Shown here: in pieces, positions 1 to 64,000 of the stretch
Layout of the letters: each line of letters begins with the position of its first letter
How positions within the stretch are numbered: position 1 is the first letter of the stretch
Assembly: GCA_964373715.1 (NCBI GenBank)
Contig: CAYJVR010000005.1
Location: forward strand, 46,805 to 110,804
DNA length: 64,000 nucleotides
Origin: an uncultured Planctomycetia bacterium
GTDB lineage: Bacteria; Omnitrophota; Gorgyraeia; 1-14-0-20-64-10
Reading direction: 5' to 3'
Position numbers and translations under genes: made by a program
The notes under the pieces: model-generated
Database searches by the model: none
What the model was told of the DNA's origin: nothing
The model's input: only the letters and a program-made list of their open reading frames with translations

Positions 1-3000
1 CCTGATCCCTGTTTCCTGCGCCACCGCCACGCTCGGGTTAAGCCGGCGGGATTCGGCGACCGATTCCGGGATATCCCTCGTCATGCTGAAAACAACGGAC
101 CGGTTCACCTCTTCGGCCGGAAGGGTCAGCCGGCGGTCGGCCCAGTTGCTCCATAGGGCGGCGTGTAGGCTCTGACCGCGCGCCAGCAACGGGCTGGGAA
201 CACCGGTCGTCTGCAAAATCTGCGACAGTTTCGTCAGGTGATAAACCACCGCCCCGCCGGTCACCTCAACATAAGCGGCAAACGCTTTCTGAAGCGCGGT
301 GGCGTCGGCCGGCGAAAAGCGGGCCTGCAGAGCTTCCGGCGACAACAGTTCTCCGGCGGCCCAACGCTCCCACTCTCCCGCCGTCTCGAATTCACCCTGA
401 GAGGCAGCCAGATGGACCATCATCCCCATCACCGCGGGCTGAAGGTGTTTGGCAATGCCGATCTGGGTCAGTTTCCGGGAATCCTGCAGAGAGGCCACAA
501 ACAATTTGAACAGCAAGTCTTTCGGGATGCAGTAGCCGGTCGTCGGTCCGGCCGAATAAGACTCCCCTTCCTTGATCGCGGCGACCGGCAGGCCGCCCCG
601 CTGGTTGAACTGGAACGCGAGGTCCTCAATGTCTCCGACGCCGAGCCGGCTGACGAAATAGGCCTGCACGTTGCGCACCGCCCGAATCATCGCGGTCCAC
701 TGGTTTTCCGACACCTTCAGGTTCTCCGCCTCCTTGATGTGCCGGATCTGCGGGTTGAAGTTCATCAGCTCGTAAAACCTTTTGGCGTGCGCGGCGGCGA
801 GAACATCGGTGACGCCAACCCACTGCGGCCACACCTCGACCGAGGAACGCTCCCCTTTGCCCAGGTTGACGCGGCTGGGGGCGTAGATCAGGTGGTAGCG
901 CTTGCGCCCCCCGGTCGGACGGAAAGAACCGTCTTTCTTCTCGAGCAAGGTGCCGCTTGAATAGGCATAACGGGGATCCCCCATCGAGGCCTGAAGCTTG
1001 TTCGCGGCGATCGTCTCGCGGCGGGCCGTGGTACGGCTTAAGCCGGAGTGGTTCCTGTACCAGCGGCGCGCCCTGTCCTGCAGTTGAAGCTGGGGTCTTT
1101 GCCGGTCCAACTGGTCCAATACCCGGTGCCGCGCCGCCCACCGGACGGTGCTCTCGAGTTCCCGGCGGTAAAGCTCCGATTCCCGTATCGCCTGGGCAAC
1201 TGCCTGCGGCTGCGGGGTTCCGCCCTTGGTCAGTTGCGCCACACGGTCGGCAAGGTCCGGATCAAGCTGGTTCCTCTCCCACACCTTCGGGACCGCCTCC
1301 TGCTCAAAAGCAGCCCGGGTTCCCTGATCTTTTAAGAGGTTCTCCACCCAGTCCGTATCCGGATGGGCCGGATCAAACTGGAAAGAACCGCCGGCGGCAA
1401 CGGCGTCCGCCTCGGCCGCCTCCACTAACACAGCAAACCGCGCCACCTCCTCCTGAATCGCCAGATGATCGGAAATGACCTGTTGAATCGCCTGCTCCCG
1501 GTTCATCCCCTGGACCTGGTACTGTTCGGCAATCGGCTCGTAACCGAATTCCTGAATAACCTGCCACCCCAGCTGCTGAATCCGCTGGGCATAAGCTTGG
1601 GTCCGGCGGCGGACCTCCCCATCCAGATTTTTGGACCGGACAACGTTCTTGAGAGCCATCTCCTCTTCGAGGACCGTCTGGATGAATCCTTCAACCAGGC
1701 CCGGGGCCTCGGTAGTCAATAAGTGGAATGCCGGCAGAGGCCGGCGCCTCATCATCGCGACCGGCGCCAACCGCTCCGCCTGCGCCTGCAAATCTTTTGC
1801 AGAGGCAAGAGCCTGGGAGATGCTCTCTCGGCACTGATCCGGATAGTTTCCGCTTTCGGGAGCGCCGACCGCGCGCAGGCGCAGAGCTTCGAGCCGGTCG
1901 ATAAAATGCTGTTCGGCCCACCTCTGTTCGGTGTATCTTTCAATCTCTTCGGCCCGCCGGTCAAACTCCCGCGCCAGCCAAGCGGCTGTTAAAGATACCC
2001 GCCGCAGCAACTGCTCTCTTTCGGAGGAATTCACTTCCTGGATCGCCTGGCGGTGGGCCGCCTCCGCCGGCAGTCCCTGCTCGGTCAAAACACGCGCCCT
2101 ATCCAGCAATGCCGGAGTGCTGTAAACCACCATCTCCCGCGCCAGCGCCAGGTGCTCGGAATCCATCGTCTTTTCGATGTTCTGCGCCCAGTAATCGGCC
2201 ATCTGCCGGATCGTCTGCTCAAGACCTTCCTGATCCACCTCAAAAACCGTGACATGTTTGCCGTCCACTTCAATGGTCCGCTCATAGATAAACAGCGGAG
2301 CCGCCTCGATGATGTCGGTCGCTTCCGCCACCCAGTCGTAGCTCGGGCTCATGTAGGTGTTCTGCCCGCCCAACCGGACAAGTTTCCGCAGCGCCTCCTC
2401 CTGCTCCGGCTTTTCCTCAAGCTCGTTCCCTTTGAATTTTTCGGAACCGCTCTTCGAAGGCCTCTGCATCAAAACGCTGTAGGCGGCGGCATACGATTCA
2501 GCCCGGAGGATTGCCTCCTCCAGTTTGTTGATAGCGGCAGCCAATACTCCCGCCTCGGATGAGAATGAGGTCAAGCTCTGCTGGGCTTCCGTAAACTTAG
2601 CGGCCACATCCTGCTGGCGCGGCCGCCGGCCGACCCCTTCCCGACTTGCCTTCACCGCCCGCTCCTGGGACTGGCGAAAAACCTGCCGGGCCTGCGTGTA
2701 GAAGATATCGAGATTTTCCCGCAGCTGCTGGATGGCGCCGGCAAACTGGGTCAAGGAGATGACTTTCCCGGGCCCGTACACCTGTTGGCGGATCCGGCCC
2801 GTGCCCGGACCCACATGGGCCATGAGATCCTTCACGCGTTGAGCCGACTTCCTCAACTCCGGCTGAGCCCACACAGGAGCGGATTTAACCACAGCATCCA
2901 TTCCGGAAAGAAACTGCTCCCCTTTTGCCGCATCCAAAAGTTGTTGGGTTAACTCCACGACCTCCGCCGTTTTAAGAGCGTAACCGCTGTTTCCAAAAAG

Positions 3001-5892
3001 GAAAGCCTGGTTGCCGAAAGCCCGGCTTTCACGTCCGGCCAGCAAAACCGGGTACGGGAAATCCTCCGGAAGCCATTGTTCCCTGACGATGGCGCTCACC
3101 CTGCGGGCGTTTTCCGCTTCAACGTTCCGGTCGAAATCCCGGATCACCTGGTAGGTCGCCTGACGGCGGTCTTCGATATTCTGTTTTTCCAACGCGCGCC
3201 GGAAAGAGAGCCGGTCATACGGCAGATCAATGAGCATCTGGCCGGTCAGCCAGGAAACCCACCTGTCCCGGTAATTCCGCAGCATCTGCATCCGGCCCAA
3301 CACGTCGGCATCCGGCTCGGCATCCATCCGGTCCTCAAGGGTCAGGGTATCCACGTTGGCCAGATCACCCATCTCGGGACTGGGCAAACGGCTGGCATCG
3401 TTAAAGAAGTAGGCCCATGTGTTCCCGTGATCCACCACGGGAGAGTGGAGTACATTCAGAAGTTTTTCCTTTTCGTCCTGGGACATCTGCTGATAGAGCG
3501 CCAGCGTCAGGTGGGCCGCCTCGCGCGCGGAAAAACCGGCCGCCTGGGCAAACTCCTGAAAAAGGCCGACCGCATAAAGGACCGGACGGGCCTCATCGTA
3601 GCGGGAATCGGCCAGTTCGTCGCCGATCGTCGTGTCAAGCCGAAGCGCGGATTCCTCGTCCGTCAAATCCATGGTCATCGCGTGGTTGGCCCGAAGCTGA
3701 ATTGGAAGGCTGTCGGATTCCAATCGGTCGCGAACCCGCTGGACAACCGAAGTATCCTGATAAGCGGCCAACTTCAGGAGGCCTTGCCTGGTCCACTCAA
3801 GAACCCGGGCTGTGGCCGCCTGGTCCTGATCCTGGGCTTCAGCCGTCATCTGTAAGTCGGCAACCGTGCCGGAGGCGAAATTCAACTCAGCCGTACCGAC
3901 CAAGCGGCCGACCTGGCGCTTCGCGACCTGAAGGCCTCCGTCGGTAACGCGGGCGACTTTCGTGGCGAATCCTCTGGCCGGCTTGGTCACAAGGGTAGTT
4001 TCCTCCAAACCGCCCGTCACCGCCGAGGGCCAGATCTCCGTGTTGCCGTTCACGAAGAGTCTGCCGTCCGGCGATGCCTTCAGCATCAGTTTTCCTTTAT
4101 CCGGATCGGCGAAAAGGGGCTGCTGCGTGTCCGGATCGGTCTGGGTGATGGGAACAAGGGTCAATCCTTGAGGCGAGAAAACCGCACCGATAGGACCCAC
4201 CAATTTGAGCGTGCCGCCCCCAGTGAAACCCCGGAACCCCGGCCTCACATCGAGATAAACGGACGGCTCGACCTCCACAGTTACGCCGGCCTGCTGTGTC
4301 AAAACATGAAGCCGCTGACGGCTCTTCTGGTCCCGTGTTCTGGTGGCCCGGACAACCGCCTGGTAATCCTTGGCGGCCCCGTACTGGAGCTGATCCACCT
4401 GCAAAACGCCGAACCGGATATCGGGCTGGCTTCCGACAAAGGTCGGGATATGGGTCGCGAACATCTCAATGTTCCGCCGCTGCTGCCCGAGAAGGTCATC
4501 CCTGTCCCGGTCCACGTGTCGCAACGGCAAAGTGAGCCCGGCGGCGCGCGCGGCGGCTTTTTCAGAGAGCTTGAGTACGCCCGTGTTGAAACCAAACGGG
4601 TCGGTTCCGCTTGCCGCAACGGCCTGGTCTTCAACCTGATTGAAAACCGGCAGACCGGCAATTCCCTTCGCCGCATCCGGCTCCCGCTCCGCCTTTTCGA
4701 TAATCAGGTGCATCACCTGGCCAGACGGCAAAACAACATCCACCAGCGTGCCGCCGACCGGGGATGTCCTCGACACCTTGGCCGTGGCCACCGGCGCTAC
4801 ATCCAGATCAGCACTGGCAGAAAGCACTCGGGCGATGAATTCACCGCTGTTGAGGACCGGGTCGTCCCCGTAAAGCACAAGCCATGATTTTCCCTGCTGG
4901 ATTTTCCTCTTCTGCGCAAACTGGTAGGCCGCCTGGAAAGTGCCAAACGTGCCGTTGGGGTTGCGCAAAATAACGGGTTTATTCGTGCCCGGATCAATCG
5001 ACGTAAGAATCTTCCCGGTCTGAGGATGGAAACTGGGGAAGGTCCCCTGCGCCGTCACGTTGATGCGAACCCTCTTGGAATCAACGAAACGGCTGTTCTT
5101 CCGAATATCGTTGGCCACCGCCTCCGCGCTATCCGGAGCGTCCACCACGATCACCTCGACCCCGCGCGCATCCACAAGCCGCGCGAGCTCCGAAACCTCT
5201 TCGAGCGTCTGCACGATAGGGCTGGTCCCTGAAGGGCCTATCATCACGGTCGGTTTCTCTAGCCGGGTCAGCCTATTCAGCTGTTCCCTCAGCTCGGCCC
5301 ACAAGCTTTTCTTGAACCGGGCCCCGCCTCCTCCGGCTGCCACAACGATGACCGTATTCTCCAGGAGCTGTCTCATTTGCGCATGGCTCCAGGCGTAGGA
5401 CTGAGACTCCCCGATCGGCGTGGTCGATGGGGGGCGATACGCGGAAACATCAAGCGCCTCGATCATTTGCTGAACAGACTGCACCGGCTGATTTAAGACG
5501 ATGCTCACAAGCTGATAAAGCGTGGCTGGAGGATTGACTGGTTTGCCGGCATAATCCGCAAGCCTGGCCAAAACGGTTTTATCTGCGAGGCGGCTCAACT
5601 GATCGCGCAGACGCCTCTTATCCGACTGAGAGAAGGAGCTCCACCCCTCAATCAATTTGGAGGCGGTCAACTCCTCCAAACCAGCCACGGAGGCTGCGTC
5701 CGCCAGCCCTTGAAGGCGCAGCCTCAAATCATCTAAGCCGGCCTGGCCCTCAGGCTGCTGGACGCGAAGGGTCTGATCCCCTTTTTTCCGGTCCTCAGCA
5801 AAGGCGGGAAGAACAGGAGAGAAAATCAGCGCCTGGATAAGCACCCAGGCACTGATTTGATTAACTATATGGTTGGAACGATAAGTTTTCAT
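1..5892 (-). CDS. Giant multidomain protein, 3'-partial (start ATG at 5892; the frame stays open to position 1, so the C-terminus lies beyond the window; at least 1964 codons are present)
   Basis: I translated the minus strand by hand from the ATG at 5892. It reads MKTYRSNHIVNQISAWVLIQALIFSPVLPAFAEDRKKGDQ... and stays protein-like without any stop down to position 1, where the frame is consistent (5892/3 = 1964). It is missing from the ORF track only because it has no in-window stop. All plus-strand track ORFs in this 5.9-kb stretch are short, R/G/P-rich antisense frames. The protein has a signal-peptide-like N-terminus. Tentative motifs include a Gly-rich loop (AAGGGGARFKK) with a downstream FGFNTGVLKL segment reminiscent of UDP-sugar pyrophosphorylases (roughly 4480-5350), and a SAGPTTGYCIPKD motif near the window start. 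Confidence 0.8.
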   Translation of the reverse strand, partial: MKTYRSNHIVNQISAWVLIQALIFSPVLPAFAEDRKKGDQTLRVQQPEGQAGLDDLRLRLQGLADAASVAGLEELTASKLIEGWSSFSQSDKRRLRDQLSRLADKTVLARLADYAGKPVNPPATLYQLVSIVLNQPVQSVQQMIEALDVSAYRPPSTTPIGESQSYAWSHAQMRQLLENTVIVVAAGGGGARFKKSLWAELREQLNRLTRLEKPTVMIGPSGTSPIVQTLEEVSELARLVDARGVEVIVVDAPDSAEAVANDIRKNSRFVDSKRVRINVTAQGTFPSFHPQTGKILTSIDPGTNKPVILRNPNGTFGTFQAAYQFAQKRKIQQGKSWLVLYGDDPVLNSGEFIARVLSASADLDVAPVATAKVSRTSPVGGTLVDVVLPSGQVMHLIIEKAEREPDAAKGIAGLPVFNQVEDQAVAASGTDPFGFNTGVLKLSEKAAARAAGLTLPLRHVDRDRDDLLGQQRRNIEMFATHIPTFVGSQPDIRFGVLQVDQLQYGAAKDYQAVVRATRTRDQKSRQRLHVLTQQAGVTVEVEPSVYLDVRPGFRGFTGGGTLKLVGPIGAVFSPQGLTLVPITQTDPDTQQPLFADPDKGKLMLKASPDGRLFVNGNTEIWPSAVTGGLEETTLVTKPARGFATKVARVTDGGLQVAKRQVGRLVGTAELNFASGTVADLQMTAEAQDQDQAATARVLEWTRQGLLKLAAYQDTSVVQRVRDRLESDSLPIQLRANHAMTMDLTDEESALRLDTTIGDELADSRYDEARPVLYAVGLFQEFAQAAGFSAREAAHLTLALYQQMSQDEKEKLLNVLHSPVVDHGNTWAYFFNDASRLPSPEMGDLANVDTLTLEDRMDAEPDADVLGRMQMLRNYRDRWVSWLTGQMLIDLPYDRLSFRRALEKQNIEDRRQATYQVIRDFDRNVEAENARRVSAIVREQWLPEDFPYPVLLAGRESRAFGNQAFLFGNSGYALKTAEVVELTQQLLDAAKGEQFLSGMDAVVKSAPVWAQPELRKSAQRVKDLMAHVGPGTGRIRQQVYGPGKVISLTQFAGAIQQLRENLDIFYTQARQVFRQSQERAVKASREGVGRRPRQQDVAAKFTEAQQSLTSFSSEAGVLAAAINKLEEAILRAESYAAAYSVLMQRPSKSGSEKFKGNELEEKPEQEEALRKLVRLGGQNTYMSPSYDWVAEATDIIEAAPLFIYERTIEVDGKHVTVFEVDQEGLEQTIRQMADYWAQNIEKTMDSEHLALAREMVVYSTPALLDRARVLTEQGLPAEAAHRQAIQEVNSSEREQLLRRVSLTAAWLAREFDRRAEEIERYTEQRWAEQHFIDRLEALRLRAVGAPESGNYPDQCRESISQALASAKDLQAQAERLAPVAMMRRRPLPAFHLLTTEAPGLVEGFIQTVLEEEMALKNVVRSKNLDGEVRRRTQAYAQRIQQLGWQVIQEFGYEPIAEQYQVQGMNREQAIQQVISDHLAIQEEVARFAVLVEAAEADAVAAGGSFQFDPAHPDTDWVENLLKDQGTRAAFEQEAVPKVWERNQLDPDLADRVAQLTKGGTPQPQAVAQAIRESELYRRELESTVRWAARHRVLDQLDRQRPQLQLQDRARRWYRNHSGLSRTTARRETIAANKLQASMGDPRYAYSSGTLLEKKDGSFRPTGGRKRYHLIYAPSRVNLGKGERSSVEVWPQWVGVTDVLAAAHAKRFYELMNFNPQIRHIKEAENLKVSENQWTAMIRAVRNVQAYFVSRLGVGDIEDLAFQFNQRGGLPVAAIKEGESYSAGPTTGYCIPKDLLFKLFVASLQDSRKLTQIGIAKHLQPAVMGMMVHLAASQGEFETAGEWERWAAGELLSPEALQARFSPADATALQKAFAAYVEVTGGAVVYHLTKLSQILQTTGVPSPLLARGQSLHAALWSNWADRRLTLPAEEVNRSVVFSMTRDIPESVAESRRLNPSVAVAQETGIR

Positions 5893-5942
5893 AGAGATCT
5901 ATTGTCATTCGGATAGACCAGAAAAACCGGGAATCCGGACTT

Positions 5943-8900
5943 TTACGCCTGCAGAGCCAAGGTCGCCCGGTCCACGAACGATTCCCAGAGGGCCAGAGAT
6001 TCCGGCAGCAGCTGGATCCTGAACAGAGCCAACAGAATCTGCTCCAGGGTGCCCGAAACCGACCGGTTCACGCCCACATCCTCCACCTGCCCGACCCCGT
6101 ACACCTGTTTCAGGTAGAAATCGGCCGCCGCTATCGCCGAATCCCGGTTCGGCGTGTTCGCCGCCGTATCGCCGATCCGGAAAATCGAGTTCTCCGAGAA
6201 GCCCATCTCGATCAGCTTCGCCTTCTCCTGCACCGTGTCCACCACGAACGCCACAGGCAACAACTGCCCGTCCGTTGTTTTCACACGGCTTAAAGCCGCT
6301 CCGATCGCCAACCCCTTGACTCCGTCCAGCGTACCGGCCATCACACCCACCGAAAGACTGGCCGTATCGGCCGACGGCAGAGATACTCTCTCCAACATCA
6401 ACTCCAAACCGGTCGGCACGTTGCTGCCGGAAATATTCGTCCGGGCGGCAACGGTCGAAAGAACCGGAGTAAAGATCTCTGTCGGCACCAGAACCGTGAT
6501 TGATTCCAAACCGGCCTGCTGCAGCTGCGGGACGAGGCCGTTGGGCCCTATCACTCTGGGCTGTATCCCCTCGATAGCCGGTTTGCCTCCCTGAGCCGGA
6601 GCGCCGCGGAAATTGGCCCAGGTATCCTGGACAAACGCGTTCTGCTCGGCCGGCGGATGTATCTCGGCGTAATCGGGGATAATCTTTCTTCCGCGGAAAT
6701 CATCCTTCGCCTTGGAAGACTCTATATCCTTCGCCGCCTGCTCCTCCAGCTTCACAAACTCGGCCAGCGCATCGCGCAAAGTGATCCCCGGACGCTCCTG
6801 CGCCAGGGTCTGCCGCTGATGCTCCCATGCCGGATCCGGCGAAGCCTGCGTCAACAGGTTGGCCACCTGAGCCAACTGGCCGGCCTTGGCCAAAGCATCT
6901 ACCCGGTCATAGACCCCGCGCAACGCGTAATGCAGGATAAACCGGCTGTAGGCGTCAATGGCAAGCTGAACGGCATCTGCATCTGTTTTCATGTAGTTTT
7001 TGCCGAGACCCGGAATACCGGGAGCCGTTACCGGCTGTTGATTTTCACCCTCAGGCGTCCAGGTCTGCGGCGTATCGAGATAATATCCGGAAACCGGCGC
7101 CGGCTTGCCCTGGACCGCCTGCAGACGGGCCCTTGCGTCCTTCATAAGATCAACCGTATCCTGACGGAAAACACGGAAATCAAACTGATGCCGCGTCGCC
7201 TTGTTCCGGGAAATATACTTCCCTTCGTTCCGCTTGACGGCAAACAGGTTATCCATGAGAACCCACGCCGGCACAATCTCGTTAAAAGCAGGCGCAAGAC
7301 CGGGCAGGGTTTCTCCCGGGGTATTGATCAGCGCAAACGGGAACGCCACCGTCTGCGGCAGTGTTTTGACGCTCGTCGCAATCAGCAGGTAAGGAGACCC
7401 CGAGAAATTCGACGGATACTTGATATCCACGCTCAAGCCGAAGAAGGTCCCTTCGCCCGGCAAAATCTCCTGGTCCGGTTCCTTCCCTGTGTGGTTCGAT
7501 CCGACATTGGCGCCGTAGCCGATATTCCCCTTTCCTTCAGGCCAAACCGCAGCGATGAGCAACGCCTGATGGTGGAACCCGACAAACGGCCCCACGAGCG
7601 CGGCGGTGACTTCCCCTTCCGCCACCCCGGTGTTCGGACCAAGCACCGAACCGGTCACAAAACCACCCCGTTCGGCATGCGAATGTTCCAGCAAAACGCT
7701 CTCGCGCACCTGGGCGGCAGACTCCACGGAGGAACCCCACTGGATAACCGAGCTTTCCACAATCGCTCCATCGGTGATTTTTGTCTGTTCCGTGTTGCTG
7801 CTTAAAATCGTCGTGTCGCGGACGGCAGCGGCGCCGATGATCTGGGCCCCTTCGCCCACATACACGTTGGACACATCCCGGCTGTTGACGATCCGGGCTC
7901 CCTTTTCCACGATGCCGACCGGAGAAGCCGCGGCCGCCACATACTGCGCGTGCGCCGCGTTGTAGTCGGCCTGGAGGGCCTGATGCTCACGGCTGCGCAC
8001 CACAGCATCCCGGTCCGCCGCAGGAATCTGAGCCGGTTCCACCCCGTTGTACTTCGCGAGCAGTCCTTCATTCACTCCCGAAGTCGCCAAACGGGCCGCC
8101 GCGTCCAACAACATGTCGGCGAACGGCCGGATGATCCGACCAGCACCCTTCACGCCGACCGTTTCAGGGCCGACGGCGATCTTCGTACCGAGGCCGAACG
8201 ACGTCGGCTTCCCGGAGGCGGTCACATCGCCGTTCACGATAATGACGTTCTCCTTCACCACCTGATTAGACACCACAGAGTTGCCGTAGATCAACGGGTT
8301 CGAACCGATCCTGCTGTTGATGACCGTCGAGTCGTAAATTCCGAGCGGCAGGTTCACGCCGGGCTTAACCTCGGCAGTCCCCGTTCCGATGGACCAGATC
8401 TCCACGTCCCCGAAGAACCGGTTGTCCCGAATTTTGGTCAAATCTGTGGACGGTACAACCCGGACGCGGCTCCAATCCTCCGCACTGTTGCCCTGAGACT
8501 CCATCTGGGAAATCTGCGCCGCCGACAACTGGACCGGAGGAACGGCCGACTGCCACTGGCCGGAAACCACCTGCTGGACAGCTTGGAGGAACGGAGAACC
8601 GGCAATCGCCTCCTTGATCGCCTTCACCACGTCGTACTTCTCCTCCAAACCGGCTTGAAACCGATCCTTGATTTCTTGATCCAGACCTTTTTGATGGAGG
8701 GTGGCCATTGGAGTATTTACATCCGCTACAGCCAAAACCACCCGTGGTGCTTGGTTATTCAGTTGAAACGCTTCGGCAAAACCAACCGTACCCTCCATCT
8801 GGAGAGCAGTCAAAACATCCTGAACCAGTTGACCAGGAGCAGGTCTAACGTCTGCGACAACATACATCTTGGATCGCTGAGGATCTCCCGGAAACTCGGT

Positions 8901-11900
8901 GACCACCGTTTGAACTCGGGCCTGGCCTGGAACCGACTGAAGCACGGAGTAGCCTTGGTAGGCTTCAATAATCCCTTCCACTTCTTCATCCGATAATCGG
9001 GACCCGAATTGTGTATGGACGCCGGCTTCGACCGGAGGAACCGCTAAGGCCGTACGGATTGCATCTGCCACACCCAACTCCTGAAGTCTCTGGACCGATT
9101 CCCTCATATCCAAAAGCTCATAGGCAACTCGCATTCGCCCCTCAATCGGCTCTTGAGGATAGTTGTCCGACACAATGTCCTCTATGCTCAATCCTGCATT
9201 CGAGACCACCGTCCCGATGTCCCGGAGTAGTCCACTACGGTCCCACGTGGCGATGGCGATGACAGCGTGTTGGGGATTTCGGCTGTCCGGGTACATCCGA
9301 ACCTGCGGCTGATTGGTTTCAAAAACACCCAACCCCATTTCGAACAAATCGCCCAGAGCTCCTTCCGGAAGTTGTCGGAATGCCGCACCGCGAAGTCTTT
9401 CTCCAAGGAAATCAGCAGGAACCTGAATAAGCCCCGTCGGTGGAATGGCAGGGCCCGGACCCGGGCGGAATGTGGAAACCGGTTCCTGAGGCCCTTCCTC
9501 CAACGCCTCATCCCGGAAATGGCCGAACCTCTCCGCCAAAATTGCCCCAAAGGCCGCCACATTGAAATTCCCCAACGCATCTGTCGCATTCGGAACTGCA
9601 AAAATCCCTTCCGGATCCTGCAGTTCCGGGTTGTTGACCTGCTCTTCAGTAATCGGAGCTAGTTTTACCGGGCCAGCCTCGATAATGGAGCGCCGAATTA
9701 GATTGGTCTGACCTGGACCCGGCTTTTGCACGTTGTCATTGAGCGTAACCAGGAGAAATCGTCCATTCCTGGAGTCATACACTTGAGCATCTGTGTTCGT
9801 AGAGTCGGCAAAGTCGCTGTCTGTCATCACAAAGAGAACCAGGGTATCGTTGTCGAGTGGATATTTTGGGTTCACGCCATACTTAAGCCGATAAGCCGGA
9901 TCATCGGTATTCTCCGAATACTTCTTTTTATTCGGATCCACTGCTGCCAGAGGGCCATGCCACGCCGAGTCGTTCAACTGCGCCTCAGCAAAGATCCCCA
10001 GCATCGACAGAACCCTGGCTAACTCTTTCGCTGCCTCATAGGCCTGGCCGCCGCCGATAATATGAACCTTCCGATATTGGCTTAACTTCCGCAGGAGGTC
10101 TTCCAGGCGTTTTGCGCTGACTCTGTCCGCAAGCACCTCGGCGACCATAGCCGGTACTGTCCGCAAAGAATTCTGGAAATCGGCCGTGTTGCGGCCCAGC
10201 AACTCCCCCATCCTGGCCCCAACCGTTAAGAGAGCCAGATAGGTTAAGGGGTAAACGCTCACGTCATCCACGTCCGCTTCAAGAGAAAGATGGGCCACAC
10301 GGGTCGGATTGAACTTGCTGTCTCTCAAGCCCGAGACATCATCCGAGATCGTGACCAAGGGAACGCCCCGATCCCGCAAACGCTGTGCCAGCGAGATCAT
10401 TCGCTCCTCCGACCTCTCATCCTGCTGTCGAGGCACCTCTGCGCCTGTCCGCAGCTTAAAAGGAAAGGCCACCTGCGGCAGTTGAGCATTCGCAGGACCT
10501 CGGTTCCGGCCTCTGGAAATGAGGAAGACCACCGTGCCTTCATCCACCAGATCCTCAATCCCGCGATCGGTGCTCCGGAAAACCTTAATGTTCTCAATCC
10601 CAGACAAGAGCAACTCGGGCTGGGTGGCCTTAAGTTGCAGGCCGGAAAGGAGTTTCTCCGGTTCTTTCGGATCCGGGAGAAATGAGCTGGGATCCACAAT
10701 GTACTCTCGGCCGTTGAACGAAACCGTTTGAACCGCTTGGGTGACGGAAACCTCTTTGGTCTCCGGCTCTTTGCCTTGAGCGTAAGGGTTCAAGTCCGGT
10801 GCGTAACGGATGGTGTACCTCTTTTCCGCCGAATTATAGGAAGCGCGATAATACCAACCTCCAATCCGGACTCGGACACCTTTCGTATACAACTCCGATC
10901 GAACACCGGAGACGACAGGCTCTGTCCAGCCAAAGGGCCCTACGGCTGCCCCAGCGGCATACTGCGTGGCCTCTTCATCGGTCACGATGACAACCCTCGC
11001 TCTGGGCTCAGGAGCCCCTGCCGCTTTGCTGAACCGCTGGAGAAGCTGCCCAGCTCGCGTCTTATCTTCCGGATGGACCAGAACCCCTTCTGGCCCAGTC
11101 CATCTCTCCAACGCCATATTGAGCAAGAGGGGCAGACGCGAGATCGACTGCTGCCGGGGGGTCTGAAGAGCCGGCCAGGCTCGAGCGAGACCGCGCTGAT
11201 AGTTTCTGAATGAGGCCTGAGACCCTTCCACCTGCCCGGCTTGTTCCTGTGTCGTCACATACCGGGCGGCAGAAGCCTGAATCAGCTCTTCGCGGGAACG
11301 GGCGCCGCTGACCACAACAGACTTCGCTAAGTTTCGCGAGTTGTCGATCTGCGAATCGGTGATTCCATGGGCCCGTGCCAATGCCAGCGAAAACCGAAAG
11401 TACAGCGGTGCGTCTACCAAACCCTGGAGAGTCAAACGAACCCTTGGAACAATCACAAGGTCGATCTTTCCTTGTTCCTGAAGCTGGATCAGGCGCGCCA
11501 GATGCCTGTTATCCTCCGCAAAGGTCTGAACCACAACCTGAATCCCGGCCTGGGTGACCTCATCAATGGCTCTGATAAACTCGTCCAACCGTCCAGGATC
11601 GGTCATGTTGAAGATCGTCGCGACACGCTCCGCCTCGGGCACCTTGGGGTCCGCCGTCCTTAAAAGGAGATTTCGCCAGCTTTCATCCCCGATATCAGCC
11701 GCCTTCCCAACGAGCCAGGCAATTTCTTCTGCCTTGAGTTCTCCCTCAATGTAAATCGGATTGTTCCGGCTGCCGATGACAAGAACCTTCTGCCGATCCT
11801 TCCAGGCACGAGCCACGCGATTCACCAGAGACTCCACATCTTCCCGCGTATCGAGGACCCGGTTCCGGTCCTCCTTCCCCGGTTCGACAATCAGGCCGTA

Positions 11901-14900
11901 CACATGGTCCACCACTTCCCACAGATTTTGAACATAGGCCTTTCGCTCCGCATCCAGCTTCGGATCGCCGCGAAACTGGCTCATCTGAACGCCCAACAAG
12001 GAAAGAGAATATAGGACAGACTCAAAACCCTTTGTTGTTGCCACGGAAGACTCCGGACCGGACTTCACATCAATCACCCCGGCGCTTTCTTTCGAAAGCC
12101 GGCCCATATCCGACCCGGTCTTGCCGGTGACGGACATCATCGACACCCCTTCACTGGAAAACCGGTTGAAAAGTTTGACCGTGGAGGCGGTGCTCCCGGA
12201 CCAGCTCATTCCGACTGCCAAATCAGTCTTCGGATTGAGCTTGATCCCCCGGTTCTGAATATCGACCGGGTCGTAGACAAGTATCTCCACGCCCGGTAAA
12301 AGCTCCCGGAACAACTGCTCGGCCACCATGGCATCCCGCCAGGAGCTTCCCACACCGATCAAGAAGATCCTTCTTAAGTTCTCTAATTTCTGCCCAAAAC
12401 GGTCTCTCAAATAACCCGCGTTCAACGTCGGGATGTTGACCGAAACCGGCTGGCCCTGCTGATTGAAAGCCATGTACGAAACGGCTTGATCCAGAAGGAT
12501 CTTCGGAATCTCATCTATGTGCATCTCCATAAAGGTCCGATAGATTCCCTTGACCCCAAGTTCTGGAGAAACTGTCTCTTCTACCTTCTTCGCCTCCTTC
12601 GTCAATTCCTTTTCGGTCAGCGGAGAGCCGTCGAGGTGGGTGACGTCCACATTCAGGCGGGCAGCGCCCTGCTCATCCAGCCGCCGGGTCACCCGGGCAA
12701 ATTTGTTCAGCTCTTTAAGATGGTAAACATCCACCTTGTATTGTTTTCGGATCGGATCCGCCCTCTGCTCATATTCCCGCAGCGCATGGGTGACCTCCTG
12801 GGCATACTGCTGCGCATTGATCCCTCCTTGGCTGGGAGGTAACTGGCGAAGCTCCCGCAAATGCTCCAGGGTTTTCAACAACTGCTGCTGCATCTCGGAC
12901 AGTTTCCTCGCCGCCTCAGCCACCTCCGGCGCAGGGAAAAGGGCTATCCCGGCCGCATAGTCCGACGTCACAAGAATCCGTTCACCGACCATCACGATAT
13001 CGACCGGCCGGTCATGGCTGACCACGTAAGTCATCAAGGGGCTGTGTAAACTTGTCGCATTCACCCCAAGCTCTGAACCGTCCTCCATCTCCAGGGTTGC
13101 TACACGGAAAGCCACTTCATCCGGATTGATCTCGCGTCGGCCCTGAGCGCGCAAATTCTCCACCACTCTGTTCCAGACCTGGGCCCTGTTGAACTCGTTG
13201 CGGTCCTGGTTTAACTGGCCAAGGAGATTGAGTTTCACCATCAGGCCATCCGCTTCTACCCGGCCGGCCGCCTTATCCATCTCAAACTGCTTCGCCACAT
13301 AGTCCCAATGGACCACAATCGTCCGGGTGTCCGTGACAATGCTGTAGCGGGCTTTTGTCCCAGTCGGTGTTGTCTCCTCTGCCCAGTAATACCCCTCGAA
13401 ATCTTTGAAATACTGCGCTTCCGGTCCCGACTGCTGGAACGCTTCCATATGTTCCTTCCTCAAGGCGCTGTTGATCGTCCCCTTGACCTGGCCGTTGTGG
13501 ACAACGACCCTGCTCTTCGTGTTGTGGGGATGTGCATTCCATCGGCTCGGGTCGCCGGTCATCGCCCAACGGCCGTGCCCGACCACCATCTCTCCCAGGA
13601 GCCGTACCGTGAACTCGGTGACCGCCCCAAGGCTGTAACCCCGGCGATAAGTCCCCCGCTGCGGCTGGGTGGGATTGGAAACCCCTGTATCCACCTGCTG
13701 CTGACGGATCTGGAGAATCCTCTGGTAGACCTTATCCGGCAGGAGGGGAGCCTGGATCACTTGACCGTTCTCGACGATATCCACCTTCTGGGTATGGGCC
13801 CAGTCATGAAACCAGTCGACCAAAGCGGCAAAGGCATGCCCGGGCATATTCAGGTTCCGTTCACGCTTCCAGAAGTCAAACCAATTCTTCCCGCGACCCG
13901 GTACCCGCTCTTCAAACCGCCGCTTCACCTCGGACAACCACTCCGGATGAGCCTGAAACAGGCCGATCAAGCCCCCCTGCATTCGGAAAACATGGCGGGT
14001 CGGATCCACATTGTAATCGGGTGGAACCACAAGCCAGCGGCCCACAAGAAAGTCCATCACCTCATCCCATCGTTCATGCTCCTTTGGCGTCAGCTGCCCG
14101 GAGAGCGCCCGACTGGAGAGGAGGTCATAAACTCGCATGATCTCCTGTGTCTTACCGGGAATCAAACCTTTAGCTTCCTGGAGAGCGTGGGAGAGTTCTG
14201 CCCGGAGAAACAACTGGACAAATTCGGGTGTCAAATCAAACAGACGGCCGATTTCCCGAACAAGATCCGGAAGGTCGTTATGCCGAATCAAGACCTGATC
14301 GCCGGCCCAGACACCGCCGACTCGCCCGACTTGAACGCTGGCTCGTCCTTCAAAAAGATCTCCGAGTGTCGTCCTTGTCAGATCGTAAAGAGGCCAGCGG
14401 CCTGTTCCAATTTGTTCTGAAGTGGGCACGAATTCCATCAGCCCCTCTTCACTCAAAAGCTTAAAACCTTGTAGACGCGCCTCGTGAACCGCCGAAGGCA
14501 GTAGCCACTCTCTTTCTCGGCGCCGCGCTTCTGACCAAGCCCCGGCTGCCTCCTGCCGGTACTGTTCCTTCTGCTGGGGAGAAATCCCTTGTTGACGCGA
14601 ACGGGCCCAGACCAGGCGGCCTCTGTTGATGCTCTCCTGTATTTGCTGTAGCAGATCATGCTGTGGTTGATAGGGGTTTCCTGACATCGTCTTATCGGCA
14701 TGGGGAAATGTCTCTGGGTAGATCGGATAATTGTAAAGATACTGAATCAGAGTACCCGGCTCACCATCTCCCTGCCCCTGGATGTCCATGCCCGCCTTCA
14801 CCACGCGCGGTCCCTCCTCCGTCCACACCAACAAACCGGTGTTGTCCGGAGCCCGGTACTTGAGGCGCAATACCGCGTCCAGAATTGCGCGAATCCCTCC

Positions 14901-16019
14901 ATACTGGCCGAAAACGGAGTTGACGCCGCAGCATCCGACGATCTGTTCCAACGCCTCGGCATCGGCCAAACGGGCCCGGCCCGGAAGGATCTTCGCCAAC
15001 GCCGAATCGTTCAGCGAGGTCCACACCAGCGCGGTCTGGACCGGCTGATTGCTCCGGACAAACTCGCTGATGCTGAACGTCCTGTTGTCCTCTCCGACAA
15101 AAGAGATTTCCGTAGGGGTCGCGTTGACGGAAAAAACACGATCCCGGTCAAGAAGGGAGATCCGCCCGGTGCCGTCAATCGCCAGCGTGACAAAGTGAGG
15201 ATGCGCTTCGTTATCAATGTTCCGCTCCACAGCCACGGTCACCGCCTGCACCTTCCCCTGGTTCTGCCGGATCAGATCAATCGCCTGACGGAAGACAGCC
15301 GCCCCGGTGTCGCTGAAAACAACTCCCTGAGAAGCGCCGCCTCGCGCCGCTCCCATCGAAGCGATCTCATTCAAGTCTAATTGCGCCGATCCGTCCGGAC
15401 CGAGCGGCCGGACCGAGCCGGTGTGAACCGCGTGGCGGGCCGCCATGTACGATTGATCAAAAACCAACCCCGCCGGATCCATCGCAAGAGATGATCCCTG
15501 GTGGTTCCGGGTCACGTACGCGGCGCAGGAAACGCATTGCGGATCCCCCATATCGGCGCCGGCAACGGCCTGCTGAACCGCCGGGTTACCCGGCGCTAAA
15601 AGGGCCGCCATGATCTGGTCCCACATCTTGGTGTTCGAGACCTCTTTGCCGTATTTTGAAAAAAGCAATTCCAACCGGCGGACCGCCTCCGCCTCATTAT
15701 CCAAAGGAGACTGAGGATTCCAGCCGGGCATGGTTTCAGACCAGATCGGATCGGCCGAAAAACGGCCGACAACATTCTTCAAGCTGCCAGTTCCGGTAAA
15801 GGGAGCGGCTATCGTCCGTAACGCCTCTTCCAACCCGGCCAAAACACCGGGGGCTTCCGAAGTCTGGCCGGGGCGCAACGCCCACACCGGGGCAACCTGC
15901 GTCAGAACAACGGACAGCATGGTGACGAAAGCAAACGATTGACGATAACCGGAAAACTTATGAGACCGCATCGATTTAATTCTCCCTATTAAATGATTTA
16001 ACTTCTCGTTTGGACTCAT
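5943..16019 (-). CDS. Giant (3358 aa) multidomain protein. It carries a papain-like Cys/His candidate region near the N-terminus, a GlmS-like glutamine amidotransferase (type 2) module, tandem SIS domains, a third SIS-like domain, an ACT domain and a C-terminal beta-helix module I identify from memory as DUF4954-like
   Basis: ORF-track ORF. N-terminus has a signal-like segment (MRSHKFSGYRQSFAFVTMLSVVLTQVAPVWA). Class II GATase matches: GCCGVNSVFGQYGGIRAILDAVLRLKYRAPDNTGLLVW (about 14900-14930) and HGRWAMTGDPSRWNAHPH / VVVHNGQVKG (about 13480-13590). SIS motifs: WSGSTASTVKLF / VATTKGFESVLYSL (about 12050-12450), VLVIGSRNNPIYIEGELKAEEIAWLV (about 11700-11800) and VHIIGGGQAYEAAKELARVLSMLGIFAEA (about 9980-10060). 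ACT-like segment: AIATWDRSGLLRDIGTVVSNAGLSIEDIV (about 9140-9260). Nucleotides about 6600-8560 encode hexapeptide-repeat sequence that aligns end to end with the stand-alone 663-aa protein at 34525..36516 (GAIVESSVIQWGSSVES ... GFHHQALLIAA ... GYGANVGSNHTGKEPDQEI ... VKRNEGKY). Confidence 0.85.
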   Translation of the reverse strand: MSPNEKLNHLIGRIKSMRSHKFSGYRQSFAFVTMLSVVLTQVAPVWALRPGQTSEAPGVLAGLEEALRTIAAPFTGTGSLKNVVGRFSADPIWSETMPGWNPQSPLDNEAEAVRRLELLFSKYGKEVSNTKMWDQIMAALLAPGNPAVQQAVAGADMGDPQCVSCAAYVTRNHQGSSLAMDPAGLVFDQSYMAARHAVHTGSVRPLGPDGSAQLDLNEIASMGAARGGASQGVVFSDTGAAVFRQAIDLIRQNQGKVQAVTVAVERNIDNEAHPHFVTLAIDGTGRISLLDRDRVFSVNATPTEISFVGEDNRTFSISEFVRSNQPVQTALVWTSLNDSALAKILPGRARLADAEALEQIVGCCGVNSVFGQYGGIRAILDAVLRLKYRAPDNTGLLVWTEEGPRVVKAGMDIQGQGDGEPGTLIQYLYNYPIYPETFPHADKTMSGNPYQPQHDLLQQIQESINRGRLVWARSRQQGISPQQKEQYRQEAAGAWSEARRREREWLLPSAVHEARLQGFKLLSEEGLMEFVPTSEQIGTGRWPLYDLTRTTLGDLFEGRASVQVGRVGGVWAGDQVLIRHNDLPDLVREIGRLFDLTPEFVQLFLRAELSHALQEAKGLIPGKTQEIMRVYDLLSSRALSGQLTPKEHERWDEVMDFLVGRWLVVPPDYNVDPTRHVFRMQGGLIGLFQAHPEWLSEVKRRFEERVPGRGKNWFDFWKRERNLNMPGHAFAALVDWFHDWAHTQKVDIVENGQVIQAPLLPDKVYQRILQIRQQQVDTGVSNPTQPQRGTYRRGYSLGAVTEFTVRLLGEMVVGHGRWAMTGDPSRWNAHPHNTKSRVVVHNGQVKGTINSALRKEHMEAFQQSGPEAQYFKDFEGYYWAEETTPTGTKARYSIVTDTRTIVVHWDYVAKQFEMDKAAGRVEADGLMVKLNLLGQLNQDRNEFNRAQVWNRVVENLRAQGRREINPDEVAFRVATLEMEDGSELGVNATSLHSPLMTYVVSHDRPVDIVMVGERILVTSDYAAGIALFPAPEVAEAARKLSEMQQQLLKTLEHLRELRQLPPSQGGINAQQYAQEVTHALREYEQRADPIRKQYKVDVYHLKELNKFARVTRRLDEQGAARLNVDVTHLDGSPLTEKELTKEAKKVEETVSPELGVKGIYRTFMEMHIDEIPKILLDQAVSYMAFNQQGQPVSVNIPTLNAGYLRDRFGQKLENLRRIFLIGVGSSWRDAMVAEQLFRELLPGVEILVYDPVDIQNRGIKLNPKTDLAVGMSWSGSTASTVKLFNRFSSEGVSMMSVTGKTGSDMGRLSKESAGVIDVKSGPESSVATTKGFESVLYSLSLLGVQMSQFRGDPKLDAERKAYVQNLWEVVDHVYGLIVEPGKEDRNRVLDTREDVESLVNRVARAWKDRQKVLVIGSRNNPIYIEGELKAEEIAWLVGKAADIGDESWRNLLLRTADPKVPEAERVATIFNMTDPGRLDEFIRAIDEVTQAGIQVVVQTFAEDNRHLARLIQLQEQGKIDLVIVPRVRLTLQGLVDAPLYFRFSLALARAHGITDSQIDNSRNLAKSVVVSGARSREELIQASAARYVTTQEQAGQVEGSQASFRNYQRGLARAWPALQTPRQQSISRLPLLLNMALERWTGPEGVLVHPEDKTRAGQLLQRFSKAAGAPEPRARVVIVTDEEATQYAAGAAVGPFGWTEPVVSGVRSELYTKGVRVRIGGWYYRASYNSAEKRYTIRYAPDLNPYAQGKEPETKEVSVTQAVQTVSFNGREYIVDPSSFLPDPKEPEKLLSGLQLKATQPELLLSGIENIKVFRSTDRGIEDLVDEGTVVFLISRGRNRGPANAQLPQVAFPFKLRTGAEVPRQQDERSEERMISLAQRLRDRGVPLVTISDDVSGLRDSKFNPTRVAHLSLEADVDDVSVYPLTYLALLTVGARMGELLGRNTADFQNSLRTVPAMVAEVLADRVSAKRLEDLLRKLSQYRKVHIIGGGQAYEAAKELARVLSMLGIFAEAQLNDSAWHGPLAAVDPNKKKYSENTDDPAYRLKYGVNPKYPLDNDTLVLFVMTDSDFADSTNTDAQVYDSRNGRFLLVTLNDNVQKPGPGQTNLIRRSIIEAGPVKLAPITEEQVNNPELQDPEGIFAVPNATDALGNFNVAAFGAILAERFGHFRDEALEEGPQEPVSTFRPGPGPAIPPTGLIQVPADFLGERLRGAAFRQLPEGALGDLFEMGLGVFETNQPQVRMYPDSRNPQHAVIAIATWDRSGLLRDIGTVVSNAGLSIEDIVSDNYPQEPIEGRMRVAYELLDMRESVQRLQELGVADAIRTALAVPPVEAGVHTQFGSRLSDEEVEGIIEAYQGYSVLQSVPGQARVQTVVTEFPGDPQRSKMYVVADVRPAPGQLVQDVLTALQMEGTVGFAEAFQLNNQAPRVVLAVADVNTPMATLHQKGLDQEIKDRFQAGLEEKYDVVKAIKEAIAGSPFLQAVQQVVSGQWQSAVPPVQLSAAQISQMESQGNSAEDWSRVRVVPSTDLTKIRDNRFFGDVEIWSIGTGTAEVKPGVNLPLGIYDSTVINSRIGSNPLIYGNSVVSNQVVKENVIIVNGDVTASGKPTSFGLGTKIAVGPETVGVKGAGRIIRPFADMLLDAAARLATSGVNEGLLAKYNGVEPAQIPAADRDAVVRSREHQALQADYNAAHAQYVAAAASPVGIVEKGARIVNSRDVSNVYVGEGAQIIGAAAVRDTTILSSNTEQTKITDGAIVESSVIQWGSSVESAAQVRESVLLEHSHAERGGFVTGSVLGPNTGVAEGEVTAALVGPFVGFHHQALLIAAVWPEGKGNIGYGANVGSNHTGKEPDQEILPGEGTFFGLSVDIKYPSNFSGSPYLLIATSVKTLPQTVAFPFALINTPGETLPGLAPAFNEIVPAWVLMDNLFAVKRNEGKYISRNKATRHQFDFRVFRQDTVDLMKDARARLQAVQGKPAPVSGYYLDTPQTWTPEGENQQPVTAPGIPGLGKNYMKTDADAVQLAIDAYSRFILHYALRGVYDRVDALAKAGQLAQVANLLTQASPDPAWEHQRQTLAQERPGITLRDALAEFVKLEEQAAKDIESSKAKDDFRGRKIIPDYAEIHPPAEQNAFVQDTWANFRGAPAQGGKPAIEGIQPRVIGPNGLVPQLQQAGLESITVLVPTEIFTPVLSTVAARTNISGSNVPTGLELMLERVSLPSADTASLSVGVMAGTLDGVKGLAIGAALSRVKTTDGQLLPVAFVVDTVQEKAKLIEMGFSENSIFRIGDTAANTPNRDSAIAAADFYLKQVYGVGQVEDVGVNRSVSGTLEQILLALFRIQLLPESLALWESFVDRATLALQA

Positions 16020-16056
16020 TTTTAAATGAATGCTTTTTTAGTGAATGACCCGACGG

Positions 16057-17877
16057 CTAATTCTTTGAAGGTGTGCCGACATCAACCCCGGCCGCCTCGA
16101 TGAAAGCCACTGGCCGCATTTCGCCCGCCACAGACCCCTTGGACTGGCGGTCTTCTTTATTCTCAGCCCGCAGATCCGGCCCGGGCACTGCCGGGATGCC
16201 GAGCTTCTTCCGGTACGGCTCCGACATAGGAACGTAGGTTTCCTTGAGGACACGGTGGTACTTTTCCGTATCCTCCGCGGTCACCTTTCCCACCTTGGGG
16301 GCGATGACAGCGTAGGAAACTTTCTTGTCCTTGAAGATCCTTTCGAAAACGGGGGTATGGAAACCACCGGCGATCAGGACCGCCACCGGCACCTTGAATT
16401 CCTGTATCCGGGCAAGCGCGTTCTCCACCATGGCTATATCCCGTTTCCGGGCCACTTCATAGAAAGAGCCCATCGCCGGTCTGGCGGCGGAGAGCGGCCC
16501 CGGGATAAGCGTGAAGGTAAAAGGAGGGTTCTGCTTCTCGCCCAAAGAGCGGAGGGTGTCGGCCCACTTGTCCGGCTTGAACTCATCCTTGTGGCTCGCG
16601 TAATAATCGTAGGTCTCGGGCGTCAGCTTAAGCTCCAAAAGGTCGGCCAAAACTCCCACATCTTTCGCCGTAAGGGCCAGAGATTTCTGTTCTTTCGTCT
16701 TGAAATAAGCCCCCTTGACCCGGTCGCTGAGTTTCTCCACCTCGTTGAAGAGAGACGCGTGGTCTATCTCTTCGAAAACGCCGAGATAAGCGATGTACTT
16801 CATTAAAACAGGATACTCAGCCGCTTGTTCAGGCTTCACGTAAACCTTCAAATAGCCGTAAAAGGTGGACGGGCTGATCAACCCCTGTTTGAGCTCTAAA
16901 CTCTGTTTGAGCAGACGATCCGCCTCCGCCTGTGAAAGATTTTTGGACAGCGCGTCGAGAAACTTCACCCGCTCCGTTTCAATCTTTTTAAAATCCAGCT
17001 CCCCTTCCAGCTTGGTGGCGGTAAGAAACCTTTGCAGGTTCGGAAACTCCTCCTGCTTCATCTCCACCTTAAGCGTGCCGGCCTCCTCCGCGAGCATCTC
17101 ATAATGTTTCGAGAGAGGAACCCGGCCGGCCTGGACTTCCAGTTCCCTGTTCTCGAGGTCCTTCACCTCTTTCGGATAAAGCTTTTCCTTCAAGAGGGCC
17201 ACCGCCTGCTGGAACCCCTTGATCGCCTGCCGGGCATTGCCTTGCACCTTCTCGACCGTAAAGAAGGCCTCCATGTTCTGGTCGTAAAGCTCCGGTTTCT
17301 CAACACCGTAAACGGTGAACGGATAATCGGTGGTCAGGTCCAGATAGTTCTCGCCGGAAATCTTGCCGCTCTTTAAAAACTCCTCCGCTACCTGTTTCCG
17401 TTTCTCAAGCGGGGCATAGGCCCGCATATAGGACAAGGAGTCGTTTCGGGAACCTCCCTCCACGAGGATCAGCGCAAGGCCGTGGATGGCGACCAGGTGC
17501 TCCAGCATGCCGGCCAGGTTCTTCTGCGCCTCATAATTGGCGTGAGCATCCTGAATGTGGATAATCAAAGGTTCCCGGGCGCTGTAGGTCTCCTTGATGC
17601 TTCCGTACTGGACAGGAATCCGCAGGGTATCCAACGTCAGGGGGATCTGTTCCTTGGGAGCCTGAATCGGCGCTTGAACGGTGATCTGCGAAGCGGCGGA
17701 GGGATCCTCGATCTTGCCGTGCTGTTCCCAAAAGGTTTTCTTAGGAGAAGAGTCTTCAGCGGCGAAAGAAGTTCCGTCCAGAGGCAAGCCGGCGCAGAGG
17801 GTTATCCCTAAGACAAAGGCGGGAATTCGTTTCCCCCACTCCATTCGGGGATTGATGGATTGGGCTGATTTAGTCAT
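16057..17877 (-). CDS. Secreted hypothetical protein (606 aa). First gene of the operon that continues into the two giant ORFs; the true start is probably the internal Met at 17844 (MEWGKRIPAFVLGITLCAGLPL, signal peptide)
   Basis: Long ORF with a signal-peptide-like N-terminus. Same strand as the giant gene, with only a 37-nt gap. I recognise no family. Slightly more AT-rich than its surroundings. Confidence 0.7.
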   Translation of the reverse strand: MTKSAQSINPRMEWGKRIPAFVLGITLCAGLPLDGTSFAAEDSSPKKTFWEQHGKIEDPSAASQITVQAPIQAPKEQIPLTLDTLRIPVQYGSIKETYSAREPLIIHIQDAHANYEAQKNLAGMLEHLVAIHGLALILVEGGSRNDSLSYMRAYAPLEKRKQVAEEFLKSGKISGENYLDLTTDYPFTVYGVEKPELYDQNMEAFFTVEKVQGNARQAIKGFQQAVALLKEKLYPKEVKDLENRELEVQAGRVPLSKHYEMLAEEAGTLKVEMKQEEFPNLQRFLTATKLEGELDFKKIETERVKFLDALSKNLSQAEADRLLKQSLELKQGLISPSTFYGYLKVYVKPEQAAEYPVLMKYIAYLGVFEEIDHASLFNEVEKLSDRVKGAYFKTKEQKSLALTAKDVGVLADLLELKLTPETYDYYASHKDEFKPDKWADTLRSLGEKQNPPFTFTLIPGPLSAARPAMGSFYEVARKRDIAMVENALARIQEFKVPVAVLIAGGFHTPVFERIFKDKKVSYAVIAPKVGKVTAEDTEKYHRVLKETYVPMSEPYRKKLGIPAVPGPDLRAENKEDRQSKGSVAGEMRPVAFIEAAGVDVGTPSKN

Positions 17878-17887
17878 CGTACATAGA

Positions 17888-17917
17888 AGTATACGGTGTA
17901 GCCTTTAAAAAAGTCAA
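17888..17917 (-). promoter_or_regulatory. Candidate sigma70-like promoter on the minus strand in a 212-bp AT-rich island: -35 TTGACT (17912-17917), 18-nt spacer, -10 TATACT (17888-17893), reading into the 606-aa gene and giant-ORF operon
   Basis: The intergenic region 17878-18089 is strikingly AT-rich compared with the rest of the window. The hexamers were read from the reverse complement. Confidence 0.35.
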
Positions 17918-18089
17918 GGTATAGAATTAAATTTACTACCTATTAATACATCAATGTAACCCATTTAATTACAATATCTTATGACAGACAACCTGGAATT
18001 AACAAGGGGAATCCGCAGAAAGAGAAATATAAACCGAGCAACAAGGGCATTATTGGGAAGGACCCTCTTTAAAAACAGCGGGCAGATCT

Positions 18090-20537
18090 TTACGACAAAG
18101 AAGAAACGGCCGCCTTGCCGGTCCCGCCCTGAGAAGGGTGCTTGGAGTTAGATCCAATCTTTCCTAAAACCGCCTCCACCCGGTGAACCCGACCGTCCTC
18201 ATGGGGAGGAATCAAGTTGCCTTTCAAAACCTTGCCGTCCACGATCAACTGCTTGACGCCGTGAGAAACCCCGTCCGGGTTCTTAATCGTGATCTCGTAA
18301 ACAGAGCCCCGGAAAGGCCGGCGGATCTTCGCCTCTTTCCAGCTTTTCGGGATGCAGGGGTCCACCAAAAGCCCATGAAAATCGCGCCTGGCCCCTAAGA
18401 TCCACTCGGTGGCCCCCACGTACATCCAGGGGGTGGTTCCGGTGTTCCAGGTAAAAGCCCCCTCCCCGAACCGGTCGGCCGAACCGGGCCCGATGATGTA
18501 CTCCGCCCAGACGTACGGCTCCACCTTGTACTTGTCGTGATCCTCCTTGGCCTTCGAAATCGGCAAAAGCTTCGAGAAGGTGTCGTACGCGCTCTCCGCC
18601 CGTTTGATCGTGCAGTCGGCAACCACCTTAAACGCGCAGGCATGGGAGAAAACCGCCGCGTTCTCCTTGGTGCCCGGACAGAAAGAGGTGACGCGCCCGA
18701 TCCCCGGGTTGTACTCGGTGTAGCTGGGCAGGAACAGGGCCGGCCCGTAAGGAGTATCGAGATAGTTATCGATCTTATCCAGGATGCTGGAGAGCCTCTC
18801 CGGAGGGACAACCCCGCTCAAAATCGCCCAGGTCTGGGAGTTAAGCGGCACCTTGCCCTCTTTATTCTCCTGGGAACCGATCCGGCGGCCGTCGTCGTTG
18901 AAAGCGGCCAGGTACCAGGCGCCGTCCCATCCAATCTCATTGATGATCTTGGTCAACTCATCCGCTTTGGAGTGCATCTCATGCGCCACCGCGGTGTCCC
19001 CCAGGAACTCCGCTAATTCCTTCATATGCTTGCAGGCGCGCACTAGGGCCATCCCCAGCCAGACCGACTCTCCCTGGCCCTTGATGCCGACATGATCGTA
19101 GGCATCATTCCAATCGGCGTGGCCGATCAGCGGCAGGCCGTGCTGGCCGCGGGCGTGATAGATGTACCGGACGGCGCGCAGCGCGTGCTCGTAAACGGAG
19201 GCCTCCCCCTTGTCATGGAACGGGATCACCTTGTTCAGGAACTCGGTATCGCCCGTCTCTTTGACGTAGGCGACAATGCTGTACGGCAGCCAGACCGCCA
19301 CGTCAGCCTTTTTGATGACGCCGCCTACTCCCTGGTTCTCCCATGTCCCTTCCACTTCGGAAAAACCGGAAACGGCATGACCGCTCTCATACTGGTAGAA
19401 AACAAGCCTTTCCAGCTTCGCCCGGGCGGTGTTCAGATCAGCGCTGAGCAAACCCTCCACATCCTGCGCCGTATCCCTGTACCCCTGGCCCCCCTCCGCC
19501 CCGTGGTAATGGGAGGTCCCGCGCCAATGGGTGATCGCGTAAAGCTGGTATTTGCCCCACAGGTTGACCATGAGGTTCATCTTGGGATCCGGAGTCTCGA
19601 TCCAGACCTGCTCGAGCTGGTGTTTCCAATAAGCCTTGATCCCCTCGATCTCCTCCTTGCAGGTCTCCACCGATTTGAACCGTTTGACCAGGGTCGGCAC
19701 ATCGTTGCGGTTATCGGTGATGCCGGAGATAACCACAAATTCCTTCGTCTCTCCGGGATTGAGCGCCACGGTGCTCTGCAGGACAGCCACCATATCCTCG
19801 CCGCGGACCGTATGGTTCGAAAGTTTCTTGGCCTTCAGCCCCGCCGGATCGCTGATATCGCCGTACTGGCCGATAAACGCCTCCCTGCGGCATTCGTAGC
19901 TGTCCACCTTCAAGCTGGAGGAGAGGAAGCCGTACCCCGGCTTGTGCCAGGTCTTGAACGGCTGCTTGAAGGCGACAACCGTCTGCAGGTTTTTGTCGTA
20001 AAAAGAATCGTTGTAGAGGCAGAGGATGTTCCGGTAATGGGTCTCCAGGGCCACATCGCCGCAGACCAGCTCGACAAACGGGTAGACCTGGAGCCTCTTC
20101 CTGGCCTTCGAAGCGTTCGTGAGGGAGACGAGCCAGATCTCGACCGGAGTGTCCTTCGCCACGAAATAGGTCACCGAGCCCTTCACGCCGTTGGCGGAAG
20201 CGGATATCTTCGTGTAGCCGAAACCGTGCCGGCACTCCCACTGGTCCAGTTTCTGCCGGCTGGGCTGCCAGTTGAGGCTCCAAACCTTTTCCTTCCCGCC
20301 GGATTTCCGGGCAGGCTCTTTGATGAAAAGATAGCGGCCGGACCGGTCGTTGCTCAGGTGGTCCCACCGGTGGAGCCGGTAATACTTCGGGTCTCTTAAG
20401 TAAGAAAAACCTCCCCCCGTCTGAGAGATGAGGCAGTGGTAGATGTCGTTAAAGAGGTAATTAAACCAGGGACGCGGCGTATTCGGGTTGGTGACGATGA
20501 ATTCCCGCCCGTCTTTGCTAAAGTGTCCGTATTTCAT
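18090..20537 (-). CDS. Glycoside hydrolase family 94 disaccharide phosphorylase (cellobiose or N,N'-diacetylchitobiose phosphorylase; context favours chitobiose)
   Basis: 815 aa. N-terminus MKYGHFSKDGREFIVTNPNTPRPWFNYL and the catalytic-region motif HGLPLIGHADWNDAYDHVG are characteristic of GH94 (compare the Cellvibrio CBP motif HGLPLIGRADWND). The size fits the family. Confidence 0.9.
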   Translation of the reverse strand: MKYGHFSKDGREFIVTNPNTPRPWFNYLFNDIYHCLISQTGGGFSYLRDPKYYRLHRWDHLSNDRSGRYLFIKEPARKSGGKEKVWSLNWQPSRQKLDQWECRHGFGYTKISASANGVKGSVTYFVAKDTPVEIWLVSLTNASKARKRLQVYPFVELVCGDVALETHYRNILCLYNDSFYDKNLQTVVAFKQPFKTWHKPGYGFLSSSLKVDSYECRREAFIGQYGDISDPAGLKAKKLSNHTVRGEDMVAVLQSTVALNPGETKEFVVISGITDNRNDVPTLVKRFKSVETCKEEIEGIKAYWKHQLEQVWIETPDPKMNLMVNLWGKYQLYAITHWRGTSHYHGAEGGQGYRDTAQDVEGLLSADLNTARAKLERLVFYQYESGHAVSGFSEVEGTWENQGVGGVIKKADVAVWLPYSIVAYVKETGDTEFLNKVIPFHDKGEASVYEHALRAVRYIYHARGQHGLPLIGHADWNDAYDHVGIKGQGESVWLGMALVRACKHMKELAEFLGDTAVAHEMHSKADELTKIINEIGWDGAWYLAAFNDDGRRIGSQENKEGKVPLNSQTWAILSGVVPPERLSSILDKIDNYLDTPYGPALFLPSYTEYNPGIGRVTSFCPGTKENAAVFSHACAFKVVADCTIKRAESAYDTFSKLLPISKAKEDHDKYKVEPYVWAEYIIGPGSADRFGEGAFTWNTGTTPWMYVGATEWILGARRDFHGLLVDPCIPKSWKEAKIRRPFRGSVYEITIKNPDGVSHGVKQLIVDGKVLKGNLIPPHEDGRVHRVEAVLGKIGSNSKHPSQGGTGKAAVSSLS

Positions 20538-20592
20538 CTTTTTCCTTGTTTGTTTTTTGTTTTACGCGTGTGATATCTGGCGGCGGGTTTAT

Positions 20593-21798
20593 TTATAAAC
20601 CGGCGAAAACGTCGCGGATAACCAACGAGGCGGCTCCCACGGCGACGCAGTTCTCACCGAGGCGGGCCGGCACGATCTTCACGGCGTTAGCCATCTCTTC
20701 AAAAGAATACATGCGGATCATCTTCTTGACCGCTTCAATCAGAGCAGGGCCGGCAGCCTCAACACCGCCGCCGATGACGACCGCACCCGGGTTCAAGAGG
20801 TTGATCAGGAAAGCGATCCTGACCCCAAGCCGCTCACCGGCCTTCTGGATGACATCCAAAGCCAGCTTATCGCCGTCCTTCCCGGCCTGAATAACAGTTT
20901 CCAGGGTAATCGCTTCAGGTTTCCCTTTGGAGACATCCGACAATTTCGAAACGGCCCCGGCCTTGATCATCTCTCTGGCCTCATCCGGAATCCCGAGATG
21001 CGAAGCCCATGGCTTTAACGCGGAGATATTGCCGATCCAGACATCGGTTACATCAGCCTGCTCCTTGATCGACACCTCGCCGGCAGTGCCGCTGCTGCCG
21101 TGGTAAATCTCCCCGTTGATGATCATGCCGCACCCGACGCCGGAAAACATAAAAAGCATGATGTCCACATCGGTACCGGCACCGAGCGACCATTCGCCGT
21201 AGGCGGCGGTCGTCACGTCATGGTCCAGCTTGACCGGTATTTTGAACTGCTCCTGAAGAAGGGCCGTTATCGGCACGTAGATCGAGGCGACCCCTTCGGT
21301 GCAACGGATGGTGCCGACCTCCCGGTCAATCACTCCGGAGGCACCGATCTGGATGCCTCGCACCTTCTTCACATCGAGATTCGAGGACTTTACCACCTGC
21401 TCCACTTGGTCGATAATGGTTTTCACCACATTATCGGCCGTGTCGCGGGGCCGCAGCGCCTTGGACTGCGCGATGATGGCCCCTTCCAAATCGGAAAGGA
21501 CCGCCCTGATCGTAAACACTCCGAGATCCACCCCGATCACATAGGCCGATTTCGGGTTCAGGACAACGATCGTCGGCCTGCGGCCGCCGGAAGAGATGTC
21601 GAGCCCCTTCTCAATCACGATCCCCTGCTCGATGAAGTTGTTGACGTAGTTGGAAACCGTAACGATGTTCAGCTTGGTCAATTTGGAAATGTCGGTGCGG
21701 GAGATCGGGCCGTAGCGTTTGATCGCCTCCAAAATGGAAACGTTCTTCCGCTCCCGTTCAGTCAACGAATGCTCGTCTGTTTCAACGCCTCGAATCAA
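20593..21798 (-). CDS. ROK-family transcriptional regulator (NagC/Mlc-like: N-terminal HTH plus a ROK sugar-kinase-like domain)
   Basis: 401 aa. HTH region (ILEAIKRYGPISRTDISKLTKLNIVTVSNYVNNFIEQGIV) followed by a ROK fold with a Gly-rich region (VIGVDLG, GASGVID, GCGMIING). Lies directly upstream of the GH94 gene. Confidence 0.85.
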   Translation of the reverse strand: MIRGVETDEHSLTERERKNVSILEAIKRYGPISRTDISKLTKLNIVTVSNYVNNFIEQGIVIEKGLDISSGGRRPTIVVLNPKSAYVIGVDLGVFTIRAVLSDLEGAIIAQSKALRPRDTADNVVKTIIDQVEQVVKSSNLDVKKVRGIQIGASGVIDREVGTIRCTEGVASIYVPITALLQEQFKIPVKLDHDVTTAAYGEWSLGAGTDVDIMLFMFSGVGCGMIINGEIYHGSSGTAGEVSIKEQADVTDVWIGNISALKPWASHLGIPDEAREMIKAGAVSKLSDVSKGKPEAITLETVIQAGKDGDKLALDVIQKAGERLGVRIAFLINLLNPGAVVIGGGVEAAGPALIEAVKKMIRMYSFEEMANAVKIVPARLGENCVAVGAASLVIRDVFAGL

Positions 21799-21974
21799 GG
21801 AAGGACCCCTTCTTTTTCTTTATAACGCTTAGTGAATGGCAAGTGTGGTTCTTTTTACCTGGCTTTACAGGAGTTTTATCATCTCCTGCAAAAGCCCGCT
21901 TGTCAATCAAAAACCTGGCATAAATGCCTTCCGGTGTCATTGCGGGAAAACACAAAGGGCCGACGCGGCAATCT

Positions 21975-22075
21975 CGTCCTGAAACAAAGCGTTGGCCAGT
22001 TGGCCTGTTTGCGAGTTAGCCGGTTAAACGCGCTAACCCACTAACCCGCAAACTCGCTAACCGGCTAACACGGAT
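21975..22075 (-). promoter_or_regulatory. Promoter/operator region upstream of the ROK regulator. It holds a near-palindrome GGCCAGTTGGCC, a near-palindrome TTAGCCGGTTAA, and four to five direct repeats of (G)CTAACC spaced about 9 bp apart
   Basis: Read directly at 21985-22070: ...ttggccagttggcctgtttgcgagttagccggttaaacgcgctaacccactaacccgcaaactcgctaaccggctaacacgg. This is the 280-bp intergenic region 5' of the ROK gene. Confidence 0.4.
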
Positions 22076-22079
22076 GTCT

Positions 22080-23099
22080 TTACCCCCTCTTGAGCAATTC
22101 CTGATAGCACTCGCCTAAAGTCTTCCAAACCGTCTGCGGGTCCTCCGCCCGGATCGAGATGTACGCGGCCCCGTAGTAGCTCCAGGCGGCGAAATTGCGG
22201 ATCCCCGCCGAGTAGCCGGTCTCGATCGCAAGACGGATCTTCTCCTCTTCCCCGCTGGGAATATTGAAGTTGAGTATCCAGAGGTGCGGCTCCTTCCCGT
22301 ACTGGTCCGCCAATTTCTTGATCCGTTTGGCGAAGCGGTCCACAAACGGCCCGACATCGCTCTGGTGCGGCCTCCAGTACGGGTCCGTGCCTATGGACCA
22401 CAGTGTCGGGATCTGCGCTACTTTCTCCCAATCGTTTACCGTCGAGGAATTCTCAAAAGGAAGCAGGCAGACGGACGCCTTCAGCCCTTGCTGAACAGTC
22501 GCGTCGCAGAGAAAATGGGTCGTCTCCACCAGGCACTCTTCTTTAAATGACCTGACCTGAGGGGTCATCCGGTCCGGCATCGGTAGTCCATGCCTCTTTT
22601 TGAATTTCTCCCGGCAGAGCGAGCAGCGGCAGGCCCAGAGCTTGGGGATTTGGTCCTGCCCCTCCGGCTCCGGATAGATCATGAAATGGGGCTCATCCCA
22701 GAAAAGAACATCTGCCCCCAGTTTTTTGCAGGTCCGGATCCATTTCAGGAGGTAATCCCGGAAAACCGGATGGTTCGGGCAGGCTATGGCCAACGACTCC
22801 CCGAGGGAACTGATCTGTCTCAGCGAAAGATTTTTGGCCACAAGGCTGGAGTAGGTCTCCCCCCCAAAGACCTGCCCCACCGCCCAGGGATCCATCCAAA
22901 CTTCCAGGCCGAACTCATGGCACCCCTTGATGATCTCTGCGAAGGCCCCCTGGTAGAACTCCAGGTCCTCCTCGCTGAAGGTCAAAACGATGTAGTTGCA
23001 GCCGGCATCCCGGATGACCTTCAGATCCTCCCGGACCCGCCAGGGAATCCTGTTGCCATAATAGCTGATGCCGAGTTTCACCAGTGTGGGCATGGACAA
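22080..23099 (-). CDS. Hypothetical TIM-barrel protein (sugar-phosphate isomerase/epimerase-like or glycosidase-like), 339 aa
   Basis: ORF in the nag locus between the ROK gene and nagA. N-terminus LVKLGISYYG... with alternating beta/alpha character. I am not confident of the family. Confidence 0.6.
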   Translation of the reverse strand: MSMPTLVKLGISYYGNRIPWRVREDLKVIRDAGCNYIVLTFSEEDLEFYQGAFAEIIKGCHEFGLEVWMDPWAVGQVFGGETYSSLVAKNLSLRQISSLGESLAIACPNHPVFRDYLLKWIRTCKKLGADVLFWDEPHFMIYPEPEGQDQIPKLWACRCSLCREKFKKRHGLPMPDRMTPQVRSFKEECLVETTHFLCDATVQQGLKASVCLLPFENSSTVNDWEKVAQIPTLWSIGTDPYWRPHQSDVGPFVDRFAKRIKKLADQYGKEPHLWILNFNIPSGEEEKIRLAIETGYSAGIRNFAAWSYYGAAYISIRAEDPQTVWKTLGECYQELLKRG

Positions 23100-23132
23100 G
23101 TTTAATGTTTAAAGTTCAAAGTTTAATGTTGG

Positions 23133-24326
23133 TTAGAAACCGCAACGGACAGCCCCTTGCTTCCACGCGGTTTTTCCTCTGATGATGGTTTCCGTAACCT
23201 GGTACTTTGAGTCCCATAATACCAGATCGGCCAGTGCTCCGGGCGCCAGCCGGCCCCTGAACTTCTCAAGGCCAAGTGTGCGGGCGGGGTTCAGCGTCGC
23301 CATCCGGATCGCCTCCGGGAACGTGATCCCCATAAACCCGATCGCGCGGCGCAGCATCCCGTCAAGCAGCAGCGTGGTGCCGAAAAGACTGCCGCGTTCC
23401 GACCCTCCCTTGAGTTGCCAAGCGGAACCGTCCTTCGATTCATACTCGCGGCCGTCGTACGCATAGATGCCGTCCGGAAGCCCCGCGGCCGGCAGCGCGT
23501 CGGTGATCAACACCAGCGCCTCCGGCTTCAGCACGCGGCCGGTCCAGCGCAGCACCTCCGGGTGGACGTGTACGCCGTCGGTGATCAGCTGCACCGTCAC
23601 CCCGTGATCGGTCAGCACAGCGCCGAGAGCGCCCGGCTCCCGGTGATGGAGCCCCCGCATCGCGTTGTACAGATGGGTGACATGGCGGATCCCCTTCTTG
23701 AAACCGGCCTTCGCCTCATCGAACGTGGCGTCGGTATGCCCGAGCGATCCGACCGCGCCCGCGTCTTCGAGCACCGGCAGCAAATCGAGCGCGCCGGGCA
23801 ACTCCGGCGCCATCGTGAACATACGGAACGCCCCCTTGCCGAGCCCGAGCAGGTCCGACAGGTTCTTCCGATCGGGCAACCAGATCCGATCATGCCGGAT
23901 CAGCCCCGCGCGGGCGGGGTTCACGTACGGCCCCTCGACGTGGAGGCCCAGTATCTCGGCCCCTTCGGCGCCGCGGCCGTTGCAGAGCTCCGCGGCGATT
24001 TCGAGGTGGCGGTTCTGCTTCAATTCCCGGCAGACGACCGATGTGGCGAGAAACGAGGTGGTGCCGTGCGCGGCGAGCGTCCGGGAGACCGCCTGCACCG
24101 CTTCAGGGGTCCCTTCCATCAGGTCCCGCCCTCCGGCCCCGTGGATGTGGAGGTCAATCATGCCGGGCGTGATCCATCCGGAAACGGTTTCAGAAGGATC
24201 TTTCGGATCTTGGTCTGCGCGGCCGGCCTCCCCCGCGTAAAAGATCATGTCTCCGTCGATACCGACGGCGCCGTCCTCGATGACCTGCTCCGGCGTGACA
24301 ACCTTACCGAGAAACCACCTCTTCAT
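23133..24326 (-). CDS. nagA: N-acetylglucosamine-6-phosphate deacetylase
   Basis: 397 aa. Amidohydrolase motifs DLHIHGAGG, GHTDATF, HLYNAM and ITDAL. Typical NagA length. Confidence 0.9.
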   Translation of the reverse strand: MKRWFLGKVVTPEQVIEDGAVGIDGDMIFYAGEAGRADQDPKDPSETVSGWITPGMIDLHIHGAGGRDLMEGTPEAVQAVSRTLAAHGTTSFLATSVVCRELKQNRHLEIAAELCNGRGAEGAEILGLHVEGPYVNPARAGLIRHDRIWLPDRKNLSDLLGLGKGAFRMFTMAPELPGALDLLPVLEDAGAVGSLGHTDATFDEAKAGFKKGIRHVTHLYNAMRGLHHREPGALGAVLTDHGVTVQLITDGVHVHPEVLRWTGRVLKPEALVLITDALPAAGLPDGIYAYDGREYESKDGSAWQLKGGSERGSLFGTTLLLDGMLRRAIGFMGITFPEAIRMATLNPARTLGLEKFRGRLAPGALADLVLWDSKYQVTETIIRGKTAWKQGAVRCGF

Positions 24327-24399
24327 GAGTTCTTCTCCGCCTTGGGTCCTGCCGCCTGCGGACTGCTCCGCCGTCCGTCCTCGTCCGCTATAAAAGCGT

Positions 24400-24640
24400 G
24401 GCGGACTGCGGGCGCGGCGGCGGAGGCCTCTCCTCCGGCGTCACCCGCGGCTGCCCTATACCACCTCTCAATCGCAATAAGCAACTGACGCGAGGGGATG
24501 TCCGGCAGAGACATCCCCGTCGGAAGCTGCTTACAAACCGCGGGAGGGGGCGAGGGGATGGTTTCGAAGGCCATCGCCGGACCGAACGGGCACGGATCGT
24601 CCGCCAAAGTTCTGTGGCGGACGAGAGTGAGGGACGGCGT
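24400..24640. repeat. GC-rich intergenic repeat region between the permease and nagA. It has hairpins GTCCGC-N12-GCGGAC (24406-24429), GGAGG-cctct-CCTCC (24443-24457) and GTCCGCCAAAGTTCTGTGGCGGAC (24591-24614), plus a GGTTTCGAAGGC ... GAGAGTGAGGGACGG module also found at 28580-28607
   Basis: Read directly. The 380-bp non-coding gap inside an otherwise compact same-strand gene string is unusual. Confidence 0.5.
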
Positions 24641-24708
24641 TGAGCGCGGCGGCCGCGCAGGGGCCGCAAGCGGGCCTGAGAAACTTTCCCCTCGGCCCCG
24701 CATCGTCA

Positions 24709-26001
24709 TCAGCCGACGGTGGAACCGCGGGTGAGCCCCTCGATGATGTAGCGCTGGAAGCAGAGGAAAACAACAATGACAGGAAGGGAGGTGATCGCCG
24801 AGCCGGCCATCAGATGGACCCAATCCACGCCGTGAAGCGACTTGTAGAGGGCCAAGCCGACCGGCAGCGTGCGCATCTCGACCGTGTTGGTCAGAAGGAA
24901 CGGGTAAAGGAATGTGTTCCAGGAACCCATGAAGGTGTTGATCCCGACAACGGCCAAAGCCGGCTGGGAGAGCGGGACGATCACGCGCGTGAAAATCTGG
25001 AATTCGGAAGCCCCGTCAATCCGGGCCGCCTCCTCAACCGCCAAAGGCAACTTGGAGATGTACTGCCGCATGAGGAAGATGTTAAACGGGGCCACCAGGT
25101 TCGGCACAATCAGCGCCCAGTAGGTGTTCAGCCACCCCAGGTGCTTCATCAGGATGAAGACCGGCACCATCAGCACCTGCGGCGGGATCGCGATCGAACC
25201 GACAATCATGAAGAACATCAGCTTCTTGAACGGAAAGTTCCGGCGGGCGAAAGCATATCCCACCATCGTCGAGAAAAGAAGGTTGCCTAAGGTGACCGCC
25301 AGCGCTATGCCGAAAGAGTTGACGGAATACCGGCCGAACGGGCCGCTGACCAGCACATCCCAGTAGTTGTTCAGCGTCCATTTCCTGAAGACAAACCGGA
25401 TATCATCCAGATAGACCGTTCCGGCCCCCTCATTGAAGCTTAAGGCGAGCTCTTCCGCCTGCCGCTCCGGCAGGTTGGGACTGAGCATCGAGAGGTTGAA
25501 GGCCTTCATCGGGATCCGGACCGTCTCCCAGGAGGTCTTCAACCCGCCGCGCAGAAACCGCTGGATCCCAAGGCTGGCGCTGCGGCCCTTCACGTCCGCC
25601 AGCTCAAGCGTGAAATCCTCCCCGCCGATCTCCCCCTTGACCTTGAACTCAAGGTAAGAAAATTTCCGCATATCCTGCCCGACGCGTGTGACCCACCGGG
25701 CTGGGCCGTCCCCCTTCTCATAACGGATCACCATCCGGCGGTTCTGCCGCAAGACCGGCTCCGCCGGATAAAAAGAGATCTGCACCTTTGAGGTGCCCTC
25801 CGCGCTGACCATAATCGGGCCGCCGATGGAGTTCGTGCTCCCGATCTCAAAGTCAGCCACAAGCACCTCTTCAATCCGCTGGAACAGGGTCCCGGTCGGC
25901 TTCATCGAGGTGTAGAACATCAGGACCAGCGGCAGCAAGGTCAAGACGAGCATCACCGTGAGAATACTGATCGCCACGCTAATCGCCAGCCGCTCACGCA
26001 T
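24709..26001 (-). CDS. CUT1-family carbohydrate ABC transporter permease (MalG/UgpE-like) with a roughly 170-aa periplasmic insertion that carries the carbohydrate-binding-like module
   Basis: 430 aa. TM1, then an insert (about 25390-25900) containing LEFKVKGEIGGEDFTLELAD ... SWETVRIPMKAFN ... LALSFNEGAGTVYLDDIRF, which matches the module of the 40596-45684 paralog array. Then a typical permease core with an EAA-like loop (AVEEAARIDGASEFQIF). Confidence 0.85.
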   Translation of the reverse strand: MRERLAISVAISILTVMLVLTLLPLVLMFYTSMKPTGTLFQRIEEVLVADFEIGSTNSIGGPIMVSAEGTSKVQISFYPAEPVLRQNRRMVIRYEKGDGPARWVTRVGQDMRKFSYLEFKVKGEIGGEDFTLELADVKGRSASLGIQRFLRGGLKTSWETVRIPMKAFNLSMLSPNLPERQAEELALSFNEGAGTVYLDDIRFVFRKWTLNNYWDVLVSGPFGRYSVNSFGIALAVTLGNLLFSTMVGYAFARRNFPFKKLMFFMIVGSIAIPPQVLMVPVFILMKHLGWLNTYWALIVPNLVAPFNIFLMRQYISKLPLAVEEAARIDGASEFQIFTRVIVPLSQPALAVVGINTFMGSWNTFLYPFLLTNTVEMRTLPVGLALYKSLHGVDWVHLMAGSAITSLPVIVVFLCFQRYIIEGLTRGSTVG

Positions 26002-26025
26002 TTCGGAAAACCTCCCCGGCGTTCA

Positions 26026-28284
26026 TCAGGCCGGCTCCTCGTATTTGAACAGGCGCATCTGGACCCACGAGAAACACATCGTGATCATAAACAACAGATA
26101 CCCAACCGCCGCCGCCTGCCCCATGTCGAAACGCTGGAACCCGGCCTGATACAGGTACCAGACAACCGTCGTGGTCGCCCCCAGAGGACCGCCCCGGGTC
26201 ATGGCGAAAATCTCCGGGAAAACCTGAAAGGTATGGATCGTGTTGATCACCACGGCCAGCAGAACAATCGGCCGCAGCTGGGGCAGCGTGATGTGGCGGA
26301 ACTTTTGCCATTCGTTGGCCCCGTCAATCGAGGCCGCCTCGTACAACTCGACCGGGATCGTCTGCAGGCCGGCCAGGAACAAAACCATGTAGTAGCCGAA
26401 ACTCGCCCAGATGTTCATAATCATGATCGCCGGCAACGCCCACTTCGTGTTCAAGAGCCAACTTGGGTTCGGAACCGGCAGGTGGAACATTTGCAGAAAC
26501 TTGTTGATCAAGCCGTCCGGCGCGTAGAGGTAAGTAAAGATCGTCGCGATGACGATCACGGACGTAGCCACCGGAAGGAACATGCCTGCCTGGTAAAGCT
26601 GTTTGAACGGCACCTTGACATTGATCAGCACCGCCGCGAAGAGGGCCAGCATCATCGTGAATGGTATCGTGCCGACAGCGAAAAGGATCGTATTCCCGAG
26701 GGCCTGAAGGAAGGCCGGGTCTCGGATTACATACCAGAAATTACCGAGCCCCACGAAAGCCATTTCGGAGCTCAGAAGGTTATACCGGGAGAAACTCAGC
26801 ACGAAGGAATGAAGCAGAGGGATCAGGTTAAACCCGAAGAAGGTGATCAGCCACGGCGCCAAAAAGGTAAGGTCGATCGCGGTGTTGTACAAACTCAAGC
26901 TCTTCCGCTTGACCATCCCGACCTTACGCCGGCGGATGATGGCGTAGGCGACAAACACCCCGGCCAACCCCAAGAGGAAACAGCCGAACACCACGACATC
27001 GCTGATCCGCCCCTCCATCTTCTGCTCCTGGAGCAGAGGGGTAATCTCGGCCGAGGCCTTCTTGAGCATTGCCTCCGGATCCCTATCGTTTAAGATCACC
27101 TCTTCAATCGCCCGCGTAATCTTCTCCTGGATCTGGGTCCAGTTCGGATGGGCGGGCGGAGCTACCGCGTAGCGAAGCTGCTCGAACATCATCCGGTGTT
27201 CTGGGTGGCTCCTGTAATAAGGATGTTCCATCGCTGCCTTGACCGTTGGAACGATGTTCCGCTGGGCCTCCACGATGGACATCGCCTGCTCCTCCTGTAT
27301 AAGGAAGAGCGAAAGCTTTAAGGCGGCCTCCGGATACTTTGACCCCTTGAGCACCACGATCATCTCCCCGCCGGCAAACGACGCCGGGGTGCCGCGTGCG
27401 GCGGAGGGTTTCGGCAGGAGGCCGACGCCGTAGTTCAAGGTGGGGTTCATCCGCGGAATCAGCGCGAAATTCCAGGAACCGGAGATTTGAATCCCCACCT
27501 TCCCTTCGGCAAAAAACTGGTTAACCTGTTCCTGATGGTGAACCAGCGAGTAAGGCTTTAACGAAGCGTAGAACTTGAGCGCCTCCACCATCGGCGGTTC
27601 ATCCAGAACGCATTTCGTCCATTCCGGATCGAGCACATTCGCCCCATTGCCCCAGGCAAACGGCAGGAACTCCTGCCAAGGGGAATACGGCTCACTCACA
27701 TGGATGCCGAACCCGTAAATATCGGGACCCAGAGCATCCACCGCCTTGGCGGCATTGAGCAACTCCTCCCATGTGGTGGGAGGCTTATCGGAGTCAAGGC
27801 CGGCCTGGGCAAAGAGATTCCTGTTGTAAAAAAAGAGCCGTGTCCCTGCCATCCAGGGAACACCGTAGATCCTGTCCTTGTAGGTGACCGGGTCCCACAA
27901 AAGGTACTGATCCTTAATCGGGGCCACCTGATCGGTAACGTCCCGCAGAACTCCGGAAGAGGCGAACTGAGGCACCATATCCGTGCCGAGTTCGGCCAAA
28001 TCCGGGGCGTTCCCGGCTGCGATCGAGGTGATCAGCTTGTCGAGCCCGAAATCCCAGGAAAGCTGCTGAAAACGGACCCTGATGCCGGGGTTCTGCCGCT
28101 CGAACTTGTCCAGCAGAGAGCGCATGAGTTCTTCGCCCACGGAAAATTCCCAAAAATCAATCGTCACTTCAGCGCTTGCAGGGGACAGGAGACAGGGGGC
28201 AAGGGGAAAGAGGAGGAAAAAGAAAACGACGGCTGCCGAAAGAAGAACGAAAAGCTTTTTCAAACCGTGAATTCGATCGGACAC
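26026..28284 (-). CDS. Fused carbohydrate ABC solute-binding protein (N-terminal, about 430 aa) and MalF/UgpA-like permease (C-terminal)
   Basis: 752 aa. Signal peptide, then an SBP domain (NAPDLAELGTDMVPQFASSG ... GGEMIVVLKGSKYPEAALKL), then six TM segments with an EAA motif (EAASIDGANEWQKFRHITLPQ). The frame is continuous. Confidence 0.85.
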   Translation of the reverse strand: MSDRIHGLKKLFVLLSAAVVFFFLLFPLAPCLLSPASAEVTIDFWEFSVGEELMRSLLDKFERQNPGIRVRFQQLSWDFGLDKLITSIAAGNAPDLAELGTDMVPQFASSGVLRDVTDQVAPIKDQYLLWDPVTYKDRIYGVPWMAGTRLFFYNRNLFAQAGLDSDKPPTTWEELLNAAKAVDALGPDIYGFGIHVSEPYSPWQEFLPFAWGNGANVLDPEWTKCVLDEPPMVEALKFYASLKPYSLVHHQEQVNQFFAEGKVGIQISGSWNFALIPRMNPTLNYGVGLLPKPSAARGTPASFAGGEMIVVLKGSKYPEAALKLSLFLIQEEQAMSIVEAQRNIVPTVKAAMEHPYYRSHPEHRMMFEQLRYAVAPPAHPNWTQIQEKITRAIEEVILNDRDPEAMLKKASAEITPLLQEQKMEGRISDVVVFGCFLLGLAGVFVAYAIIRRRKVGMVKRKSLSLYNTAIDLTFLAPWLITFFGFNLIPLLHSFVLSFSRYNLLSSEMAFVGLGNFWYVIRDPAFLQALGNTILFAVGTIPFTMMLALFAAVLINVKVPFKQLYQAGMFLPVATSVIVIATIFTYLYAPDGLINKFLQMFHLPVPNPSWLLNTKWALPAIMIMNIWASFGYYMVLFLAGLQTIPVELYEAASIDGANEWQKFRHITLPQLRPIVLLAVVINTIHTFQVFPEIFAMTRGGPLGATTTVVWYLYQAGFQRFDMGQAAAVGYLLFMITMCFSWVQMRLFKYEEPA

Positions 28285-28379
28285 AAACAGACTCTCCTCG
28301 GTTGATGAAAGCTTTTAGTCTACCACCGCTTCCATACAATCTCAACCGAACACTGGACTCCTGGAAGGGTATCGGCTGA

Positions 28380-28740
28380 CGCACCGCTCGTCGCCCCCAG
28401 CGAGGGCTCCTCGCTCCGGCATCGGCCTCGCTCGTCCGCCAACGATCGTTGGCGGACACCCTGCCCGCTCAGCCTTCTGACGGTGCGCTATCCGACACCC
28501 TTCCGGGAATCTTCCCAACGTCACCCGTGCTTAAGCAGCTACATAAACAATGTCCAGCCTAAAAAAAAGGGGCGGGGGGAGGGTTTCGAAGGCGAGAGTG
28601 AGGAACGGGGACGGAAGTGTGTGTCCGAGGGACGTCGAACGAAGCGAGCGGGCACGGCTCCCGAAGGGAGAGCGAGCAAGTTCGTCGAGCGCAGTCCGGC
28701 TCGCAGGGACGGACAAGCGACCCAAGGACACACCTTCCGT
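28380..28740. repeat. Highly structured GC-rich intergenic region. It has a perfect 24-nt palindrome GTCCGCCAACGATCGTTGGCGGAC (28433-28456), a GGGTTTCGAAGGCGAGAGTGAGGAACGG module (28580-28607), and nested inverted repeats (GTGTGTCC...GGACACAC, 28616-28731). It shares modules with 24400-24640
   Basis: Read directly. Track ORFs here are R/K-rich junk. The region is flanked by divergent genes. Confidence 0.5.
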
Positions 28741-28763
28741 CGCTGGGCCTCACCTGGAAAGCC

Positions 28764-28792
28764 TTGACCAGAGCCTCTCCGTCAAGGATAAT
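28764..28792 (+). promoter_or_regulatory. Candidate sigma70-like promoter for the HAD gene: -35 TTGACC (28764-28769), 17-nt spacer, -10 GATAAT (28787-28792); ATG at 28818
   Basis: Hexamers and spacing read directly on the plus strand. Confidence 0.4.
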
Positions 28793-28817
28793 AAGCGGTC
28801 TTTAGTGAGAAAAACTG

Positions 28818-29471
28818 ATGAAACCGAACATCCTTATCTCCTGCGATTTTGACGGAACGATCACGCGGAACGACACGTTAGTGGAAATCCTCGACCAGTA
28901 CGGCTCCCCCCGGTGGCGCGAGGTCCAGGCGAAGGTGGTCTCCGGAGAAATGACGATCAGGGAGGGACTCCAGCGGGAGATGGGCTCCATTCAGGCAGAC
29001 ATGGAACAGATCAAGCAGCTGCTCAAGACCCGCGTGGAGCTGGACCCTGGTTTTCCCGCATTCTTTCAGGAGATGCGCACTCTGGGGGTCCCGGTGATTA
29101 TCCTCAGCGGCGGCTTCGATCTGTGCGTCGAAACGGTCATGGGCAGGCACGGGCTCTGGCCTGTCCCTTACCTGGCTAACCGGCTTCACCAGATCAACGG
29201 CTCCTGGGAAGTGGAATACCCTTACCCTTCCGCCGCCTGTTCGGCATGTGGCCACTGCAAGGGGGACCCGATCCGGGAATGGAACCGGCAGGGATACACC
29301 ACTGTCTTCATCGGAAACGGGGTGACCGACCGGTGCGCCGCGCTGGAGGCATCTGTGACATTCGCCAAAGATGAGCTGGGGAGCTGGTGCCGGACGCAAA
29401 AGATCGCAGCGGTGGCCTTCAAATCCTTCACGGAAATCCGGGAAGAACTGGCTCATCGGGGGTGGCTTTAG
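28818..29471 (+). CDS. HAD-superfamily phosphatase, MtnX-like (2-hydroxy-3-keto-5-methylthiopentenyl-1-phosphate phosphatase family)
   Basis: 217 aa. ISCDFDGTITRND (HAD motif I), ILSGGFDL, a CSACGHCKGD cysteine cluster and IGNGVTD (motif IV) mirror B. subtilis MtnX (ICDFDGTIT ... SGGMDFF ... SCKGTCSNQCGCCK ... IGDSVTD). It is the only supported plus-strand gene. Confidence 0.8.
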   Translation: MKPNILISCDFDGTITRNDTLVEILDQYGSPRWREVQAKVVSGEMTIREGLQREMGSIQADMEQIKQLLKTRVELDPGFPAFFQEMRTLGVPVIILSGGFDLCVETVMGRHGLWPVPYLANRLHQINGSWEVEYPYPSAACSACGHCKGDPIREWNRQGYTTVFIGNGVTDRCAALEASVTFAKDELGSWCRTQKIAAVAFKSFTEIREELAHRGWL

Positions 29472-29480
29472 CGGCTGGCT

Positions 29481-31409
29481 TCACCGCTCTGCGGTTTGAG
29501 CAACCGTATTCTGCTTGGACAATTCAAGAGAATCAAGCGATGCCCCCTTTGCGGAAAGGGGCTGAGCGGAGAGGACATTCCCCTTGCGGACTACGAGCTT
29601 ATGGTTCATCTTTTTCGTGATGTAGGCCATAGCTAACCCATCCTGGTCTATGTCGCCCAGCTCCACCTCGGCAAACACCTTATCTTTGACGCTGAGCAAC
29701 ATATTCTCGCCGGCTTTCGCCCACGGCGCATTTTCCACGGAAAGAACCAAGAAACCACCTTTCTTATCAACCCGGCGGACCTTCACAGCCGACGTTTGCC
29801 CCGGAGAGGGGCTTGTTGAAATAGCCCCGATTGCTTTCGAACCCGGTCCTGAAGGAACCTCACTATCAACGGGAACTGACGGCATCTCTTCCCGCGTACC
29901 CGGCTCTTTCGGAAATTCCGCCGGTCTGGACATCTCTCTTTTGAGATCGTTAAGTGCCGACTCACTATTCTGAAGCTGGCCGGTCAGGGTTTTGATCCGC
30001 TCTTCATAACCGGTCTTAAATACCTCACGCTCCTCAAGGCTCTGCTGGTAAGCGGTCTGCGCTTTCTGGAGATTCTTTTCCTTGGCCTTCAGCTGCTCCT
30101 CCTTGGAAAGAATCTCCTTCTGCCGTTCCTGGAGCTCGGACTGCGCCGACGCAAGCTTATCTGACAATTCCTTCATCGCAACCTGTGCCGCTGTGAGATC
30201 CTGCGAAGAAACCTTCCCCTTACTCTGCGTCTCTTTCAAATCTTCCTGAAAACGGGTCAACTCCTGCTGCCGTTCCCAAACTTCCTTCTCCAACGAGGCA
30301 ATCAGTCCCGCAGATTTCTTCCGTTGGGCATAGAGTTCTTCAATCTCCTCTTCCTTGATGGCCAAACCCTCTTTTTTCTCCTGGATCTCCTCCTTCAGCG
30401 CCAGCAGCTCTTTTTCAAACTTAGCCCGGCCGTCCCAATCCCATATTGTCTGCAGCTGTTTTTGAAGGCTTACCAGTTCCTCTTTTTGTTTCTCTTTTTC
30501 CTTCACCAGCGATGCATTAAGGTCCTGCATCTGCCGGAGTTCAACGACTCTGGTTTCGACTCCTTTCTCGGTAAGAACGAGCTTCCTCTGCAAGCTTTCG
30601 ACATTTTCTCTGAGCTTCAGGTTTTCTTTCTGTTCAACATCGAACTGTTTCCGAAGAGCCGCCAGCGTATCTGTCAATATTCCGACCTGCCGGCGGACTT
30701 GTTCCTCCTTTGCCTTGAGAATACTTTCTTCCATCTTCGAAGCAGCGCGCGTGACAACAGCCCCTGGGTTCTCTAAAACAGGCTCCAGAGCAACATCCTG
30801 TGCCCTGGCCGGGACCGCTTCCACGGACGTTTCGGAACCGAAGACTTGCGCGAAGCGGGTCCAGTCAATCTCCGCTTGGCGGGAACCGTCCGACAACTGC
30901 TGGAGGAACTCTTTCAAGAGAGAGACCAAATCCCCGGCTTCCGGATGGCCGGTAAACTGCGATTCCGTTATCCCCAGAAGGGGAACCGCCCAACGGCGGG
31001 CGTAATTGATCTCTTCGGCAGGACCGTAATAATGGATCTGCTTTACCTGAGGCTGTTCGGCCAACTCAATCAGGGCGGAGGTCCATGAGCCGTCGTTCAG
31101 CAGGATATGGGTGCGCTGGGACGCCACATCCCGGAGAACGGGGATATTCCGGACTTTCTCGTCGCTCACCACAACCCAGGTTCCGGGATCCGGCTTAAAG
31201 AGTGCCCTCACCCGGGAAATGGCCTTTTCCTTCTCTCGCTCACTCGGAAGACCCGCTCCTCCGAAAACCGGGGAAGCCGCCTCAAAAGCCGCCGTTGTGC
31301 GGACCGGCGGAACAAACGCGATAATTAAAAAAAGAACGGGAACCGCAACTGATTTTCTGAAAATCAGGCTCACATGCTCTTTCTCCGACTGCTTGAGCCG
31401 GGCATTCAC
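29481..31409 (-). CDS. Membrane-anchored or secreted long coiled-coil protein (642 aa), hypothetical
   Basis: N-terminal hydrophobic segment, about 300 aa of heptad-like E/K/Q/L-rich sequence, and a C-terminal beta-rich domain. Confidence 0.7.
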   Translation of the reverse strand: MNARLKQSEKEHVSLIFRKSVAVPVLFLIIAFVPPVRTTAAFEAASPVFGGAGLPSEREKEKAISRVRALFKPDPGTWVVVSDEKVRNIPVLRDVASQRTHILLNDGSWTSALIELAEQPQVKQIHYYGPAEEINYARRWAVPLLGITESQFTGHPEAGDLVSLLKEFLQQLSDGSRQAEIDWTRFAQVFGSETSVEAVPARAQDVALEPVLENPGAVVTRAASKMEESILKAKEEQVRRQVGILTDTLAALRKQFDVEQKENLKLRENVESLQRKLVLTEKGVETRVVELRQMQDLNASLVKEKEKQKEELVSLQKQLQTIWDWDGRAKFEKELLALKEEIQEKKEGLAIKEEEIEELYAQRKKSAGLIASLEKEVWERQQELTRFQEDLKETQSKGKVSSQDLTAAQVAMKELSDKLASAQSELQERQKEILSKEEQLKAKEKNLQKAQTAYQQSLEEREVFKTGYEERIKTLTGQLQNSESALNDLKREMSRPAEFPKEPGTREEMPSVPVDSEVPSGPGSKAIGAISTSPSPGQTSAVKVRRVDKKGGFLVLSVENAPWAKAGENMLLSVKDKVFAEVELGDIDQDGLAMAYITKKMNHKLVVRKGNVLSAQPLSAKGASLDSLELSKQNTVAQTAER

Positions 31410-31963
31410 TTTTTCAATTCGGTCCTGGTTTTATCCTCTTTTTCAGTAACCTTCCGCAGGGCCTTTTCCGTGACCAACTGGCCCTGGATCGCGTCCCTCT
31501 GGGAAAGCAAAAGATTGTTCTGCCGGGTTAACTGCTCAATGACGGCACTGAGCCTTTTCTTCTCATCGGCCATGGACTGCTTCTCCACCTGCACCCTCTT
31601 CAACTGCGAAGACAAGCTGTCTCTCTCTTCAAGAAGCGTCTTTTTCGCCTGGTTTAAAATCGACTGCTCCTTCTGAATCCGGGAATGAACCGCCTTTAAT
31701 TCCGTGAATTTCTGGTTCAGTTCATTGTAGTCCTGCTGGAGCATTTCCGACTGATAACCCAATGAAGCGTACTCTTCGGAGAGCAGCCTCTTCTTCTCCC
31801 GTGTTTGAGCCAACTGCTTCGACATATTTCCGTTAAAGTAAGCGAGAACGAAAATAGTGGCTACCCACAACAGAGAGCCGCTGATGTAAACGATCCGCCT
31901 TTTCCAGCGTGACGGGGGGACGGGGACTGGAAGAGGGGTGCCCACCGGCTGGTGCTCTACCAC
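31406..31963 (-). CDS. Single-pass membrane coiled-coil protein (185 aa), hypothetical; translationally coupled to the downstream gene (4-nt overlap)
   Basis: TM segment IVYISGSLLWVATIFVLAYF followed by coiled coil. Confidence 0.65.
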   Translation of the reverse strand: MVEHQPVGTPLPVPVPPSRWKRRIVYISGSLLWVATIFVLAYFNGNMSKQLAQTREKKRLLSEEYASLGYQSEMLQQDYNELNQKFTELKAVHSRIQKEQSILNQAKKTLLEERDSLSSQLKRVQVEKQSMADEKKRLSAVIEQLTRQNNLLLSQRDAIQGQLVTEKALRKVTEKEDKTRTELKK

Positions 31964-32298
31964 TTTAGGATCTCCCCCTTAACTCAGACCGAATAGTGCC
32001 GCGAAGAATCTGTCGGCCAAGCAAACAGAGGGAGAATTCCCGCTTACGCACCGGTAAGGACACCGAAGAAAAACTTTGAACAAGCAGAAGAGAACGGCCT
32101 TGCTTTGGACCGCGGACTTGTATTTATCAACACAGCGAGCATACCCCCCCTACCTGGTTGCTGGATATCAGGGAGCCAATCACCCAGAAGGTCATGCTTT
32201 CTCAATGCGCCGGATCTTTTTTGAGTCTAATATTCCCTCTTATACCCTGTCAAGAAAAATTGCGCTAACTGTAAATATCCGTAGGCCTAAAGAGATGC

Positions 32299-33441
32299 TC
32301 ATTCAAACCTTCCCTGGTCCACATGAGACCACCGCAAAGGGGCGAAACTCTGGTCAAACGCGGAGGATACTGGTTCTCCAACGGATAACGCCTTCAGGAA
32401 TTTTTTAAAGGACTCCATTCCCTGTTTGCGCAGCAGCTCCTCCAAAACAAGACGGGCCTCCAGATATGCGCGCTCCACATCGGCCAAATCGACAGGCTGC
32501 TGGAAGTGGGCATCGAGCCACTTTAAAGGAACCCACAGCTCCTGGGTTTTTAACCCTTTCATAATCTCCTCTTCGCGCTCACTCAGCCTCCGCTTGGGTT
32601 CCTTATGCTGGGCAAACCCTTCATGGACCCAAACCGGCAACCGGGCCCCGTAGATTTTATGAAGAAAGGCGTGGGCCAGCTCATGGGTCAGTATGGTCGC
32701 TTCCCGGGGGGTATGCACATCCTCCACCCGCATCCGGATACGGCCGTCATAGAAACCGACCGCCCAGTCAAACCGGGAATTCACTTTCTGGAACTCCCCT
32801 ACCCTATAAAGAATGACCGTCACGCGCGTGGGTATCTCTCCTAACTCCTGCGAAAGGTAGCGGTATTCTCTTTCCAAGACAGAACCGATATGAAGAGCCT
32901 TAGCCCTGTACTCCGGGCTGGGAAAACGGACCTGAAAGTGATCGGTCGCCTCGACCGAAAACAGCCGTTCAACCGACTCGTCCCGCTGCGCCTGGGCGAT
33001 CCGGGCAGCCACAGTCTGCCACTGTGCCTCGGGAACCAGCCCATACGCCTTTTGCCAGGCCGAAATCGCCAGGCCGAAGTTGTTCCTCTCCAGGTAGTAG
33101 AAATCCCCCAAGCGGATCCAGGCCAGCCCGTTATCGGCGTCAACCTCAACAGCCTCCTCCAAAAGATCAAAAGCGCGGCTGACCTCCCCGCCTCTGTCAA
33201 CACAGCTGACGGCAAAATCAGTTAACGCCAAGGAAAGGTTTTTCCTGATCCGGGTATCGCTGGAATCAATCGAGAAGGCTTTTCTCAGAAGAGAAATCGC
33301 CTCCTCAAGACGGCCGGCTTTCGCCGCAAAGATCGCTTGGTTGTTCAGTTCAGAGGCACTGGGAGCGGCGGGTTCGGCGGCCCAAAGAAGAGACGCTGTG
33401 CAGAAAAAGAAGCCGATGAGAAAAAGAGACCTAGGCTTCAA
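32299..33441 (-). CDS. Secreted TPR-repeat protein with a C-terminal HExxH zinc-metallopeptidase-like motif
   Basis: 380 aa. Signal peptide, TPR-like repeats (AIFAAKAGRLEEAISLLRKAFSIDSSDTRI ...) and HELAHAF. Confidence 0.7.
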   Translation of the reverse strand: MKPRSLFLIGFFFCTASLLWAAEPAAPSASELNNQAIFAAKAGRLEEAISLLRKAFSIDSSDTRIRKNLSLALTDFAVSCVDRGGEVSRAFDLLEEAVEVDADNGLAWIRLGDFYYLERNNFGLAISAWQKAYGLVPEAQWQTVAARIAQAQRDESVERLFSVEATDHFQVRFPSPEYRAKALHIGSVLEREYRYLSQELGEIPTRVTVILYRVGEFQKVNSRFDWAVGFYDGRIRMRVEDVHTPREATILTHELAHAFLHKIYGARLPVWVHEGFAQHKEPKRRLSEREEEIMKGLKTQELWVPLKWLDAHFQQPVDLADVERAYLEARLVLEELLRKQGMESFKKFLKALSVGEPVSSAFDQSFAPLRWSHVDQGRFE

Positions 33442-34607
33442 TTTGTGATGATGCGCGGCGGCCTGACCGACTTAGGCCGAGGAGCATTCTTTTGCGTATG
33501 GACAAGGACCGAAAGAACCCTGTAGGCCTCGTCAGGATCTTTGGTGTGGATAAAAACACCTCGGAGCCGTTCCATCTCAGCCGCCGAAAACATCTTCAAG
33601 GTATCCCTGAGAATCTCTCCGATCATCTCCTCCTTTCCGGAAAACGAGGGGGTCTTCGAGACAGCGAAGGGGATCGTCTCGACGCCGATGTAAAAAGATG
33701 TCCCCTCCTGCTTCGCCCGGTTCCGGACAATCTGGGAAACGGAGGCTATATCGTCCGGAACATTTCGGTATGTCATGGAGGCAATTTCCGTGTTTCTGAT
33801 CGGCCTTAACCCGAACACCCTGACACCGCTGGCGGTCACCTGCCCGTTTTCAAACCACCACGGCTCAAAACGAACCAAAACAGGGCCATTAACCACCGGT
33901 TTCCCATCAGGCCGCAGTCGATTCTTGGCGAAGGTTTCCAACGGAGGCAAAACAACCTTTTCCATCATCTCCACGTAAGAGGATAAATTCCCGTCCCAAG
34001 TCTTGCCGGCCTTGCGCTCCTCGGGAGGCAGCGCGTAAGGCTCCACATTCACGGCGAACGCAACCCCCAAGCTTCCCAAATCAAGCTGTCCCAGCTGGGA
34101 AATCAGGTCCTTGTAATGATAATCCACGAATTCCCAGTTCTTCGGCCAATCGTAATTGCCGTCAATAAACCCGATCGTCCTCAAACCCGCTTCAGAAGCC
34201 TGCAGGAGAACCGCCTGCTTCTCCTGCCTGTTCATCTGCCGGAACGGATATCCGCAGATCCAAACGGTATCAATGCCGGCCCGGACAGCGAGAGGGAAAA
34301 AATACTGGTTGTTCACGATAGGCTTCGGATTCCAGACAACGAGTGAAATGCCGCGGTTGGGACCCAGCTTCTGCCGCAAAACGGCCAATTGACCGTCGGG
34401 CTCTTCAAAGGAGGCCGCGCGGACAAGAGGAACAGCGGATAAAAAAATAGCGGCGGCAAAGAAAAAGATCCTCTGCCGCCGCCTGATCGCTTTTATGAGC
34501 CTCATTCGCTCCCCGGAAACACCCTTAAGCTGAAGCCCCCTGGCCGGCATATTGTTTACTGCCGGAATTGGACTTGCCAAGCGCTGAAAGCAGCTGATGG
34601 ATCTCAT
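33438..34607 (-). CDS. Secreted hypothetical protein of the glycoside-hydrolase-like TIM-barrel family; the true start is probably the Met at about 34505 (MRLIKAIRRRQRIFFFAAAIFLSAVPLVRA)
   Basis: Resembles the 316-aa protein at 39649..40599 and the central domain of the 764-aa protein (W.W... IDT ... GFIDGNYDWP compared with YALAGDPRWG). 4-nt overlap with the upstream gene. Confidence 0.6.
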   Translation of the reverse strand: MRSISCFQRLASPIPAVNNMPARGLQLKGVSGERMRLIKAIRRRQRIFFFAAAIFLSAVPLVRAASFEEPDGQLAVLRQKLGPNRGISLVVWNPKPIVNNQYFFPLAVRAGIDTVWICGYPFRQMNRQEKQAVLLQASEAGLRTIGFIDGNYDWPKNWEFVDYHYKDLISQLGQLDLGSLGVAFAVNVEPYALPPEERKAGKTWDGNLSSYVEMMEKVVLPPLETFAKNRLRPDGKPVVNGPVLVRFEPWWFENGQVTASGVRVFGLRPIRNTEIASMTYRNVPDDIASVSQIVRNRAKQEGTSFYIGVETIPFAVSKTPSFSGKEEMIGEILRDTLKMFSAAEMERLRGVFIHTKDPDEAYRVLSVLVHTQKNAPRPKSVRPPRIITN

Positions 34608-36516
34608 TCTTCATCTGTTCCGTGACGGCCCAGGTCTCCTTGATGAAAGAATCCTTGGACGCCGCCTTATGCGCCTGGGTATAATCCTCGATCACTTCGG
34701 CGCCGCGCTTGTCGTCCTTCTCCTTGGAAATCTGGACGTCCTGAGCGATCTTCTCCTGCATTGTGCTCAACTCCTCGAGCAGGGCGACCGGCTCCGCCTG
34801 CGGGAATTCCTGCTTCAGCAACGTTCTTTCATGTTCCCACCGGGCGTTGGAACCCGCGGCGCTTAAAAGCTGCTTAGCCGCCTCTTTGAGGTTCGAGGAA
34901 TTCTTGGAAGCCAAAACCTGAAGCTCCCTCTTCAAACCAAGAAGCACGTAATACCGGATATAGAAGGTATACGCCTCGACCCCTTTCTTCCTGGCGAACT
35001 CGAGAAGCACATTTTTCCCGAGACCCTCGATCTCGTTCGAGGTGTAATAATCTTTCTGGGCCTTGACCTCCAAGCGGCGGCGCGCGCCGACCATCATGTC
35101 TACGATCTCGGGCCGGAAAACTTCAAAGTCGAACGTGGACCTCTTGGCCTTGTTGCGCTTCTGGTACTTGCCCTCATTGCGCTTAACCATGTAGATATTG
35201 TCCGAGAGAACCCACCCCGGCATAATCTCCATATAAGCGGGGGAAACACCCGGATAGGCCGCAGCCGGCGTGTTGATGAGAGAAAACGGGAATTCCACCT
35301 TCTGCGGCAGCATCGTGGCGCCGCTGGCGATGATCGTATAGGGGGAGCCGGTCAAATCGGTGGGGAATTTTATGTTCACGCCCAAACCGAAGAAGGTCCC
35401 CTCCCCCGGCCAAATCTCCTGATCGGGCGCTTTCGCCGTATGGTTGGAACCGACGTTGGCCCCATAGCCGACGTTTCCCTTTCCTTCCGGCCAGAGAGCG
35501 GCGATTAAGAGGGCCTGGTGGTGAAACCCGACGAACGGCCCCAACAGCGCGCTCGTCACCTCCCCTTCGGCAACACCGGTGTTCGGCCCGAGGATGGAAT
35601 GGGTCACCTTGCCGTGCCGTTCGACATGCGAGTATTCCGTCAGATGGGAGGAATCCACAATCGCCCCGCTCGAAACCTCGGAACCCCACTGAAGGATGCT
35701 GTGCTTGACGATCGCGCCCTGAGAGATCTCGGTCGACTCGTCCGAGCTGCTTAAGACCGTGGCGTGAGCCACCAGCTGGGCGCTGTCGATATGGGCTGAC
35801 TCTCCCAAAAAGACACCCACCACCTTAGGGGTGTGCAGGATCGTGGCCGAAGGGCCGATCACGTTGCAGGGGGAGGAAACCTCCTTGACGTACGCCTCGA
35901 TCCCCTTGGCATAGTTCTCCAGCAAGGTCTTATCACCGCGGGAACGGGTGAGGACCCATGCGTCATCAATCGTGAGCTCGGCGAAAAGCTGGACCTCGCG
36001 GCCGCCCGTTTCAATGGCGATCAAAACCTCGAGGCCGTTGGCAAAATTCTCCGTCCCGTCAATCGTCAGGACACCGACATCGAAAAGAACGGCCCCCTCT
36101 CCGATCACGCTGCGGTTGACTAAGCGGACGTTGCGGACAAACGCGTTTTTGCCGACGACGCAGTGCGCCAGCGTGACGTGGGACAAGCCGGTCGGGAAAA
36201 CAGTGCCCTCAACCGCCACCGTCCCGGCAAAAGAAGACAGAAGGACCGGCCCGGCGAAATGGCAGCGGTTTACCCTCTTCGGGTCAAAGCCGGCGCCCGC
36301 CCAGACCTCTTTCCAGTTCTCGGCGGTATTGCCCAGTGCTTTTAGCTGCTTGAGTTGGGCGGCCGTCAACGGCTTATAGCCGGCCTTTTTCAGCCGCGCC
36401 GGCGTGGAAGTAAGAAGAGAATAAGAAGCCTTCGCCTTGGAAACACCCTTTACCAGATCGGAAGAAGAACGGGCCTTTTCAAGAGCTTTGAGAAGATCAT
36501 GATCCGGAAGATTCAT
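34525..36516 (-). CDS. Left-handed beta-helix (hexapeptide-repeat) protein that I identify from memory as DUF4954-like; a stand-alone paralog of the C-terminal module of the 3358-aa giant protein
   Basis: 663 aa. Alignable over essentially its whole length to giant-protein residues encoded at about 6600-8560 (for example HSILGPNTGVAEGEVTSALLGPFVGFHHQALLIAALWPEGKGNVGYGANVGSNHTAKAPDQEIWPGEGTFFGLGVNIKFP against ...GSVLGPNTGVAEGEVTAALVGPFVGFHHQALLIAAVWPEGKGNIGYGANVGSNHTGKEPDQEILPGEGTFFGLSVDIKYP). Lies immediately downstream of nagB. Confidence 0.8.
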   Translation of the reverse strand: MNLPDHDLLKALEKARSSSDLVKGVSKAKASYSLLTSTPARLKKAGYKPLTAAQLKQLKALGNTAENWKEVWAGAGFDPKRVNRCHFAGPVLLSSFAGTVAVEGTVFPTGLSHVTLAHCVVGKNAFVRNVRLVNRSVIGEGAVLFDVGVLTIDGTENFANGLEVLIAIETGGREVQLFAELTIDDAWVLTRSRGDKTLLENYAKGIEAYVKEVSSPCNVIGPSATILHTPKVVGVFLGESAHIDSAQLVAHATVLSSSDESTEISQGAIVKHSILQWGSEVSSGAIVDSSHLTEYSHVERHGKVTHSILGPNTGVAEGEVTSALLGPFVGFHHQALLIAALWPEGKGNVGYGANVGSNHTAKAPDQEIWPGEGTFFGLGVNIKFPTDLTGSPYTIIASGATMLPQKVEFPFSLINTPAAAYPGVSPAYMEIMPGWVLSDNIYMVKRNEGKYQKRNKAKRSTFDFEVFRPEIVDMMVGARRRLEVKAQKDYYTSNEIEGLGKNVLLEFARKKGVEAYTFYIRYYVLLGLKRELQVLASKNSSNLKEAAKQLLSAAGSNARWEHERTLLKQEFPQAEPVALLEELSTMQEKIAQDVQISKEKDDKRGAEVIEDYTQAHKAASKDSFIKETWAVTEQMKNEIHQLLSALGKSNSGSKQYAGQGASA

Positions 36517-36601
36517 TCAAGCCTCCAAATTCCAAGTGGGCCGCCGGAGAAAACCTCTCCGGGCGGCCCACTTTTTGTGAACAGGTTTCCCTTTATCGGG
36601 T

Positions 36602-37369
36602 TTACGACAAAACAAGCACGCGCGGCTCGGCCGGATACTCGCGTGTCAGCTTAGTAGATGCGGCCTTATCGATAGTGATGGTCGCCTTCGGATGCAGCTG
36701 GACAATCGTCGCCGGCACCATCGCGGTGATCGGCCCCTCAACCGTTTTCTGGATCGCTTCAGCCTTTCCAGCGCCGTTGGCAACAAGGACCAGCTGCCGA
36801 GCGTCCATAATAGTCCCAATTCCCATCGTGATTGCATATTTCGGGACCTCATTGAGGTTCCGAAAGAACCGGGCATTATCCTGCCGGGTCTTCTCATCGA
36901 GCGTCTTGACGCGGGTTCTCGAACCGAGCGAAGAACCGGGCTCGTTGAATGCAATGTGCCCGTTGGAACCAATACCCAAAAGTTGAACATCCAAACCGCC
37001 AGACTTGACGATCTGCTCCTCATACCAGCGGCAAAAACCGGGAATATCTTTGGCAGTCCCATCCGGAATATGAACGTTCTTGGAGTTCACGTTAATGTGC
37101 TTGAAAAGGTTTTCCCACATGAAAAAATGGTAGCTCTGGGGATGATCATGCGTGAGGCCGACATATTCATCCAGGTTGAAAGTGACCGTCCGGGAGAAAT
37201 CAAGACCTTCCTCTTTATGCAGCCGGATGAGTTCCTTGTAGGTCCCTAAGGGGGTTGAACCTGTTGCTAACCCAATGATAGCGCGCGGTTTACGGCGGAT
37301 AATATCAGCGATTATCTCGGCCGAAAGCTTCGAAACATCCTCATATGAGTCCTTAATGATCACTTCCAT
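36602..37369 (-). CDS. nagB: Glucosamine-6-phosphate deaminase
   Basis: 255 aa. GLATGSTP, TFNLDEYVGL, GIGSNGHIAFNEPGSSL ... SRTRVKTL and KYAITMGIGTI match E. coli NagB block for block. GGAGGAG lies upstream. Confidence 0.92.
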   Translation of the reverse strand: MEVIIKDSYEDVSKLSAEIIADIIRRKPRAIIGLATGSTPLGTYKELIRLHKEEGLDFSRTVTFNLDEYVGLTHDHPQSYHFFMWENLFKHINVNSKNVHIPDGTAKDIPGFCRWYEEQIVKSGGLDVQLLGIGSNGHIAFNEPGSSLGSRTRVKTLDEKTRQDNARFFRNLNEVPKYAITMGIGTIMDARQLVLVANGAGKAEAIQKTVEGPITAMVPATIVQLHPKATITIDKAASTKLTREYPAEPRVLVLS

Positions 37370-37461
37370 GGCTAAAAAAAACTCCTCCTTTTTTATCTCT
37401 TCTGATTGACCAGCTCTGGGTTTTGGAAGCTGCTGGGGTAAAGATTCTTATATCACGAAAG

Positions 37462-37482
37462 GAAGCCTTCGGTCAAGGCCTT
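37462..37482 (-). terminator. Weak intrinsic-terminator-like hairpin GCCTT-cggtc-AAGGC about 13 nt past the stop of the 37492..38043 gene, flanked by A/T runs on both strands (possibly bidirectional)
   Basis: Read directly: gaagccttcggtcaaggccttttaggcttttt. The stem is only 5-6 bp. Confidence 0.3.
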
Positions 37483-37491
37483 TTAGGCTTT

Positions 37492-38043
37492 TTACCAAGG
37501 GACGCGGGACTCCTTTTCAGGAACTGAACCGAAAGTCTTGTCCACAACTCCATCGAAATTCTCATCCGCCTTCCCGCCGATCGCCTTTGCACCCGATTCC
37601 CCGTAGTAGAACCATGTGTCGGGTTTTCCATCAAAGTTTTTATCCCGGATCACCAGGTCTTTCAAACCATCCTTGTAGAAAACCCAGGCATCCGGCTTAC
37701 CGTCAAAACCCAGATCAAAATGCTCCTTATCCGGCTTCCCATTGACATAGGACCGGAACATATCCGGCTTACCGTCATTGTTCCGGTCCACCTCGGCCCT
37801 CACCGGCTTATCCGCCTCCATAAAGATATGGATCTCAGGCGCGCCGTCGCGGTTCCTATCCCTATCCACACGGATAAGCCGGTCCCCCTCATAAACCCTC
37901 CACTCATCCGGTTTCCCGTCCGAATCGGTGTCTCTGGGTTCCAGCCTCTCCTCGGCCCGCGCCGGCAACGCGCACAAGGCAATGGTCAGCGCCATCGAAA
38001 AGAAGATGCCGAAGACCCCTTTCCTATAGGCTATGCGTTCCAC
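37492..38043 (-). CDS. Secreted repeat protein with about 7 DGKPD/DxDxDG-like (EF-hand-like, putative Ca-binding) repeats, 183 aa
   Basis: Signal peptide, then repeats DSDGKPDEW, DRNRDGAPE, DRNNDGKPDMF, VNGKPDKEHF, GFDGKPDAW, DKNFDGKPDTW and DENFDGVVDK. Confidence 0.65.
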   Translation of the reverse strand: MERIAYRKGVFGIFFSMALTIALCALPARAEERLEPRDTDSDGKPDEWRVYEGDRLIRVDRDRNRDGAPEIHIFMEADKPVRAEVDRNNDGKPDMFRSYVNGKPDKEHFDLGFDGKPDAWVFYKDGLKDLVIRDKNFDGKPDTWFYYGESGAKAIGGKADENFDGVVDKTFGSVPEKESRVPW

Positions 38044-38059
38044 TCTATGCGCCCTCTTT

Positions 38060-38650
38060 TCACTCCAAAAGTTTCAGCGTATCCGCCAGATAACTGACCT
38101 TTCTGTGGAGCTCCTGCCCCGCCGAAGGGAGCTTCTGGAGATCCGCCCGCAGAGCAGACACCGTCTCTTGAAGCGACTTAATCAGGTCTTTCCTCTCACG
38201 GATGCGCGGGCCCAACTGGGCCGTCACCTCGTTGATCAACTGGGCGACATCCTTCAGCTCGTCGTAGGGACGAAGCACCAGGGGCGCCAAATCGAACTCC
38301 CCTTTCGCCATGAGCCTCAAGTAGCGCTTAATACGCACCAGCGGACCTGCGACCGTGTGGGAAAGAAACAGCGTGATGAGGATCGCCACCGGCAGGATGA
38401 GCAGGAACCCGATCGACAGGCGCACATAAATCAAACGGAGGATTTCAACAAGACGCCCCTGAGGATAGACCTGGGAGAGCCTTTCGACCAGATGAACCCA
38501 GCCGGTGTTATAGACGATGCCGAGCGATATGCCGAAGAAAACAAGCAGGAGCAGGAAGGTGACGACCATGTATCGCACCTGGAGCGATACATCGGTGATA
38601 AACTGCGCACGCCGGAATTTACCCCCCATGCCTTTATTCCTCCTTATCAA
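38060..38650 (-). CDS. Small two-TM membrane protein with a HAMP-like domain, 196 aa (start may be the internal Met)
   Basis: TM1 VVTFLLLLVFFGISLGIVY, TM2 IGFLLILPVAILITLFL, then a HAMP-like segment SHTVAGPLVRIKRYLRLMAKGEFD and a coiled coil. Confidence 0.6.
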   Translation of the reverse strand: MIRRNKGMGGKFRRAQFITDVSLQVRYMVVTFLLLLVFFGISLGIVYNTGWVHLVERLSQVYPQGRLVEILRLIYVRLSIGFLLILPVAILITLFLSHTVAGPLVRIKRYLRLMAKGEFDLAPLVLRPYDELKDVAQLINEVTAQLGPRIRERKDLIKSLQETVSALRADLQKLPSAGQELHRKVSYLADTLKLLE

Positions 38651-38704
38651 AATAACTGCCGTTCCACGGACGAACAGACAAACTTCCCTTAGGAATGGAT
38701 ACGA

Positions 38705-39652
38705 TCATTCCCTCTTGACCATAATATCGCGGCGAATGACGAGGGGAACATCCCCCTTCGCCTCTTTGAAAAGCTTGCGTGCTTCGGCTAACGGCATATA
38801 CCGTGTAGGAAAGCCGTTGATCTCGACAATCCTGTCCTGCATAAGAAGACCCGCCTTCACGGAGGCCCCTTTCGGATCCTCCTCCTTCACCGTTAACCCC
38901 AAAGGCTCCATCGTGAGTTCCATGCCGGGCCATTTGGCCTTTTTATCCGATTTGGAAAGAAGGACTTTGCGCCCGATAGTCACCCTGACGGGAGAACCGG
39001 CAGGCCCCAGAAGAGTCTTTGCCAGCTCCTCAACCGTCATGAAAGAAAGCGAGTATCCCCAAGCGGTCACTAAAGAGTCGCCGACCGCTATGCCGGACCT
39101 GGCCGCCAACGAATTGGGCTTAACAGCCTGGACCTCCGGCCGGTCCACCTTGATTTGAACGGTGAGCCCCCAACGGTTCTGGAGCACCCCCACTGGATCA
39201 GGATAATCTTCGGCCGCTTGCGCCTTGCGCTTGAGATCGGCTAGCCGGTTCAGCGAATCTTCCGCGTTGAAAAAACCCGGCTGAATCTGCAGAGCGCGCC
39301 TGTAGAACATTTGGGCCGTCGTGAAATTCTTTTCCTCGATCGCCTGGTTGCCCATAAACAGATAATTGCGCTCCGGATCGTCGTAGAAAACCTCCTGGAT
39401 ATCTTTGCGGAGGATCGTCCATTCTCCCGCCTCAGTGCTGACAACGATCCGGTCATGATGTTCTTCGATCACCAACCCTTTCAAGTTCTCGCCGGACTTG
39501 TAATAGACCACGTCAGCATAAGAAGGACACGCGACAAAAGACATGAGCAAGAAAAACAATCCCGCAAGAAGAACGAACCGGTTCTTTCTTCCCTTGCCCC
39601 CCGCCCCCTGTCTCCCGTCTCTTCGCACGGATTCACTCATGCGGCACCTCAA
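38705..39652 (-). CDS. Secreted protein with two PDZ-like domains, 315 aa (probable start at MSESV...)
   Basis: Signal or TM segment FVLLAGLFFLLMSFVA. PDZ-like segments GLTVQIKVDRPEVQAVKPNSLAARSGIAVGDSLV and GLTVKEEDPKGASVKAGLLMQDRIVEINGFP. Confidence 0.6.
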   Translation of the reverse strand: MRCRMSESVRRDGRQGAGGKGRKNRFVLLAGLFFLLMSFVACPSYADVVYYKSGENLKGLVIEEHHDRIVVSTEAGEWTILRKDIQEVFYDDPERNYLFMGNQAIEEKNFTTAQMFYRRALQIQPGFFNAEDSLNRLADLKRKAQAAEDYPDPVGVLQNRWGLTVQIKVDRPEVQAVKPNSLAARSGIAVGDSLVTAWGYSLSFMTVEELAKTLLGPAGSPVRVTIGRKVLLSKSDKKAKWPGMELTMEPLGLTVKEEDPKGASVKAGLLMQDRIVEINGFPTRYMPLAEARKLFKEAKGDVPLVIRRDIMVKRE

Positions 39653-40599
39653 TCCTTGGCCAGTTTACGATAACTTTCGTAATGATGGATGGCTATCCCG
39701 CCGAAACTAGACTTGTGGCCGAAAGCAATGTTGACCTTCTTGATCTCCCGCGTCAAATCCGCATAGGTCTGCCCCCCGAACGTGACGTAGGCCGGGAAAA
39801 GCCCATCCTGGGTTTCCTGTCCAACGACAACCGTTTTGCCGGTCGCCTCCGCGTAATCAATCTCCTTCTGGACCAGTTGGATCGTTCCGTCGGGGCCTTC
39901 GGCAAAATTCCGGTAGGCAAGAACCGTCACGGAATCCACCATATCCAGCACGTGTTGGGAAGCCGCTTTAATCTGCCCATGCCAGAGAATACGGTAGTTC
40001 GGGTCGTCGTCAAACCAAAAAGGGATATCCGCGCCAAAATGCAGAGGCTTCGGATCAAGCTGCAGGAGTTCAGCTATTTTTGCGTTGAGATCAAGGAATC
40101 CGCCCAGAAGTTCGGCCGGCCTCTCATTCCAGGATTTTGACAGGAGGTAGACTTCGATATCGGTGTGGATGCCGTCGAAACGTTCCTGGGAGGAAACAGC
40201 GGCATTAAGCTGGCGGACCGATTCGACCCATTGCATGGGGATAGGATGGTAGCGGGTCATCCCCCATCGGGGATCACCCGCCAGCGCATAGACCATCAAA
40301 CCGGACGAATGGGCCTGGCGGTTGAAATCCCGATAGACCTGGTCCATGGGGGCCTTGAGGTTATAGGCCGCCATGTAGAGGGTATCAATACGGTGGACGC
40401 GGCAGAAATCAAGGAGCTGGGCCCGGGAGTCCGCTCTTACTAAAACAGCGGCATCCCAAACCCACATCGCACGGGAGGGCCCCTCCAGGACAGCCGGCGC
40501 AGAATTGACGGCGGCAGGGGGAAAAAGAACCGCCGCCGCGGCAACAACCCGCAGCAGGCCGAAAAACCAACTCCGCTGTCCCGTTTTAGAGATCGTCAC
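39649..40599 (-). CDS. Secreted glycoside-hydrolase-like TIM-barrel protein, 316 aa; homologous to the central domain of the 764-aa protein
   Basis: Signal peptide. Colinear similarity to 764-aa residues TWVWKYDP ... GGLAIHCYDSYRLL (here AMWVWDAA ... GGIAIHHYESYRKL). Confidence 0.65.
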   Translation of the reverse strand: MTISKTGQRSWFFGLLRVVAAAAVLFPPAAVNSAPAVLEGPSRAMWVWDAAVLVRADSRAQLLDFCRVHRIDTLYMAAYNLKAPMDQVYRDFNRQAHSSGLMVYALAGDPRWGMTRYHPIPMQWVESVRQLNAAVSSQERFDGIHTDIEVYLLSKSWNERPAELLGGFLDLNAKIAELLQLDPKPLHFGADIPFWFDDDPNYRILWHGQIKAASQHVLDMVDSVTVLAYRNFAEGPDGTIQLVQKEIDYAEATGKTVVVGQETQDGLFPAYVTFGGQTYADLTREIKKVNIAFGHKSSFGGIAIHHYESYRKLAKD

Positions 40600-41510
40600 T
40601 CCAGAGAGAGGTCGTCAAGATAAACCGTCCCGGCATGCCCGGCATCCGTGAACAGATCCCCCTCAAAAACGATCGAAATTGCCGCCAGCTGGGAATGGTC
40701 AATGAAGTACTCATCCAAAGGAATGGTTGCTTTCTGCCATTCCTTTGTGATCTTACCCTTAGGCAGATATTTGCCGATTTCCTGGGATTTGACGGAATCT
40801 CCGACCCGGTCCCAGTGCCTGTCCGAAACGCCGACAACGAAGTTTTCATCCCCATTCTCGCCGCGGACCCAGAAGGTAACCGCCTTGTAGTCCGTCGCGT
40901 CGAGGAACTGCTCCTCCACGGGGCCGGGGTTCGGGTTTTCCGCAGTCGGGGCAACCAAAGCGCCCGGAGATTTTAACAGCGTGTAGTAGCCGCACCACCC
41001 GCCGGAATCATACGGCCCTCCCTGATTCTGCTTCTCATACCGGAGCAGGAGGACCTGGGTCCGCCTTCCCTCGACCGTCTCCTCCCTCCTGCTGACCATA
41101 GCCTTAGATGGGGCCTTGATGAAAACGTTGGCCCTGTTGTCCATTTTGTTCTTGATCTCAGACCCCTCAAAATCGTCCACAACCAGCTTCGGCTGAGCCG
41201 ACGGAGCGAGCGTTGACGCGGAGACCTTCGCCGAACCGGCGGGAGCCACGACCTGCCCCGCCGCAGGAGCCGCCACGGACTCAGCGGCCGCAAATGTCGC
41301 CGAAGAAACGATCCCCCCGATCAGCGCGGCGCCGAGCGCCCATCCGACAACATTGCTTTTTGAGCTTTTCACGAACTGAGCGTTCATCGTACTCTCCTCC
41401 TTACTCGAGTGTGACATCGTCCACATAAATCGTGCCGGTCCCCGCGCCGCCGGGGAGAACCGACCCTTCAAAACAGATGGCAATCGAAGCCAACTCTTTG
41501 AGATCCACAA
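40596..41510 (-). CDS. Secreted protein with one CBM-like beta-sandwich module (GGWCGYYTLL family); the real start is probably MNAQF at about 41387
   Basis: Signal peptide VVGWALGAALIGGIVSSATFAAA. Module GGWCGYYTLL ... TFWVRGENGDENFVVGVSD ... EWQKATIPL ... GTVYLDDLSLE. Confidence 0.7.
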   Translation of the reverse strand: MWISKSWLRLPSVLKGRFSPAARGPARFMWTMSHSSKEESTMNAQFVKSSKSNVVGWALGAALIGGIVSSATFAAAESVAAPAAGQVVAPAGSAKVSASTLAPSAQPKLVVDDFEGSEIKNKMDNRANVFIKAPSKAMVSRREETVEGRRTQVLLLRYEKQNQGGPYDSGGWCGYYTLLKSPGALVAPTAENPNPGPVEEQFLDATDYKAVTFWVRGENGDENFVVGVSDRHWDRVGDSVKSQEIGKYLPKGKITKEWQKATIPLDEYFIDHSQLAAISIVFEGDLFTDAGHAGTVYLDDLSLE

Positions 41511-42036
41511 GGAATGTACTTAAAGGAACCGTGGCCTTCTGCCACTCGGTGGTCAGCTTGCCCGCCGGCAGATATTTGCCGATCTCTTCCGACTTCACCG
41601 AATCACCGACTTCGTCCCAATGCCTATCCGCGACACCAAGCACAAAATTCTCGCCGCCCGTCATCCCTTTGACCCACAGCGTAATCGTCTGGAACGTAGT
41701 GGCGTCGAAATAGCGGGACCCGGCTTTCAGCAGAGTGTAGTAGCCGCACCACCCGCCGGAATCGTACGGCCCTCCCTTGGCCTTTTTATCATACTTCACC
41801 ATCAGCGCTCCGGCCCCTTCATGAACCTGTTCTTTGACCCGAAGAGCCAAGGCCCGCGAGGGCTCCTGAACGTAGGTGTTTGACCGACCGCCCATTTTGT
41901 TGGCGGAACCTTCAAAATCGTCTATGACCTGCATCGCATGGGCGGACCCGATCCCCCACAAGAGAAAACCCGCGATAGAAAAAACAATGCCGAAAAACCG
42001 AACCGATTCTTTTCTCATGGCGTTTATTCTCCCCAA
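41401..42036 (-). CDS. Secreted protein, single CBM-like module paralog, 211 aa (start probably at 42018)
   Basis: GGWCGYYTLL ... LWVKGMTGGENFVLGVAD ... EWQKATVPL ... GTIYVDDVTLE. Confidence 0.7.
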   Translation of the reverse strand: MGRINAMRKESVRFFGIVFSIAGFLLWGIGSAHAMQVIDDFEGSANKMGGRSNTYVQEPSRALALRVKEQVHEGAGALMVKYDKKAKGGPYDSGGWCGYYTLLKAGSRYFDATTFQTITLWVKGMTGGENFVLGVADRHWDEVGDSVKSEEIGKYLPAGKLTTEWQKATVPLSTFLVDLKELASIAICFEGSVLPGGAGTGTIYVDDVTLE

Positions 42037-43358
42037 TCCTTGAGCATATCCTCTTGACTCTTGCGGATAAACCGCAGGTTATCGATAAACAAAGCCCCCT
42101 TCCCCGGCCTGGGGAAGTTGATCACAAATGATCCCATCTGAGTCCAATCTAGCTTACCAAAATCGGACAGCGGTATCACTACTTCTTGCCAATCGGCCGT
42201 CACTCCGTTCGGCAGGTACTTGTCCACCGTCCCCGCCTTGACGGAGTCGCCTATCGTCAGCCACGACTTGTCGGCCATGCCGACCTCAAAAAACTCCCCC
42301 CCCTTTTCGCCGCGCACCCAGAATGATACGCTTTTGTAGGGGGTCAAGTCAAAATAAGCCCCGTCAATCTGGTTCAACAGCGTGTAGTAGCCGCACCAGC
42401 CGGTCGTGGATTTGTCCACACCAAGCCTCAAAGACCTGCCCTTATCGCCAAAGTGCGGCTCGGCCACGCGGCTGAACTCGCACACCGAAGGAAGCCTCTT
42501 GTAGGCGTTCGCCTTCCTGCCGAGAAGATTCAAGTCGCAGTGGTCAAAATCGTCCAGCAGGAGCTCCCCCTTCTCCATGATCTGCGATTCCCGGTCCACC
42601 AGCAGGTCTTTATGGAACTCAATGTCCGACACCCAGAAAGCACCCTCGCCGTCTTCGTTGAAATTAAAAACGATCGTGTACACCTTATTCAGGTCGGCCC
42701 CGAAAAAATCTTCCAGAGGGACCACCACCTTCTGCCACTCGGTGGTAACGCCGTTGGGCAGGTACCGGTAGATGGACCCGGCAATGACCGCGTCTTCTCT
42801 CTTGTTCGAGATCGTGTCGTTCATGCCGACCTCAAAGGTCTCACCCCCCTTTTTTCCCTTGATCCAAAAGGTCATCGTCAAATATTGGCTGACATCGGCC
42901 AAAATCACCACGTAACCGCCGGTAAAAGCAGGGAACGGGGTCTTCAAATACCGGAAATACATACCCTCGCCCGATTTGTCGGTCCGGTAGATTTTCCTGT
43001 CAAAGAAAACACCGTATTTGCACGGCTTCATCGCGTACCCGCCGATCCGGCCGCGTTGGGCGAACTGCAGCTCCCCCCAAAAAAGCTCAGTCCCTTCCGG
43101 CAGCGGCGGCACATCTCTTAAAGGAACCCCGCCGTCTATCGACACCTGTGTGATATTGGGAAAAGTTCCCCTGGGAGGCGCCACAGAGGCGGCAACCGCG
43201 GGGGCCGGCGCAACCGGAACTCCCTCGGCCTCCGCCGCTTCAGCGGGGCGGGGGGCGGGAGACAGGGGGCACGCAAGAAGAAAACTCAATCCGCTCATCC
43301 AGAGTATTTTTCCTATCCCGTGGCCCATGCCCCGCGCCCCCTGTCTCCCTCGCCCCAT
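42024..43358 (-). CDS. Secreted protein with two tandem CBM-like modules, 444 aa
   Basis: Module 1: FWIKGKKGGETFEVGMND ... EWQKVVVPL ... FWVSDIEFH. Module 2: TGWCGYYTLL ... FWVRGEKGGEFFEVGMAD ... DWQEVVIPL ... LFIDNLRF. Confidence 0.7.
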   Translation of the reverse strand: MGRGRQGARGMGHGIGKILWMSGLSFLLACPLSPAPRPAEAAEAEGVPVAPAPAVAASVAPPRGTFPNITQVSIDGGVPLRDVPPLPEGTELFWGELQFAQRGRIGGYAMKPCKYGVFFDRKIYRTDKSGEGMYFRYLKTPFPAFTGGYVVILADVSQYLTMTFWIKGKKGGETFEVGMNDTISNKREDAVIAGSIYRYLPNGVTTEWQKVVVPLEDFFGADLNKVYTIVFNFNEDGEGAFWVSDIEFHKDLLVDRESQIMEKGELLLDDFDHCDLNLLGRKANAYKRLPSVCEFSRVAEPHFGDKGRSLRLGVDKSTTGWCGYYTLLNQIDGAYFDLTPYKSVSFWVRGEKGGEFFEVGMADKSWLTIGDSVKAGTVDKYLPNGVTADWQEVVIPLSDFGKLDWTQMGSFVINFPRPGKGALFIDNLRFIRKSQEDMLKDWGE

Positions 43359-43389
43359 CCCTCCTGCCCCCTGTCCCGCGTCTCTTGTC

Positions 43390-45684
43390 TCATTCTTTCA
43401 GCTCCACAATATTAAAAGAGGTGGGATCTCCCCACTGGCGCTCCGGAGAAGTGGAGACGAGACATTTCTGAGGCTGTCTCGCCTCATCGGTGTCTGATCC
43501 GTCAAACATCATCCCGAACCGGAAACCGGCCTGAAGTTTCTTCGTGTTGAGGACCCCTCCCTGCAGCGCATACTGCTCTTTCGATATCTTTCCAGGCAGG
43601 GGGGCATCCCCCGCCGCGGCGGGCTCGACACCCACCTTCTTTGTGATGTTCTGGAAGAGCAGCGCAACCGGGATCCGGACTTCAAGGTTGTAACCATTCT
43701 GGGTTTTCTTGGCGGCGATCTTGGCCTGCTCCAGTATCTTGGCGTCCACCGAGGGGACCCAAACGTAGATCTCCGGGGGGATCGCTTGGAAATTGCCCGG
43801 GCTGAACCCGAACTGGAAATCATCGGTGGAGTTCACCGCCTCCTTATAATCCCCGTAGAGATCGGCGTCGAACCACACTTCGAGATGGTCCCCCTCCCAC
43901 ATGTCGGCGCTGGCCTTTTCCTGGACGATGGCGTTGTCCGTAGTCTCCACCGCCATCAGAACTGCGTCCGGCTCCCATTTCAGCGCAAACTTGAAAGAAA
44001 CGTCATGGGGGCCAGCCCAAGCGCCGACACCGTAGACAACCTGCTGTTTTTTATTGAGGGTGATCCACTCCGCATCAGCCCAATCGGCCAACTCCGCATC
44101 GACCACCACCGGCGCCTTGGTCTTGGCGGCAAAAAGTTTCGGAATCTTCTCGGAACGTTCCCGGGTCGGCACATTGCGCCCTTTCTGGAGGAGGCGGTAG
44201 CTGTCGTAGCAGTGGATCGCCAGCCCGCCGAAACCGGGGGCCTTCATGTAGGTTTCGGCCACCTTCTTCAGCTCCTGCTCCATCTCGGCCCAGCCCTCTT
44301 CGTAGAAGGTGTTGCGGCGCTTGCCCTGGTTCATTTGGATCAGATCCTGCGTCTCGACGCCGATCACGATCTTCTTACCGGCCCGGTTGGCCATGTCTAT
44401 GTGGAAACGGGCGTTCTCAACGATGTCGGTGGTGGTGTCGTAGTAATCCATCAGCGCGGCGTAGTCCACCTGCTTGAGTATTCCCTCCTCAAGCTCGGGG
44501 GAGTTCTTGTAAAAAACGGGGATCGCCACGCCGAAGTAAAAGTGGTGGTCCCCCTTCTCCTTATCAATCATCTGCCGGAGATCGACCAGCACTTCGAGGA
44601 AATCGGCTTTCAGTTTCTCCCGGTCGCCTGTCTCCCAATCGGAGGTGAGGTACGGCTCGATGTCGAGCGACACCCCGTCAATCTTTTCCTCTTTCGGCCT
44701 CACCTTGTTGAACTCCAGATAGCCCCCCACCCAGTTGAGCACTTGGTGGTGGTTCGCCTTCAGCGCCCAGAGGGGGTTGCCCTGAAGGGCCTCCACCTCG
44801 ATGCCGCGGGAATGGGCCTCCCGGATGAATTCGGCCAAACCGTCCTGGTAAGACTGGGGAGTCTTGTTGATCGGGTCCTCGCCCAGATAGATGTACATCG
44901 CCTCGATCGCGGTTGCTTCGCAGAAATTGAGCAGCTCCTTTCTGATCTCTTTGCTGTTGACCGGGTCGTATTTCCAGACCCAGGTATAGCGCTTGTAGCG
45001 GGTATCCTTATCGGCCTTAGGGCTGTTCTCCTTTTGAATGTTTTCCACTTCTGCGTCGTAATCGAACGCGATGTCGTCAATCTGGATCGCCCCTTTGCCT
45101 TCATAGCGGAACCAGAGGACGAGCGACCCCATCCGCTTCATGTTGATGTCGGAACGCAATCCGGCGAGAGGGACCTTTACCTGCTGCCATTCGGTCGTCA
45201 CCCCTTGCGGGAGGAAAGACATGATGGAGCCGGCATAGACCGAGTCAATCTCCAGGTCCTGCATATTGTCGTCTGCCATGCCGATGTCGAAGCGCTCGCC
45301 CCCGTTCTCCCCCTTCACCCAGAAAGTCAAGGCGTTGTGCCTGGAAACGTCAATGCCGTTCAGCAAGGTGTACCAGCCGCACCAGCCGCCCGATTTGGAG
45401 AACTCCAAACGCAGGACCCGGCCTTTCTTGTCCGGACGGGTATCCGACACCTTGGTGATGACAGTATAGGAAGGGCGGCGGGCCCAGGTCCCCTGAAAAG
45501 CGTCGAGCCGGTTATTCCGCTCAGCGAAAAGACCTTGGGTAGCTCCTGTCTCGAAGTCGTCTACCAGTATAGCCTTGGGGGAAACCGGCTGTTCGGCGGC
45601 AACAACCCTCTTTCCCGAAAAGAGGATATAACCTCCTAGGAATAAACTGATAACGACCCGTTTCTGATGGGAAACCATAGTCAT
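43390..45684 (-). CDS. Secreted multidomain protein (764 aa): N-terminal CBM-like module, a glycoside-hydrolase-like TIM-barrel domain, and a C-terminal CBM9/DOMON-like domain; the start is probably the Met at 45678
   Basis: GGWCGWYTLL ... FWVKGENGGERFDIGMAD ... EWQQVKVPL ... IQIDDIAFD, then a glycoside-hydrolase-like TIM-barrel region homologous to 39649..40599, then a C-terminal region with W/aromatic-rich CBM9-like character (ADWADAEWITL ... LKWEPDAVLMAVETTD). Confidence 0.75.
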   Translation of the reverse strand: MTMVSHQKRVVISLFLGGYILFSGKRVVAAEQPVSPKAILVDDFETGATQGLFAERNNRLDAFQGTWARRPSYTVITKVSDTRPDKKGRVLRLEFSKSGGWCGWYTLLNGIDVSRHNALTFWVKGENGGERFDIGMADDNMQDLEIDSVYAGSIMSFLPQGVTTEWQQVKVPLAGLRSDINMKRMGSLVLWFRYEGKGAIQIDDIAFDYDAEVENIQKENSPKADKDTRYKRYTWVWKYDPVNSKEIRKELLNFCEATAIEAMYIYLGEDPINKTPQSYQDGLAEFIREAHSRGIEVEALQGNPLWALKANHHQVLNWVGGYLEFNKVRPKEEKIDGVSLDIEPYLTSDWETGDREKLKADFLEVLVDLRQMIDKEKGDHHFYFGVAIPVFYKNSPELEEGILKQVDYAALMDYYDTTTDIVENARFHIDMANRAGKKIVIGVETQDLIQMNQGKRRNTFYEEGWAEMEQELKKVAETYMKAPGFGGLAIHCYDSYRLLQKGRNVPTRERSEKIPKLFAAKTKAPVVVDAELADWADAEWITLNKKQQVVYGVGAWAGPHDVSFKFALKWEPDAVLMAVETTDNAIVQEKASADMWEGDHLEVWFDADLYGDYKEAVNSTDDFQFGFSPGNFQAIPPEIYVWVPSVDAKILEQAKIAAKKTQNGYNLEVRIPVALLFQNITKKVGVEPAAAGDAPLPGKISKEQYALQGGVLNTKKLQAGFRFGMMFDGSDTDEARQPQKCLVSTSPERQWGDPTSFNIVELKE

Positions 45685-45707
45685 GCCCCTTTTATAAAAT
45701 TATACCA

Positions 45708-45733
45708 GTAAAAAGCCGGAATGTAGTTTCCGG
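45708..45733 (-). terminator. Rho-independent terminator for the giant-gene operon, overlapping a -10-like TATAAT (45699-45704) for the downstream 764-aa gene. Minus-strand stem CCGGAA-ACUACA-UUCCGG followed by CUUUUU
   Basis: Read directly: plus strand ...gtaaaaagccggaatgtagtttccgg.... It lies about 80 nt past the stop of the 2437-aa gene. SD-like AAGGGG sits 7 nt before the ATG at 45678. Confidence 0.55.
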
Positions 45734-45814
45734 AACTATTTATATTGTATGGACTTCTGATCTGAAACTCGCTGAATTGGCAGAAAAATGCACAAAAACA
45801 ACAACCCGGGGAGC

Positions 45815-48800
45815 TTAGGCGAAGACCGCCAGGTAAGTTTTGCCCTTCAGATCCTGAAAAGTCATCAGGCCCAGAAGCTTGACGCCCGCGTCTTCATAGC
45901 CGCGCAGGGCCAGCAAAATAACGGCGGCGGGATTGACCCTCTGCACATCGTCCAGCCAAATCTCCATCAGAGGAAGATCCAGCGGATTAGCCACAGTCTG
46001 ATCCATCCCTAAATCCTTGAAGATAACGCCCGGCTTTTGATACTCCTCCGAAGGCTGCAGCGGAATGGCCACCACGCGGATCAGCGCGCGCAGATCATCC
46101 GGAAGCTCTCCGCCGAATTTTCTCTCCAAGCTGGACACCAAAGAACTCTGGGAATAAACATTCACCGAAGAGGGGATCTCTCTCACCCAGACGGTGTTTG
46201 CCCCGGAAGGAATCCGAGCCATCTGATCGGGGGTAAGTGTTTCTAAAAATTCCTCAACCGAAATCCGTTGAAGATCTTCCAAACCGGCGGAAGGGGAGGA
46301 CCGGTCTTGACGGTTAATACGGTACAAAACGTATGCGGCCAAACCACCGAAGGCGGCTCCCCCCAACGCCCAACTCCACCAAGGGATATCGAGAGAGGAA
46401 ATCTGAGCCTCCTCGGCAACCGGAACCACCGCGCCGTCTCTGGGCAGAACAACCTGGACAGGAACGGGAACCGGCGGAACAATGGCCACGTCATGGCTAC
46501 GGAAGGTCACCTCCAACCGTCCCATCTCCTCGTTGTAAACCACTCGGAGTTCCTTAACAACGGGAATCTGCCGGGCGCCAACCCATTCGAAAACAGCGGG
46601 AAGGCGAGGGCCGGTTTCGTCTTTCTTGCCGCCCAACGCGGCCTCCCCCTTGGGCCCGTAAGTAACCAAGCCTCCCCGATAAAGTGTCCCGAAAATCGTT
46701 CTGCCGGCGCCATCCACACCTTCCGGCTCAAAAGGAAGTGGACCATCCGTTCCATCCACTTTTTTGTTGTAGGTCGCAATCGGAATCTCCCGAGTGATCA
46801 CGCCAATCAGAGACTCTCCCTGATAGGTCAGGTAGGCAACCAACCCATGCGTCGGAGCAAGGGCTCTCTTGGCATCGTTCGGATCGGTCCGGATAACAAG
46901 CCCCAGACGAGCCCCGCGGGTGTCAACTGTCAGGCCGTCCGAAACCACCCGGTAAGGACCGGTGACCAAGTCCCCGACCGGGCCGATCGTGTAAACCGAA
47001 TAGGTTTGACGGCCTTCGGCATAAGGAGCGCGCCCGGAAATCTTGACGGTCCGCTCAACGGGAAGAAGAATTCCGCCCTTCTCGACGAAGCGCAAACCCT
47101 TGGCCCATCTATCGCCCGATTCAAAAACCGGATCCACGAGCCAGACCTGCTGCGTGCTGGCGGTCATCACCGGCACAATCTCCCCATCTTTTCCGTGGAC
47201 CCTGACATAACCGAGGAGGTTCGCGCCCGGGCCGAACGGGTCAAGCACGTTTTGCGCCGCGGGCAGAGACACCGGGAAGAGACTCGGGGAGACCAACGGC
47301 TCCCCATTCTTGTCTCTTTCCTTATCTTGCGCCAGGTGGATTTTTAGCCTATCCCGCTCCGCCTCCAATACCTTGGCATGCGCGCCCAACCCCTGCCCGA
47401 TCAAACCGGAGAGATCCACACCGACCGCTCCGCGCAAAACAGGAAGGGTCGGAGGCCCCCGGCGCAAATCCCTCAAAAGAAATTCCATCAGCTCTATCCG
47501 GCGCTGTTCCTCGAGTAAAACCGCCTTGTTGACGGCGGCTTGGGCAATTTTAGCCTGATCGACCGTCTTGGCATCAAGAAGCTGGACTTGAGCCTTCTTC
47601 ATGCCGATCTGGACCTCCCACACCCGTTCAAGGTAACGGAGCGATTCCCGCATTCTGGAATAATCGGGGGAAGCACCCTGGGCGGCGAGATCCGCGCGCC
47701 CCTGCGCGATCTGAAGAGCGAGCTGGTCCGCCTCCTGCTGAAGACGCCCCTTTCCCCGCGCCTGAAAAGAGGAGGAAACCGCTTCGATCTTCATCGCGTC
47801 TGGAACCGGCGCCGCCACACCCGGGAAAACCGAAGGCATCAGCCCTTCCCAGCCGAACAACCCGGGAGAATTCTCGTTGATCATGATCCTTCCGGCCACA
47901 TGGGTAAAGGCACTCTGCTGGTAACCGCTCTGGGCCGCCGCCGCCTGATCCCGGTAGCGGGCGGTTTGTTTGGTCTGATAATCAACCCCTTTTCTGCCTT
48001 TTTCCAGACGGGCCTGCTGGTACTGAAGACCCTCGCTCGCTTTGGCTAAGCGGTTTTGCTGGTAAACTACCCCTTGCTGCGCGCTGCCCAACTGCCGGGT
48101 GAAATAATTCACACCTTCCATCGCGTCAAGCATCGCTTTTCTCTTGGCCGATGGATTGTTGCCGACCGGCATACGCAGAGCATCCACATGGGCTTGTTTG
48201 GCCTGATTCAGCTGAAACTGCATGTTCGCCTCCGCCTGCAGAGCCTGCCGAAGCGCAAACTCCGCCTGCATCATATCCACAAGCGCTCCACGGATCGCGA
48301 TCTGTGCCGCCACAACTTCGGTCTCGGCCTCCCTCACCCGGCCCGGCTGCGCCGACAGTTCCTGATAAGCGAGATTCATGTTGACATACGCCTGCTGGAC
48401 CTCCAACAGGCTGAGCGCCGCTCCGCGGAAAGCGGTGCCGCTGCCTAAAAGGTCCTCTCCAGGCACCGTCACCGACGGAGGCAGCGGCAGCCCAATGCTG
48501 TCGAGCCCCTGAAGATTCGCGAGCCGGTCCTCCCAGCGCTTCACCTCTTGCTGTTCCTGCTGCTGCGCCAGATGAACCCGTTTCGCATCCCCCTGCGCCG
48601 GCATCGGAATGCTCGCCTGCGCTTTGGCCTGAGCAAGCTGCGCCTGCGCCACAAGGAGGCAGGCAGCATTAATCTCCTTCTGCGCTTTGGCCTGAGCCGC
48701 CTTGTCATCTGGAGGAACCAATACAAGGGCCCGGCGGGCCTGAGTTTCTCCCTGGAGCGCCTGAAGCACGGGAATCTGCAGCGGCAGCAGCTTCGCCTGA

Positions 48801-51800
48801 CGCGCCAACCCATCTCTCTCCTGCTGGGCGACTCTCTTCTGGGTGTCGGCGCTTCGCCAATCGCGCTGAGCCGCTTGTTGTTCCGACAGATCAACCGCCA
48901 ATCGCTGACGGTCCAACGCCTCGTTCAATCTCCTTTGCGCCTGCCCGACTCCAGGATGGTCCTGAGCCGCCTGAGCGGCATAGGCCGCCTCCCGCTGATA
49001 CCTCTGTTGGTCTATCTTCAGAAGATCTCCCCGCAGTTCCCACAACCGGGCCAAACGGGCCTGGATTCTTCCTTGAAGTTCTTTTTGCGCGGCAGGCTCT
49101 AATTTTCCAGCGGAGACCGTCACAAACGGCACATCCTGCGCGGCCGGCCCCGAGAGAAGACCTCCCCTCTGAGGCAAAAGCAGGCGGCCGTTCTGGAGAA
49201 AATCCTGGGAGAGCAGTTCCTGCTCTTCCAGCATCTTCATCTGGATCTCCGCCTTCTGCTGAGACTCTTGGAAGAACCCTCGGGTCGACTGGAAATACGG
49301 ATCCTGCGGGGCCAGTGGTTCCAGTTGAGCGACCACGCGGTCGAGAAAAACGGCCAACGCCTTCTGATTGTCCTTTGCCGTCAGAAAAACCCGGGCCGTC
49401 TCCGCCCGGAGTTGTTTCTCCAAAACCGGCCTGTCGGCCGGCGCCACCTTCTGAAGTTGTCCGGCGAGGTCCCTCGCCTTCTGGATTTGGGACACCACCG
49501 CTTGCTCCTGCAAGGCGGTCATCTTTTCGTAAGCCGGCAAAATCTGGCTGGCGGCATAAGTCTTATCCTGAGTCTGGACAAATGGAACCTGCCCGGCTCC
49601 CTTATCGGCAGGCCTCTCCTCCGCAAGCCCATTGGCCGCGGGTGCTTGAGGCAGATTGGCAAGCATGGCCGCGGACACCGTGGAGCTGTCGCCGGCTATT
49701 TTCCGGACCAAGCCGGTCTGATCAATCAAACCGACGCCGACATATTTCTTCGAATCGGCATCCAGCGCGACCAGTTGGCCGCTCTCGGCGGGATGCGGCA
49801 GAACATAAGCGGTCCGTCCATCCACCGGGGCGGTGAGAATTCCGTTGGGGCTCACCTCCGTCTTGATGTTCTTAATCTCAATCGGCTTCCCCTGAACATT
49901 CGGCCGCCATCCGTCGTAAGGATTCGCCGGAGGAACCGGGAGATGCTCGAGAAGAACGGGAGAAAGGATTGACGCATCCCGGCCGGCCGGCGTAATTTTT
50001 CCGTCCCTCATCAGATAAGCGGCCGTGATGTATTCATTCTGGAACGGATCCAAGACAACCAGCTGCCCATACCTCATCTGGTCCGGCAAAAGATAGGCAG
50101 TCTGCCCCTGATAGGTTGTGGCGAGAAGCCCGTTGGCCTTTTCCTCCGCCGCAAAGGAAAGCTTGATGGGCGCGCCTTCCGCCGTGGGCCGCCAACCCTT
50201 GAGAGGATTCTCCGGAGGCGGCGGAAGCAGCGACACCAGGCTTTGCGCCAGCGGCGCCTGATTGCTTCCAACCCCCTCGACACTCCCATCCCGCAGAATA
50301 AACGCTACCGTTTCGTATTGATTCCAAATCGGATTGATCGCAACCAGTTGGCCGTATCTGCCGGCGTAAGGGGCAACATAGGCGGACTGCCCGTGATACA
50401 TCGTTTTCAAGATTCCGTTGGGACCCACCTCGGTCTCCAAGTTTTTAAGCTTGATTTGCTGTACCCCATCCACCGTGGGACGCCAGTTGGCGGCCGCTTT
50501 TTCCGGCGGCGGCAAATTCCGCAGGATCGCCGGGGTAATGCTCGAATCGCCCCCGGCAACCGCCGAAAGAGCCCCGGCCCGGTTCAGATAGGCCACCGTG
50601 GCGTAATCGTTGGTGGCCGGATCCACGGCCACCACCTGTCCGTAGGCGCTCCGGTGAGGCATGAGGTAGCCGGTGCGGCCGTCATTCAACGTTATTGTCA
50701 GCAAACCGTTGTGCCCCGTTTTCGTTTTAAGCGATGAGAGATTGACCGGACGGCCCTCCTCCATCGTGGGCCGCCAATTCTTCAGGTGGTCGGGCGGAGG
50801 GGCCGGCAAAAGTTTGACCATATCCGCCGGCGGGTCGTCCCTGTCCACTCCCGCGGACCCAATACTGCCGTCGCTGCGGAGGTGCGCTACTGTCTGGTAC
50901 TGGCCTGTTACCGGATCCATAGCGACAAGCTGGCCGTAGGTTCTCTCGTGCGGCAGAATGTAGGCGGTTGTTCCGTCGTATCTGGTTTTCAAAAACCCGG
51001 AAGGATCGGGCACCGCATCAAACTTCAGCGCAATCGGTCGATTATCCTGGCCGGTAGGCCGCCATGTGACGATAATTTCGGGCGGAGGAACTCCCCCCGG
51101 ACCGATTCCCGGGCCCGCCAATGGACCCGGCAGAGGCCCATTGCCTCCTTGGACAATGGTCTTTCCCTCTTTTTTCTCTTTTTCCTTTTCCTTCGTTGGC
51201 TCTTGCTTTTGCTCTTTCTCAACCACAGCCAGATTCAAGACATCCTGCGCAACCGCCAGGGAATTATCGCCGGCACCCAGCACAACAGGCGCAACAACGG
51301 CCTGTTCCCCGCGATTCTGAGGAAGTTCCACCGCGCTTCCCAATTGGATATCCATGTTATCCAAAGGATCTCCAAGCACTCCGAGCTGAAGGTCATTCGG
51401 AACCCCGCCATTCAGAGAATCGGCTCCTATGGCCGGCGCGTTGGCAGTCATCGCTCCAAGCCCGAAGAGCCCCGCCATGACCGCCGCCGCATACCCCAAC
51501 CGCCTCATAACGGGAGCCCACCGGAGCAGGAAAGATTCCTGCGGCTCTTGAAGGGCCCCCGAGGAGGAAACGGTTTCCAACTGCTGCCGCGCCAGCGCTT
51601 CCGTTTCCTTCCCTTCCAGCTCAAATTCGGTTTCTATCCGGTTGGCAAGGACCGGCCGCACCACAGAGGCAATCTTCTCCGATTTCAAGAGAGCGGCCAC
51701 CCCCGCAGGAAGCCCGTCGAAGATCTGCTCGACCGGCGCCCCGGTCACAGAGAATAGGCGGGGGGAATCCGGCGAAAGACGGGTCTCAATGATGTGGAAC

Positions 51801-53128
51801 TTCTTGGAAGAGGTGCCGAAAACATCCTCGCCGTACCCCTGTTGGTGGCTTCCCATCAGAACAACAGCCGTCTCATAGCCGGCCTTCTTTAACTCTTTTG
51901 CCTTCTCAACGGCGGCCTCACTGACGCCGACCGGGACAACCTCCGTCTGCAGCTGTTTGATCCGCCGCTTCGTATCGGAATTCTTCCAATTCAGGTTGAC
52001 CGCATCGCCCGCTTCTTGAGACAGCCGCTTCTCGATAACCGCGACAAGTTCCGGATAGAAACTCTCAAAGATCATTTCGGTGAGGGTATCCATCCTCAAG
52101 CGGGTCCCCCAACGCTGGCGCAGCTTTTCCTTAAACCGGTCAAACGCCCCTTCCGAGAAAGAGCCCGGGCGCAGCTCCTTCTCAAGTTCATCGAGATAAA
52201 AATAAAGCTGCTCCCTGAGTTTTCGGGAGGTCATCCCCTCCTGGGAAACAGCCTTTTGGAGGCGCCCAGCCAGATTTTCGGAGAACCGTTTAGACCAGCG
52301 TTCGGCCTTTTCAATTTGAGCGTCCCTCTGGAAATTCCCCAGAGAAACCAAGCGGTTCATGTAGGTCCTCTGAACAAGCTTGAAAAAGCGCTCCTCGAAA
52401 AGAGTCTGGAGGAAATTCCTCATCTTCTCCTCTTCGGACTTCCCCGAGAAAGCGGCCCATCCCTTGTCGTTTAAGACACCCGCGCGCATGTCGAGGAGAC
52501 GGTTCACCGCCGCCTCCAAACGGCCTTCTTCCAGTGTTCCAAAGTAAGAGTTCTCCCGCAGCCACCGGGACACCGCATTCCGGTCGGCAAAAAAGTCCTC
52601 AAGGAGCTCCCTGAAAGGACGCTCGGAAAGCTGCCCTGATTGGAGAGGCGGCGTACGAAGATATTGAATGAAGGATCCTTCGGAGATCCCTTGGGCCAGA
52701 TCACCGGCAATCCGGCGGTCTCTCTCCACATTGTCCCGGGCAAGCTGTTCTTCGGAATTCTGTGATTGTTGTCCGAAGGAGAGCAGAACCGCTTTCTTCC
52801 CGCGGGGATCCTGGACCAAAATAAAATCCCGGTAAGCCCAGCTTTGGGCGTCGGCTCCCAGAGCCGGAATATCGGCCTGGACTTTCCGGGCTGCCAGAGA
52901 GCCTTTCAAAGAAGCGTTGAGTTCCTCGAGGCCGGCCCCCTGCTCCCCCACCTGGATACCCCTTAAGGTATCCGACGTTTCCGATGAGGCAAAGACAAAA
53001 GGGTCCTGAGCCAGGCTGAAAGCGGCGATGAGCGAGGAAGAAACAATTTTTAAGAAAAGAGGGCGCTGAGTCATCTCTCCCCCGTCACGCCAAGCTGTCC
53101 AGGTAAGCCTGCACCTTCTGAAAATCAA
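45815..53128 (-). CDS. Giant (2437 aa) secreted, membrane-anchored protein. It has five tandem repeats of about 105 aa, a long Q/A-rich coiled-coil region, a conserved periplasmic C-proximal module, a TM helix and a cytoplasmic tail; the probable start is the Met at 53074
   Basis: Signal peptide MTQRPLFLKIVSSSLIAAFSLA. Repeats WRPT..G.PI ... G.TAY.LP ... YGQLVA.DP ... Y.TVA.L encoded at about 49600-51100. K/E low-complexity run (KEKEKEKKEGK, 51165-51200). The conserved module GLVTYGPKGEAALGGKKDETGPRLPAVFEWVGARQIPVVKELRVVYNEE (about 46400-47150) is shared with the next two genes. TM helix WWSWALGGAAFGGLAAYVLY. Confidence 0.8.
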   Translation of the reverse strand: MIFRRCRLTWTAWRDGGEMTQRPLFLKIVSSSLIAAFSLAQDPFVFASSETSDTLRGIQVGEQGAGLEELNASLKGSLAARKVQADIPALGADAQSWAYRDFILVQDPRGKKAVLLSFGQQSQNSEEQLARDNVERDRRIAGDLAQGISEGSFIQYLRTPPLQSGQLSERPFRELLEDFFADRNAVSRWLRENSYFGTLEEGRLEAAVNRLLDMRAGVLNDKGWAAFSGKSEEEKMRNFLQTLFEERFFKLVQRTYMNRLVSLGNFQRDAQIEKAERWSKRFSENLAGRLQKAVSQEGMTSRKLREQLYFYLDELEKELRPGSFSEGAFDRFKEKLRQRWGTRLRMDTLTEMIFESFYPELVAVIEKRLSQEAGDAVNLNWKNSDTKRRIKQLQTEVVPVGVSEAAVEKAKELKKAGYETAVVLMGSHQQGYGEDVFGTSSKKFHIIETRLSPDSPRLFSVTGAPVEQIFDGLPAGVAALLKSEKIASVVRPVLANRIETEFELEGKETEALARQQLETVSSSGALQEPQESFLLRWAPVMRRLGYAAAVMAGLFGLGAMTANAPAIGADSLNGGVPNDLQLGVLGDPLDNMDIQLGSAVELPQNRGEQAVVAPVVLGAGDNSLAVAQDVLNLAVVEKEQKQEPTKEKEKEKKEGKTIVQGGNGPLPGPLAGPGIGPGGVPPPEIIVTWRPTGQDNRPIALKFDAVPDPSGFLKTRYDGTTAYILPHERTYGQLVAMDPVTGQYQTVAHLRSDGSIGSAGVDRDDPPADMVKLLPAPPPDHLKNWRPTMEEGRPVNLSSLKTKTGHNGLLTITLNDGRTGYLMPHRSAYGQVVAVDPATNDYATVAYLNRAGALSAVAGGDSSITPAILRNLPPPEKAAANWRPTVDGVQQIKLKNLETEVGPNGILKTMYHGQSAYVAPYAGRYGQLVAINPIWNQYETVAFILRDGSVEGVGSNQAPLAQSLVSLLPPPPENPLKGWRPTAEGAPIKLSFAAEEKANGLLATTYQGQTAYLLPDQMRYGQLVVLDPFQNEYITAAYLMRDGKITPAGRDASILSPVLLEHLPVPPANPYDGWRPNVQGKPIEIKNIKTEVSPNGILTAPVDGRTAYVLPHPAESGQLVALDADSKKYVGVGLIDQTGLVRKIAGDSSTVSAAMLANLPQAPAANGLAEERPADKGAGQVPFVQTQDKTYAASQILPAYEKMTALQEQAVVSQIQKARDLAGQLQKVAPADRPVLEKQLRAETARVFLTAKDNQKALAVFLDRVVAQLEPLAPQDPYFQSTRGFFQESQQKAEIQMKMLEEQELLSQDFLQNGRLLLPQRGGLLSGPAAQDVPFVTVSAGKLEPAAQKELQGRIQARLARLWELRGDLLKIDQQRYQREAAYAAQAAQDHPGVGQAQRRLNEALDRQRLAVDLSEQQAAQRDWRSADTQKRVAQQERDGLARQAKLLPLQIPVLQALQGETQARRALVLVPPDDKAAQAKAQKEINAACLLVAQAQLAQAKAQASIPMPAQGDAKRVHLAQQQEQQEVKRWEDRLANLQGLDSIGLPLPPSVTVPGEDLLGSGTAFRGAALSLLEVQQAYVNMNLAYQELSAQPGRVREAETEVVAAQIAIRGALVDMMQAEFALRQALQAEANMQFQLNQAKQAHVDALRMPVGNNPSAKRKAMLDAMEGVNYFTRQLGSAQQGVVYQQNRLAKASEGLQYQQARLEKGRKGVDYQTKQTARYRDQAAAAQSGYQQSAFTHVAGRIMINENSPGLFGWEGLMPSVFPGVAAPVPDAMKIEAVSSSFQARGKGRLQQEADQLALQIAQGRADLAAQGASPDYSRMRESLRYLERVWEVQIGMKKAQVQLLDAKTVDQAKIAQAAVNKAVLLEEQRRIELMEFLLRDLRRGPPTLPVLRGAVGVDLSGLIGQGLGAHAKVLEAERDRLKIHLAQDKERDKNGEPLVSPSLFPVSLPAAQNVLDPFGPGANLLGYVRVHGKDGEIVPVMTASTQQVWLVDPVFESGDRWAKGLRFVEKGGILLPVERTVKISGRAPYAEGRQTYSVYTIGPVGDLVTGPYRVVSDGLTVDTRGARLGLVIRTDPNDAKRALAPTHGLVAYLTYQGESLIGVITREIPIATYNKKVDGTDGPLPFEPEGVDGAGRTIFGTLYRGGLVTYGPKGEAALGGKKDETGPRLPAVFEWVGARQIPVVKELRVVYNEEMGRLEVTFRSHDVAIVPPVPVPVQVVLPRDGAVVPVAEEAQISSLDIPWWSWALGGAAFGGLAAYVLYRINRQDRSSPSAGLEDLQRISVEEFLETLTPDQMARIPSGANTVWVREIPSSVNVYSQSSLVSSLERKFGGELPDDLRALIRVVAIPLQPSEEYQKPGVIFKDLGMDQTVANPLDLPLMEIWLDDVQRVNPAAVILLALRGYEDAGVKLLGLMTFQDLKGKTYLAVFA
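49600..51100 (-). repeat. Intragenic tandem array: five repeats of about 105 codons each in the 2437-aa gene (WRPT ... TAY.LPH ... YGQLVA.DP ...)
   Basis: The repeat units are recognisable in the translation and in the DNA (for example the recurring ...ggccgcca... motif encoding WRP at each unit start). Confidence 0.7.
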
Positions 53129-56100
53129 CCTTGAATTCGGCAGCGTAAAGAACGAATCCCATCTCTTCCAAAATCTTCTTCATCACCTCGAATCCGACCG
53201 ACGGATGGATCGGAACAAAACCGGCCATTCCGCTAAACGACTCCTCAAGGCTTCTTAACGCCGCCTCCCGGTCTCCGCCGTACGCTTCGACCGACACCAC
53301 CCGGTACTGATCTTCCCGCAATCCAGATTCCCTGAACAAACGGTTCAAACCTTCCGCCACCGTCAATCGGTTGGTCAACACCGCCACCGGAACTCCGGAC
53401 TTTGCGACGAACGGAGCCCATGCGACGTATCCGGCATCCTGGCCGGGGTACTGGGTCTCATCAAACAGGAAAACTCTCGGCGTTTCCACATCAGCGGAAG
53501 GGAATCCGACCTGGACCTGGCGCACCGCAGGGATCGCCTCGGCCGCCGTCCGCTGCTGAATATCCGCCCACAAGATCGCAGCCGCCATTGAAATATTCGA
53601 ATCCGGCCCGACCGACAATTCCCTCAGATCCCGGCTTAGCCCGCCTGTTTGAAGAAGCACCGCTCCCTCCAACTCTCCGGGCAGACGGCGCAACCCTTCC
53701 GCCACCGTGGCCACCGGCAAATCTTCCTCCTTTCCTGCCTGAGGCAGAGACTCCACCGGGTGGTGCGTCATCGAAAGGATCGGTCTGCCCATAACTTCAT
53801 CAAACACGATCCGAATTTCCGGCTGTGCCAGAAGAATGCGGGCGCTGGTTCTTTCATAAAGGATGGGCAGCTTCTCTCCGGGTTCGTTCTTTTTGCCTCC
53901 GAAGTACGTTTCTCCCTTCGGACCGTATGTCACCGGGCCGCCGACATACAACCGGCCGAACTGCATCCTCCCCTCCTCGTCAAACACGAGAGAAGCCAGC
54001 GGAATCGGCGCTTCCTTGCCGTCTTTCCCCTTCTGGTTGTAAACCTCGAGAGAAACGTGCCGGGTGGTCACTCCGACCGGCACAGGCTCCAGAATGGTCT
54101 CCCCTTTCGGCCCCCGGACCGGTCTCACCTGATAGGTGACGTATCCCACAAACCCCTGCGTGGGGGGCAGGAGTTTGGCCGGATCCTTGGGGTCTCCTTT
54201 GGCGAGAAGCCCCAGACGGATTGCCTCCGGGCCGACCGAATAGATCCCCGTGCCGCCGACGACCCAGTAGTAGCCGCTCTGCTCCTCGTACCGCCAATCT
54301 CCCTGGACGGCAATGACATACTCCTTAGGCCCGAACTCCGTAAAAGCGGCCACCGCCAGCAGCCTTTCTTTGGGAATCGACCGGCCCTCTCCCGGGAGTC
54401 CTTTCGGGATGATCACCCGAGTCGTTGAGATCTTCCGGTCTCCGCCCTCCGGCAGGTAGCGGGGGCGGGAGAGCCACATCCACTGCCCTTCGCCGGAAAT
54501 CACCGGGATGGCAATCTGTTTCTCCCCTTTCTGCACCCAGACGACACCCGACAACGGCGTGCTGCCCTTGTCGCCCAACAGCAGCTGCAGGCTGTCGGCC
54601 GAGGGGTGGGTCGATACCGCCGCTCCCAACGCCGGCAAAGGGATTCCTGCCTTCTGCAATTCCTGGTAAAACTTCTTCTGGTCATTGAGCTGGGTCTGGA
54701 TCGATCGGTCGGCCGCCACCAGTTCCATCCAAGTTGGGATATGGTTGAAGAAAATGTTGCTCTTCCTTTGATACAAAGCCAGGCGGTCCTCCCGATATTC
54801 GAGGCGGATGCCGACCCGGGTCAACTCGGCATCGATCTGATCGAAAAGGGCCTGCTCGTACGCTTTTCGCGCCTCCAGAAAACCCTTGCCGCTTTCCTCC
54901 ATATCAACTAAAACAATGAGTTTCTTCCGAACATTCGATTGGGCCTTTTTCACATCCGAGCCGTGCATGACGTCGATCCAGTTCTCATAGCTGATGCCGG
55001 ACATGTACCCCTTCCTCTTCGCTAATTCCGGATGAGCCGCCTGGTAAAGACCGTACTCCTTGTGCGCCTCCTCGGAAAGCTTGTCGGCCTCGGCTTGAAT
55101 GACGGCCACCCGCTGCTGCTTCAACTGGCCGGGAACTTTCAGGAGCTTTTCGTACAGTTTACGCGCCTCCGCCTCATCGGCGGGAGTCGGCAACCCGATC
55201 ACCACCGGAGGAACAAGCGCCTGGAAATTGAGCAGGCTGGAGCGGGGCTCCTGCACAGCAAGCGGAAAGGTCGGCATCCCCAATTCGGTCAGAGATCCGA
55301 AAACCTCCTGAACCGTCTTGAGGCCGTCTGCATCGATCTGGGCGATCGCGAGGGCCACCTTATCGTCGGACCCAATCCAGACGGGAAGCAGTTTGGCAGA
55401 CGTGGTTTTCCCAACCTGTACCGCAAGCTGGTCGACACGGAACTTGGCCTGCCCGATCATCGCCTCCAGATGTTTCCGGTTCGCGTCATCCAACGCCAAC
55501 TGAGCAAACAGCTGGCCATCGGGAGTCGTCGCCTTGACGAGGGTCCGCTGGGCCGCCAAAACTTTTCGGCCGGCCGCCCGAACGCTGTTGAGTTTCTCGT
55601 GGTACTCGGCGGAATCAAATGCCCTGCCGGCGATGTAGCCCAACTTGTTCTGCCGGGCCGTCCAGTAATAATAGAGGCTGGCGATCGTATCGTCGGCTTC
55701 GGTCATCTGAGATTCAAGATCGAGAAGCCGGTCGATACGATCCCGGGCCGAAGCGATGACCCCCTCCTTTTCCTCTTTCGTGAGCGCCTTTGCCGGCGGA
55801 GCAATGACCGGCACCATCTCTCGGATGTCGAGCAAAGAAACCCCTTCCGGTTGGATTCCGGGAAGCGGCAGGTAAGAGCCCAGCTTTCCGAGGTCGGCAT
55901 AGAGGAGCCTCATCTCTTTGAGCTGGTCGACGTGGATCCCGATCTTCTCGCGGAATCTCGCCAGCGATTCCTCGCGGGCCTTCACCGACCCGACAATCCC
56001 CTCCCTAAACTTGATGTCGGCTCGGTCGGACCAGGTATCCAGCTTCAGCTTGTGCTCCCAATAACCGATCTCCGCGCTCAGCTGGTCGTCGATTGCCCTC

Positions 56101-56819
56101 TGCAGTTCGCCGTACAGCGCGGCCCGGTTCTTCAGCGGAGCGGTCAAGAACTTCTGCTGAATCGAAAGGACCTGCTTTTCCTGAGAGGCGACCGGCGTCC
56201 GCTCCAGCGCAAGGTTCGCGTACTCGGAGTCGGCCCGGCTGGCGTACCCTTTAGCGAGCTGAAGCTGGATCCAGACCGCCCATTGACGGTTCAATTCCAG
56301 AGGAACATCGGCCCGTTTGGATTGCTCCTCCAGCATCTTGATCTGGAGGTTTCTCAATGCGGTATCGTCGATCACTCCACTGTGCACAGCGGCAAGCAGA
56401 GGGTCCACCGCCGGAAGAGGGACCGCCTTCTTCGGCGGCTCCGGCGGTTTGAGTCGTCCCGGGTCCTGAAAAACGACGTTGCCCTTGGGATTATCGGCCG
56501 GAGGAGGATTCCCTGTCGGCAGGTAGGTAAACCAAAGAATTCCTCCGAACAAAAGAGCAAGAGCCGTCGCGGAAAAAATCCCCCAGCGTCTCCCGTTCGA
56601 ATTCTCTTCGAGACCGCCCAGGGAATCGATCGGAGCGACCATCTGCTGCGCGGGAGCCGGCCGGAGCTGGTTGACCAGATCCTGCAAACCGCTGTCGGTC
56701 TGCTCAGCCACCTGGGTGGTTCTCAAAGCAAAAACGGGGGTGCTCTGGCCTAAGCTGACGCTTAAGACCAACACCCCCACAAGAATTTTTCTTCCGATAC
56801 CAAGCCGTTTCATACCCAT
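53085..56819 (-). CDS. Giant (1244 aa) secreted protein with an N-terminal TM anchor, a long helical region, the conserved C-proximal module, and a C-terminal domain about 70% identical to that of the upstream giant; start probably at 56813
   Basis: Signal and TM segments. Module GGPVTYGPKGETYFGGKKNEPGEKLPILYERTSARILLAQPEIRIVFDE (about 53700-54450). C-terminus ... DAGYVAWAPFVAKSGVPVAVLT ... KVQAYLDSLA. A GGGGGAAGG SD-like purine run precedes the start. Confidence 0.8.
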   Translation of the reverse strand: MGMKRLGIGRKILVGVLVLSVSLGQSTPVFALRTTQVAEQTDSGLQDLVNQLRPAPAQQMVAPIDSLGGLEENSNGRRWGIFSATALALLFGGILWFTYLPTGNPPPADNPKGNVVFQDPGRLKPPEPPKKAVPLPAVDPLLAAVHSGVIDDTALRNLQIKMLEEQSKRADVPLELNRQWAVWIQLQLAKGYASRADSEYANLALERTPVASQEKQVLSIQQKFLTAPLKNRAALYGELQRAIDDQLSAEIGYWEHKLKLDTWSDRADIKFREGIVGSVKAREESLARFREKIGIHVDQLKEMRLLYADLGKLGSYLPLPGIQPEGVSLLDIREMVPVIAPPAKALTKEEKEGVIASARDRIDRLLDLESQMTEADDTIASLYYYWTARQNKLGYIAGRAFDSAEYHEKLNSVRAAGRKVLAAQRTLVKATTPDGQLFAQLALDDANRKHLEAMIGQAKFRVDQLAVQVGKTTSAKLLPVWIGSDDKVALAIAQIDADGLKTVQEVFGSLTELGMPTFPLAVQEPRSSLLNFQALVPPVVIGLPTPADEAEARKLYEKLLKVPGQLKQQRVAVIQAEADKLSEEAHKEYGLYQAAHPELAKRKGYMSGISYENWIDVMHGSDVKKAQSNVRKKLIVLVDMEESGKGFLEARKAYEQALFDQIDAELTRVGIRLEYREDRLALYQRKSNIFFNHIPTWMELVAADRSIQTQLNDQKKFYQELQKAGIPLPALGAAVSTHPSADSLQLLLGDKGSTPLSGVVWVQKGEKQIAIPVISGEGQWMWLSRPRYLPEGGDRKISTTRVIIPKGLPGEGRSIPKERLLAVAAFTEFGPKEYVIAVQGDWRYEEQSGYYWVVGGTGIYSVGPEAIRLGLLAKGDPKDPAKLLPPTQGFVGYVTYQVRPVRGPKGETILEPVPVGVTTRHVSLEVYNQKGKDGKEAPIPLASLVFDEEGRMQFGRLYVGGPVTYGPKGETYFGGKKNEPGEKLPILYERTSARILLAQPEIRIVFDEVMGRPILSMTHHPVESLPQAGKEEDLPVATVAEGLRRLPGELEGAVLLQTGGLSRDLRELSVGPDSNISMAAAILWADIQQRTAAEAIPAVRQVQVGFPSADVETPRVFLFDETQYPGQDAGYVAWAPFVAKSGVPVAVLTNRLTVAEGLNRLFRESGLREDQYRVVSVEAYGGDREAALRSLEESFSGMAGFVPIHPSVGFEVMKKILEEMGFVLYAAEFKVDFQKVQAYLDSLA

Positions 56820-56838
56820 CCTTCCCCCAACCTCGGCG

Positions 56839-59800
56839 TTACGCCAAGCTGTCCAGGTAGGACTGCACCTTCTGAAGGTCTACTTTGAAATTTTCGCTGA
56901 TAACGACAAATCCCATCTGCTCCAGAACACGCTTCATCATCTCGAACCCTACTGTCGGCTGCACCACCGGGAAAGAGGAGGCCCCCACGAGGAGGTTCTC
57001 TAACGCAGCCAGGGCTTGTTGGCGGTCTCCGGCAAACTCCTCCAGGGAGACCACGGCATAGCTATCCGCAGACAAGCCTGTTTCACGGAAGAGTTTCTTT
57101 AACCCTTCCGCCACAGCCGCCTTTTGCGTAAGAACCGCCACAGAGGCGCCCGACTTCGCGACAAACGGCGCCCAGGCAATATATCCCGCGTCCGTGCTTT
57201 CATAGAGCGTCTCATCGAACAAAAGACCCGTCAGCTCCACCGCATCCGCAGGCCGGAAATCAGCCCGTATCGCCTGGACCGCCGGAACGGCGTCCGCTTC
57301 AAGACCGGTCTGAATTTCGCTCCGCAGAGCGCCGGCTTCAATCCCAAGATCCAGATCAGGGCCGTGGGCCATTTGGCCCAGCGCCCGGCTGAGCTCTCCA
57401 ACCTGACCAGGAATGATCGCCGCTCCCCGCAGTTCCACCGACAACTGCTGAAGAAGAGGCACGGTGGCGACGGTTTCTGTTGTCCGCGCCAGCTCCTCCA
57501 AACCGGCGCCGGGAGTGGTACCAGGCGGAGTGGTATCGTCAGGTTCAACCGGAGGAGCCGGCGGTTCATCCGTGCCGGAAGATTCAACCGGCGGAGCGGC
57601 TGTTTGATCCGCGGCGGTCGTATCGGTCGTGGTTACCGGCGATTGCGCCGAGGTGCCGGTTCCCTCGCCTTGTCCGCGGCGCAGAATCCTCCGGCCGATG
57701 ATCCAGCCCAAACCCAATGTCGCCAAACCGGCAACCGCCAATCCGCCGATGGTGAGAAGCGACCACCCCTGTCCTTCAATTTCTTCTTGAGCCTGCGGCT
57801 GCTGAATGGGCTGAATGGGAGCCGGGGCCTGCGGAAGCGCATGGTCATGGTTTCTAAAGGAGACGATCAACAACTGGGCCTGCTCGTCATAAACAATCCG
57901 GACCTCTTTGATAACCGGAACGGTCCGGGCGCCGACCCGCTCAAAAACAGGAACAAGGCGCTGGCCGGCATTGTCCTGACGGCCGTACTGGGCCACACCC
58001 TGGTCACCGTATGTCACCAAACCGCCCGTGAAAAATTCGCCGTAAGAGGGCCTGCCGTCAGCGCCGGGCCCGATTGAGGAGAGACGGATCGGTGCTTCAC
58101 GGCCTTCCACCCGCCGGTTGTAGGCCTCCAGAGGAATTTGCTGGACCACGACACCGATCGGCGCGTATTCCCGGCGCGTTCCGCCGGTGGCGGTCGGCAT
58201 CATCCGAACCGCATAGGCGGCGAATCCGATCAGGCCGTGCGTCGAAGGCAACTGCCTGGTTGGATCGGCCGGATCAGGCCGGATCACGGTTCCCAACCGG
58301 ATCGCCTCGGTATTCGAATCAAGTGTGATGCCCCCCTCCAGCGCCTCCACACGGTAATAGCCGGACCTGAGCTGATACGGCTTCAGCCCCCAGGAGGTCA
58401 CATAGAGCCGCTTGCCTACCGTTCCCCCTCTCTGCGGACCTTCCAAAGCTCCGGTGTCAGACCGAACCTGCTGGAAATATTCAGGCAGAATGAAGTTCCC
58501 TTCGGCCGGCTCGCCGCGCCGGATCCGGAGCATCCGGTGCTCCGCAGCCCAATCGTTCACTTCTCCGAGAACCGGAGGACCGGCCAGCCAAACCCACCAG
58601 GCTCCCGGCAGCACCAGCATCGACCGTTCATCTCCGTGCACGCGGGCCGTGCCGACCCCCAATTGGGTGGCATCCAACACCAGTTTCAAAGATTCCGGCG
58701 AAGCAGAAGAGGTGGAGGATCCAGTCGGCTTATCGAAATCGATCAGCGGAAACCCGTTTTCCCTGAACCGGGTATTGAGCTGAACCCGGGCATCCAGCTC
58801 GTTCTTCCGGAGAGTCAAAGCTTCGGCCTGCGCCCGGAAGAAATCAATCTCTTCCCGGCTGTAGGGGGCCGAAGGAGCGCTCGCCGTCCGCACCCGCTCG
58901 TTCAGCACCGCCACCCTGGCGGTGATCCGGGTTCTCTCCCGGTTGGTCACTTCGACGATTGCCAATTCGTATCGGTCCACCGCGGCTGTGAAGCTCTCCT
59001 GATTGGTCGCGCGAACAATCGCCTTTTCCGCCAGAGCAAGCACCTTTCGGGCCTCATAGAGCCGCGTTTCGTTCCGCATGTCGGCCGCATCGTCCCCAGC
59101 CCACCTGCCTATCGCATTCCTGGCCAAAAGCCGCTCGATCCGCTCTGCATCTTCGTTGAGTTTTGCGATCTCTAAATCCGCAACGGCGGCCTTATCATCG
59201 AACATTTCCATCTGAATGTTCCACGCGTTGATCTCCAACTCCGCGATCTGTTCCGCCTCCAATTCCTCCGTCAAGCCGATCTGTGCCGGCTGAATCAGGG
59301 CCTGAATATCGATCGCCCCTGAGATCGTGTCCGTGGTCTGAAGTATGGAGGCCGGGAACCCGAGTTGGCGAAGGATCTCATCCAACTGCTGCTGCTTCAA
59401 AATCAGGCGCCGCTGAACCTGGACCTTCCTGAGTTCATATTGGGCGTCGCTGTGTTCCTGTCTGCTGGTCGCTCCTCTCTCAAGCAGCCAAGCCTGGCGG
59501 TTAAACTCCGCTTGCCGATAGGTGACTCGAGCGCCGGCCAAGAGAACCAAGGAACCGGTCTGTTCGATGATCGCGGCATCCAAGCGCTGTTGGGCCTGCA
59601 AAAGATTGGCCGGCCTGCCGGCGGCTCCCCGAGGGTGATCGATCCCGCCGGCTACCAGCAGTATCCACTGCTGGGCCGTCAACACGTTCTTGAGGGAAGT
59701 AAACTGGGTGGCCTGAGCATTGAGGAAGGCTGCCGCTTCCCGTTCAGAAAGGGAAATGGCACGACGCGCGTACAAGTCTGCCGCCCTCTGATAAATCCGG

Positions 59801-62800
59801 CGCCGGATGTCGATGTGCACATCCAGCCGGTCCTTCTCGATCTCTAAGATGTTGAAAAGGTGCAGGCGGACCGACCGAAGCAAACGGTTTTTCTCTTCAT
59901 CGGTGAGCCGCGGCATCTGACCGGGCAAAGGAGGCACGGCATCCCGGATGTTGGCTCCAATCTCTACGCTGGACATCCGGGCCACCGGAAGCGGCATATA
60001 GCCGCCGATCTGGGCCAGGTCCGCATACATCCGGGCCAACTCCTGCAAAAGCCTGAGTTGGTGGCCAGAACCCTGAAAAGAAGCGCCGATCAGATCGGCC
60101 TCCTCCCGGGAGATCGAATTCAAACGGAGCAGCCTCTGGGCCCGATCGTTCTGCTCCGTGAAAAAGCGCTGGACCGCCTCCGCGCTCCGAATGGCGGCCT
60201 CAATTTGGGCCCGAATCGAATCGGTCACCTCTCCGGGGCGCGGGTCCGTTCCGGACAGGTAGGAGCGCAGAAGAGCCAAGACCTGCCCCTCCGCCGCAAT
60301 CAACGGCCCCATCTCCACGGCGGCCATCGCCTCCTGGAGCTCCTCGAGGCTGATCGCGCCGCTGCCGCGCAACCTTCGATACCGCTCCAGATTGGCCTGC
60401 AAGAAACGCAGACGGGGCTGGGCAAAGGCAGCCTGATTGGCCAGCAGGGTTCCCTGCAGATCCCGGACGGACTGAGTGGTCGGATCGGGCGGAATCTGAG
60501 CGTTGGTCTCAGGGGGGTCGACCAGCGAAGCGGCGGTCAGCAACGCGGCGCCGGCAAAAAACGCTTTCAAGAATTCCCGCCGGTCCGGATTCAACGTATC
60601 CACAGGGGGATCCCCTTCAAGACCGGCGACCGGCGCGGCCCCCATCGGCCGGGCGAGAACCACTTCTAACTTATTAAGGACATCCTTCGAAGCGATGATC
60701 AGATGGTCTTTACCCGCTTGACGAAGAATCCTGTTGATCGCGCGCAGATGCGGCTGCGCGTCGGTAATCAACGCCTCGCGGCCTCCCCAACTGGGCGGAA
60801 AGAATTGAATGCCGACGAGTGTGACCGTCTTCATATCCGAAACTCGGCGGCTCTGGCTCAAGTGGAACGTCGGCGTATCGGCGATCGGCCCGACCGTTCC
60901 GTTCTGCTCGGCCAGCCAGACGGCGGATAAAGCCATCCGAGGATCAATGAATGTCCCCTGCAGAAGACGCTCCATGACCGCTAAATCGTTCAAAGTCTGA
61001 CCCGGCGCAATCTGGGCAGGACCGGCGAGGGCACCCCGGTCTATCTGAATCCGCTCGATCTGCCGGGCCAATGCTCCGCCTCTGTGCTGGTCAATATGGG
61101 CAAACATCAGATACCAGAGAAGTGCCTCGATTTCGGCGGGAGCATACGCCCCCACGACACGGCTGAACAAAGGAGACAACGTACCGGCGCTCAATAGATA
61201 GCTGTAGACGCTCGCCCCACTGGCGCCGGCGGTGGAAACCTCATTCCGGTCAAAAGCCTCCAACGCGCTCGTGATAGAGATAAAGAAATTAAGCTGCTGG
61301 TCACTGCTGAGGTGGGCCACATCCGCCAGAACACCGGAGATATCGGAAGCGGCTCCCGAACGAAGGACCGTGTTCGCCCGCTCCATCCCCATCCCCTTGG
61401 CAAAGAGCATCGCCCTCTGCATCGCGTCTTCGTCATCCCGCATCCGGAGCATCTCGTAGAGGAGTTTCCTCTCCAGCCACAGAGAGACCGCGGGCGAGGA
61501 GGGAAGTCCGGCCGGGTTGAGCAACATCATTTCATTGACGCCGGTATCCTCGGCCAGCGTCCTGCTCGGATAGGCCTCACGGGTCATGCGGCCGCTGTTA
61601 AGATAATTGAGCTCGGAGAGAACCCGGGTCCACGCCGGCTCGTTGGCCAGGCGCAGAGCCACGGTAATAGGAAGTGCGCTCGCGTCCGCCGCGGTCGCGC
61701 TGCGCTCAAAAAGGGTCACCTTCCCATAAGGCAGGCCGGGAGGTAGCGGACCGAACCAGAGGGGCCAATCCACATCATGGATCATCCCCTGGAACATCGT
61801 GACCGGCTGTCCCGCATTAGCGGCCAGGATACGGGCATCGAGGCTGTAGAGCAACGACCGGGTCGGGAGTACATTGTCCAGAGGCCTGATGATCAGCCGG
61901 AGAAGAACCTGATAGATGACCCATTTCGCGAAACCGGGGATCAGGGAGAGGCTCCGGATGCCGTCCCCGCGCCATCCCTCATCCACCCATTGATCCAGCC
62001 GGTAGCCGTCCTTCCCGTCAAAGCTGTGCCAGGAGCTGACCGCGGCCCGCAGGGCAAGGAAAAGGACCAGTCCGGTCGCCGCCGCCGTAATTAAAAGAGC
62101 CAAGGGGGTCGCCAGACCCAGGCCAACGAGAGCTCCCTTCAACAGCGTGAAACCGCCCGTGGCGGCCCACCACCCAATCCCAGCGCTCGCGGCGGTTCCC
62201 AAAACGCGGTTCAGGAAACGGCCGACCGGTCCCAGAGAATCCAACGCGTGGCTGAGGTGATAAAGTATGCCGTCAACGATCGGGAACCGGTGCGGCCTTA
62301 TCCCGGGATTGAACATGCCGGAATAGCGCATCTCCGGCGAGATAAACAGCCCGCCCCGCAAAGAGGAGACCCCTCCCCTGCCGCGCTGAGCCATCGTCCG
62401 GACGACCGAATCGGTGTCCGGCTGAAGATGGCTCTCTTGGCGCAGAAGCCACTCCACGTACGGCTCGGTCGAGCCGGAATCCAGATAGGCCTGGACCGGG
62501 TTGTCATGCGTCGAAGAGATCCGTATGCCCCCCATCGCGGTGGCCGGAGAGCTCCATCCCCACGACCGGCGCCGTTCATTCACCCGGTCCCGGAGACTGG
62601 CAGGAAGCAGATTATTCAAGAGGTAATGCGGCGTGGCATGGCCGTGATGATCCCGAAACCACATCATGATCCTCTGCTTATTGCCCAAACTCGGAACACC
62701 GGGATCATGCGAACCATAGTTCAGCGCGGTGATAAGGTCCGGCGGCTGGCCGGCGGCCGCCCGGTGCCCTTCCACGATCCGGACCATCACGTACTGCGCC

Positions 62801-64000
62801 GCCTGACGGTCCGCCTGGGGAACCTGCCTGAAGATGCCGCTGATCAAACCGACATAAATATCTTCCCATTCCGATTCCGGTATATTGGGGTTTTCGTCGT
62901 AACGGGCTGGGCTGGCGCCGCGGCCTAATTCGATCGTCCACTGCAGCAGATTCGGAATCTCCTGCAGGGCCGTCACACCTCTCTGCAGGAAATCCCTCTC
63001 GGAGCCGTTGGCATCCGCCTGCGCAATTTGTCCAATCGTTCCGGTGGCCCGCTCCACGAGGTCCTGCACATGTTCCGGATCGTAATCGTACCGGTAGCTC
63101 GAAATAATCGGATCGGCCCTGTTTTTCCAAAAGGAGATCGGCACCGGAGTCCGGAAGAACGGCTCCAGAGCAAAACGGGAGAGGGCGAAGAAACCCAGCA
63201 ATCCAAGCCAGCCAACCCCACCAGTAAAGAAAAGAGCAATGCCGATCCACAAAGGAGGAGAGGTGTAATACCATGCCCGGGAGACAACCGCCCGGGCTAC
63301 AGGAACAGCCCCAACGATCGCTCCTGTCACGAACCCGATTGCCGCGCCAACCGGCCCGCCGGCCAGGAATCCGGCGGCGGCTCCCCACAAACCGGCAATA
63401 AAGCTGTTCTTGGCACGAACCCGGATCGGTTCCGGTCTATCCGCATCAGGCCAGCCTTCGGCCCACCGTCTCAACGTAAGAATATCGGAAATCCGGTAGA
63501 GGGCCTGCCGGATCTGCCCGCCTCTCCAGGCATTGGCGTCCCATCCCAGCCGGGGTCCCATATGGAAAAAGCCGTTAGTGTTCCAATTTCCGGCTGCCGC
63601 CGGCGCGGAGGCGGCTTCCGTCCCCTCTTCCAATCCGGACCGAGGGCCTCTCACGCGGTCACTGCGCCGCCACCTTGCCATATCCAGATAAGCGTTTCGG
63701 GCAAGCTGGGACTGATTTCTCCTGGCGGCCGACACCGCATCATGCGCCTGCATCACTTCAGCCGCCGATCCCTGCTGCCACGGGGTCACACCGCGCAGAA
63801 CGACATTCCCCTGCCCGTCCATCTCCGGAGCAACCCGGTAAATCCCGTGCAGGATGGCCAAGGCCAAACCCATGCGGGCGGATTTCGGCGTCTGGACCAG
63901 CGATGGGCCGAACCAAGCGTCAAACTTGCTGGGATGGTCCGATATGCGGGTTTGTCCATCCACCCCCGATTCAAAATTGATCCAGGTGTGAAGACCGACC
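56839..64000 (-). CDS. Giant protein, 5'-partial (the frame is open beyond 64000; at least 2387 codons in window). It has a polytopic membrane N-terminal region, a long helical/coiled-coil region, the conserved periplasmic module, a TM helix, a P/T-rich linker and a conserved cytoplasmic C-terminal domain
   Basis: The track ORF begins at a GTG at 63963, but the reading frame continues without a stop to the window edge. Multiple TM helices early (FIAGLWGAAAGFLAGGPVGAAIGFVTGAIVGAV ...). Module GGLVTYGDQGVAQYGRQDNAGQRLVPVFERVGARTVPVIKEVRIVYDEQ (about 57850-58600). TM helix GWSLLTIGGLAVAGLATLGLGWIIG. C-terminus ... DAGYIAWAPFVAKSGASVAVLT ... KVQSYLDSLA. Confidence 0.8.
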   Translation of the reverse strand, partial: VGLHTWINFESGVDGQTRISDHPSKFDAWFGPSLVQTPKSARMGLALAILHGIYRVAPEMDGQGNVVLRGVTPWQQGSAAEVMQAHDAVSAARRNQSQLARNAYLDMARWRRSDRVRGPRSGLEEGTEAASAPAAAGNWNTNGFFHMGPRLGWDANAWRGGQIRQALYRISDILTLRRWAEGWPDADRPEPIRVRAKNSFIAGLWGAAAGFLAGGPVGAAIGFVTGAIVGAVPVARAVVSRAWYYTSPPLWIGIALFFTGGVGWLGLLGFFALSRFALEPFFRTPVPISFWKNRADPIISSYRYDYDPEHVQDLVERATGTIGQIAQADANGSERDFLQRGVTALQEIPNLLQWTIELGRGASPARYDENPNIPESEWEDIYVGLISGIFRQVPQADRQAAQYVMVRIVEGHRAAAGQPPDLITALNYGSHDPGVPSLGNKQRIMMWFRDHHGHATPHYLLNNLLPASLRDRVNERRRSWGWSSPATAMGGIRISSTHDNPVQAYLDSGSTEPYVEWLLRQESHLQPDTDSVVRTMAQRGRGGVSSLRGGLFISPEMRYSGMFNPGIRPHRFPIVDGILYHLSHALDSLGPVGRFLNRVLGTAASAGIGWWAATGGFTLLKGALVGLGLATPLALLITAAATGLVLFLALRAAVSSWHSFDGKDGYRLDQWVDEGWRGDGIRSLSLIPGFAKWVIYQVLLRLIIRPLDNVLPTRSLLYSLDARILAANAGQPVTMFQGMIHDVDWPLWFGPLPPGLPYGKVTLFERSATAADASALPITVALRLANEPAWTRVLSELNYLNSGRMTREAYPSRTLAEDTGVNEMMLLNPAGLPSSPAVSLWLERKLLYEMLRMRDDEDAMQRAMLFAKGMGMERANTVLRSGAASDISGVLADVAHLSSDQQLNFFISITSALEAFDRNEVSTAGASGASVYSYLLSAGTLSPLFSRVVGAYAPAEIEALLWYLMFAHIDQHRGGALARQIERIQIDRGALAGPAQIAPGQTLNDLAVMERLLQGTFIDPRMALSAVWLAEQNGTVGPIADTPTFHLSQSRRVSDMKTVTLVGIQFFPPSWGGREALITDAQPHLRAINRILRQAGKDHLIIASKDVLNKLEVVLARPMGAAPVAGLEGDPPVDTLNPDRREFLKAFFAGAALLTAASLVDPPETNAQIPPDPTTQSVRDLQGTLLANQAAFAQPRLRFLQANLERYRRLRGSGAISLEELQEAMAAVEMGPLIAAEGQVLALLRSYLSGTDPRPGEVTDSIRAQIEAAIRSAEAVQRFFTEQNDRAQRLLRLNSISREEADLIGASFQGSGHQLRLLQELARMYADLAQIGGYMPLPVARMSSVEIGANIRDAVPPLPGQMPRLTDEEKNRLLRSVRLHLFNILEIEKDRLDVHIDIRRRIYQRAADLYARRAISLSEREAAAFLNAQATQFTSLKNVLTAQQWILLVAGGIDHPRGAAGRPANLLQAQQRLDAAIIEQTGSLVLLAGARVTYRQAEFNRQAWLLERGATSRQEHSDAQYELRKVQVQRRLILKQQQLDEILRQLGFPASILQTTDTISGAIDIQALIQPAQIGLTEELEAEQIAELEINAWNIQMEMFDDKAAVADLEIAKLNEDAERIERLLARNAIGRWAGDDAADMRNETRLYEARKVLALAEKAIVRATNQESFTAAVDRYELAIVEVTNRERTRITARVAVLNERVRTASAPSAPYSREEIDFFRAQAEALTLRKNELDARVQLNTRFRENGFPLIDFDKPTGSSTSSASPESLKLVLDATQLGVGTARVHGDERSMLVLPGAWWVWLAGPPVLGEVNDWAAEHRMLRIRRGEPAEGNFILPEYFQQVRSDTGALEGPQRGGTVGKRLYVTSWGLKPYQLRSGYYRVEALEGGITLDSNTEAIRLGTVIRPDPADPTRQLPSTHGLIGFAAYAVRMMPTATGGTRREYAPIGVVVQQIPLEAYNRRVEGREAPIRLSSIGPGADGRPSYGEFFTGGLVTYGDQGVAQYGRQDNAGQRLVPVFERVGARTVPVIKEVRIVYDEQAQLLIVSFRNHDHALPQAPAPIQPIQQPQAQEEIEGQGWSLLTIGGLAVAGLATLGLGWIIGRRILRRGQGEGTGTSAQSPVTTTDTTAADQTAAPPVESSGTDEPPAPPVEPDDTTPPGTTPGAGLEELARTTETVATVPLLQQLSVELRGAAIIPGQVGELSRALGQMAHGPDLDLGIEAGALRSEIQTGLEADAVPAVQAIRADFRPADAVELTGLLFDETLYESTDAGYIAWAPFVAKSGASVAVLTQKAAVAEGLKKLFRETGLSADSYAVVSLEEFAGDRQQALAALENLLVGASSFPVVQPTVGFEMMKRVLEQMGFVVISENFKVDLQKVQSYLDSLA

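Follow-up and report, generated by a model that had tools for sequence, protein, structure and literature searches.

Three GC-rich palindromes in the chitobiose/GlcNAc uptake operon of a Candidatus Omnitrophota genome probably form part of a structured interspersed repeat family, with units of about 165 nt, that occurs in Omnitrophota-like genomes, and are not part of the nag/ABC regulatory code. The window, as we use the word throughout, is the whole 64-kb stretch of this genome that we analysed. Its copies of the repeat are homologous to one another. Across the family we document a common fold, covariation in its helices, dispersal in other genomes, insertion polymorphism between related loci and a head-to-head rule for adjacent copies; in the window, one of the insertions has split a promoter. 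We file these elements as a new family within the structured interspersed repeats.

Two insertions in a conserved operon

The host operon, for chitobiose/GlcNAc uptake, occupies 18090-28284 on the minus strand. From its upstream end it encodes an SBP-permease fusion (28284-26026), a second permease (perm2, 26001-24709), nagA (24326-23133), a 339-aa gene of unknown function (23099-22080), a ROK regulator with a winged-helix (wHTH) domain (21798-20593) and a GH94 phosphorylase (20537-18090), all on the minus strand, and this gene order is kept in 20 related loci. At the start of the window, 5.9 kb that look free of ORFs belong to a giant ORF extending past the left edge. Two non-coding gaps interrupt or flank the operon. 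Gap A (24327-24708) separates the permease from nagA within a string of same-strand genes, and gap B (28285-28817) lies between the operon and a divergent HAD-hydrolase gene. The sequence-only reading had singled out the first of these, at about 380 nt, as unusual. It is indeed unusual, because the genes of relatives overlap at the permease-nagA junction: in L001, L005, L007, L013 and L022 the stop codon of the permease gene overlaps or directly adjoins the start of nagA, and in the window the two are 382 nt apart.

Gap B has a similar history. In relatives, the transporter -35 overlaps the -35 of the divergent HAD promoter (TTGACA), and the HAD-transporter intergenic region measures 70-104 nt where the HAD gene adjoins (L004, L017 and L020). 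The promoter-like site of the transporter, TTGTCA-N17/18-TAGACT, is intact in L004, L017, L020, L012 and L002, and is split in the window and in L001. In the window, its left part, CTGGTCAAGGCTTTCC (~28755-28775), is found ~430 nt from its right part, GGTAGACTA (~28317-28325), which is conserved in relatives. In L001 the promoter is interrupted at this very point by a decayed insert, which is shorter (~190 nt). Judged from these aligned loci, both gaps are lineage-specific insertions, and the gap-B insert sits between the ancestral -35 and -10 of the predicted transporter promoter.

A consensus scan gives one promoter-like site on either side of the gap-B insertion. The site for the SBP-permease operon (28317-28345, minus strand) reads TTGAGA-N17-TAGACT with an upstream TG; its -10 is the ancestral one, and its -35 lies between copy B1 of the repeat (described below) and the -10. 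The site for the HAD gene (28764-28792, plus strand) reads TTGACC-N17-GATAAT, and its -35 overlaps the ancestral transporter -35 (TTGTCAA in relatives), which is now ~430 nt from its -10. We infer that the old -10 would now work with a replacement -35 (TTGAGA) supplied by the inserted DNA. No promoter-like or terminator-like site was found in gap A, and an intrinsic terminator, defined as a GC-rich stem followed by a U tract, was found in neither gap.

Three palindromes and a shared block

The motif GTCCGC-N12-GCGGAC occurs three times in the 64-kb window, each time as a 24-bp palindrome with identical arms. When the spacer is allowed to vary, as in GTCCGC-N(6-16)-GCGGAC, there are three matches in the window against 0.16 expected, a count that 1 of 100 shuffles reaches. 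A scan of the 64 kb with up to three mismatches gave no convincing fourth site. Palindrome 1, GTCCGCTATAAAAGCGTGGCGGAC (24383-24406), lies 57 nt upstream of the nagA ATG and folds better on the plus strand (-14.5 versus -9.4 kcal/mol). The hairpins of palindrome 2, GTCCGCCAAAGTTCTGTGGCGGAC (24599-24622), and of palindrome 3, the perfect 24-mer GTCCGCCAACGATCGTTGGCGGAC (28434-28457), have energies of -19.0 and -19.6 kcal/mol. Folding-energy z-scores of the three hairpins range from -4.0 to -6.5, and the flank TCGTCCGC is common to all three palindromes.

Most of what had been described from the letters alone holds up, with adjustments. Three hairpins with common arms had been placed at 24406-24429, 24591-24614 and 28433-28456; all three exist, but at coordinates shifted by 23, 8 and 1 nt. 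A mosaic block had been reported in both gaps, the copy in gap A looking like that in gap B with a hairpin segment of about 51 nt added, and this is borne out. The block GGTTTCGAAGGC is found at 24560-24571 and 28582-28593, and GAGAGTGAGGRACGG at 24623-24637 and 28594-28608; the two adjoin in gap B, and in gap A precisely 51 nt (24572-24622) come between them. The 9-mer CGTCACCCG is likewise common to both gaps (24439-24447 and 28519-28527), but its first position is 24439 and not 24461, and it is not significant alone, as we estimate that ~1.5 common 9-mers are expected for regions of that size.

Palindromes 2 and 3 as the apical hairpin of a module

In a covariance model of the repeat (R2, improved by adding metagenome members), palindromes 2 and 3 are the apical hairpin, P3, of a folded module of ~165 nt. 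The model recognizes three copies in the window. Copy A1 (24540-24705, plus strand; 123.4 bits, E 3e-31) is a full module of ~165 nt, antisense to the operon, with palindrome 2 as its P3 and a P4 side hairpin at 24645-24672. Its minimum free energy is -101.6 kcal/mol on the plus strand (z -6.2) and -84.3 kcal/mol on the minus strand. Copy B1 (28351-28516, minus strand; 79.6 bits, E 3e-19) has palindrome 3 as its P3, the variant core GAGCGGGCAGGG and an outer stem formed by 28356-28386 and 28481-28511. It is on the operon-sense strand, but upstream of the operon promoter. Copy B2 (28600-28750, plus strand; 106.5 bits, E 1e-26) has the canonical core and is antisense to the operon; its stems pair 28598-28617 with 28734-28753 and 28619-28634 with 28718-28733, and its P3, CTCCCGAAGGGAG (28658-28670), is minimal. 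In the 64 kb of the host genome that were searched, the three copies are all located in a single operon. They share 44-60% mutual identity, and the fold is retained in each.

Copies B1 and B2 form a head-to-head dimer that fills gap B. The linker between them (28517-28569) is AT-richer and contains CGTCACCCG and an A8 run. It is followed by a partial module fragment (28570-28608, plus strand) in which the 5' strand of P1, GGGTTTCGAAGGC, is joined directly to GAGAGTGAGGAACGG; this fragment corresponds to copy A1 minus the 51-nt P2/P3 segment and abuts copy B2. In gap A, the remainder of the insertion (24327-24539) consists of unclassified GC-rich sequence and a linker that has a small hairpin (24492-24518), and GGAGAAG, the putative ribosome-binding site for nagA, is within the insert. 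The 11-mer GCGAGGGGATG occurs twice in gap A, at 24490 and 24550. Recognizable copies and fragments make up most of both non-coding gaps.

Palindrome 1 does not belong to any of these copies. With filters off, the covariance model scores at most 3.9 bits over 24300-24560, and the half of gap A next to nagA resembles the other copies around palindrome 1 only. Local alignment of that region to the other copies scores 25, versus 18.2 +/- 2.5, and 12 of 500 shuffles score as high, which is marginal. On these two results we rejected palindrome 1 as a degenerate fourth copy, and the better fold of its plus strand argues against its being a minus-strand partner copy. Within the model, palindrome 1 is an orphan P3-like hairpin outside any recognizable copy.

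When the two gaps were compared by BLAST with related loci, positions 5900-6072 of L002 aligned end to end with 24540-24705 and, after rearrangement, with 28570-28750. Copy A1 and the L002 copy differ by 13 compensatory pairs; their P3 sequences differ, and the pairing is kept.

Fold, covariation and strand

Folding of the G-rich strand is predicted to give a long stem, P1, that closes the module, and a three-way junction that carries P2, P3 and P4. P2 has purine-rich internal loops in which GAACGGGCACGG / GAGAGTGAGGGA are conserved and GAGCGGGCACGGUUC ... GAGAGCGAG are invariant. P3 varies in length and is commonly UCCGCC...GGCGGA, so that the palindrome of the sequence-only reading is the usual P3 of the family; P4 is a conserved side hairpin, AGCGCAG..CUCGCUGGGG..CAAGCG. 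The invariant bases of the module thus lie in loops and junctions (GAGCGGGCACGGUUC, GAGAGCGAG, AGCGCAG, CUCGCUGGGG and CAAGCG). Outer pairs of P1 covary freely, and the termini pair, their sequence being conserved within subfamilies only (AAGATTG...CAAGCTT). The consensus also shows tandem G-A motifs in P1 and P2. A candidate pseudoknot, AGCGAG/CUCGCU (P4 loop), was dropped, as the variants CACGCU and AGTGAG are uncompensated.

In the family alignment, which was fitted to the model, 89.5% of the cells form standard pairs, compared with 35-48% when the partners are slid by 1-3 columns. Double-sided changes are seen in 44 of the 49 pairs, and the covariation score is 0.527 versus at most 0.084, with none of 500 shuffles as high. 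An independent alignment of 30 copies with MAFFT and RNAalifold recovered the same helices, with compensation in 26 of 31 pairs.

The two strands are not equivalent. G-U pairs outnumber A-C pairs in the stems of the family (51 versus 17), and the purine-rich strand that was modelled is the more stable one in 39 of 40 copies. Strand asymmetry of this kind points to one functional single strand, which could be RNA or single-stranded DNA alike.

Dispersal, insertion polymorphism and pairing

To find further members, metagenome contigs were scanned for an exact pattern with a 22-base core, CGGGCACGG-N(8-38)-GAGAGYGAG-N11-AGCGC. This returned 45 metagenome loci, where we estimate that few chance matches are expected. 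The covariance model gives 53 matches, or ~46 distinct copies, in 34 sources (the window, L002 and 32 metagenome loci), a picture of the family that is biased by the choice of metagenome loci on the canonical core motif. The contigs that bear copies range from 47 to 79% GC. For the one metagenome contig whose taxonomy was examined, the best named matches are to Omnitrophota, at ~50% identity.

Copies sit in tight intergenic gaps between unrelated housekeeping genes, in many cases with 4-40 nt to the next gene. The neighbours encode proteins as varied as tRNA synthetases, glycosyltransferases, chaperonin, ribonucleotide reductase and ThiG. Clustering of the neighbour genes revealed no recurrent family. 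The sequence-only reading had held that dispersal of its motifs with no link to nag genes would make them generic repeats, and such dispersal is what we find in other genomes. Orientation with respect to flanking genes is opposite in 25 cases and the same in 20; even within the same operon, the copy of L002 is sense, in contrast to A1 and B2 of the window, which are antisense.

Several observations bear on mobility. In a single metagenome, copies at separate loci (L059, L067 and L039) are 86-90% identical, which argues for recent spread. Besides the window and its relatives, there is a second pair of filled and empty sites: L047 and L044 have an insert at a junction where the genes of L062 are coupled, with TAATG joining them. 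We found no sign of target-site duplication, the longest direct match between flanks averaging 5.08 nt over 26 copies versus 4.89 nt in shuffles. A 7-nt duplication, CT[G/C]ATGA, at the borders of gap A (with a similar one in L047) was noted by eye only, and the family-wide test does not support it. No family-wide conserved termini were found.

Copies also cluster, with 4 in 2.3 kb of L059 and 6 in 5.7 kb of L058. Adjacent copies are head-to-head in all 8 of 8 pairs (P ~1.5e-5 if four arrangements are equally likely). The partners of a dimer are 40-56% identical and are separated by linkers of 0-12 nt or ~54-99 nt; usually one is canonical (CACGG) and the other variant (CAKGG). Fixed left and right subtypes were rejected, as clustering shows no fixed side. 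The head-to-head arrangement of dissimilar partners, together with their linkers and mixed-in fragments, explains the 'mosaic' look of the two gaps.

No mobilizing enzyme or autonomous partner came to light, the ORFs between and beside copies being ordinary genes. There was no RAYT/Y1 (HUH) transposase among the best 25 of 146 families from 98 flanking ORFs, nor in 10 ORFs between clustered copies, and no nuclease, recombinase or reverse transcriptase gene was adjacent in the flanks examined. Searches of Rfam 15 gave no match at gathering score in the window, and no relevant match at E <=10 in both gaps or at E <=5 in 7 other loci; the glmS ribozyme and the amino-sugar riboswitches that had been suggested as targets for a scan are among the families without a match. 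The module matched no phage, plasmid or viral (IMG/VR) record, and an origin from phages, plasmids or viruses was rejected for lack of matches in those records. A full-text literature search returned nothing relevant on the module.

Discussion

We propose that these repeats are non-autonomous mobile elements and have spread as such. An intermediate in single-stranded form, DNA or RNA, would probably be recognized by shape together with the unpaired bases that are conserved, and not via conserved terminal inverted repeats, by analogy with REP/REPIN and the hairpin ends of IS200/IS605. As the analysis yielded no enzyme, target-site duplication or conserved termini, the case for mobility is built on insertion polymorphism and near-identical copies. 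The window copies would be passengers in the operon, with likely side effects on their host: translation of nagA may be uncoupled from that of the permease gene, a very stable structure (~-84 kcal/mol) would be placed within the operon mRNA, and the promoter would be remodelled into a hybrid in gap B. That the window copies have diverged and kept the fold could also mean selection for a host function on each copy.

It is conceivable, although we think it rather unlikely, that the module represents an undescribed class of mobile structured nucleic acid, either an active RNA (self-cleaving, for instance, or acting as scaffold or guide for an enzyme) or a single-stranded DNA substrate recognized by its fold and ~40 invariant unpaired or loop bases. 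In that case the obligate head-to-head heterodimer would be the functional unit of transposition. Such a class fits the data better than does a plain DDE-type MITE, given the conserved core, the covarying helices, the strand asymmetry and the lack of target duplications, conserved termini or a relative among known RNA families.

The repeat could also be a structured RNA that serves the host, as a multicopy sRNA family or as a cis element (a stabilizer, processing site or attenuator), some copies perhaps being catalytic or protein-binding, and with selection acting at each site. Several features would fit: nucleotides of the loop core are invariant while stems covary, over contigs of 47-79% GC; G-U pairs exceed A-C pairs and the favoured strand is purine-rich; the window copies have diverged and yet all fold; and the tandem G-A motifs of P1 and P2 are, in our reading, typical RNA building blocks. 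We nevertheless consider a host function improbable, for orientation to the neighbours is random, presence and absence differ between close relatives, copies lie between translationally coupled genes, no promoter-like or terminator-like signals were found around gap A, and Rfam contains no relative. A structured RNA, such as a leader, had been among the roles first suggested. The structure is real and its covariation strong, but a leader or riboswitch is contradicted by orientation, which is antisense in the window, sense in L002 and without bias over the family.

Operator sites had also been suggested, and at first sight the operon invites them. A dimeric regulator, be it the ROK/NagC-like product of the gene four places downstream or a different factor, would bind GTCCGCC-N10-GGCGGAC and control the transporter and nagA; the three sites have identical arms and the same 24-bp length, they lie in a single sugar operon that encodes a ROK regulator, and there is no other good site within 64 kb. 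Conservation, position and context all speak against this. Of 21 syntenic loci that keep the ROK regulator at 71-88% identity, 20 lack the exact palindrome, and its sole occurrence in a related locus (L020, 1963-1986) is in a different context. Relatives also lack the intergenic DNA in which the sites are embedded. With respect to expression signals, ~90 nt separate the -35 from the upstream site at 28434-28457, the site at 24599-24622 is just downstream of the permease stop codon, and palindrome 1, 57 nt before the nagA ATG, has no promoter-like site nearby. Moreover, at least 10 other contigs have UCCGCC...GGCGGA as the P3 of copies whose neighbours are unrelated genes. What relatives do conserve at the promoter of the ROK gene itself is AT-rich (TATTTATAAAACGTTTAA), in line with operators of the NagC/Mlc type, which are AT-rich. 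We therefore regard a role as operators as very unlikely, and have dropped it.

Chance likeness between GC-rich intergenic sequences, which could account for the common 9-mer and for individual 12-15-mers that are weakly significant alone, is refuted by the enrichment of the palindrome, covariance-model E-values of 1e-19 to 1e-31 and family-wide covariation, and its probability is negligible.

Reading the palindromes as parts of an interspersed repeat has consequences at several levels. At this locus it removes a regulatory annotation that is tempting but wrong, and shows an operon rebuilt by repeats, with its promoter split and given a new -35 and with once-coupled genes set 382 nt apart. Beyond it, the covariance model and its ~46 members define a family of structured repeats in Omnitrophota, an uncultured phylum; support for the fold of the family is unusually good, and its copies pair by a rule like that of BIMEs. 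In annotation, the family model can serve to mask false ORFs and to account for intergenic gaps of excessive size. To those who study mobile elements or RNA, the module offers a tractable candidate for a structure-recognized mobilization system.

Comparison with known systems

The likeness to the operators of NagC/Mlc/ROK regulators lies in the setting: the sites are palindromic, and the operon is one for GlcNAc/chitobiose that encodes a ROK regulator. Unlike such operators, the window sites are GC-rich, unconserved in orthologous loci and badly placed with respect to promoters.

Like the RNAs of mobile elements (the HEARO/omega RNAs of IscB/TnpB, the bridge RNAs of IS110 and self-cleaving ribozymes), which fall in the same range of 150-200 nt, the module has covarying stems and a conserved core, is multicopy per genome and occurs in either orientation to host genes. 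It differs from them in that no adjacent nuclease, recombinase or reverse transcriptase gene was found and Rfam 15 contains no match. Guide-type RNAs, in particular, have variable, programmable loops, whereas the internal loops of the module are conserved.

REP/MITE-like repeats were the remaining suggestion of the sequence-only reading, and it was borne out in the main: the elements are dispersed, intergenic, independent of orientation and insertion-polymorphic, but they are larger and more folded than REP and have neither the termini nor the duplications of MITEs. In common with MITEs and long-hairpin repeats (Correia/CREE, ERIC/IRU, RUP, BOX, Nezha and RPE), the module is small, non-coding and intergenic. 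It is also insertion-polymorphic, with near-identical copies in one population and termini that pair, and it can create or displace promoter elements. In contrast to MITEs, it has no detectable target-site duplication, its conserved part is internal and its terminal sequence varies by subfamily, and it is multi-branched, with every helix covarying.

The REP/BIME/REPIN elements of proteobacteria are extragenic palindromes that form Y/Z mosaics in alternating orientation with defined linkers. Their unit is a short imperfect palindrome of 20-40 nt, and REP doublets are mobilized by RAYT tyrosine transposases. The module is ~165 nt long, or ~5 times larger, with a three-way junction and invariant loops, and only its P3 is REP-sized; the host phylum differs, and the flanks examined contain no RAYT/Y1 transposase. 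In its organization, the module comes nearest to these mosaic repeats, of the BIME/REPIN type, and to hairpin MITEs. It is extragenic, often within operons and indifferent to gene orientation, and its hairpins show compensatory change with no target duplications. As in BIMEs, adjacent modules are inverted, belong to distinct subtypes and are joined by linkers, here very short or else some 70-80 nt long, and together they build mosaics that include fragments.

Regulatory sequences around the transporter operon

In related loci, the transporter and HAD promoters are divergent and their -35 hexamers overlap (L004 5209-5296, L017 3904-4007 and L020 3381-3450). The overlapping pair lies inside CTTGTCAATCC, where TTGTCA and TTGACA are carried by opposite strands. 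In the window, the transporter -10 element now sits ~430 nt from the formerly shared -35 (28755-28775 and 28317-28345), a separation that results from repeat insertion. The ROK gene also has a promoter conserved among relatives, TTGACA-N17-TATTTATAAAACGTTTAA, found in the upstream regions of L002, L004, L010, L019, L020 and others. At -10/+1 of this promoter lies an AT-rich palindrome of the AAAACGTTT type, which is a better candidate for the operator of the ROK regulator. The matching position in the window (21863-21893) carries a different palindrome, TTTGCAGGAG-N9-CTCCTGTAAA.

The operon encodes an unusual ABC transporter whose architecture is kept in relatives, with the solute-binding protein and one permease fused and an insert in the second permease. 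The fused gene (26026-28284) specifies a single 752-aa product; the inserted segment of the second permease (24709-26001) spans ~200 residues and gives a weak match to CBM30. Elsewhere, giant genes dominate the window (1-5898, 5943-16019 and 45815-63963), with products of 3358, 2437, 1244 and 2374 aa. A further ORF, at least 1966 aa long, runs off the left edge of the window, and for this reason the ORF listing lacks a convincing gene across the initial 5.9 kb.

Other repeats and their association with the structured module

A second repeat family of ~180-260 nt, which we call module B, occurs in L002 as an inverted pair with one copy on each side of the permease gene (5665-5880 and 7410-7610), and also in L044 (1450-1700) and L047 (4045-4300). 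Its ends are imperfect, GC-rich terminal inverted repeats of ~40 nt (CGGGGTCCTGTCGGGGGTGGGCCGGCTCCCGGCATCGGGCC), and the core between them is AT-richer and variable. Both in L002 and in L044/L047, module B directly adjoins the ~165-nt structured module, so repeats of distinct families are nested with one another.

The permease/nagA junction carries other, unrelated long-hairpin repeats in two relatives, L008 (162-248) and L017 (7547-7635), and thus seems to attract hairpin-forming inserts repeatedly. In L020, ORF ends carry small palindromic repeats built as GTCATTGCGAG-[hairpin]-CGAAGCAATC (1095-1130, 1955-1995 and 2688-2720). Two of these also contain the core of the window palindromes (GTCCGCCAATGATTTTTGGCGGAC), although their surroundings bear no relation to the 165-nt module. 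In the window, a run of short GGTTAGC-like repeats with an inverted repeat, GTTAGCCGG...CCGGCTAAC, follows the unknown 339-aa gene on its downstream side (22020-22080); this could be either a terminator or a further small repeat.

The structured module read as protein

The structured module can be traversed without meeting a stop codon (L065 7462-9171; L032 343-1632), and the peptide it encodes runs ...SGHGSP...GGESEGSILAQPA.LGPASGLR.... ORF callers therefore fuse or extend neighbouring glycosyltransferase genes through it, and such read-through has probably given rise to mis-annotated proteins in these MAGs.

Follow-up and report, generated by a model that had tools for sequence, protein, structure and literature searches.

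A CUT1-type sugar-binding protein fused in frame to a MalF/UgpA-type permease in a probable ABC importer locus of Omnitrophota

Results

The window, that is, the whole 64-kb stretch of DNA that was analysed, contains on its minus strand a single open reading frame of 752 codons (26026..28284) with a GTG start and no internal stop. A Shine-Dalgarno-like motif, GAGGAGAG, lies 8-9 nt 5' of the start. The features of the gene are listed below.

28317..28345, minus strand: sigma-70-like promoter-like site (TTGAGA-17-TAGACT with TG), from a consensus scan, which in itself does not indicate function
28171..28284, minus strand: Sec-type signal peptide, residues 1-38 (hydropathy; K9K10 n-region, hydrophobic core, ASA/EV motif)
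27025..28170, minus strand: periplasmic substrate-binding domain, SBP_bac_1 / CUT1 type, residues 39-420 (Pfam, PDB, AlphaFold2)
26893..27024, minus strand: junction, consisting of a ~10-residue tether (QEQKMEGRIS), an extra transmembrane (TM) helix and a basic stretch (RRRKVGMVKRK) (hydropathy, AlphaFold2)
26029..26892, minus strand: UgpA/MalF-type permease core with six TM helices, residues 465-752 (Pfam, NCBIfam, PDB)
26269-26340, minus strand: EAA coupling loop, EAASIDGANEWQKFRHITLPQLRP, residues 649-672 (motif location)

Pfam detected SBP_bac_1 at residues 54-334 (E 1e-44; 154 bits against a cut-off of 26), SBP_bac_8 at residues 57-362 (E 7e-40) and BPD_transp_1 at residues 545-739 (E 2e-15). 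The original prediction of one fused 752-residue frame, with no stop or frameshift between an SBP_bac_1 and a BPD_transp_1 domain, is thus borne out by the ORF listing, Pfam and NCBIfam. The NCBIfam MalE/GanS models stretch the binding domain to about residue 415, and residues ~37-420 matched more than 50 sugar-binding proteins of the PDB, among them 5ci5 (E 8e-52) and Lin1841 (5ysb, E 2.6e-34). AlphaFold2 modelled this domain with a pLDDT mostly above 90 and the full-length protein with a pLDDT of 85.6 and a pTM of 0.80. According to these matches, the binding domain belongs to the CUT1 receptor class (SBP_bac_1, MalE/UgpB-like). The N-termini of the orthologues are all signal-peptide-like and end in an AxA-type motif, and the signal peptide is probably cut at ASA/EV. 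Its hydrophobic core is long (~23 residues), and it could therefore stay as a second anchor. Lipoprotein anchoring was rejected, because residues 28-31 (LAPC) do not form a canonical lipobox and the orthologues share no conserved Cys.

The permease half (residues 474-746 in NCBIfam) matched UgpA best (122.7 bits, 2.5e-35, model positions 17-288 of 295). MalF scored below UgpA and over the core only (82.8 bits), GlcT was also matched, and the PDB search found SugA (8ja7_A, E 1.4e-24). This half is UgpA-like, with six helices and without the MalF P2 loop. A six-TM MalF-like permease had been predicted; the six-helix core and its EAA loop were indeed found, but the UgpA-like character of this half and an additional linker helix had been missed. 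Indeed, seven hydrophobic helices, not six, lie C-terminal of the binding domain, the extra one preceding the permease core. In the AlphaFold2 model it spans residues 429-454 (nt 26923-27000), with a hydropathy peak of 2.46. Among orthologues the position and hydrophobicity of this helix and its basic flank are kept while the sequence drifts, and the tether shows no indels; a conserved topology with a drifting junction sequence is the pattern that would be expected under selection on topology. A linker helix also occurs in almost every one of 75 distant fused representatives. The junction is thus a topologically necessary TM helix with a positive-inside stretch, and not a read-through spacer. 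An internal start for a separate permease was rejected, since Met457 (VGMVK) is not conserved in the orthologues, as was an intragenic terminator that would uncouple binding domain and permease, because chance alone would give 6.3 terminator-like sites and 5 were found. An Rfam search of the whole window gave no match.

The source of this sequence is a metagenome-assembled genome (MAG), and two adjacent genes might have been merged through a lost stop or an introduced frameshift. Moreover, the fused gene is intact and in conserved synteny at three of four related MAG loci (L001-L004), but in L004 it is disrupted by an internal deletion and a frameshift within the binding domain, which indicates that errors or pseudogenes do occur in this family. 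However, a second, independent assembler yielded the identical sequence: the Logan assembly of run ERR4904390 covers positions 25168-28723 of the window at 100% DNA identity and encodes the same 752-aa product. About 100 fused orthologue clusters (49-96% identity) were found across many samples and pipelines, with 99 full-length fused homologues (34-96% identity) among the matches listed, drawn from four data sources (NCBI, ENA, JGI and Logan assemblies), and five or more further phyla also have fused relatives. In addition, the junction encodes a conserved TM helix that separate genes would not need, and such a helix region is missing from the nearest truly split system, in which the binding protein has 427 aa and the permease 290 aa. 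According to these results, a merging of two genes by error is effectively refuted, and the in-frame fusion of a CUT1 binding protein with a MalF/UgpA-type permease is supported as genuine. The identical assembly and the conserved junction helix answer the concern, raised with the original prediction, that a stop codon had been lost by misassembly, and the fused clusters exclude uniformly split orthologues.

A search of 1.8 billion proteins, clustered at 50% identity, returned fused proteins for 75 of the 150 best representatives, and a profile search gave named fused examples in Chlamydiota, Elusimicrobiota, Wallbacteria, Riflebacteria and Caldiserica. As judged from these clusters, the fused architecture is a large multi-phylum family and not rare in sequence space. 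The idea that such a fusion is uncommon in CUT1 systems therefore holds only among characterised systems, and even there Bdellovibrio provides a precedent (PMC6906923). The distant fused homologues likewise adjoin a MalG-type partner and GH94 enzymes. For both halves, fused and split relatives interleave in similarity, so that fusion may have occurred repeatedly and convergently.

The second permease gene of the locus follows the fused gene at a distance of 24 nt and carries an insertion of its own.

24709..26001, minus strand: partner permease, MalG/UgpE type, 430 aa, with an EAA loop at residues 323-347
25378-25884, minus strand: ~170-residue β-sandwich between TM1 and TM2 of the partner permease, residues ~40-208 (Pfam, AlphaFold2, Foldseek)

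The partner matched BPD_transp_1 in Pfam (1.5e-18) and UgpE/GlcU/MalG in NCBIfam. Its insert matched Pfam CBM30 (1.9e-8, 34.9 bits against a gathering cut-off of 27). The AlphaFold2 model of the partner had a pLDDT of 81.6, rising to ~90 in the insert (β-sandwich 45-205), for which Foldseek found CBM11 (1v0a, E 5e-9, TM-score 0.68) and CBM30 (1wzx/2c24, E ~1e-7). Both the modelled fold and the family-level profile place the insert with CBM30/CBM11. Within it, D110, R112, F114 and D136 show no variation, and W158 and E183 almost none. The partner adjoins the fused gene in L001-L004, and the CBM-bearing form is kept in more than 100 Omnitrophota clusters. It is a more unusual feature than the fusion itself. 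No account of an ABC permease with a CBM in one of its loops came up in our literature search, an absence that does not amount to proof.

Downstream of the two permease genes lies a set of catabolic and regulatory genes.

23133..24326, minus strand: NagA, N-acetylglucosamine-6-phosphate deacetylase (NCBIfam TIGR00221, E 3e-87, 292.9 bits against a cut-off of 225.65)
22080..23099, minus strand: conserved 339-aa protein, function not assigned (sub-threshold TIM-barrel hint in Pfam)
20593..21798, minus strand: ROK-family protein with an N-terminal winged helix, NagC/Mlc-like regulator or sugar kinase (Pfam ROK 4e-43 and HTH_24)
18090..20537, minus strand: GH94 disaccharide phosphorylase, 815 aa, cellobiose/chitobiose phosphorylase type (Pfam Glyco_hydro_94 1e-103 and GH94 supersandwich)

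The gene order in the related MAGs is HAD, fused gene, MalG-CBM, (NagA), unknown-339, ROK, GH94, unknown-606. NagA was found in L001 and was not detected in L003 or L004. The 339-aa protein is syntenic in L001, L003 and L004 (65-78% identity) and gave no sequence match in the PDB. The ROK protein matched NCBIfam NagC at 8e-55, under the equivalog cut-off. NagB lies 8 kb away, and NagA and NagB both score at equivalog level in NCBIfam. The presence of the GH94 phosphorylase, NagA, NagB and the NagC-like ROK protein suggests a β-linked substrate of two or a few sugar units, which would be N,N'-diacetylchitobiose or else cellobiose/cellodextrin, and the CBM11/30-like domain of the partner also fits. 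The GH94 bit scores are ambiguous as to cellobiose or chitobiose: in the PDB, the enzyme matched a clostridial cellobiose phosphorylase (3qde) with 502 bits and the chitobiose phosphorylases 1v7v and 8bou with 413 and 410 bits. The closest unfused binding protein (46% identity) is encoded in an amino-sugar locus with MurQ-like and AnmK genes. Among structurally characterised binding proteins, those that match best have different sugars as ligands; Lin1841, for example, is a β-1,2-glucooligosaccharide binder.

As originally predicted, the window holds no ATPase gene for this importer: a motif scan turned up neither an LSGGQ signature nor a credible Walker A motif, and the best tblastn match to an E. 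coli MalK query had an E value of 0.34. Nor was an ABC ATPase found within ±10 kb of L001-L004. This absence from the window and from beside the orthologues points to an orphan MsmX/MsiK-like ATPase encoded elsewhere, orphan multitask ATPases being established for CUT1 systems (PMC7658222).

Discussion

We then asked what such a fusion would mean for transport. In our view, the protein is probably a natural single chain in which the receptor of an Omnitrophota sugar importer, of the type I (CUT1) ABC class, is joined to one of the translocator subunits. The Sec signal peptide would carry the N-terminus across the inner membrane and, once it is cleaved at ASA/EV, the binding domain would fold in the periplasm. 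About 10 residues further on, the extra TM helix would bring the chain back to the cytoplasm, where the RRRK...KRK stretch would fix it according to the positive-inside rule, and a standard N-in six-helix permease of the UgpA/MalF type would start after this basic stretch. The fused subunit is expected to pair with the adjacent MalG/UgpE-type permease. Both permeases carry EAA loops and they are two different subunits, of MalF/UgpA and MalG/UgpE type; this gene content suggests a heterodimer with one short-tethered receptor per complex. The Venus-flytrap domain would catch the sugar and dock in cis on its own translocator, and docking would cause a dimeric ATPase of the MalK/MsmX/MsiK type, encoded elsewhere and coupled to the EAA loops of both permeases, to hydrolyse ATP. 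The tether would thereby ensure a 1:1 stoichiometry, a very high local receptor concentration and no loss of the receptor.

Alternatively, one chain could be translated and then be cut by a protease close to the linker helix, which would free the binding domain. The result would be a classical importer with a free binding protein, and the fusion would only secure co-translation and 1:1 synthesis. In the Bdellovibrio system the addition of soluble MalE raised the ATPase activity further (PMC6906923), which suggests that a free receptor can engage such transporters. However, the tether has no conserved cleavage motif and its sequence varies among orthologues, and it is short and conserved in length, as expected of a functional tether. 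Moreover, OpuA and GlnPQ are described as working with linked domains, and the Bdellovibrio MalE-MalF protein as fixing a 1:1 ratio (PMC6906923). We therefore consider the release of the receptor improbable.

The Bdellovibrio bacteriovorus maltose/maltodextrin transporter is the nearest characterised example. According to PMC6906923, which cites Licht et al. (2019, Res Microbiol 170:1-12), its MalE is fused to MalF with one receptor per transporter, and MalE-MalF has been characterised biochemically and structurally, the MalE domain being PDB 6ffl. Both systems place a single SBP_bac_1-family domain N-terminal to a MalF-type subunit and have a separate MalG-type partner. The relationship is distant: residues 40-414 align with 6ffl (388 aa, named 'permease homologue') at 54.6 bits (E 4.8e-14), whereas the best free binding protein scores 179.5 bits. 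In addition, the permease half is UgpA-like in the Omnitrophota protein, the partner has a CBM-like domain, and the GH94/NagA context points to a likely β-linked disaccharide and not to α-glucans.

A receptor tethered through a short linker, delivery in cis and a fixed stoichiometry are features shared with OpuA of Lactococcus lactis and with GlnPQ, as these systems are described. Their receptors, however, are OpuAC or SBP_bac_3 (polar amino acids), and only SBP_bac_1 and SBP_bac_8 were detected here. Their membrane subunits are homodimeric with two or four receptors, whereas gene content suggests a heterodimer with one receptor in the present case. OpuA carries its binding domain on the C-terminal side of the transmembrane domain. 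Unlike in OpuA and GlnPQ, the topology of the Omnitrophota fusion is solved by an extra helix. On sequence grounds, the protein qualifies as a fused importer, since receptor and permease form one polypeptide that is conserved among orthologues.

Split CUT1 importers such as B. subtilis AraNPQ/GanSPQ-MsmX and those served by S. pneumoniae MsmK use the same three protein families, and their operons likewise lack an ATPase gene (PMC7658222); the dependence of the present system on an ATPase elsewhere would follow the same pattern. The chitobiose systems of Streptomyces, DasABC/NgcEFG-MsiK, also belong to this comparison (DasABC-MsiK, PMC6167110). Split systems have a separate receptor, free or lipid-anchored, and permeases that carry no CBM-like insertion. 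A folded periplasmic domain in a CUT1 permease loop is known from the P2 loop of E. coli MalF, which touches the binding protein (PMC6906923), and by analogy the β-sandwich of the partner could play a scaffolding role. However, P2 sits in the MalF-type subunit, whereas the insert described here lies in the TM1-TM2 loop of the MalG-type subunit and resembles CBM11/CBM30.

Some fused homologues adjoin CBM-bearing proteins and GH94 proteins of very large size that look like cyclic β-1,2-glucan synthases, neighbours that hint at roles in glucan metabolism beyond simple catabolism. One could imagine that the tethered domain acts mainly as a sensor or regulator, for example of β-glucan or chitin fragments, or that the complex is not an importer. 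We find this very unlikely, because the full type I importer core and the EAA loops are kept in both permease halves, the cytoplasmic catabolic enzymes of the operon need imported substrate, and a signalling output domain is absent.

Within the importer scheme, we speculate that the CBM11/30-like module may bind or align a β-glucan or chitin oligosaccharide chain, or scaffold the receptor as MalF-P2 does. The module may pass the ligand to the receptor, ~10 residues from the membrane, and the system would then be a self-contained machine for periplasmic capture, of a kind so far not described among ABC importers. The fused family recurs in Omnitrophota, Chlamydiota, Elusimicrobiota/Endomicrobia and Bdellovibrio, and it may be adaptive in bacteria that are ultra-small, host-dependent or predatory, where a tiny periplasm would make free binding proteins inefficient. 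Read jointly, these two ideas are a rather doubtful proposal.

The finding is solid but modest and does not overturn current understanding. The word 'fused' is absent from a 2026 review of glycoside transporters, and the fused proteins are named 'extracellular solute-binding protein' by NCBI and 'permease' by JGI; as a consequence of these differing names, transporter inventories of Omnitrophota, Elusimicrobiota, Chlamydiota and comparable phyla will miscount subunits unless the fusion is recognised. So far, work on receptor docking has depended on OpuA, GlnPQ and a single Bdellovibrio protein. With its one short-tethered receptor, a heterodimeric CUT1 importer would be a natural 1:1 system, attractive for structural and single-molecule work on docking, and the family supplies numerous sequences, a high-confidence model and a linker whose design is conserved (~10-residue tether, one TM helix, basic patch). 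If functional, the CBM-like domain of the partner permease would be a new kind of accessory domain of ABC importers.

The fused gene and its product

The ORF listing of the window gives the fused gene as one open reading frame of 752 codons (26026..28284, reverse strand) with a GTG start and no internal stop; a ribosome-binding-like motif (GAGGAGAG) lies ahead of it, and a weak promoter-like site is found upstream at 28345..28317. The original prediction had described a solute-binding protein continuous with a six-helix permease carrying an EAA loop. This description is right, because the ORF, the domain matches and the EAA loop were all found in place, with the ORF listing, Pfam and NCBIfam in agreement. 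It overlooked, however, a linker helix before the permease core, which is part of the layout on which hydropathy analysis and a confident AlphaFold2 model (pLDDT 85.6, pTM 0.80) agree.

Features of the fused protein (layout from hydropathy and AlphaFold2; Pfam matches as named)
Residues 2-32: N-terminal signal-like helix
Residues 40-418: binding domain
Residues 54-334: Pfam SBP_bac_1 (E 1e-44)
Binding half: Pfam SBP_bac_8
About 10 residues after the binding domain: tether
Residues 429-454: additional transmembrane helix, directly followed by RRRKVGMVKRK
From residue 465: six-helix permease core
Residues 545-739: Pfam BPD_transp_1 (E 2e-15)
Residues 649-672: EAA coupling loop

By the NCBIfam models, the binding domain reaches about residue 415 and the permease half spans residues 474-746, with UgpA as the top match (122.7 bits), GlcT next and MalF third, the MalF model matching only the conserved core.

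The extra helix is a requirement for joining a periplasmic domain to a permease with a cytoplasmic N-terminus, and it is not expected from plain read-through of two genes. When the query was aligned with 99 full-length homologues, the tether had no indels, the linker helix had drifted in sequence but stayed hydrophobic and in place, and the basic patch after it was retained. The N-termini of the orthologues resemble ordinary Sec signal peptides with AxA-type end motifs; we infer that the signal peptide is cleaved, and the receptor is thus probably tethered by its C-terminus alone.

The fusion is not an assembly error, as an independent Logan assembly of run ERR4904390 encodes the same 752-aa product and contains 3,556 bp that are 100% identical over window positions 25168-28723. 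Moreover, a word-indexed search through 5.8 billion proteins yielded some 100 clusters that share all three Pfam domains (about 700-780 aa, 49-96% identity to the query) and one further fused cluster at 34% identity, so the orthologues are not uniformly split; the named clusters are nearly all Candidatus Omnitrophica/Omnitrophota. The locus was also found in the same gene order in four species-representative MAGs: a divergent HAD phosphatase, the fused gene, the MalG-type permease, (NagA), a 339-aa protein, a ROK protein, a GH94 enzyme and a 606-aa protein. In one of these four loci (L004; JACPXR010000065.1, 427-2500), the fused gene is broken inside the binding domain, away from the domain junction, by a deletion of about 60 residues and a frameshift near position 780, which leave two ORFs (427-804 and 983-2500); either this copy is a pseudogene or the assembly has a local error.

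Just past the HAD phosphatase gene lie two adjacent reverse-strand genes (29481-31409, 642 aa; 31406-31963, 185 aa). Their products have a high content of E, K, Q and L and look like coiled coils by eye, judged on composition alone; both carry an N-terminal hydrophobic segment, and neither gave a Pfam match.

Breadth and precedents of the fused family

Covalent tethering had been thought uncommon for CUT1 systems, the sugar-importer class of type I ABC importers. This holds for characterised systems but not for sequence space. HMMER was run exhaustively over 1.84 billion cluster representatives; 75 of the 150 best matches were full-length fused proteins, 692-865 aa long and with 27-52% identity to the query, and nearly all of these have a hydrophobic helix at the corresponding point of the junction. 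A profile was made from 51 of these distant fused proteins; its best 120 matches were all fused, and those named come from Chlamydiota, Elusimicrobiota/Endomicrobia, Wallbacteria, Riflebacteria and Caldiserica. According to these results, the fusion is a large multi-phylum family, mostly concealed in uncultured lineages under generic annotation. When the receptor and permease halves were ranked separately by similarity, fused and split relatives interleaved, and the nearest split receptor (46% identity) belongs to an operon of the classical three-gene form (binding protein, 290-aa permease, 260-aa permease). This pattern, seen in a similarity ranking rather than a tree, hints that fusion or fission happened more than once.

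The receptor half matches PDB 6ffl ("maltose/maltodextrin transport permease homologue", E 4.8e-14). According to a review of the maltose importer, the MalE homologue of Bdellovibrio bacteriovorus is fused to MalF, which fixes a 1:1 ratio, and soluble MalE could further stimulate the ATPase activity (PMC6906923, section 3.1, citing Licht et al. 2019). CUT1 tethering is therefore already established by experiment. A 2026 review of glycoside transporters lists just one characterised Bdellovibrionales system and does not use the word "fused"; the design, though known, thus receives little discussion. OpuA and GlnPQ, described as the mechanistic paradigms of tethered receptors, differ from the present system in receptor class and in their homodimeric membrane subunits.

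Gene context, substrate and energy supply

Genes accompanying the fused gene
16057-17877, reverse strand: 606-aa protein without assigned family
Same gene string: GH94 phosphorylase, 815 aa
Same gene string: NagC-like ROK protein
22080-23099, reverse strand: 339-aa protein without assigned family
Same gene string: NagA, score above the equivalog cut-off
24709-26001, reverse strand: MalG/UgpE-type partner permease, 430 aa, with its own EAA loop, 24 nt downstream of the fused gene
About 25378-25884, reverse strand: β-sandwich insert of about 170 residues in the first periplasmic loop of the partner, between helices 1 and 2
Within 34525-37369, reverse strand: NagB (glucosamine-6-phosphate deaminase), scoring at equivalog level and 8 kb upstream of the fused gene

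NagB, which adjoins a DUF4954/hexapeptide-repeat protein in the same interval, supports an amino-sugar theme around the fused gene. Within GH94, the enzyme of the gene string falls among the cellobiose/chitobiose phosphorylases, scoring 502 bits against a clostridial cellobiose phosphorylase, 413 and 410 against chitobiose phosphorylases and about 400 against other cellobiose phosphorylases. Distant fused loci are also GH94-linked, one of them with additional GH144-like and GH1 genes. Judged by the gene context, the imported substrate would be a β-linked disaccharide or short oligosaccharide; the Nag genes favour chitobiose, and the GH94 score favours cellobiose.

In an Elusimicrobiota locus (L006; GCA_016722575.1, 349-16250), the fused gene has as its neighbours three CBM11/CBM30/CBM9-bearing proteins and a GH94 protein, longer than 2661 aa, that looks like a cyclic β-1,2-glucan synthase. 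In a Wallbacteria locus (L007; GCA_002838975.1, 4997-14120), a GH144-like "Glycoamylase" gene stands on one side of it and GH94 and GH1 genes on the other; such surroundings suggest β-1,2- or β-1,4-glucooligosaccharide loci.

The 339-aa and 606-aa proteins are syntenic with the transporter and GH94 genes in three related MAG loci (L001, L003, L004). Pfam, NCBIfam and PDB sequence searches were empty for both, apart from a hint of a TIM barrel, below threshold, in the 339-aa protein; the two may supply missing pathway steps, such as a sugar-1-phosphate mutase or kinase analogue.

As originally predicted, neither a motif scan nor a MalK tblastn found an ABC ATPase in the 64-kb window, and none was found within 10 kb of the orthologous loci or adjoining the distant fused genes. 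The accompanying proposal of a shared ATPase encoded elsewhere seems reasonable, since CUT1 operons that lack an ATPase gene and depend on an orphan multitask ATPase, such as MsmX or MsmK, are well documented (PMC7658222).

A CBM-like insert in the partner permease

The insert in the partner exceeds the Pfam CBM30 threshold, is modelled at a pLDDT of about 90 and finds its best structural matches in CBM11 (1v0a, E 5e-9, TM 0.68) and CBM30. It is kept in more than 100 Omnitrophota clusters, and its polar or aromatic positions D110, R112, F114, D136, W158 and E183 are invariant or nearly so. The partners in distant fused systems are ordinary permeases of 273-275 aa without the insert; in one Elusimicrobiota locus, separate CBM11/CBM30-bearing proteins surround the fused system. 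[quoted passage not shown] Our literature search found no description of a CBM within an ABC permease loop.

Between the stop of the partner gene and the NagA start lies a 382-nt gap (24327-24708), where Rfam gave no match and no terminator was convincing; in L001 the two genes overlap, NagA starting before the permease gene ends. Elsewhere on the reverse strand of the window are very long ORFs (5943-16019, 3358 aa; 45815-53128, 2437 aa; 53085-56819, 1244 aa; 56839-63963, 2374 aa), in keeping with reports of giant genes in Omnitrophota.

Altogether, the domain fusion is real and has been selected for, it solves its topological problem in a clear way, and the operon around it is coherent. Tethered-receptor type I ABC importers were already known, CUT1 precedent included; what is new here is an uncharacterised fused importer, whose family is numerous in metagenomic data. 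The fusion by itself would be only a mild surprise to transporter specialists, and more notable are the CBM-like insertion that the partner permease carries and how widely the hidden fused family extends.

Follow-up and report, generated by a model that had tools for sequence, protein, structure and literature searches.

A conserved Omnitrophota operon of CBM30/CBM11-type modules and TIM-barrel glycosidase-like proteins, and its possible role in the use of a beta-linked glycan

Four co-directional minus-strand genes (40596-45684) of the window, the 64-kb stretch of DNA analysed in this study, carry five copies of one beta-sandwich module, and raise the questions of what kind of domain this module is and what the array may do for the cell. 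The open reading frames of 304, 211, 444 and 764 aa listed in the earlier note are all present on the minus strand as described there. A start at M42 is more likely than the 304-aa start for gene A, and M7 is more likely than the 211-aa start for gene B; gene B from M7 (41401-42018) is identical to database protein P0121. The array and the enzyme gene behind it are composed as follows.

43390..45684, minus strand: gene D, 764 aa (ORF), with signal or anchor sequence, CBM30-like module, TIM-barrel glycosidase-like domain and CBM9-like domain
45049..45579, minus strand: module of gene D, aa ~36-212 (alignment, BLASTP)
44170..45021, minus strand: TIM-barrel glycosidase-like domain of gene D, aa ~222-505
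43396..44082, minus strand: CBM9-like C-terminal domain of gene D, aa 535-763 (Pfam PF06452, CBM9_1)
42024..43358, minus strand: gene C, 444 aa, signal peptide and two modules
42594-43151 and 42069-42575, minus strand: modules C1 and C2 of gene C (alignment)
41401..42018, minus strand: gene B, 205 aa from M7, signal peptide and one module
40596..41387, minus strand: gene A, 263 aa from M42, signal peptide, low-complexity linker and one module (40599-41198)
39649..40599, minus strand: gene E, 316 aa, exported stand-alone TIM-barrel glycosidase-like enzyme

The modules are paralogous, in the 1+1+2+1 arrangement claimed earlier. They are 26-55% identical to one another in alignment, and their pairs gave BLASTP E-values of about 6e-16 to 3e-73, whereas 300 shuffled modules never scored above 24.6 bits; the similarity is thus far beyond chance. 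Genes A and B share 50% identity (3e-73), and the module of gene D matched the other array copies at 1e-24 to 5e-37. The previously given length of ~130 aa omits the first ~50 residues of the module, which in full spans ~165-180 aa, from the DDFE strand to the final DD[IL] strand. The proposed consensus was borne out with small deviations (GGWCG[YW]YTLL, [TS][FL]W[VI][KR]G, [YF]LP.G.T.[ED]WQ and [IV].[IVL]DD[ILV]), among them F-T-G-G-Y for G-W-C-G-Y in module C1 of gene C. Outside the array, residues ~40-215 of an ABC permease (24709-26001) form a sixth, diverged copy, which matched the other copies at 4e-6 to 2e-14 in BLASTP; no modules beyond these six were found in the 64-kb window.

The module had been regarded as not placeable in a known CBM family, a view that was not borne out; in public precomputed annotation, most orthologues are already tagged PF21582. 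By sequence comparison, it belongs to the CBM30/CBM11 beta-sandwich lineage; the array is a real, coherent system, yet its module is not a new kind of domain. In the HMM search against Pfam that the earlier note had suggested, CBM30 and CBM_11 were matched. The curated CBM30 threshold was passed by three of the four array proteins (gene A, 31.2 bits against a threshold of 27; gene C, 1.1e-20 with two stretches matched; gene D, 4.6e-7), and protein B scored 0.3 bits below it. Solved CBM30 was matched at 3e-6 with one sequence and at 1e-9 with a profile, module D matched PDB 1wmx at 1.7e-5, and the signature KG..GGE.F..G..D ... T.[DE]WQ..[KV].PL is common to the module and solved CBM30. Scores to CBM11 (Pfam PF03425; C. 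thermocellum Lic26A-Cel5E, PDB 1v0a) were marginal, at 29 bits against a cut-off of 27, with gene D at 1.2e-6 and protein B under the cut-off at 23.4 bits.

The module nevertheless differs from CBM30 as known (Pfam PF21582; C. thermocellum CelJ/Cel9D-Cel44A; PDB 1wmx, 1wzx, 2c24), to which its identity is only 19% (19-24% over solved CBM11 and CBM30). The Pfam match lies mainly over the C-terminal 60-100 residues, the profile match to CBM30 takes in 81 of 203 profile positions, the N-terminal third (DDFE, GGWCGYYTLL) falls outside the CBM30 match, and the GGWCGYYTLL motif with its conserved Cys is absent from the aligned CBM30 sequence. CBM30 accompanies GH9, GH44 and GH51 cellulases in cellulolysis, whereas here an uncharacterised TIM family is the partner, amino-sugar metabolism is the context, and five fixed paralogues share one operon with a further copy embedded in a transporter. 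The partial match, low identity and missing motif speak for a CBM family of its own outside the existing ones, as read earlier, and CAZy curators could decide either way; against the Pfam threshold, the PF21582 tags and the common signature, this reading is scarcely probable. At superfamily and Pfam level it is largely refuted, and a new CAZy family would be a matter of naming.

The sampled Omnitrophota share a conserved operon, of which the array makes up the front half. The order is module-TIM-CBM9, module-module, module, module, TIM and PDZ, followed further downstream by NagB and DUF4954, and the same gene order was observed in every sampled locus with enough flank, down to ~43% identity. 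In each of these loci, the gene D orthologue (743-819 aa) occupies the same place. The genes downstream of E are as follows.

38705..39652, minus strand: PDZ-domain protein (Pfam PDZ, PDZ_6, PDZ_2)
38060-38650, minus strand: small conserved gene, HAMP-like membrane protein (ORF)
37492-38043, minus strand: small conserved gene, DGKPD-repeat exported protein (ORF)
36602..37369, minus strand: nagB, glucosamine-6-phosphate deaminase (TIGR00502, 333 bits; cut-off 236.9)
34525..36516, minus strand: DUF4954 left-handed beta-helix protein (Pfam PF16314, 1.3e-52)

The stop of gene A overlaps the start of gene E by 4 nt (GTGA). The PDZ gene always comes next after the TIM gene, and the 4-nt start/stop overlap between E and the PDZ gene (TTGA) suggests translational coupling. 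Synteny of the HAMP-like and DGKPD-repeat genes (37492..38650) is kept in most loci, and an extra TIM copy takes their place in L026, L027, L030 and L031. Of the 19 loci that extend 4 kb or more past the PDZ gene, 18 have nagB downstream of the array (the exception is L029); the DUF4954 gene always follows nagB in the compared loci, and no characterisation of its protein was found in the searchable literature.

Each module position forms its own orthologous group, with 57-66% identity within groups and 29-50% between them, and the nearest neighbour fell in the same position class for 95 of 95 modules. The five paralogues, spread over four proteins, are ancient and non-redundant. Aromatic residues of exposed type (W, Y, W, W; W90, Y94, W115 and W159 in gene B numbered from M7) are kept in all five groups, which argues for carbohydrate binding and against protein-binding or adhesive beta-sandwiches that reuse the fold, such as CIA30-like chaperones or scaffolds, or prey adhesins. 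This alternative is very unlikely: genuine CBMs head the matches by both sequence and fold, fusions of the module to glycosidase-like domains recur in several phyla, and the context is one of carbohydrate metabolism throughout.

The fusion described for the 764-aa protein was found as claimed: its middle is TIM-barrel-like (30% identity to E, 1e-34) and its C-terminus matched CBM9_1 (8e-15; 55.6 bits, cut-off 23.4). The model of gene E is a (beta/alpha)8 barrel. Both TIM barrels belong to a large family without a Pfam model and with no characterised member. Among solved structures, the sole relative is PDB 10yv, a protein of 275 aa entered as 'Putative GH97 from Cellulomonas fimi'. Its homology to E and to the middle domain of D extends over the full length (profile E-value 9e-13, residues 5-273; ~25% identity), and it shares WxW, GD..W, D-V-E-P-W, PWW, G-L-E-T and HYE with them, but it has no CBM and no signal-peptide array. 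No paper on 10yv was found; because neither it nor E matched any Pfam family, GH97 models included, its 'putative GH97' label is provisional. The TIM domain of gene D matched the A1 profile at 1.7e-50 and 10yv at 1.3e-4, and carries LDIEPY, MDY and GVET. Three acidic residues are conserved among 145 diverse domains of the family: D147 (141 domains), E149 (142) and E262 (133). Pfam CBM30 occurs on 25 of 66 multidomain relatives, and the module-enzyme pairing thus recurs outside Omnitrophota. One distant relative is fused to a PDZ domain.

The top fold match of E is Cwp19, a cell-wall hydrolase; the best matches (Cwp19, GH18, PgaB) all act on GlcNAc polymers, and Sph3-type exopolysaccharide hydrolases are also among the matches. 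TM-scores to the Cwp19 glycoside-hydrolase-like 10 domain (PDB 5oq2) and GH18 chitinases are only ~0.5, and the TIM enzymes gave no Pfam GHL10 or GH18 match at E <= 0.1. GH18 enzymes are not known to have a Glu on beta7, whereas the TIM family has one with 92% conservation, which fits a 4/7 (clan GH-A-like) arrangement rather than GH18. Two glycoside-hydrolase-like paralogues had been reported near the array; E stands as such, whereas the second (33438-34607) is indicated by weak BLASTP similarity to E (6e-4) and by motif order.

33438..34505, minus strand: gene F, a probable, very divergent TIM-family paralogue (BLASTP and motif order)

Gene F carries four family motifs in the family order (NVEPY, PWW, MTYRN, GVET), with Asp changed to Asn in the D-x-E motif; the A1 profile search does not detect it, and among the compared loci it is present only in the closest relative (L005).

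The sixth module suggests a link between the array and a sugar importer with a catabolic cluster (18090..24326, minus strand).

24709..26001, minus strand: MalG/UgpE-type sugar ABC permease (Pfam BPD_transp_1; CBM30, 1.9e-8)
25357-25884, minus strand: sixth CBM30-like module, between TM1 and TM2 of the permease (periplasmic loop)
23133-24326, minus strand: nagA (TIGR00221, 292.9 bits; cut-off 225.65)
22080-23099, minus strand: unknown protein, 339 aa
20593-21798, minus strand: NagC-like ROK protein (ROK/NagC matches)
18090-20537, minus strand: GH94 disaccharide phosphorylase (Pfam GH94)

The permease matched NCBIfam UgpE/MalG over residues 218-427; its CBM insert is retained in Omnitrophota homologues (375-463 aa), and its gene neighbourhood is conserved. 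The substrate-binding protein of the importer is fused to one permease, and the CBM30-like module sits on the other. Both in the window and in L077, nagA comes directly after the permease with the CBM insert; in the similar L077 cluster, which includes a phosphohexomutase (PGM/PMM-family mutase), three small extra genes precede ROK, and in the similar L076 cluster, a sodium:solute symporter stands in NagA's place. The Vibrio (GlcNAc)2 catabolic operon comprises an ABC importer, a GH94 chitobiose phosphorylase, a sugar kinase and a phosphomutase. The permease cluster appears to repeat this logic, in that the importer adjoins GH94, a ROK-family protein and NagA, with the mutase in L077; it differs in the fusions of the importer and in its ROK protein, which has an HTH and scores best to NagC.

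On balance, we lean towards a system that captures, cleaves and imports a beta-linked glycan, probably GlcNAc-containing. The exported CBM30/CBM11-type modules, both non-catalytic and enzyme-attached, would bind single chains or oligosaccharides of the glycan, which the D middle domain, flanked by module and CBM9-like domain, and the stand-alone E would cut. Fragments would be handed to the nearby ABC importer, one permease of which bears the sixth module, and the cytoplasmic GH94 phosphorylase, NagA and NagB would complete catabolism. The candidate ligands named earlier (chitin or chito-oligosaccharides, cellulose and peptidoglycan) are still the right ones; the context favours, short of proof, a GlcNAc-type glycan, most likely one resembling chitin or peptidoglycan. 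As the phylum is inferred to be host-dependent, the walls of other cells are a possible source.

Two points count against a GlcNAc glycan. The characterised CBM30 and CBM11 modules bind beta-glucan chains as type B CBMs (PMC10992016, PMC3079729), and their known ligands do not include chitin or peptidoglycan. For the window GH94, cellobiose phosphorylase (502 bits) was a better match than chitobiose phosphorylase (413 bits), the type of enzyme in the Vibrio operon. The same architecture could thus serve a beta-glucan (cellulose-derived, mixed-linkage or beta-1,2-glucan) with import of cellobiose or cellodextrins, NagA and NagB being mere neighbours. We consider this unlikely: nagB is a fixed part of the operon in nearly all loci whose downstream sequence is long enough, nagA adjoins the permease, the ROK protein resembles NagC, the enzyme's best fold matches act on GlcNAc polymers, and the cluster holds no classical cellulase family.

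Hydrophobic N-terminal signal sequences are visible on the array proteins, so that the earlier description as secreted holds for export across the inner membrane and not for secretion out of the cell, the signal peptides showing the periplasm only. N-termini of D-type orthologues are more like membrane anchors, and those of gene C orthologues are of the SPase-I type and have no conserved lipobox. A periplasmic location would also suit a housekeeping envelope system. In it, the peptidoglycan or an exopolysaccharide of the cell itself would be remodelled or recycled by the exported TIM enzymes and CBM-like proteins, and NagB/DUF4954 would help to recycle or make amino sugars. The fixed-order operon is what a core function predicts, and its retention throughout the sampled phylum, where genomes are small, fits such a role as well as it fits feeding; the Cwp19, PgaB and Sph3-type fold matches and the co-conserved PDZ and HAMP-like proteins point the same way. 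The idea is nonetheless quite doubtful, since the conserved block encodes neither a synthase nor a glycosyltransferase or flippase, a CBM-enzyme-CBM9 layout like that of D is typical for enzymes attacking external polysaccharides, the module on the sugar importer points to uptake of soluble products, and the Paenibacillus and Brevibacillus relatives are isolated genes without cell-wall context.

As a glycan-use system, the array was compared with other non-catalytic glycan-binding proteins, namely Fibrobacter CBM-only proteins and the SGBPs of Bacteroidota polysaccharide utilisation loci. In contrast to these, the array proteins are not lipoproteins, as a conserved lipobox is absent; there is no SusC/SusD pair, import would proceed via the ABC system, and the sampled phylum has one fixed set instead of a set that varies from strain to strain.

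The array comprises four open reading frames on the minus strand, which were present with the lengths given in the earlier note, and the motifs quoted there were recovered by regular-expression checks with small deviations. The repeated beta-sandwich module was longer than the approximately 130 aa first proposed: it extends over approximately 165-180 aa, from a conserved [IL][IV]DDFE strand, which opens the module approximately 55 residues ahead of GGWCG, to a DD[IL] strand. The genes and module copies (residues of the open reading frames) are as follows:

40596-41387, minus strand: gene A, one module (105-304)
41401-42018, minus strand: gene B, one module (34-211)
42024-43358, minus strand: gene C, two modules (70-255 and 262-430)
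43390-45684, minus strand: gene D, one module (36-212)

The five copies were aligned using MAFFT and shared 26-55% pairwise identity over approximately 160-180 columns. The module repeat is real, given that module-versus-module BLASTP E-values ranged from 6e-16 to 3e-73 and that the top score for any module against 300 shuffled modules was 24.6 bits. Gene B most likely starts at M7, as in a 205-aa database protein (P0121), and gene A most likely at M42, thereby removing the apparent overlap between A and B. Four-base overlaps were found in the window between A and E (GTGA), the latter being the gene of a stand-alone glycosidase-like TIM-barrel protein (39649-40599), and between E and the PDZ gene (TTGA). 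Scanning for promoters and terminators yielded weak consensus matches only. The N-termini of A, B, C and D each open with basic residues and then turn hydrophobic, which shows that the array proteins are exported across the inner membrane but does not imply release from the cell. A lipoprotein anchor for C (LLAC in the window copy) was rejected, because its orthologues have no conserved lipobox Cys and carry AxA|E-type signal peptidase I sites at the close of the hydrophobic region. The N-terminus of D orthologues resembles a membrane anchor more. Comparison of the array proteins with NCBIfam gave nothing useful.

An HMM search of the module against Pfam, which the earlier note had proposed, matched CBM30 and CBM_11. 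Whole-protein scores against CBM30 (PF21582, gathering threshold 27 bits) were 31.2 bits for A, 74.7 for C (two stretches), 30.4 for D and 34.9 for an ABC permease with a sixth copy; B, at 26.7 bits, fell just under the threshold, and the PF21582 tag was precomputed on most B orthologues. Scores against CBM_11 (PF03425, 27 bits) were 29.2 for C, 29.1 for D and 23.4 for B, and A had no match. The module had been described as placeable in no known CBM family; with the CBM30 threshold passed and most orthologues already tagged PF21582, this view was abandoned. Since the module is neither a new fold nor an unplaceable family, the main ground on which it first attracted interest drops out.

The solved CBM30 of C. 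thermocellum CelJ (1wmx, 2c24) was matched using phmmer by C (3e-6) and D (1.7e-5), and a profile of 37 modules reached the solved CBM30 at 1e-9, spanning only 81 of 203 positions. The signature [FW].[VI]KG..GGE.F..G..D ... T.[DE]WQ...PL is common to both. An AlphaFold2 model of B built from the 37-module alignment was all-beta (pLDDT 90.7), and its beta-sandwich (jelly-roll) superposed on solved CBM30/CBM11 members. Four aromatic residues (W, Y, W, W) were conserved across the five orthologous module groups, two of the Trp aligning with CBM30 Trp. The module almost certainly belongs to the CBM30/CBM11 lineage, to which it adds just a divergent branch; a separate CBM family for it, as a matter of naming, is extremely improbable. 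The module probably binds carbohydrate, and a ligand of another kind is very unlikely. As other beta-sandwich CBMs suggest, the DDFE and terminal DD motifs are probably the site of a structural calcium ion. In that case, part of the consensus in the earlier note is structural, and GGWCGYY, FWVKG and EWQ would be better candidates for ligand-site motifs. The single Cys of GGWCGYY (C91 of B, counted from M7; window positions approximately 41746-41748) is shared by each of the five orthologous module groups, at a frequency of at least 90% in B and A; no second Cys is conserved that could pair with it, which is unusual in an exported domain. The C-terminus of D (residues 535-763) matched CBM9_1 (PF06452, threshold 23.4 bits) at 55.6 bits and E 8e-15, and D orthologues carry this domain too.

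The middle of D (approximately residues 222-505) and E are paralogues (30% identity, 1e-34), and neither matched Pfam or NCBIfam. All named proteins among the 211 indexed homologues of E are Omnitrophota hypothetical proteins. A profile of this TIM family was searched against 1.84 billion representative proteins using HMMER and retrieved 3,687 clusters (at 50% identity) at E <= 1e-3 and 941 at E <= 1e-30; the named clusters came from Paenibacillus, Brevibacillus and Thermoclostridium and were annotated as hypothetical. Pfam partners in the 66 multidomain representatives were CBM30 (25/66), CBM_11 (9/66), CBM_4_9 (3/66), SLH (2/66) and PDZ (1/66), which argues that the TIM barrel and the CBM30-like module form a recurrent evolutionary unit. 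The out-of-phylum TIM loci covered included L033-L046, L051, L055, L056 and L074, together with the database protein P0241. Fusions resembling D were observed in Nitrospinales (L044, L047) and Sericytochromatia (L065). The Paenibacillus family member is one protein of approximately 600 aa in which two TIM domains follow one another and a CBM is absent, encoded by an isolated gene in an uninformative context. The signature counted over 145 near-full-length domains is as follows:

Strand beta1: W-x-W (W 134/145, W 138/145)
Strand beta3: G (144/145)
Strand beta4: H-x-D-x-E-P-Y (D 141/145, E 142/145, P 133/145)
Strand beta5: P-F-W (W 141/145)
Strand beta6: M-x-Y-R (M 135/145, Y 137/145, R 137/145)
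Strand beta7: G-x-E-T (E 133/145)

DSSP analysis of the E model gave eight beta-alpha units, in which E149 follows strand 143-146 and E262 closes strand 256-262. The conserved carboxylates E149 (142/145) and E262 (133/145) thus stand after strands 4 and 7 of the predicted barrel, as in a clan GH-A-like 4/7 geometry. A retaining 4/7 mechanism, with E149 as predicted acid/base and E262 as nucleophile, would fit the model; the N-E-P acid/base motif was absent from strand 4, where I, V or a variable residue rather than Asn precedes the Glu. A GH18-like substrate-assisted centre composed of D147, E149 and Y229 would also fit the model; neither a PF00704/PF02638 match nor the DxxDxDxE motif was found when the family was compared with GH18 and GHL10 (Cwp19-like). 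The sole solved relative of E by sequence was PDB 10yv ('Putative GH97 from Cellulomonas fimi'), which aligned from end to end (3.5e-5 for the single-sequence query, 9e-13 for the profile). The 10yv sequence, rebuilt from the printed alignment, matched no Pfam family even at E <= 10, so its GH97 label is unverified. E, the D middle domain and 10yv had no match to the GH97 catalytic models; GH97 would call for flanking N- and C-terminal beta-sandwich domains, and the proteins are single domains of 275-316 aa. In the searchable literature nothing relevant was found on the 10yv entry, nor on any C. fimi protein as founder of a GH family.

A further gene in the window, F (33438-34607), carries NVEPY, PWW, MTYRN and GVET in the order of the TIM family. 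It was not recognised by the TIM-family profile, its BLASTP match to E was weak (6e-4), and as a single-sequence query against the PDB it returned noise only. F is probably a very divergent TIM paralogue in which Asn replaces Asp. On the minus strand at 34449-34483, shortly after the stop of the DUF4954 gene described below for the operon, there is a GC-rich hairpin of 15 bp with a T-run behind it. The hairpin falls in the stretch that encodes the RRRQRIFFFAAAIFL signal peptide of F. It may act as a terminator or attenuator that overlaps the beginning of a gene, or may simply result from the Arg and Ala codons there.

The loci at which conservation of the operon was investigated came from two E-homologue lookups and from a scan that took one genome for each species; their six-frame translations were then searched with profiles. 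The same gene order was found in every Omnitrophota locus with enough flank, and persisted to approximately 43% identity of E: [module-TIM-CBM9] [module-module] [module] [module] [TIM] [PDZ] [HAMP-like] [DGKPD-repeat protein] [nagB] [DUF4954]. In a few lineages (loci L026, L027, L030 and L031), an extra, third TIM copy replaces the two small genes. The five module positions form separate orthologous groups, with 57-66% identity within groups and 29-50% between them (18 five-module loci and the window), and the nearest neighbour in another genome occupied the same position for all modules (95/95). The modules therefore duplicated before these lineages radiated, and none of the five copies has been lost since, which argues for non-redundant roles. 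NagB identity was above the curated cut-off. The operon was not mentioned in the 2023 Omnitrophota phylum survey or the giant-gene preprint (PMC10066038; bioRxiv 10.1101/2023.11.21.568195).

The gene at 37492-38043, which most lineages keep in the operon, encodes a 183-aa exported protein built from D-x-[DN]-x-DGKPD repeats that resemble calcium-binding ones. A search for a characterisation of DUF4954 in the searchable literature returned nothing relevant. A giant 3358-aa ORF (5943-16019) joins a SIS sugar-isomerase domain (1212-1342) to a DUF4954/left-handed beta-helix region (2677-2846); this echo of the nagB-DUF4954 gene pair points tentatively to an action of DUF4954 on phosphorylated amino sugars.

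A second cluster lies approximately 6 kb downstream of the array operon on the same strand, and its genes are as follows:

26026-28284, minus strand: SBP-fused MalF/UgpA-type permease, a single 752-aa protein with N-terminal SBP_bac_1
24709-26001, minus strand: MalG/UgpE-type permease with the sixth module (25357-25884), a diverged CBM30-like domain of approximately 175 aa between TM1 and TM2
18090-20537, minus strand: GH94 phosphorylase
Other cluster genes, minus strand: NagA (above the curated cut-off), a 339-aa unknown protein and a NagC-like ROK protein

The TM1-TM2 loop is taken to be periplasmic from MalG topology. Fusion of the binding protein and the module to permeases tethers both periplasmic components of the importer to membrane subunits. 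The insert is kept in Omnitrophota: the 120 permease homologues listed are mostly 375-463 aa long (two are truncated proteins), and most are tagged PF00528 and PF21582. No description of CBM-bearing ABC permeases was found in the searchable literature. Similar clusters, including the SBP-permease fusion, were found in two other genomes (loci L076 and L077). L076 has a sodium:solute symporter where NagA would be, and L077 has three small extra genes ahead of ROK and a phosphohexomutase after GH94. In one of these two genomes, the transporter cluster (L076) and the array (L009) share a contig, in the same order and orientation. In its logic the cluster parallels the chitobiose operon of Vibrio. 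Despite its NagA and NagC-like neighbours, the GH94 protein scored higher against C. thermocellum cellobiose phosphorylase (502 bits) than against Vibrio chitobiose phosphorylase (413 bits), and its assignment as a chitobiose phosphorylase was therefore rejected as unproven; no NCBIfam model matched it.

These components suggest a relay in which the module-only proteins and the modular enzyme D would grip a beta-linked glycan chain, D and E would cleave it, and the CBM-bearing, SBP-fused ABC system would import the oligosaccharides for degradation by GH94, NagA and NagB. As a general scheme, the whole sequence of binding, cleavage and import is slightly favoured. Characterised CBM30 and CBM11 members are type B binders of beta-1,4 glucans, mixed-linkage glucans and xyloglucan (PMC10992016; PMC3079729). 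A beta-glucan ligand is nevertheless unlikely, as the context tips towards a GlcNAc glycan: nagB is conserved, NagA adjoins the permease, the regulator is NagC-like, and enzymes of GlcNAc polymers are among the best fold matches. The chance that the ligand contains GlcNAc, in a chitin-like or peptidoglycan-like glycan, is about even. Published work views Omnitrophota as host-dependent nanobacteria (PMC10066038; bioRxiv 10.1101/2023.11.21.568195), which makes foreign cell walls a plausible glycan source; housekeeping remodelling of the cell's own envelope is less likely still than a beta-glucan ligand. A bolder reading, in which the CBM30-like set, the TIM family and the CBM-bearing importer are one dedicated, Omnitrophota-universal machine harvesting the GlcNAc-containing wall glycans of others, is doubtful. 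The same doubt, taken jointly, applies to its corollaries that ultra-small, host-dependent bacteria grip and harvest the walls of other cells and that each paralogue holds a distinct specificity or place in the polymer-to-transporter relay. If this reading were true, the TIM family would found a new family of glycoside hydrolases, its catalytic centre being either GH18-like or a hybrid.

Omnitrophota are a widespread, uncultured group presumed to rely on other cells, and their diet and its acquisition are largely inferred. Few multi-gene blocks are intact throughout the sampled phylum, and this operon is one of them; by linking exported glycan-binding proteins with the catabolism of amino sugars, it provides a concrete, testable handle on Omnitrophota nutrition. 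A CBM-assisted glycan utilisation system is of a kind already known; new here are the undescribed operon with five fixed CBM paralogues kept across the sampled phylum, the large unannotated glycosidase-like family and the CBM within an ABC permease. The TIM family, which has no Pfam model, reaches Paenibacillus and Cellulomonas and is often fused to CBM30-like modules. The transporter is of unusual design, with a CBM inside one permease and the binding protein fused to its partner.

No further module copies were found inside the giant ORFs of the window. Directly upstream of the array, a 2437-aa ORF (45815-53128) without a Pfam match contains five tandem repeats of approximately 95 aa (WRP[TN]...G...AY.LP....YGQLVA.DP....Y..VA), after which comes a long coiled-coil-like region rich in Q and A. 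Beyond this ORF lie another two giant ones (53085-56819 and 56839-63963).
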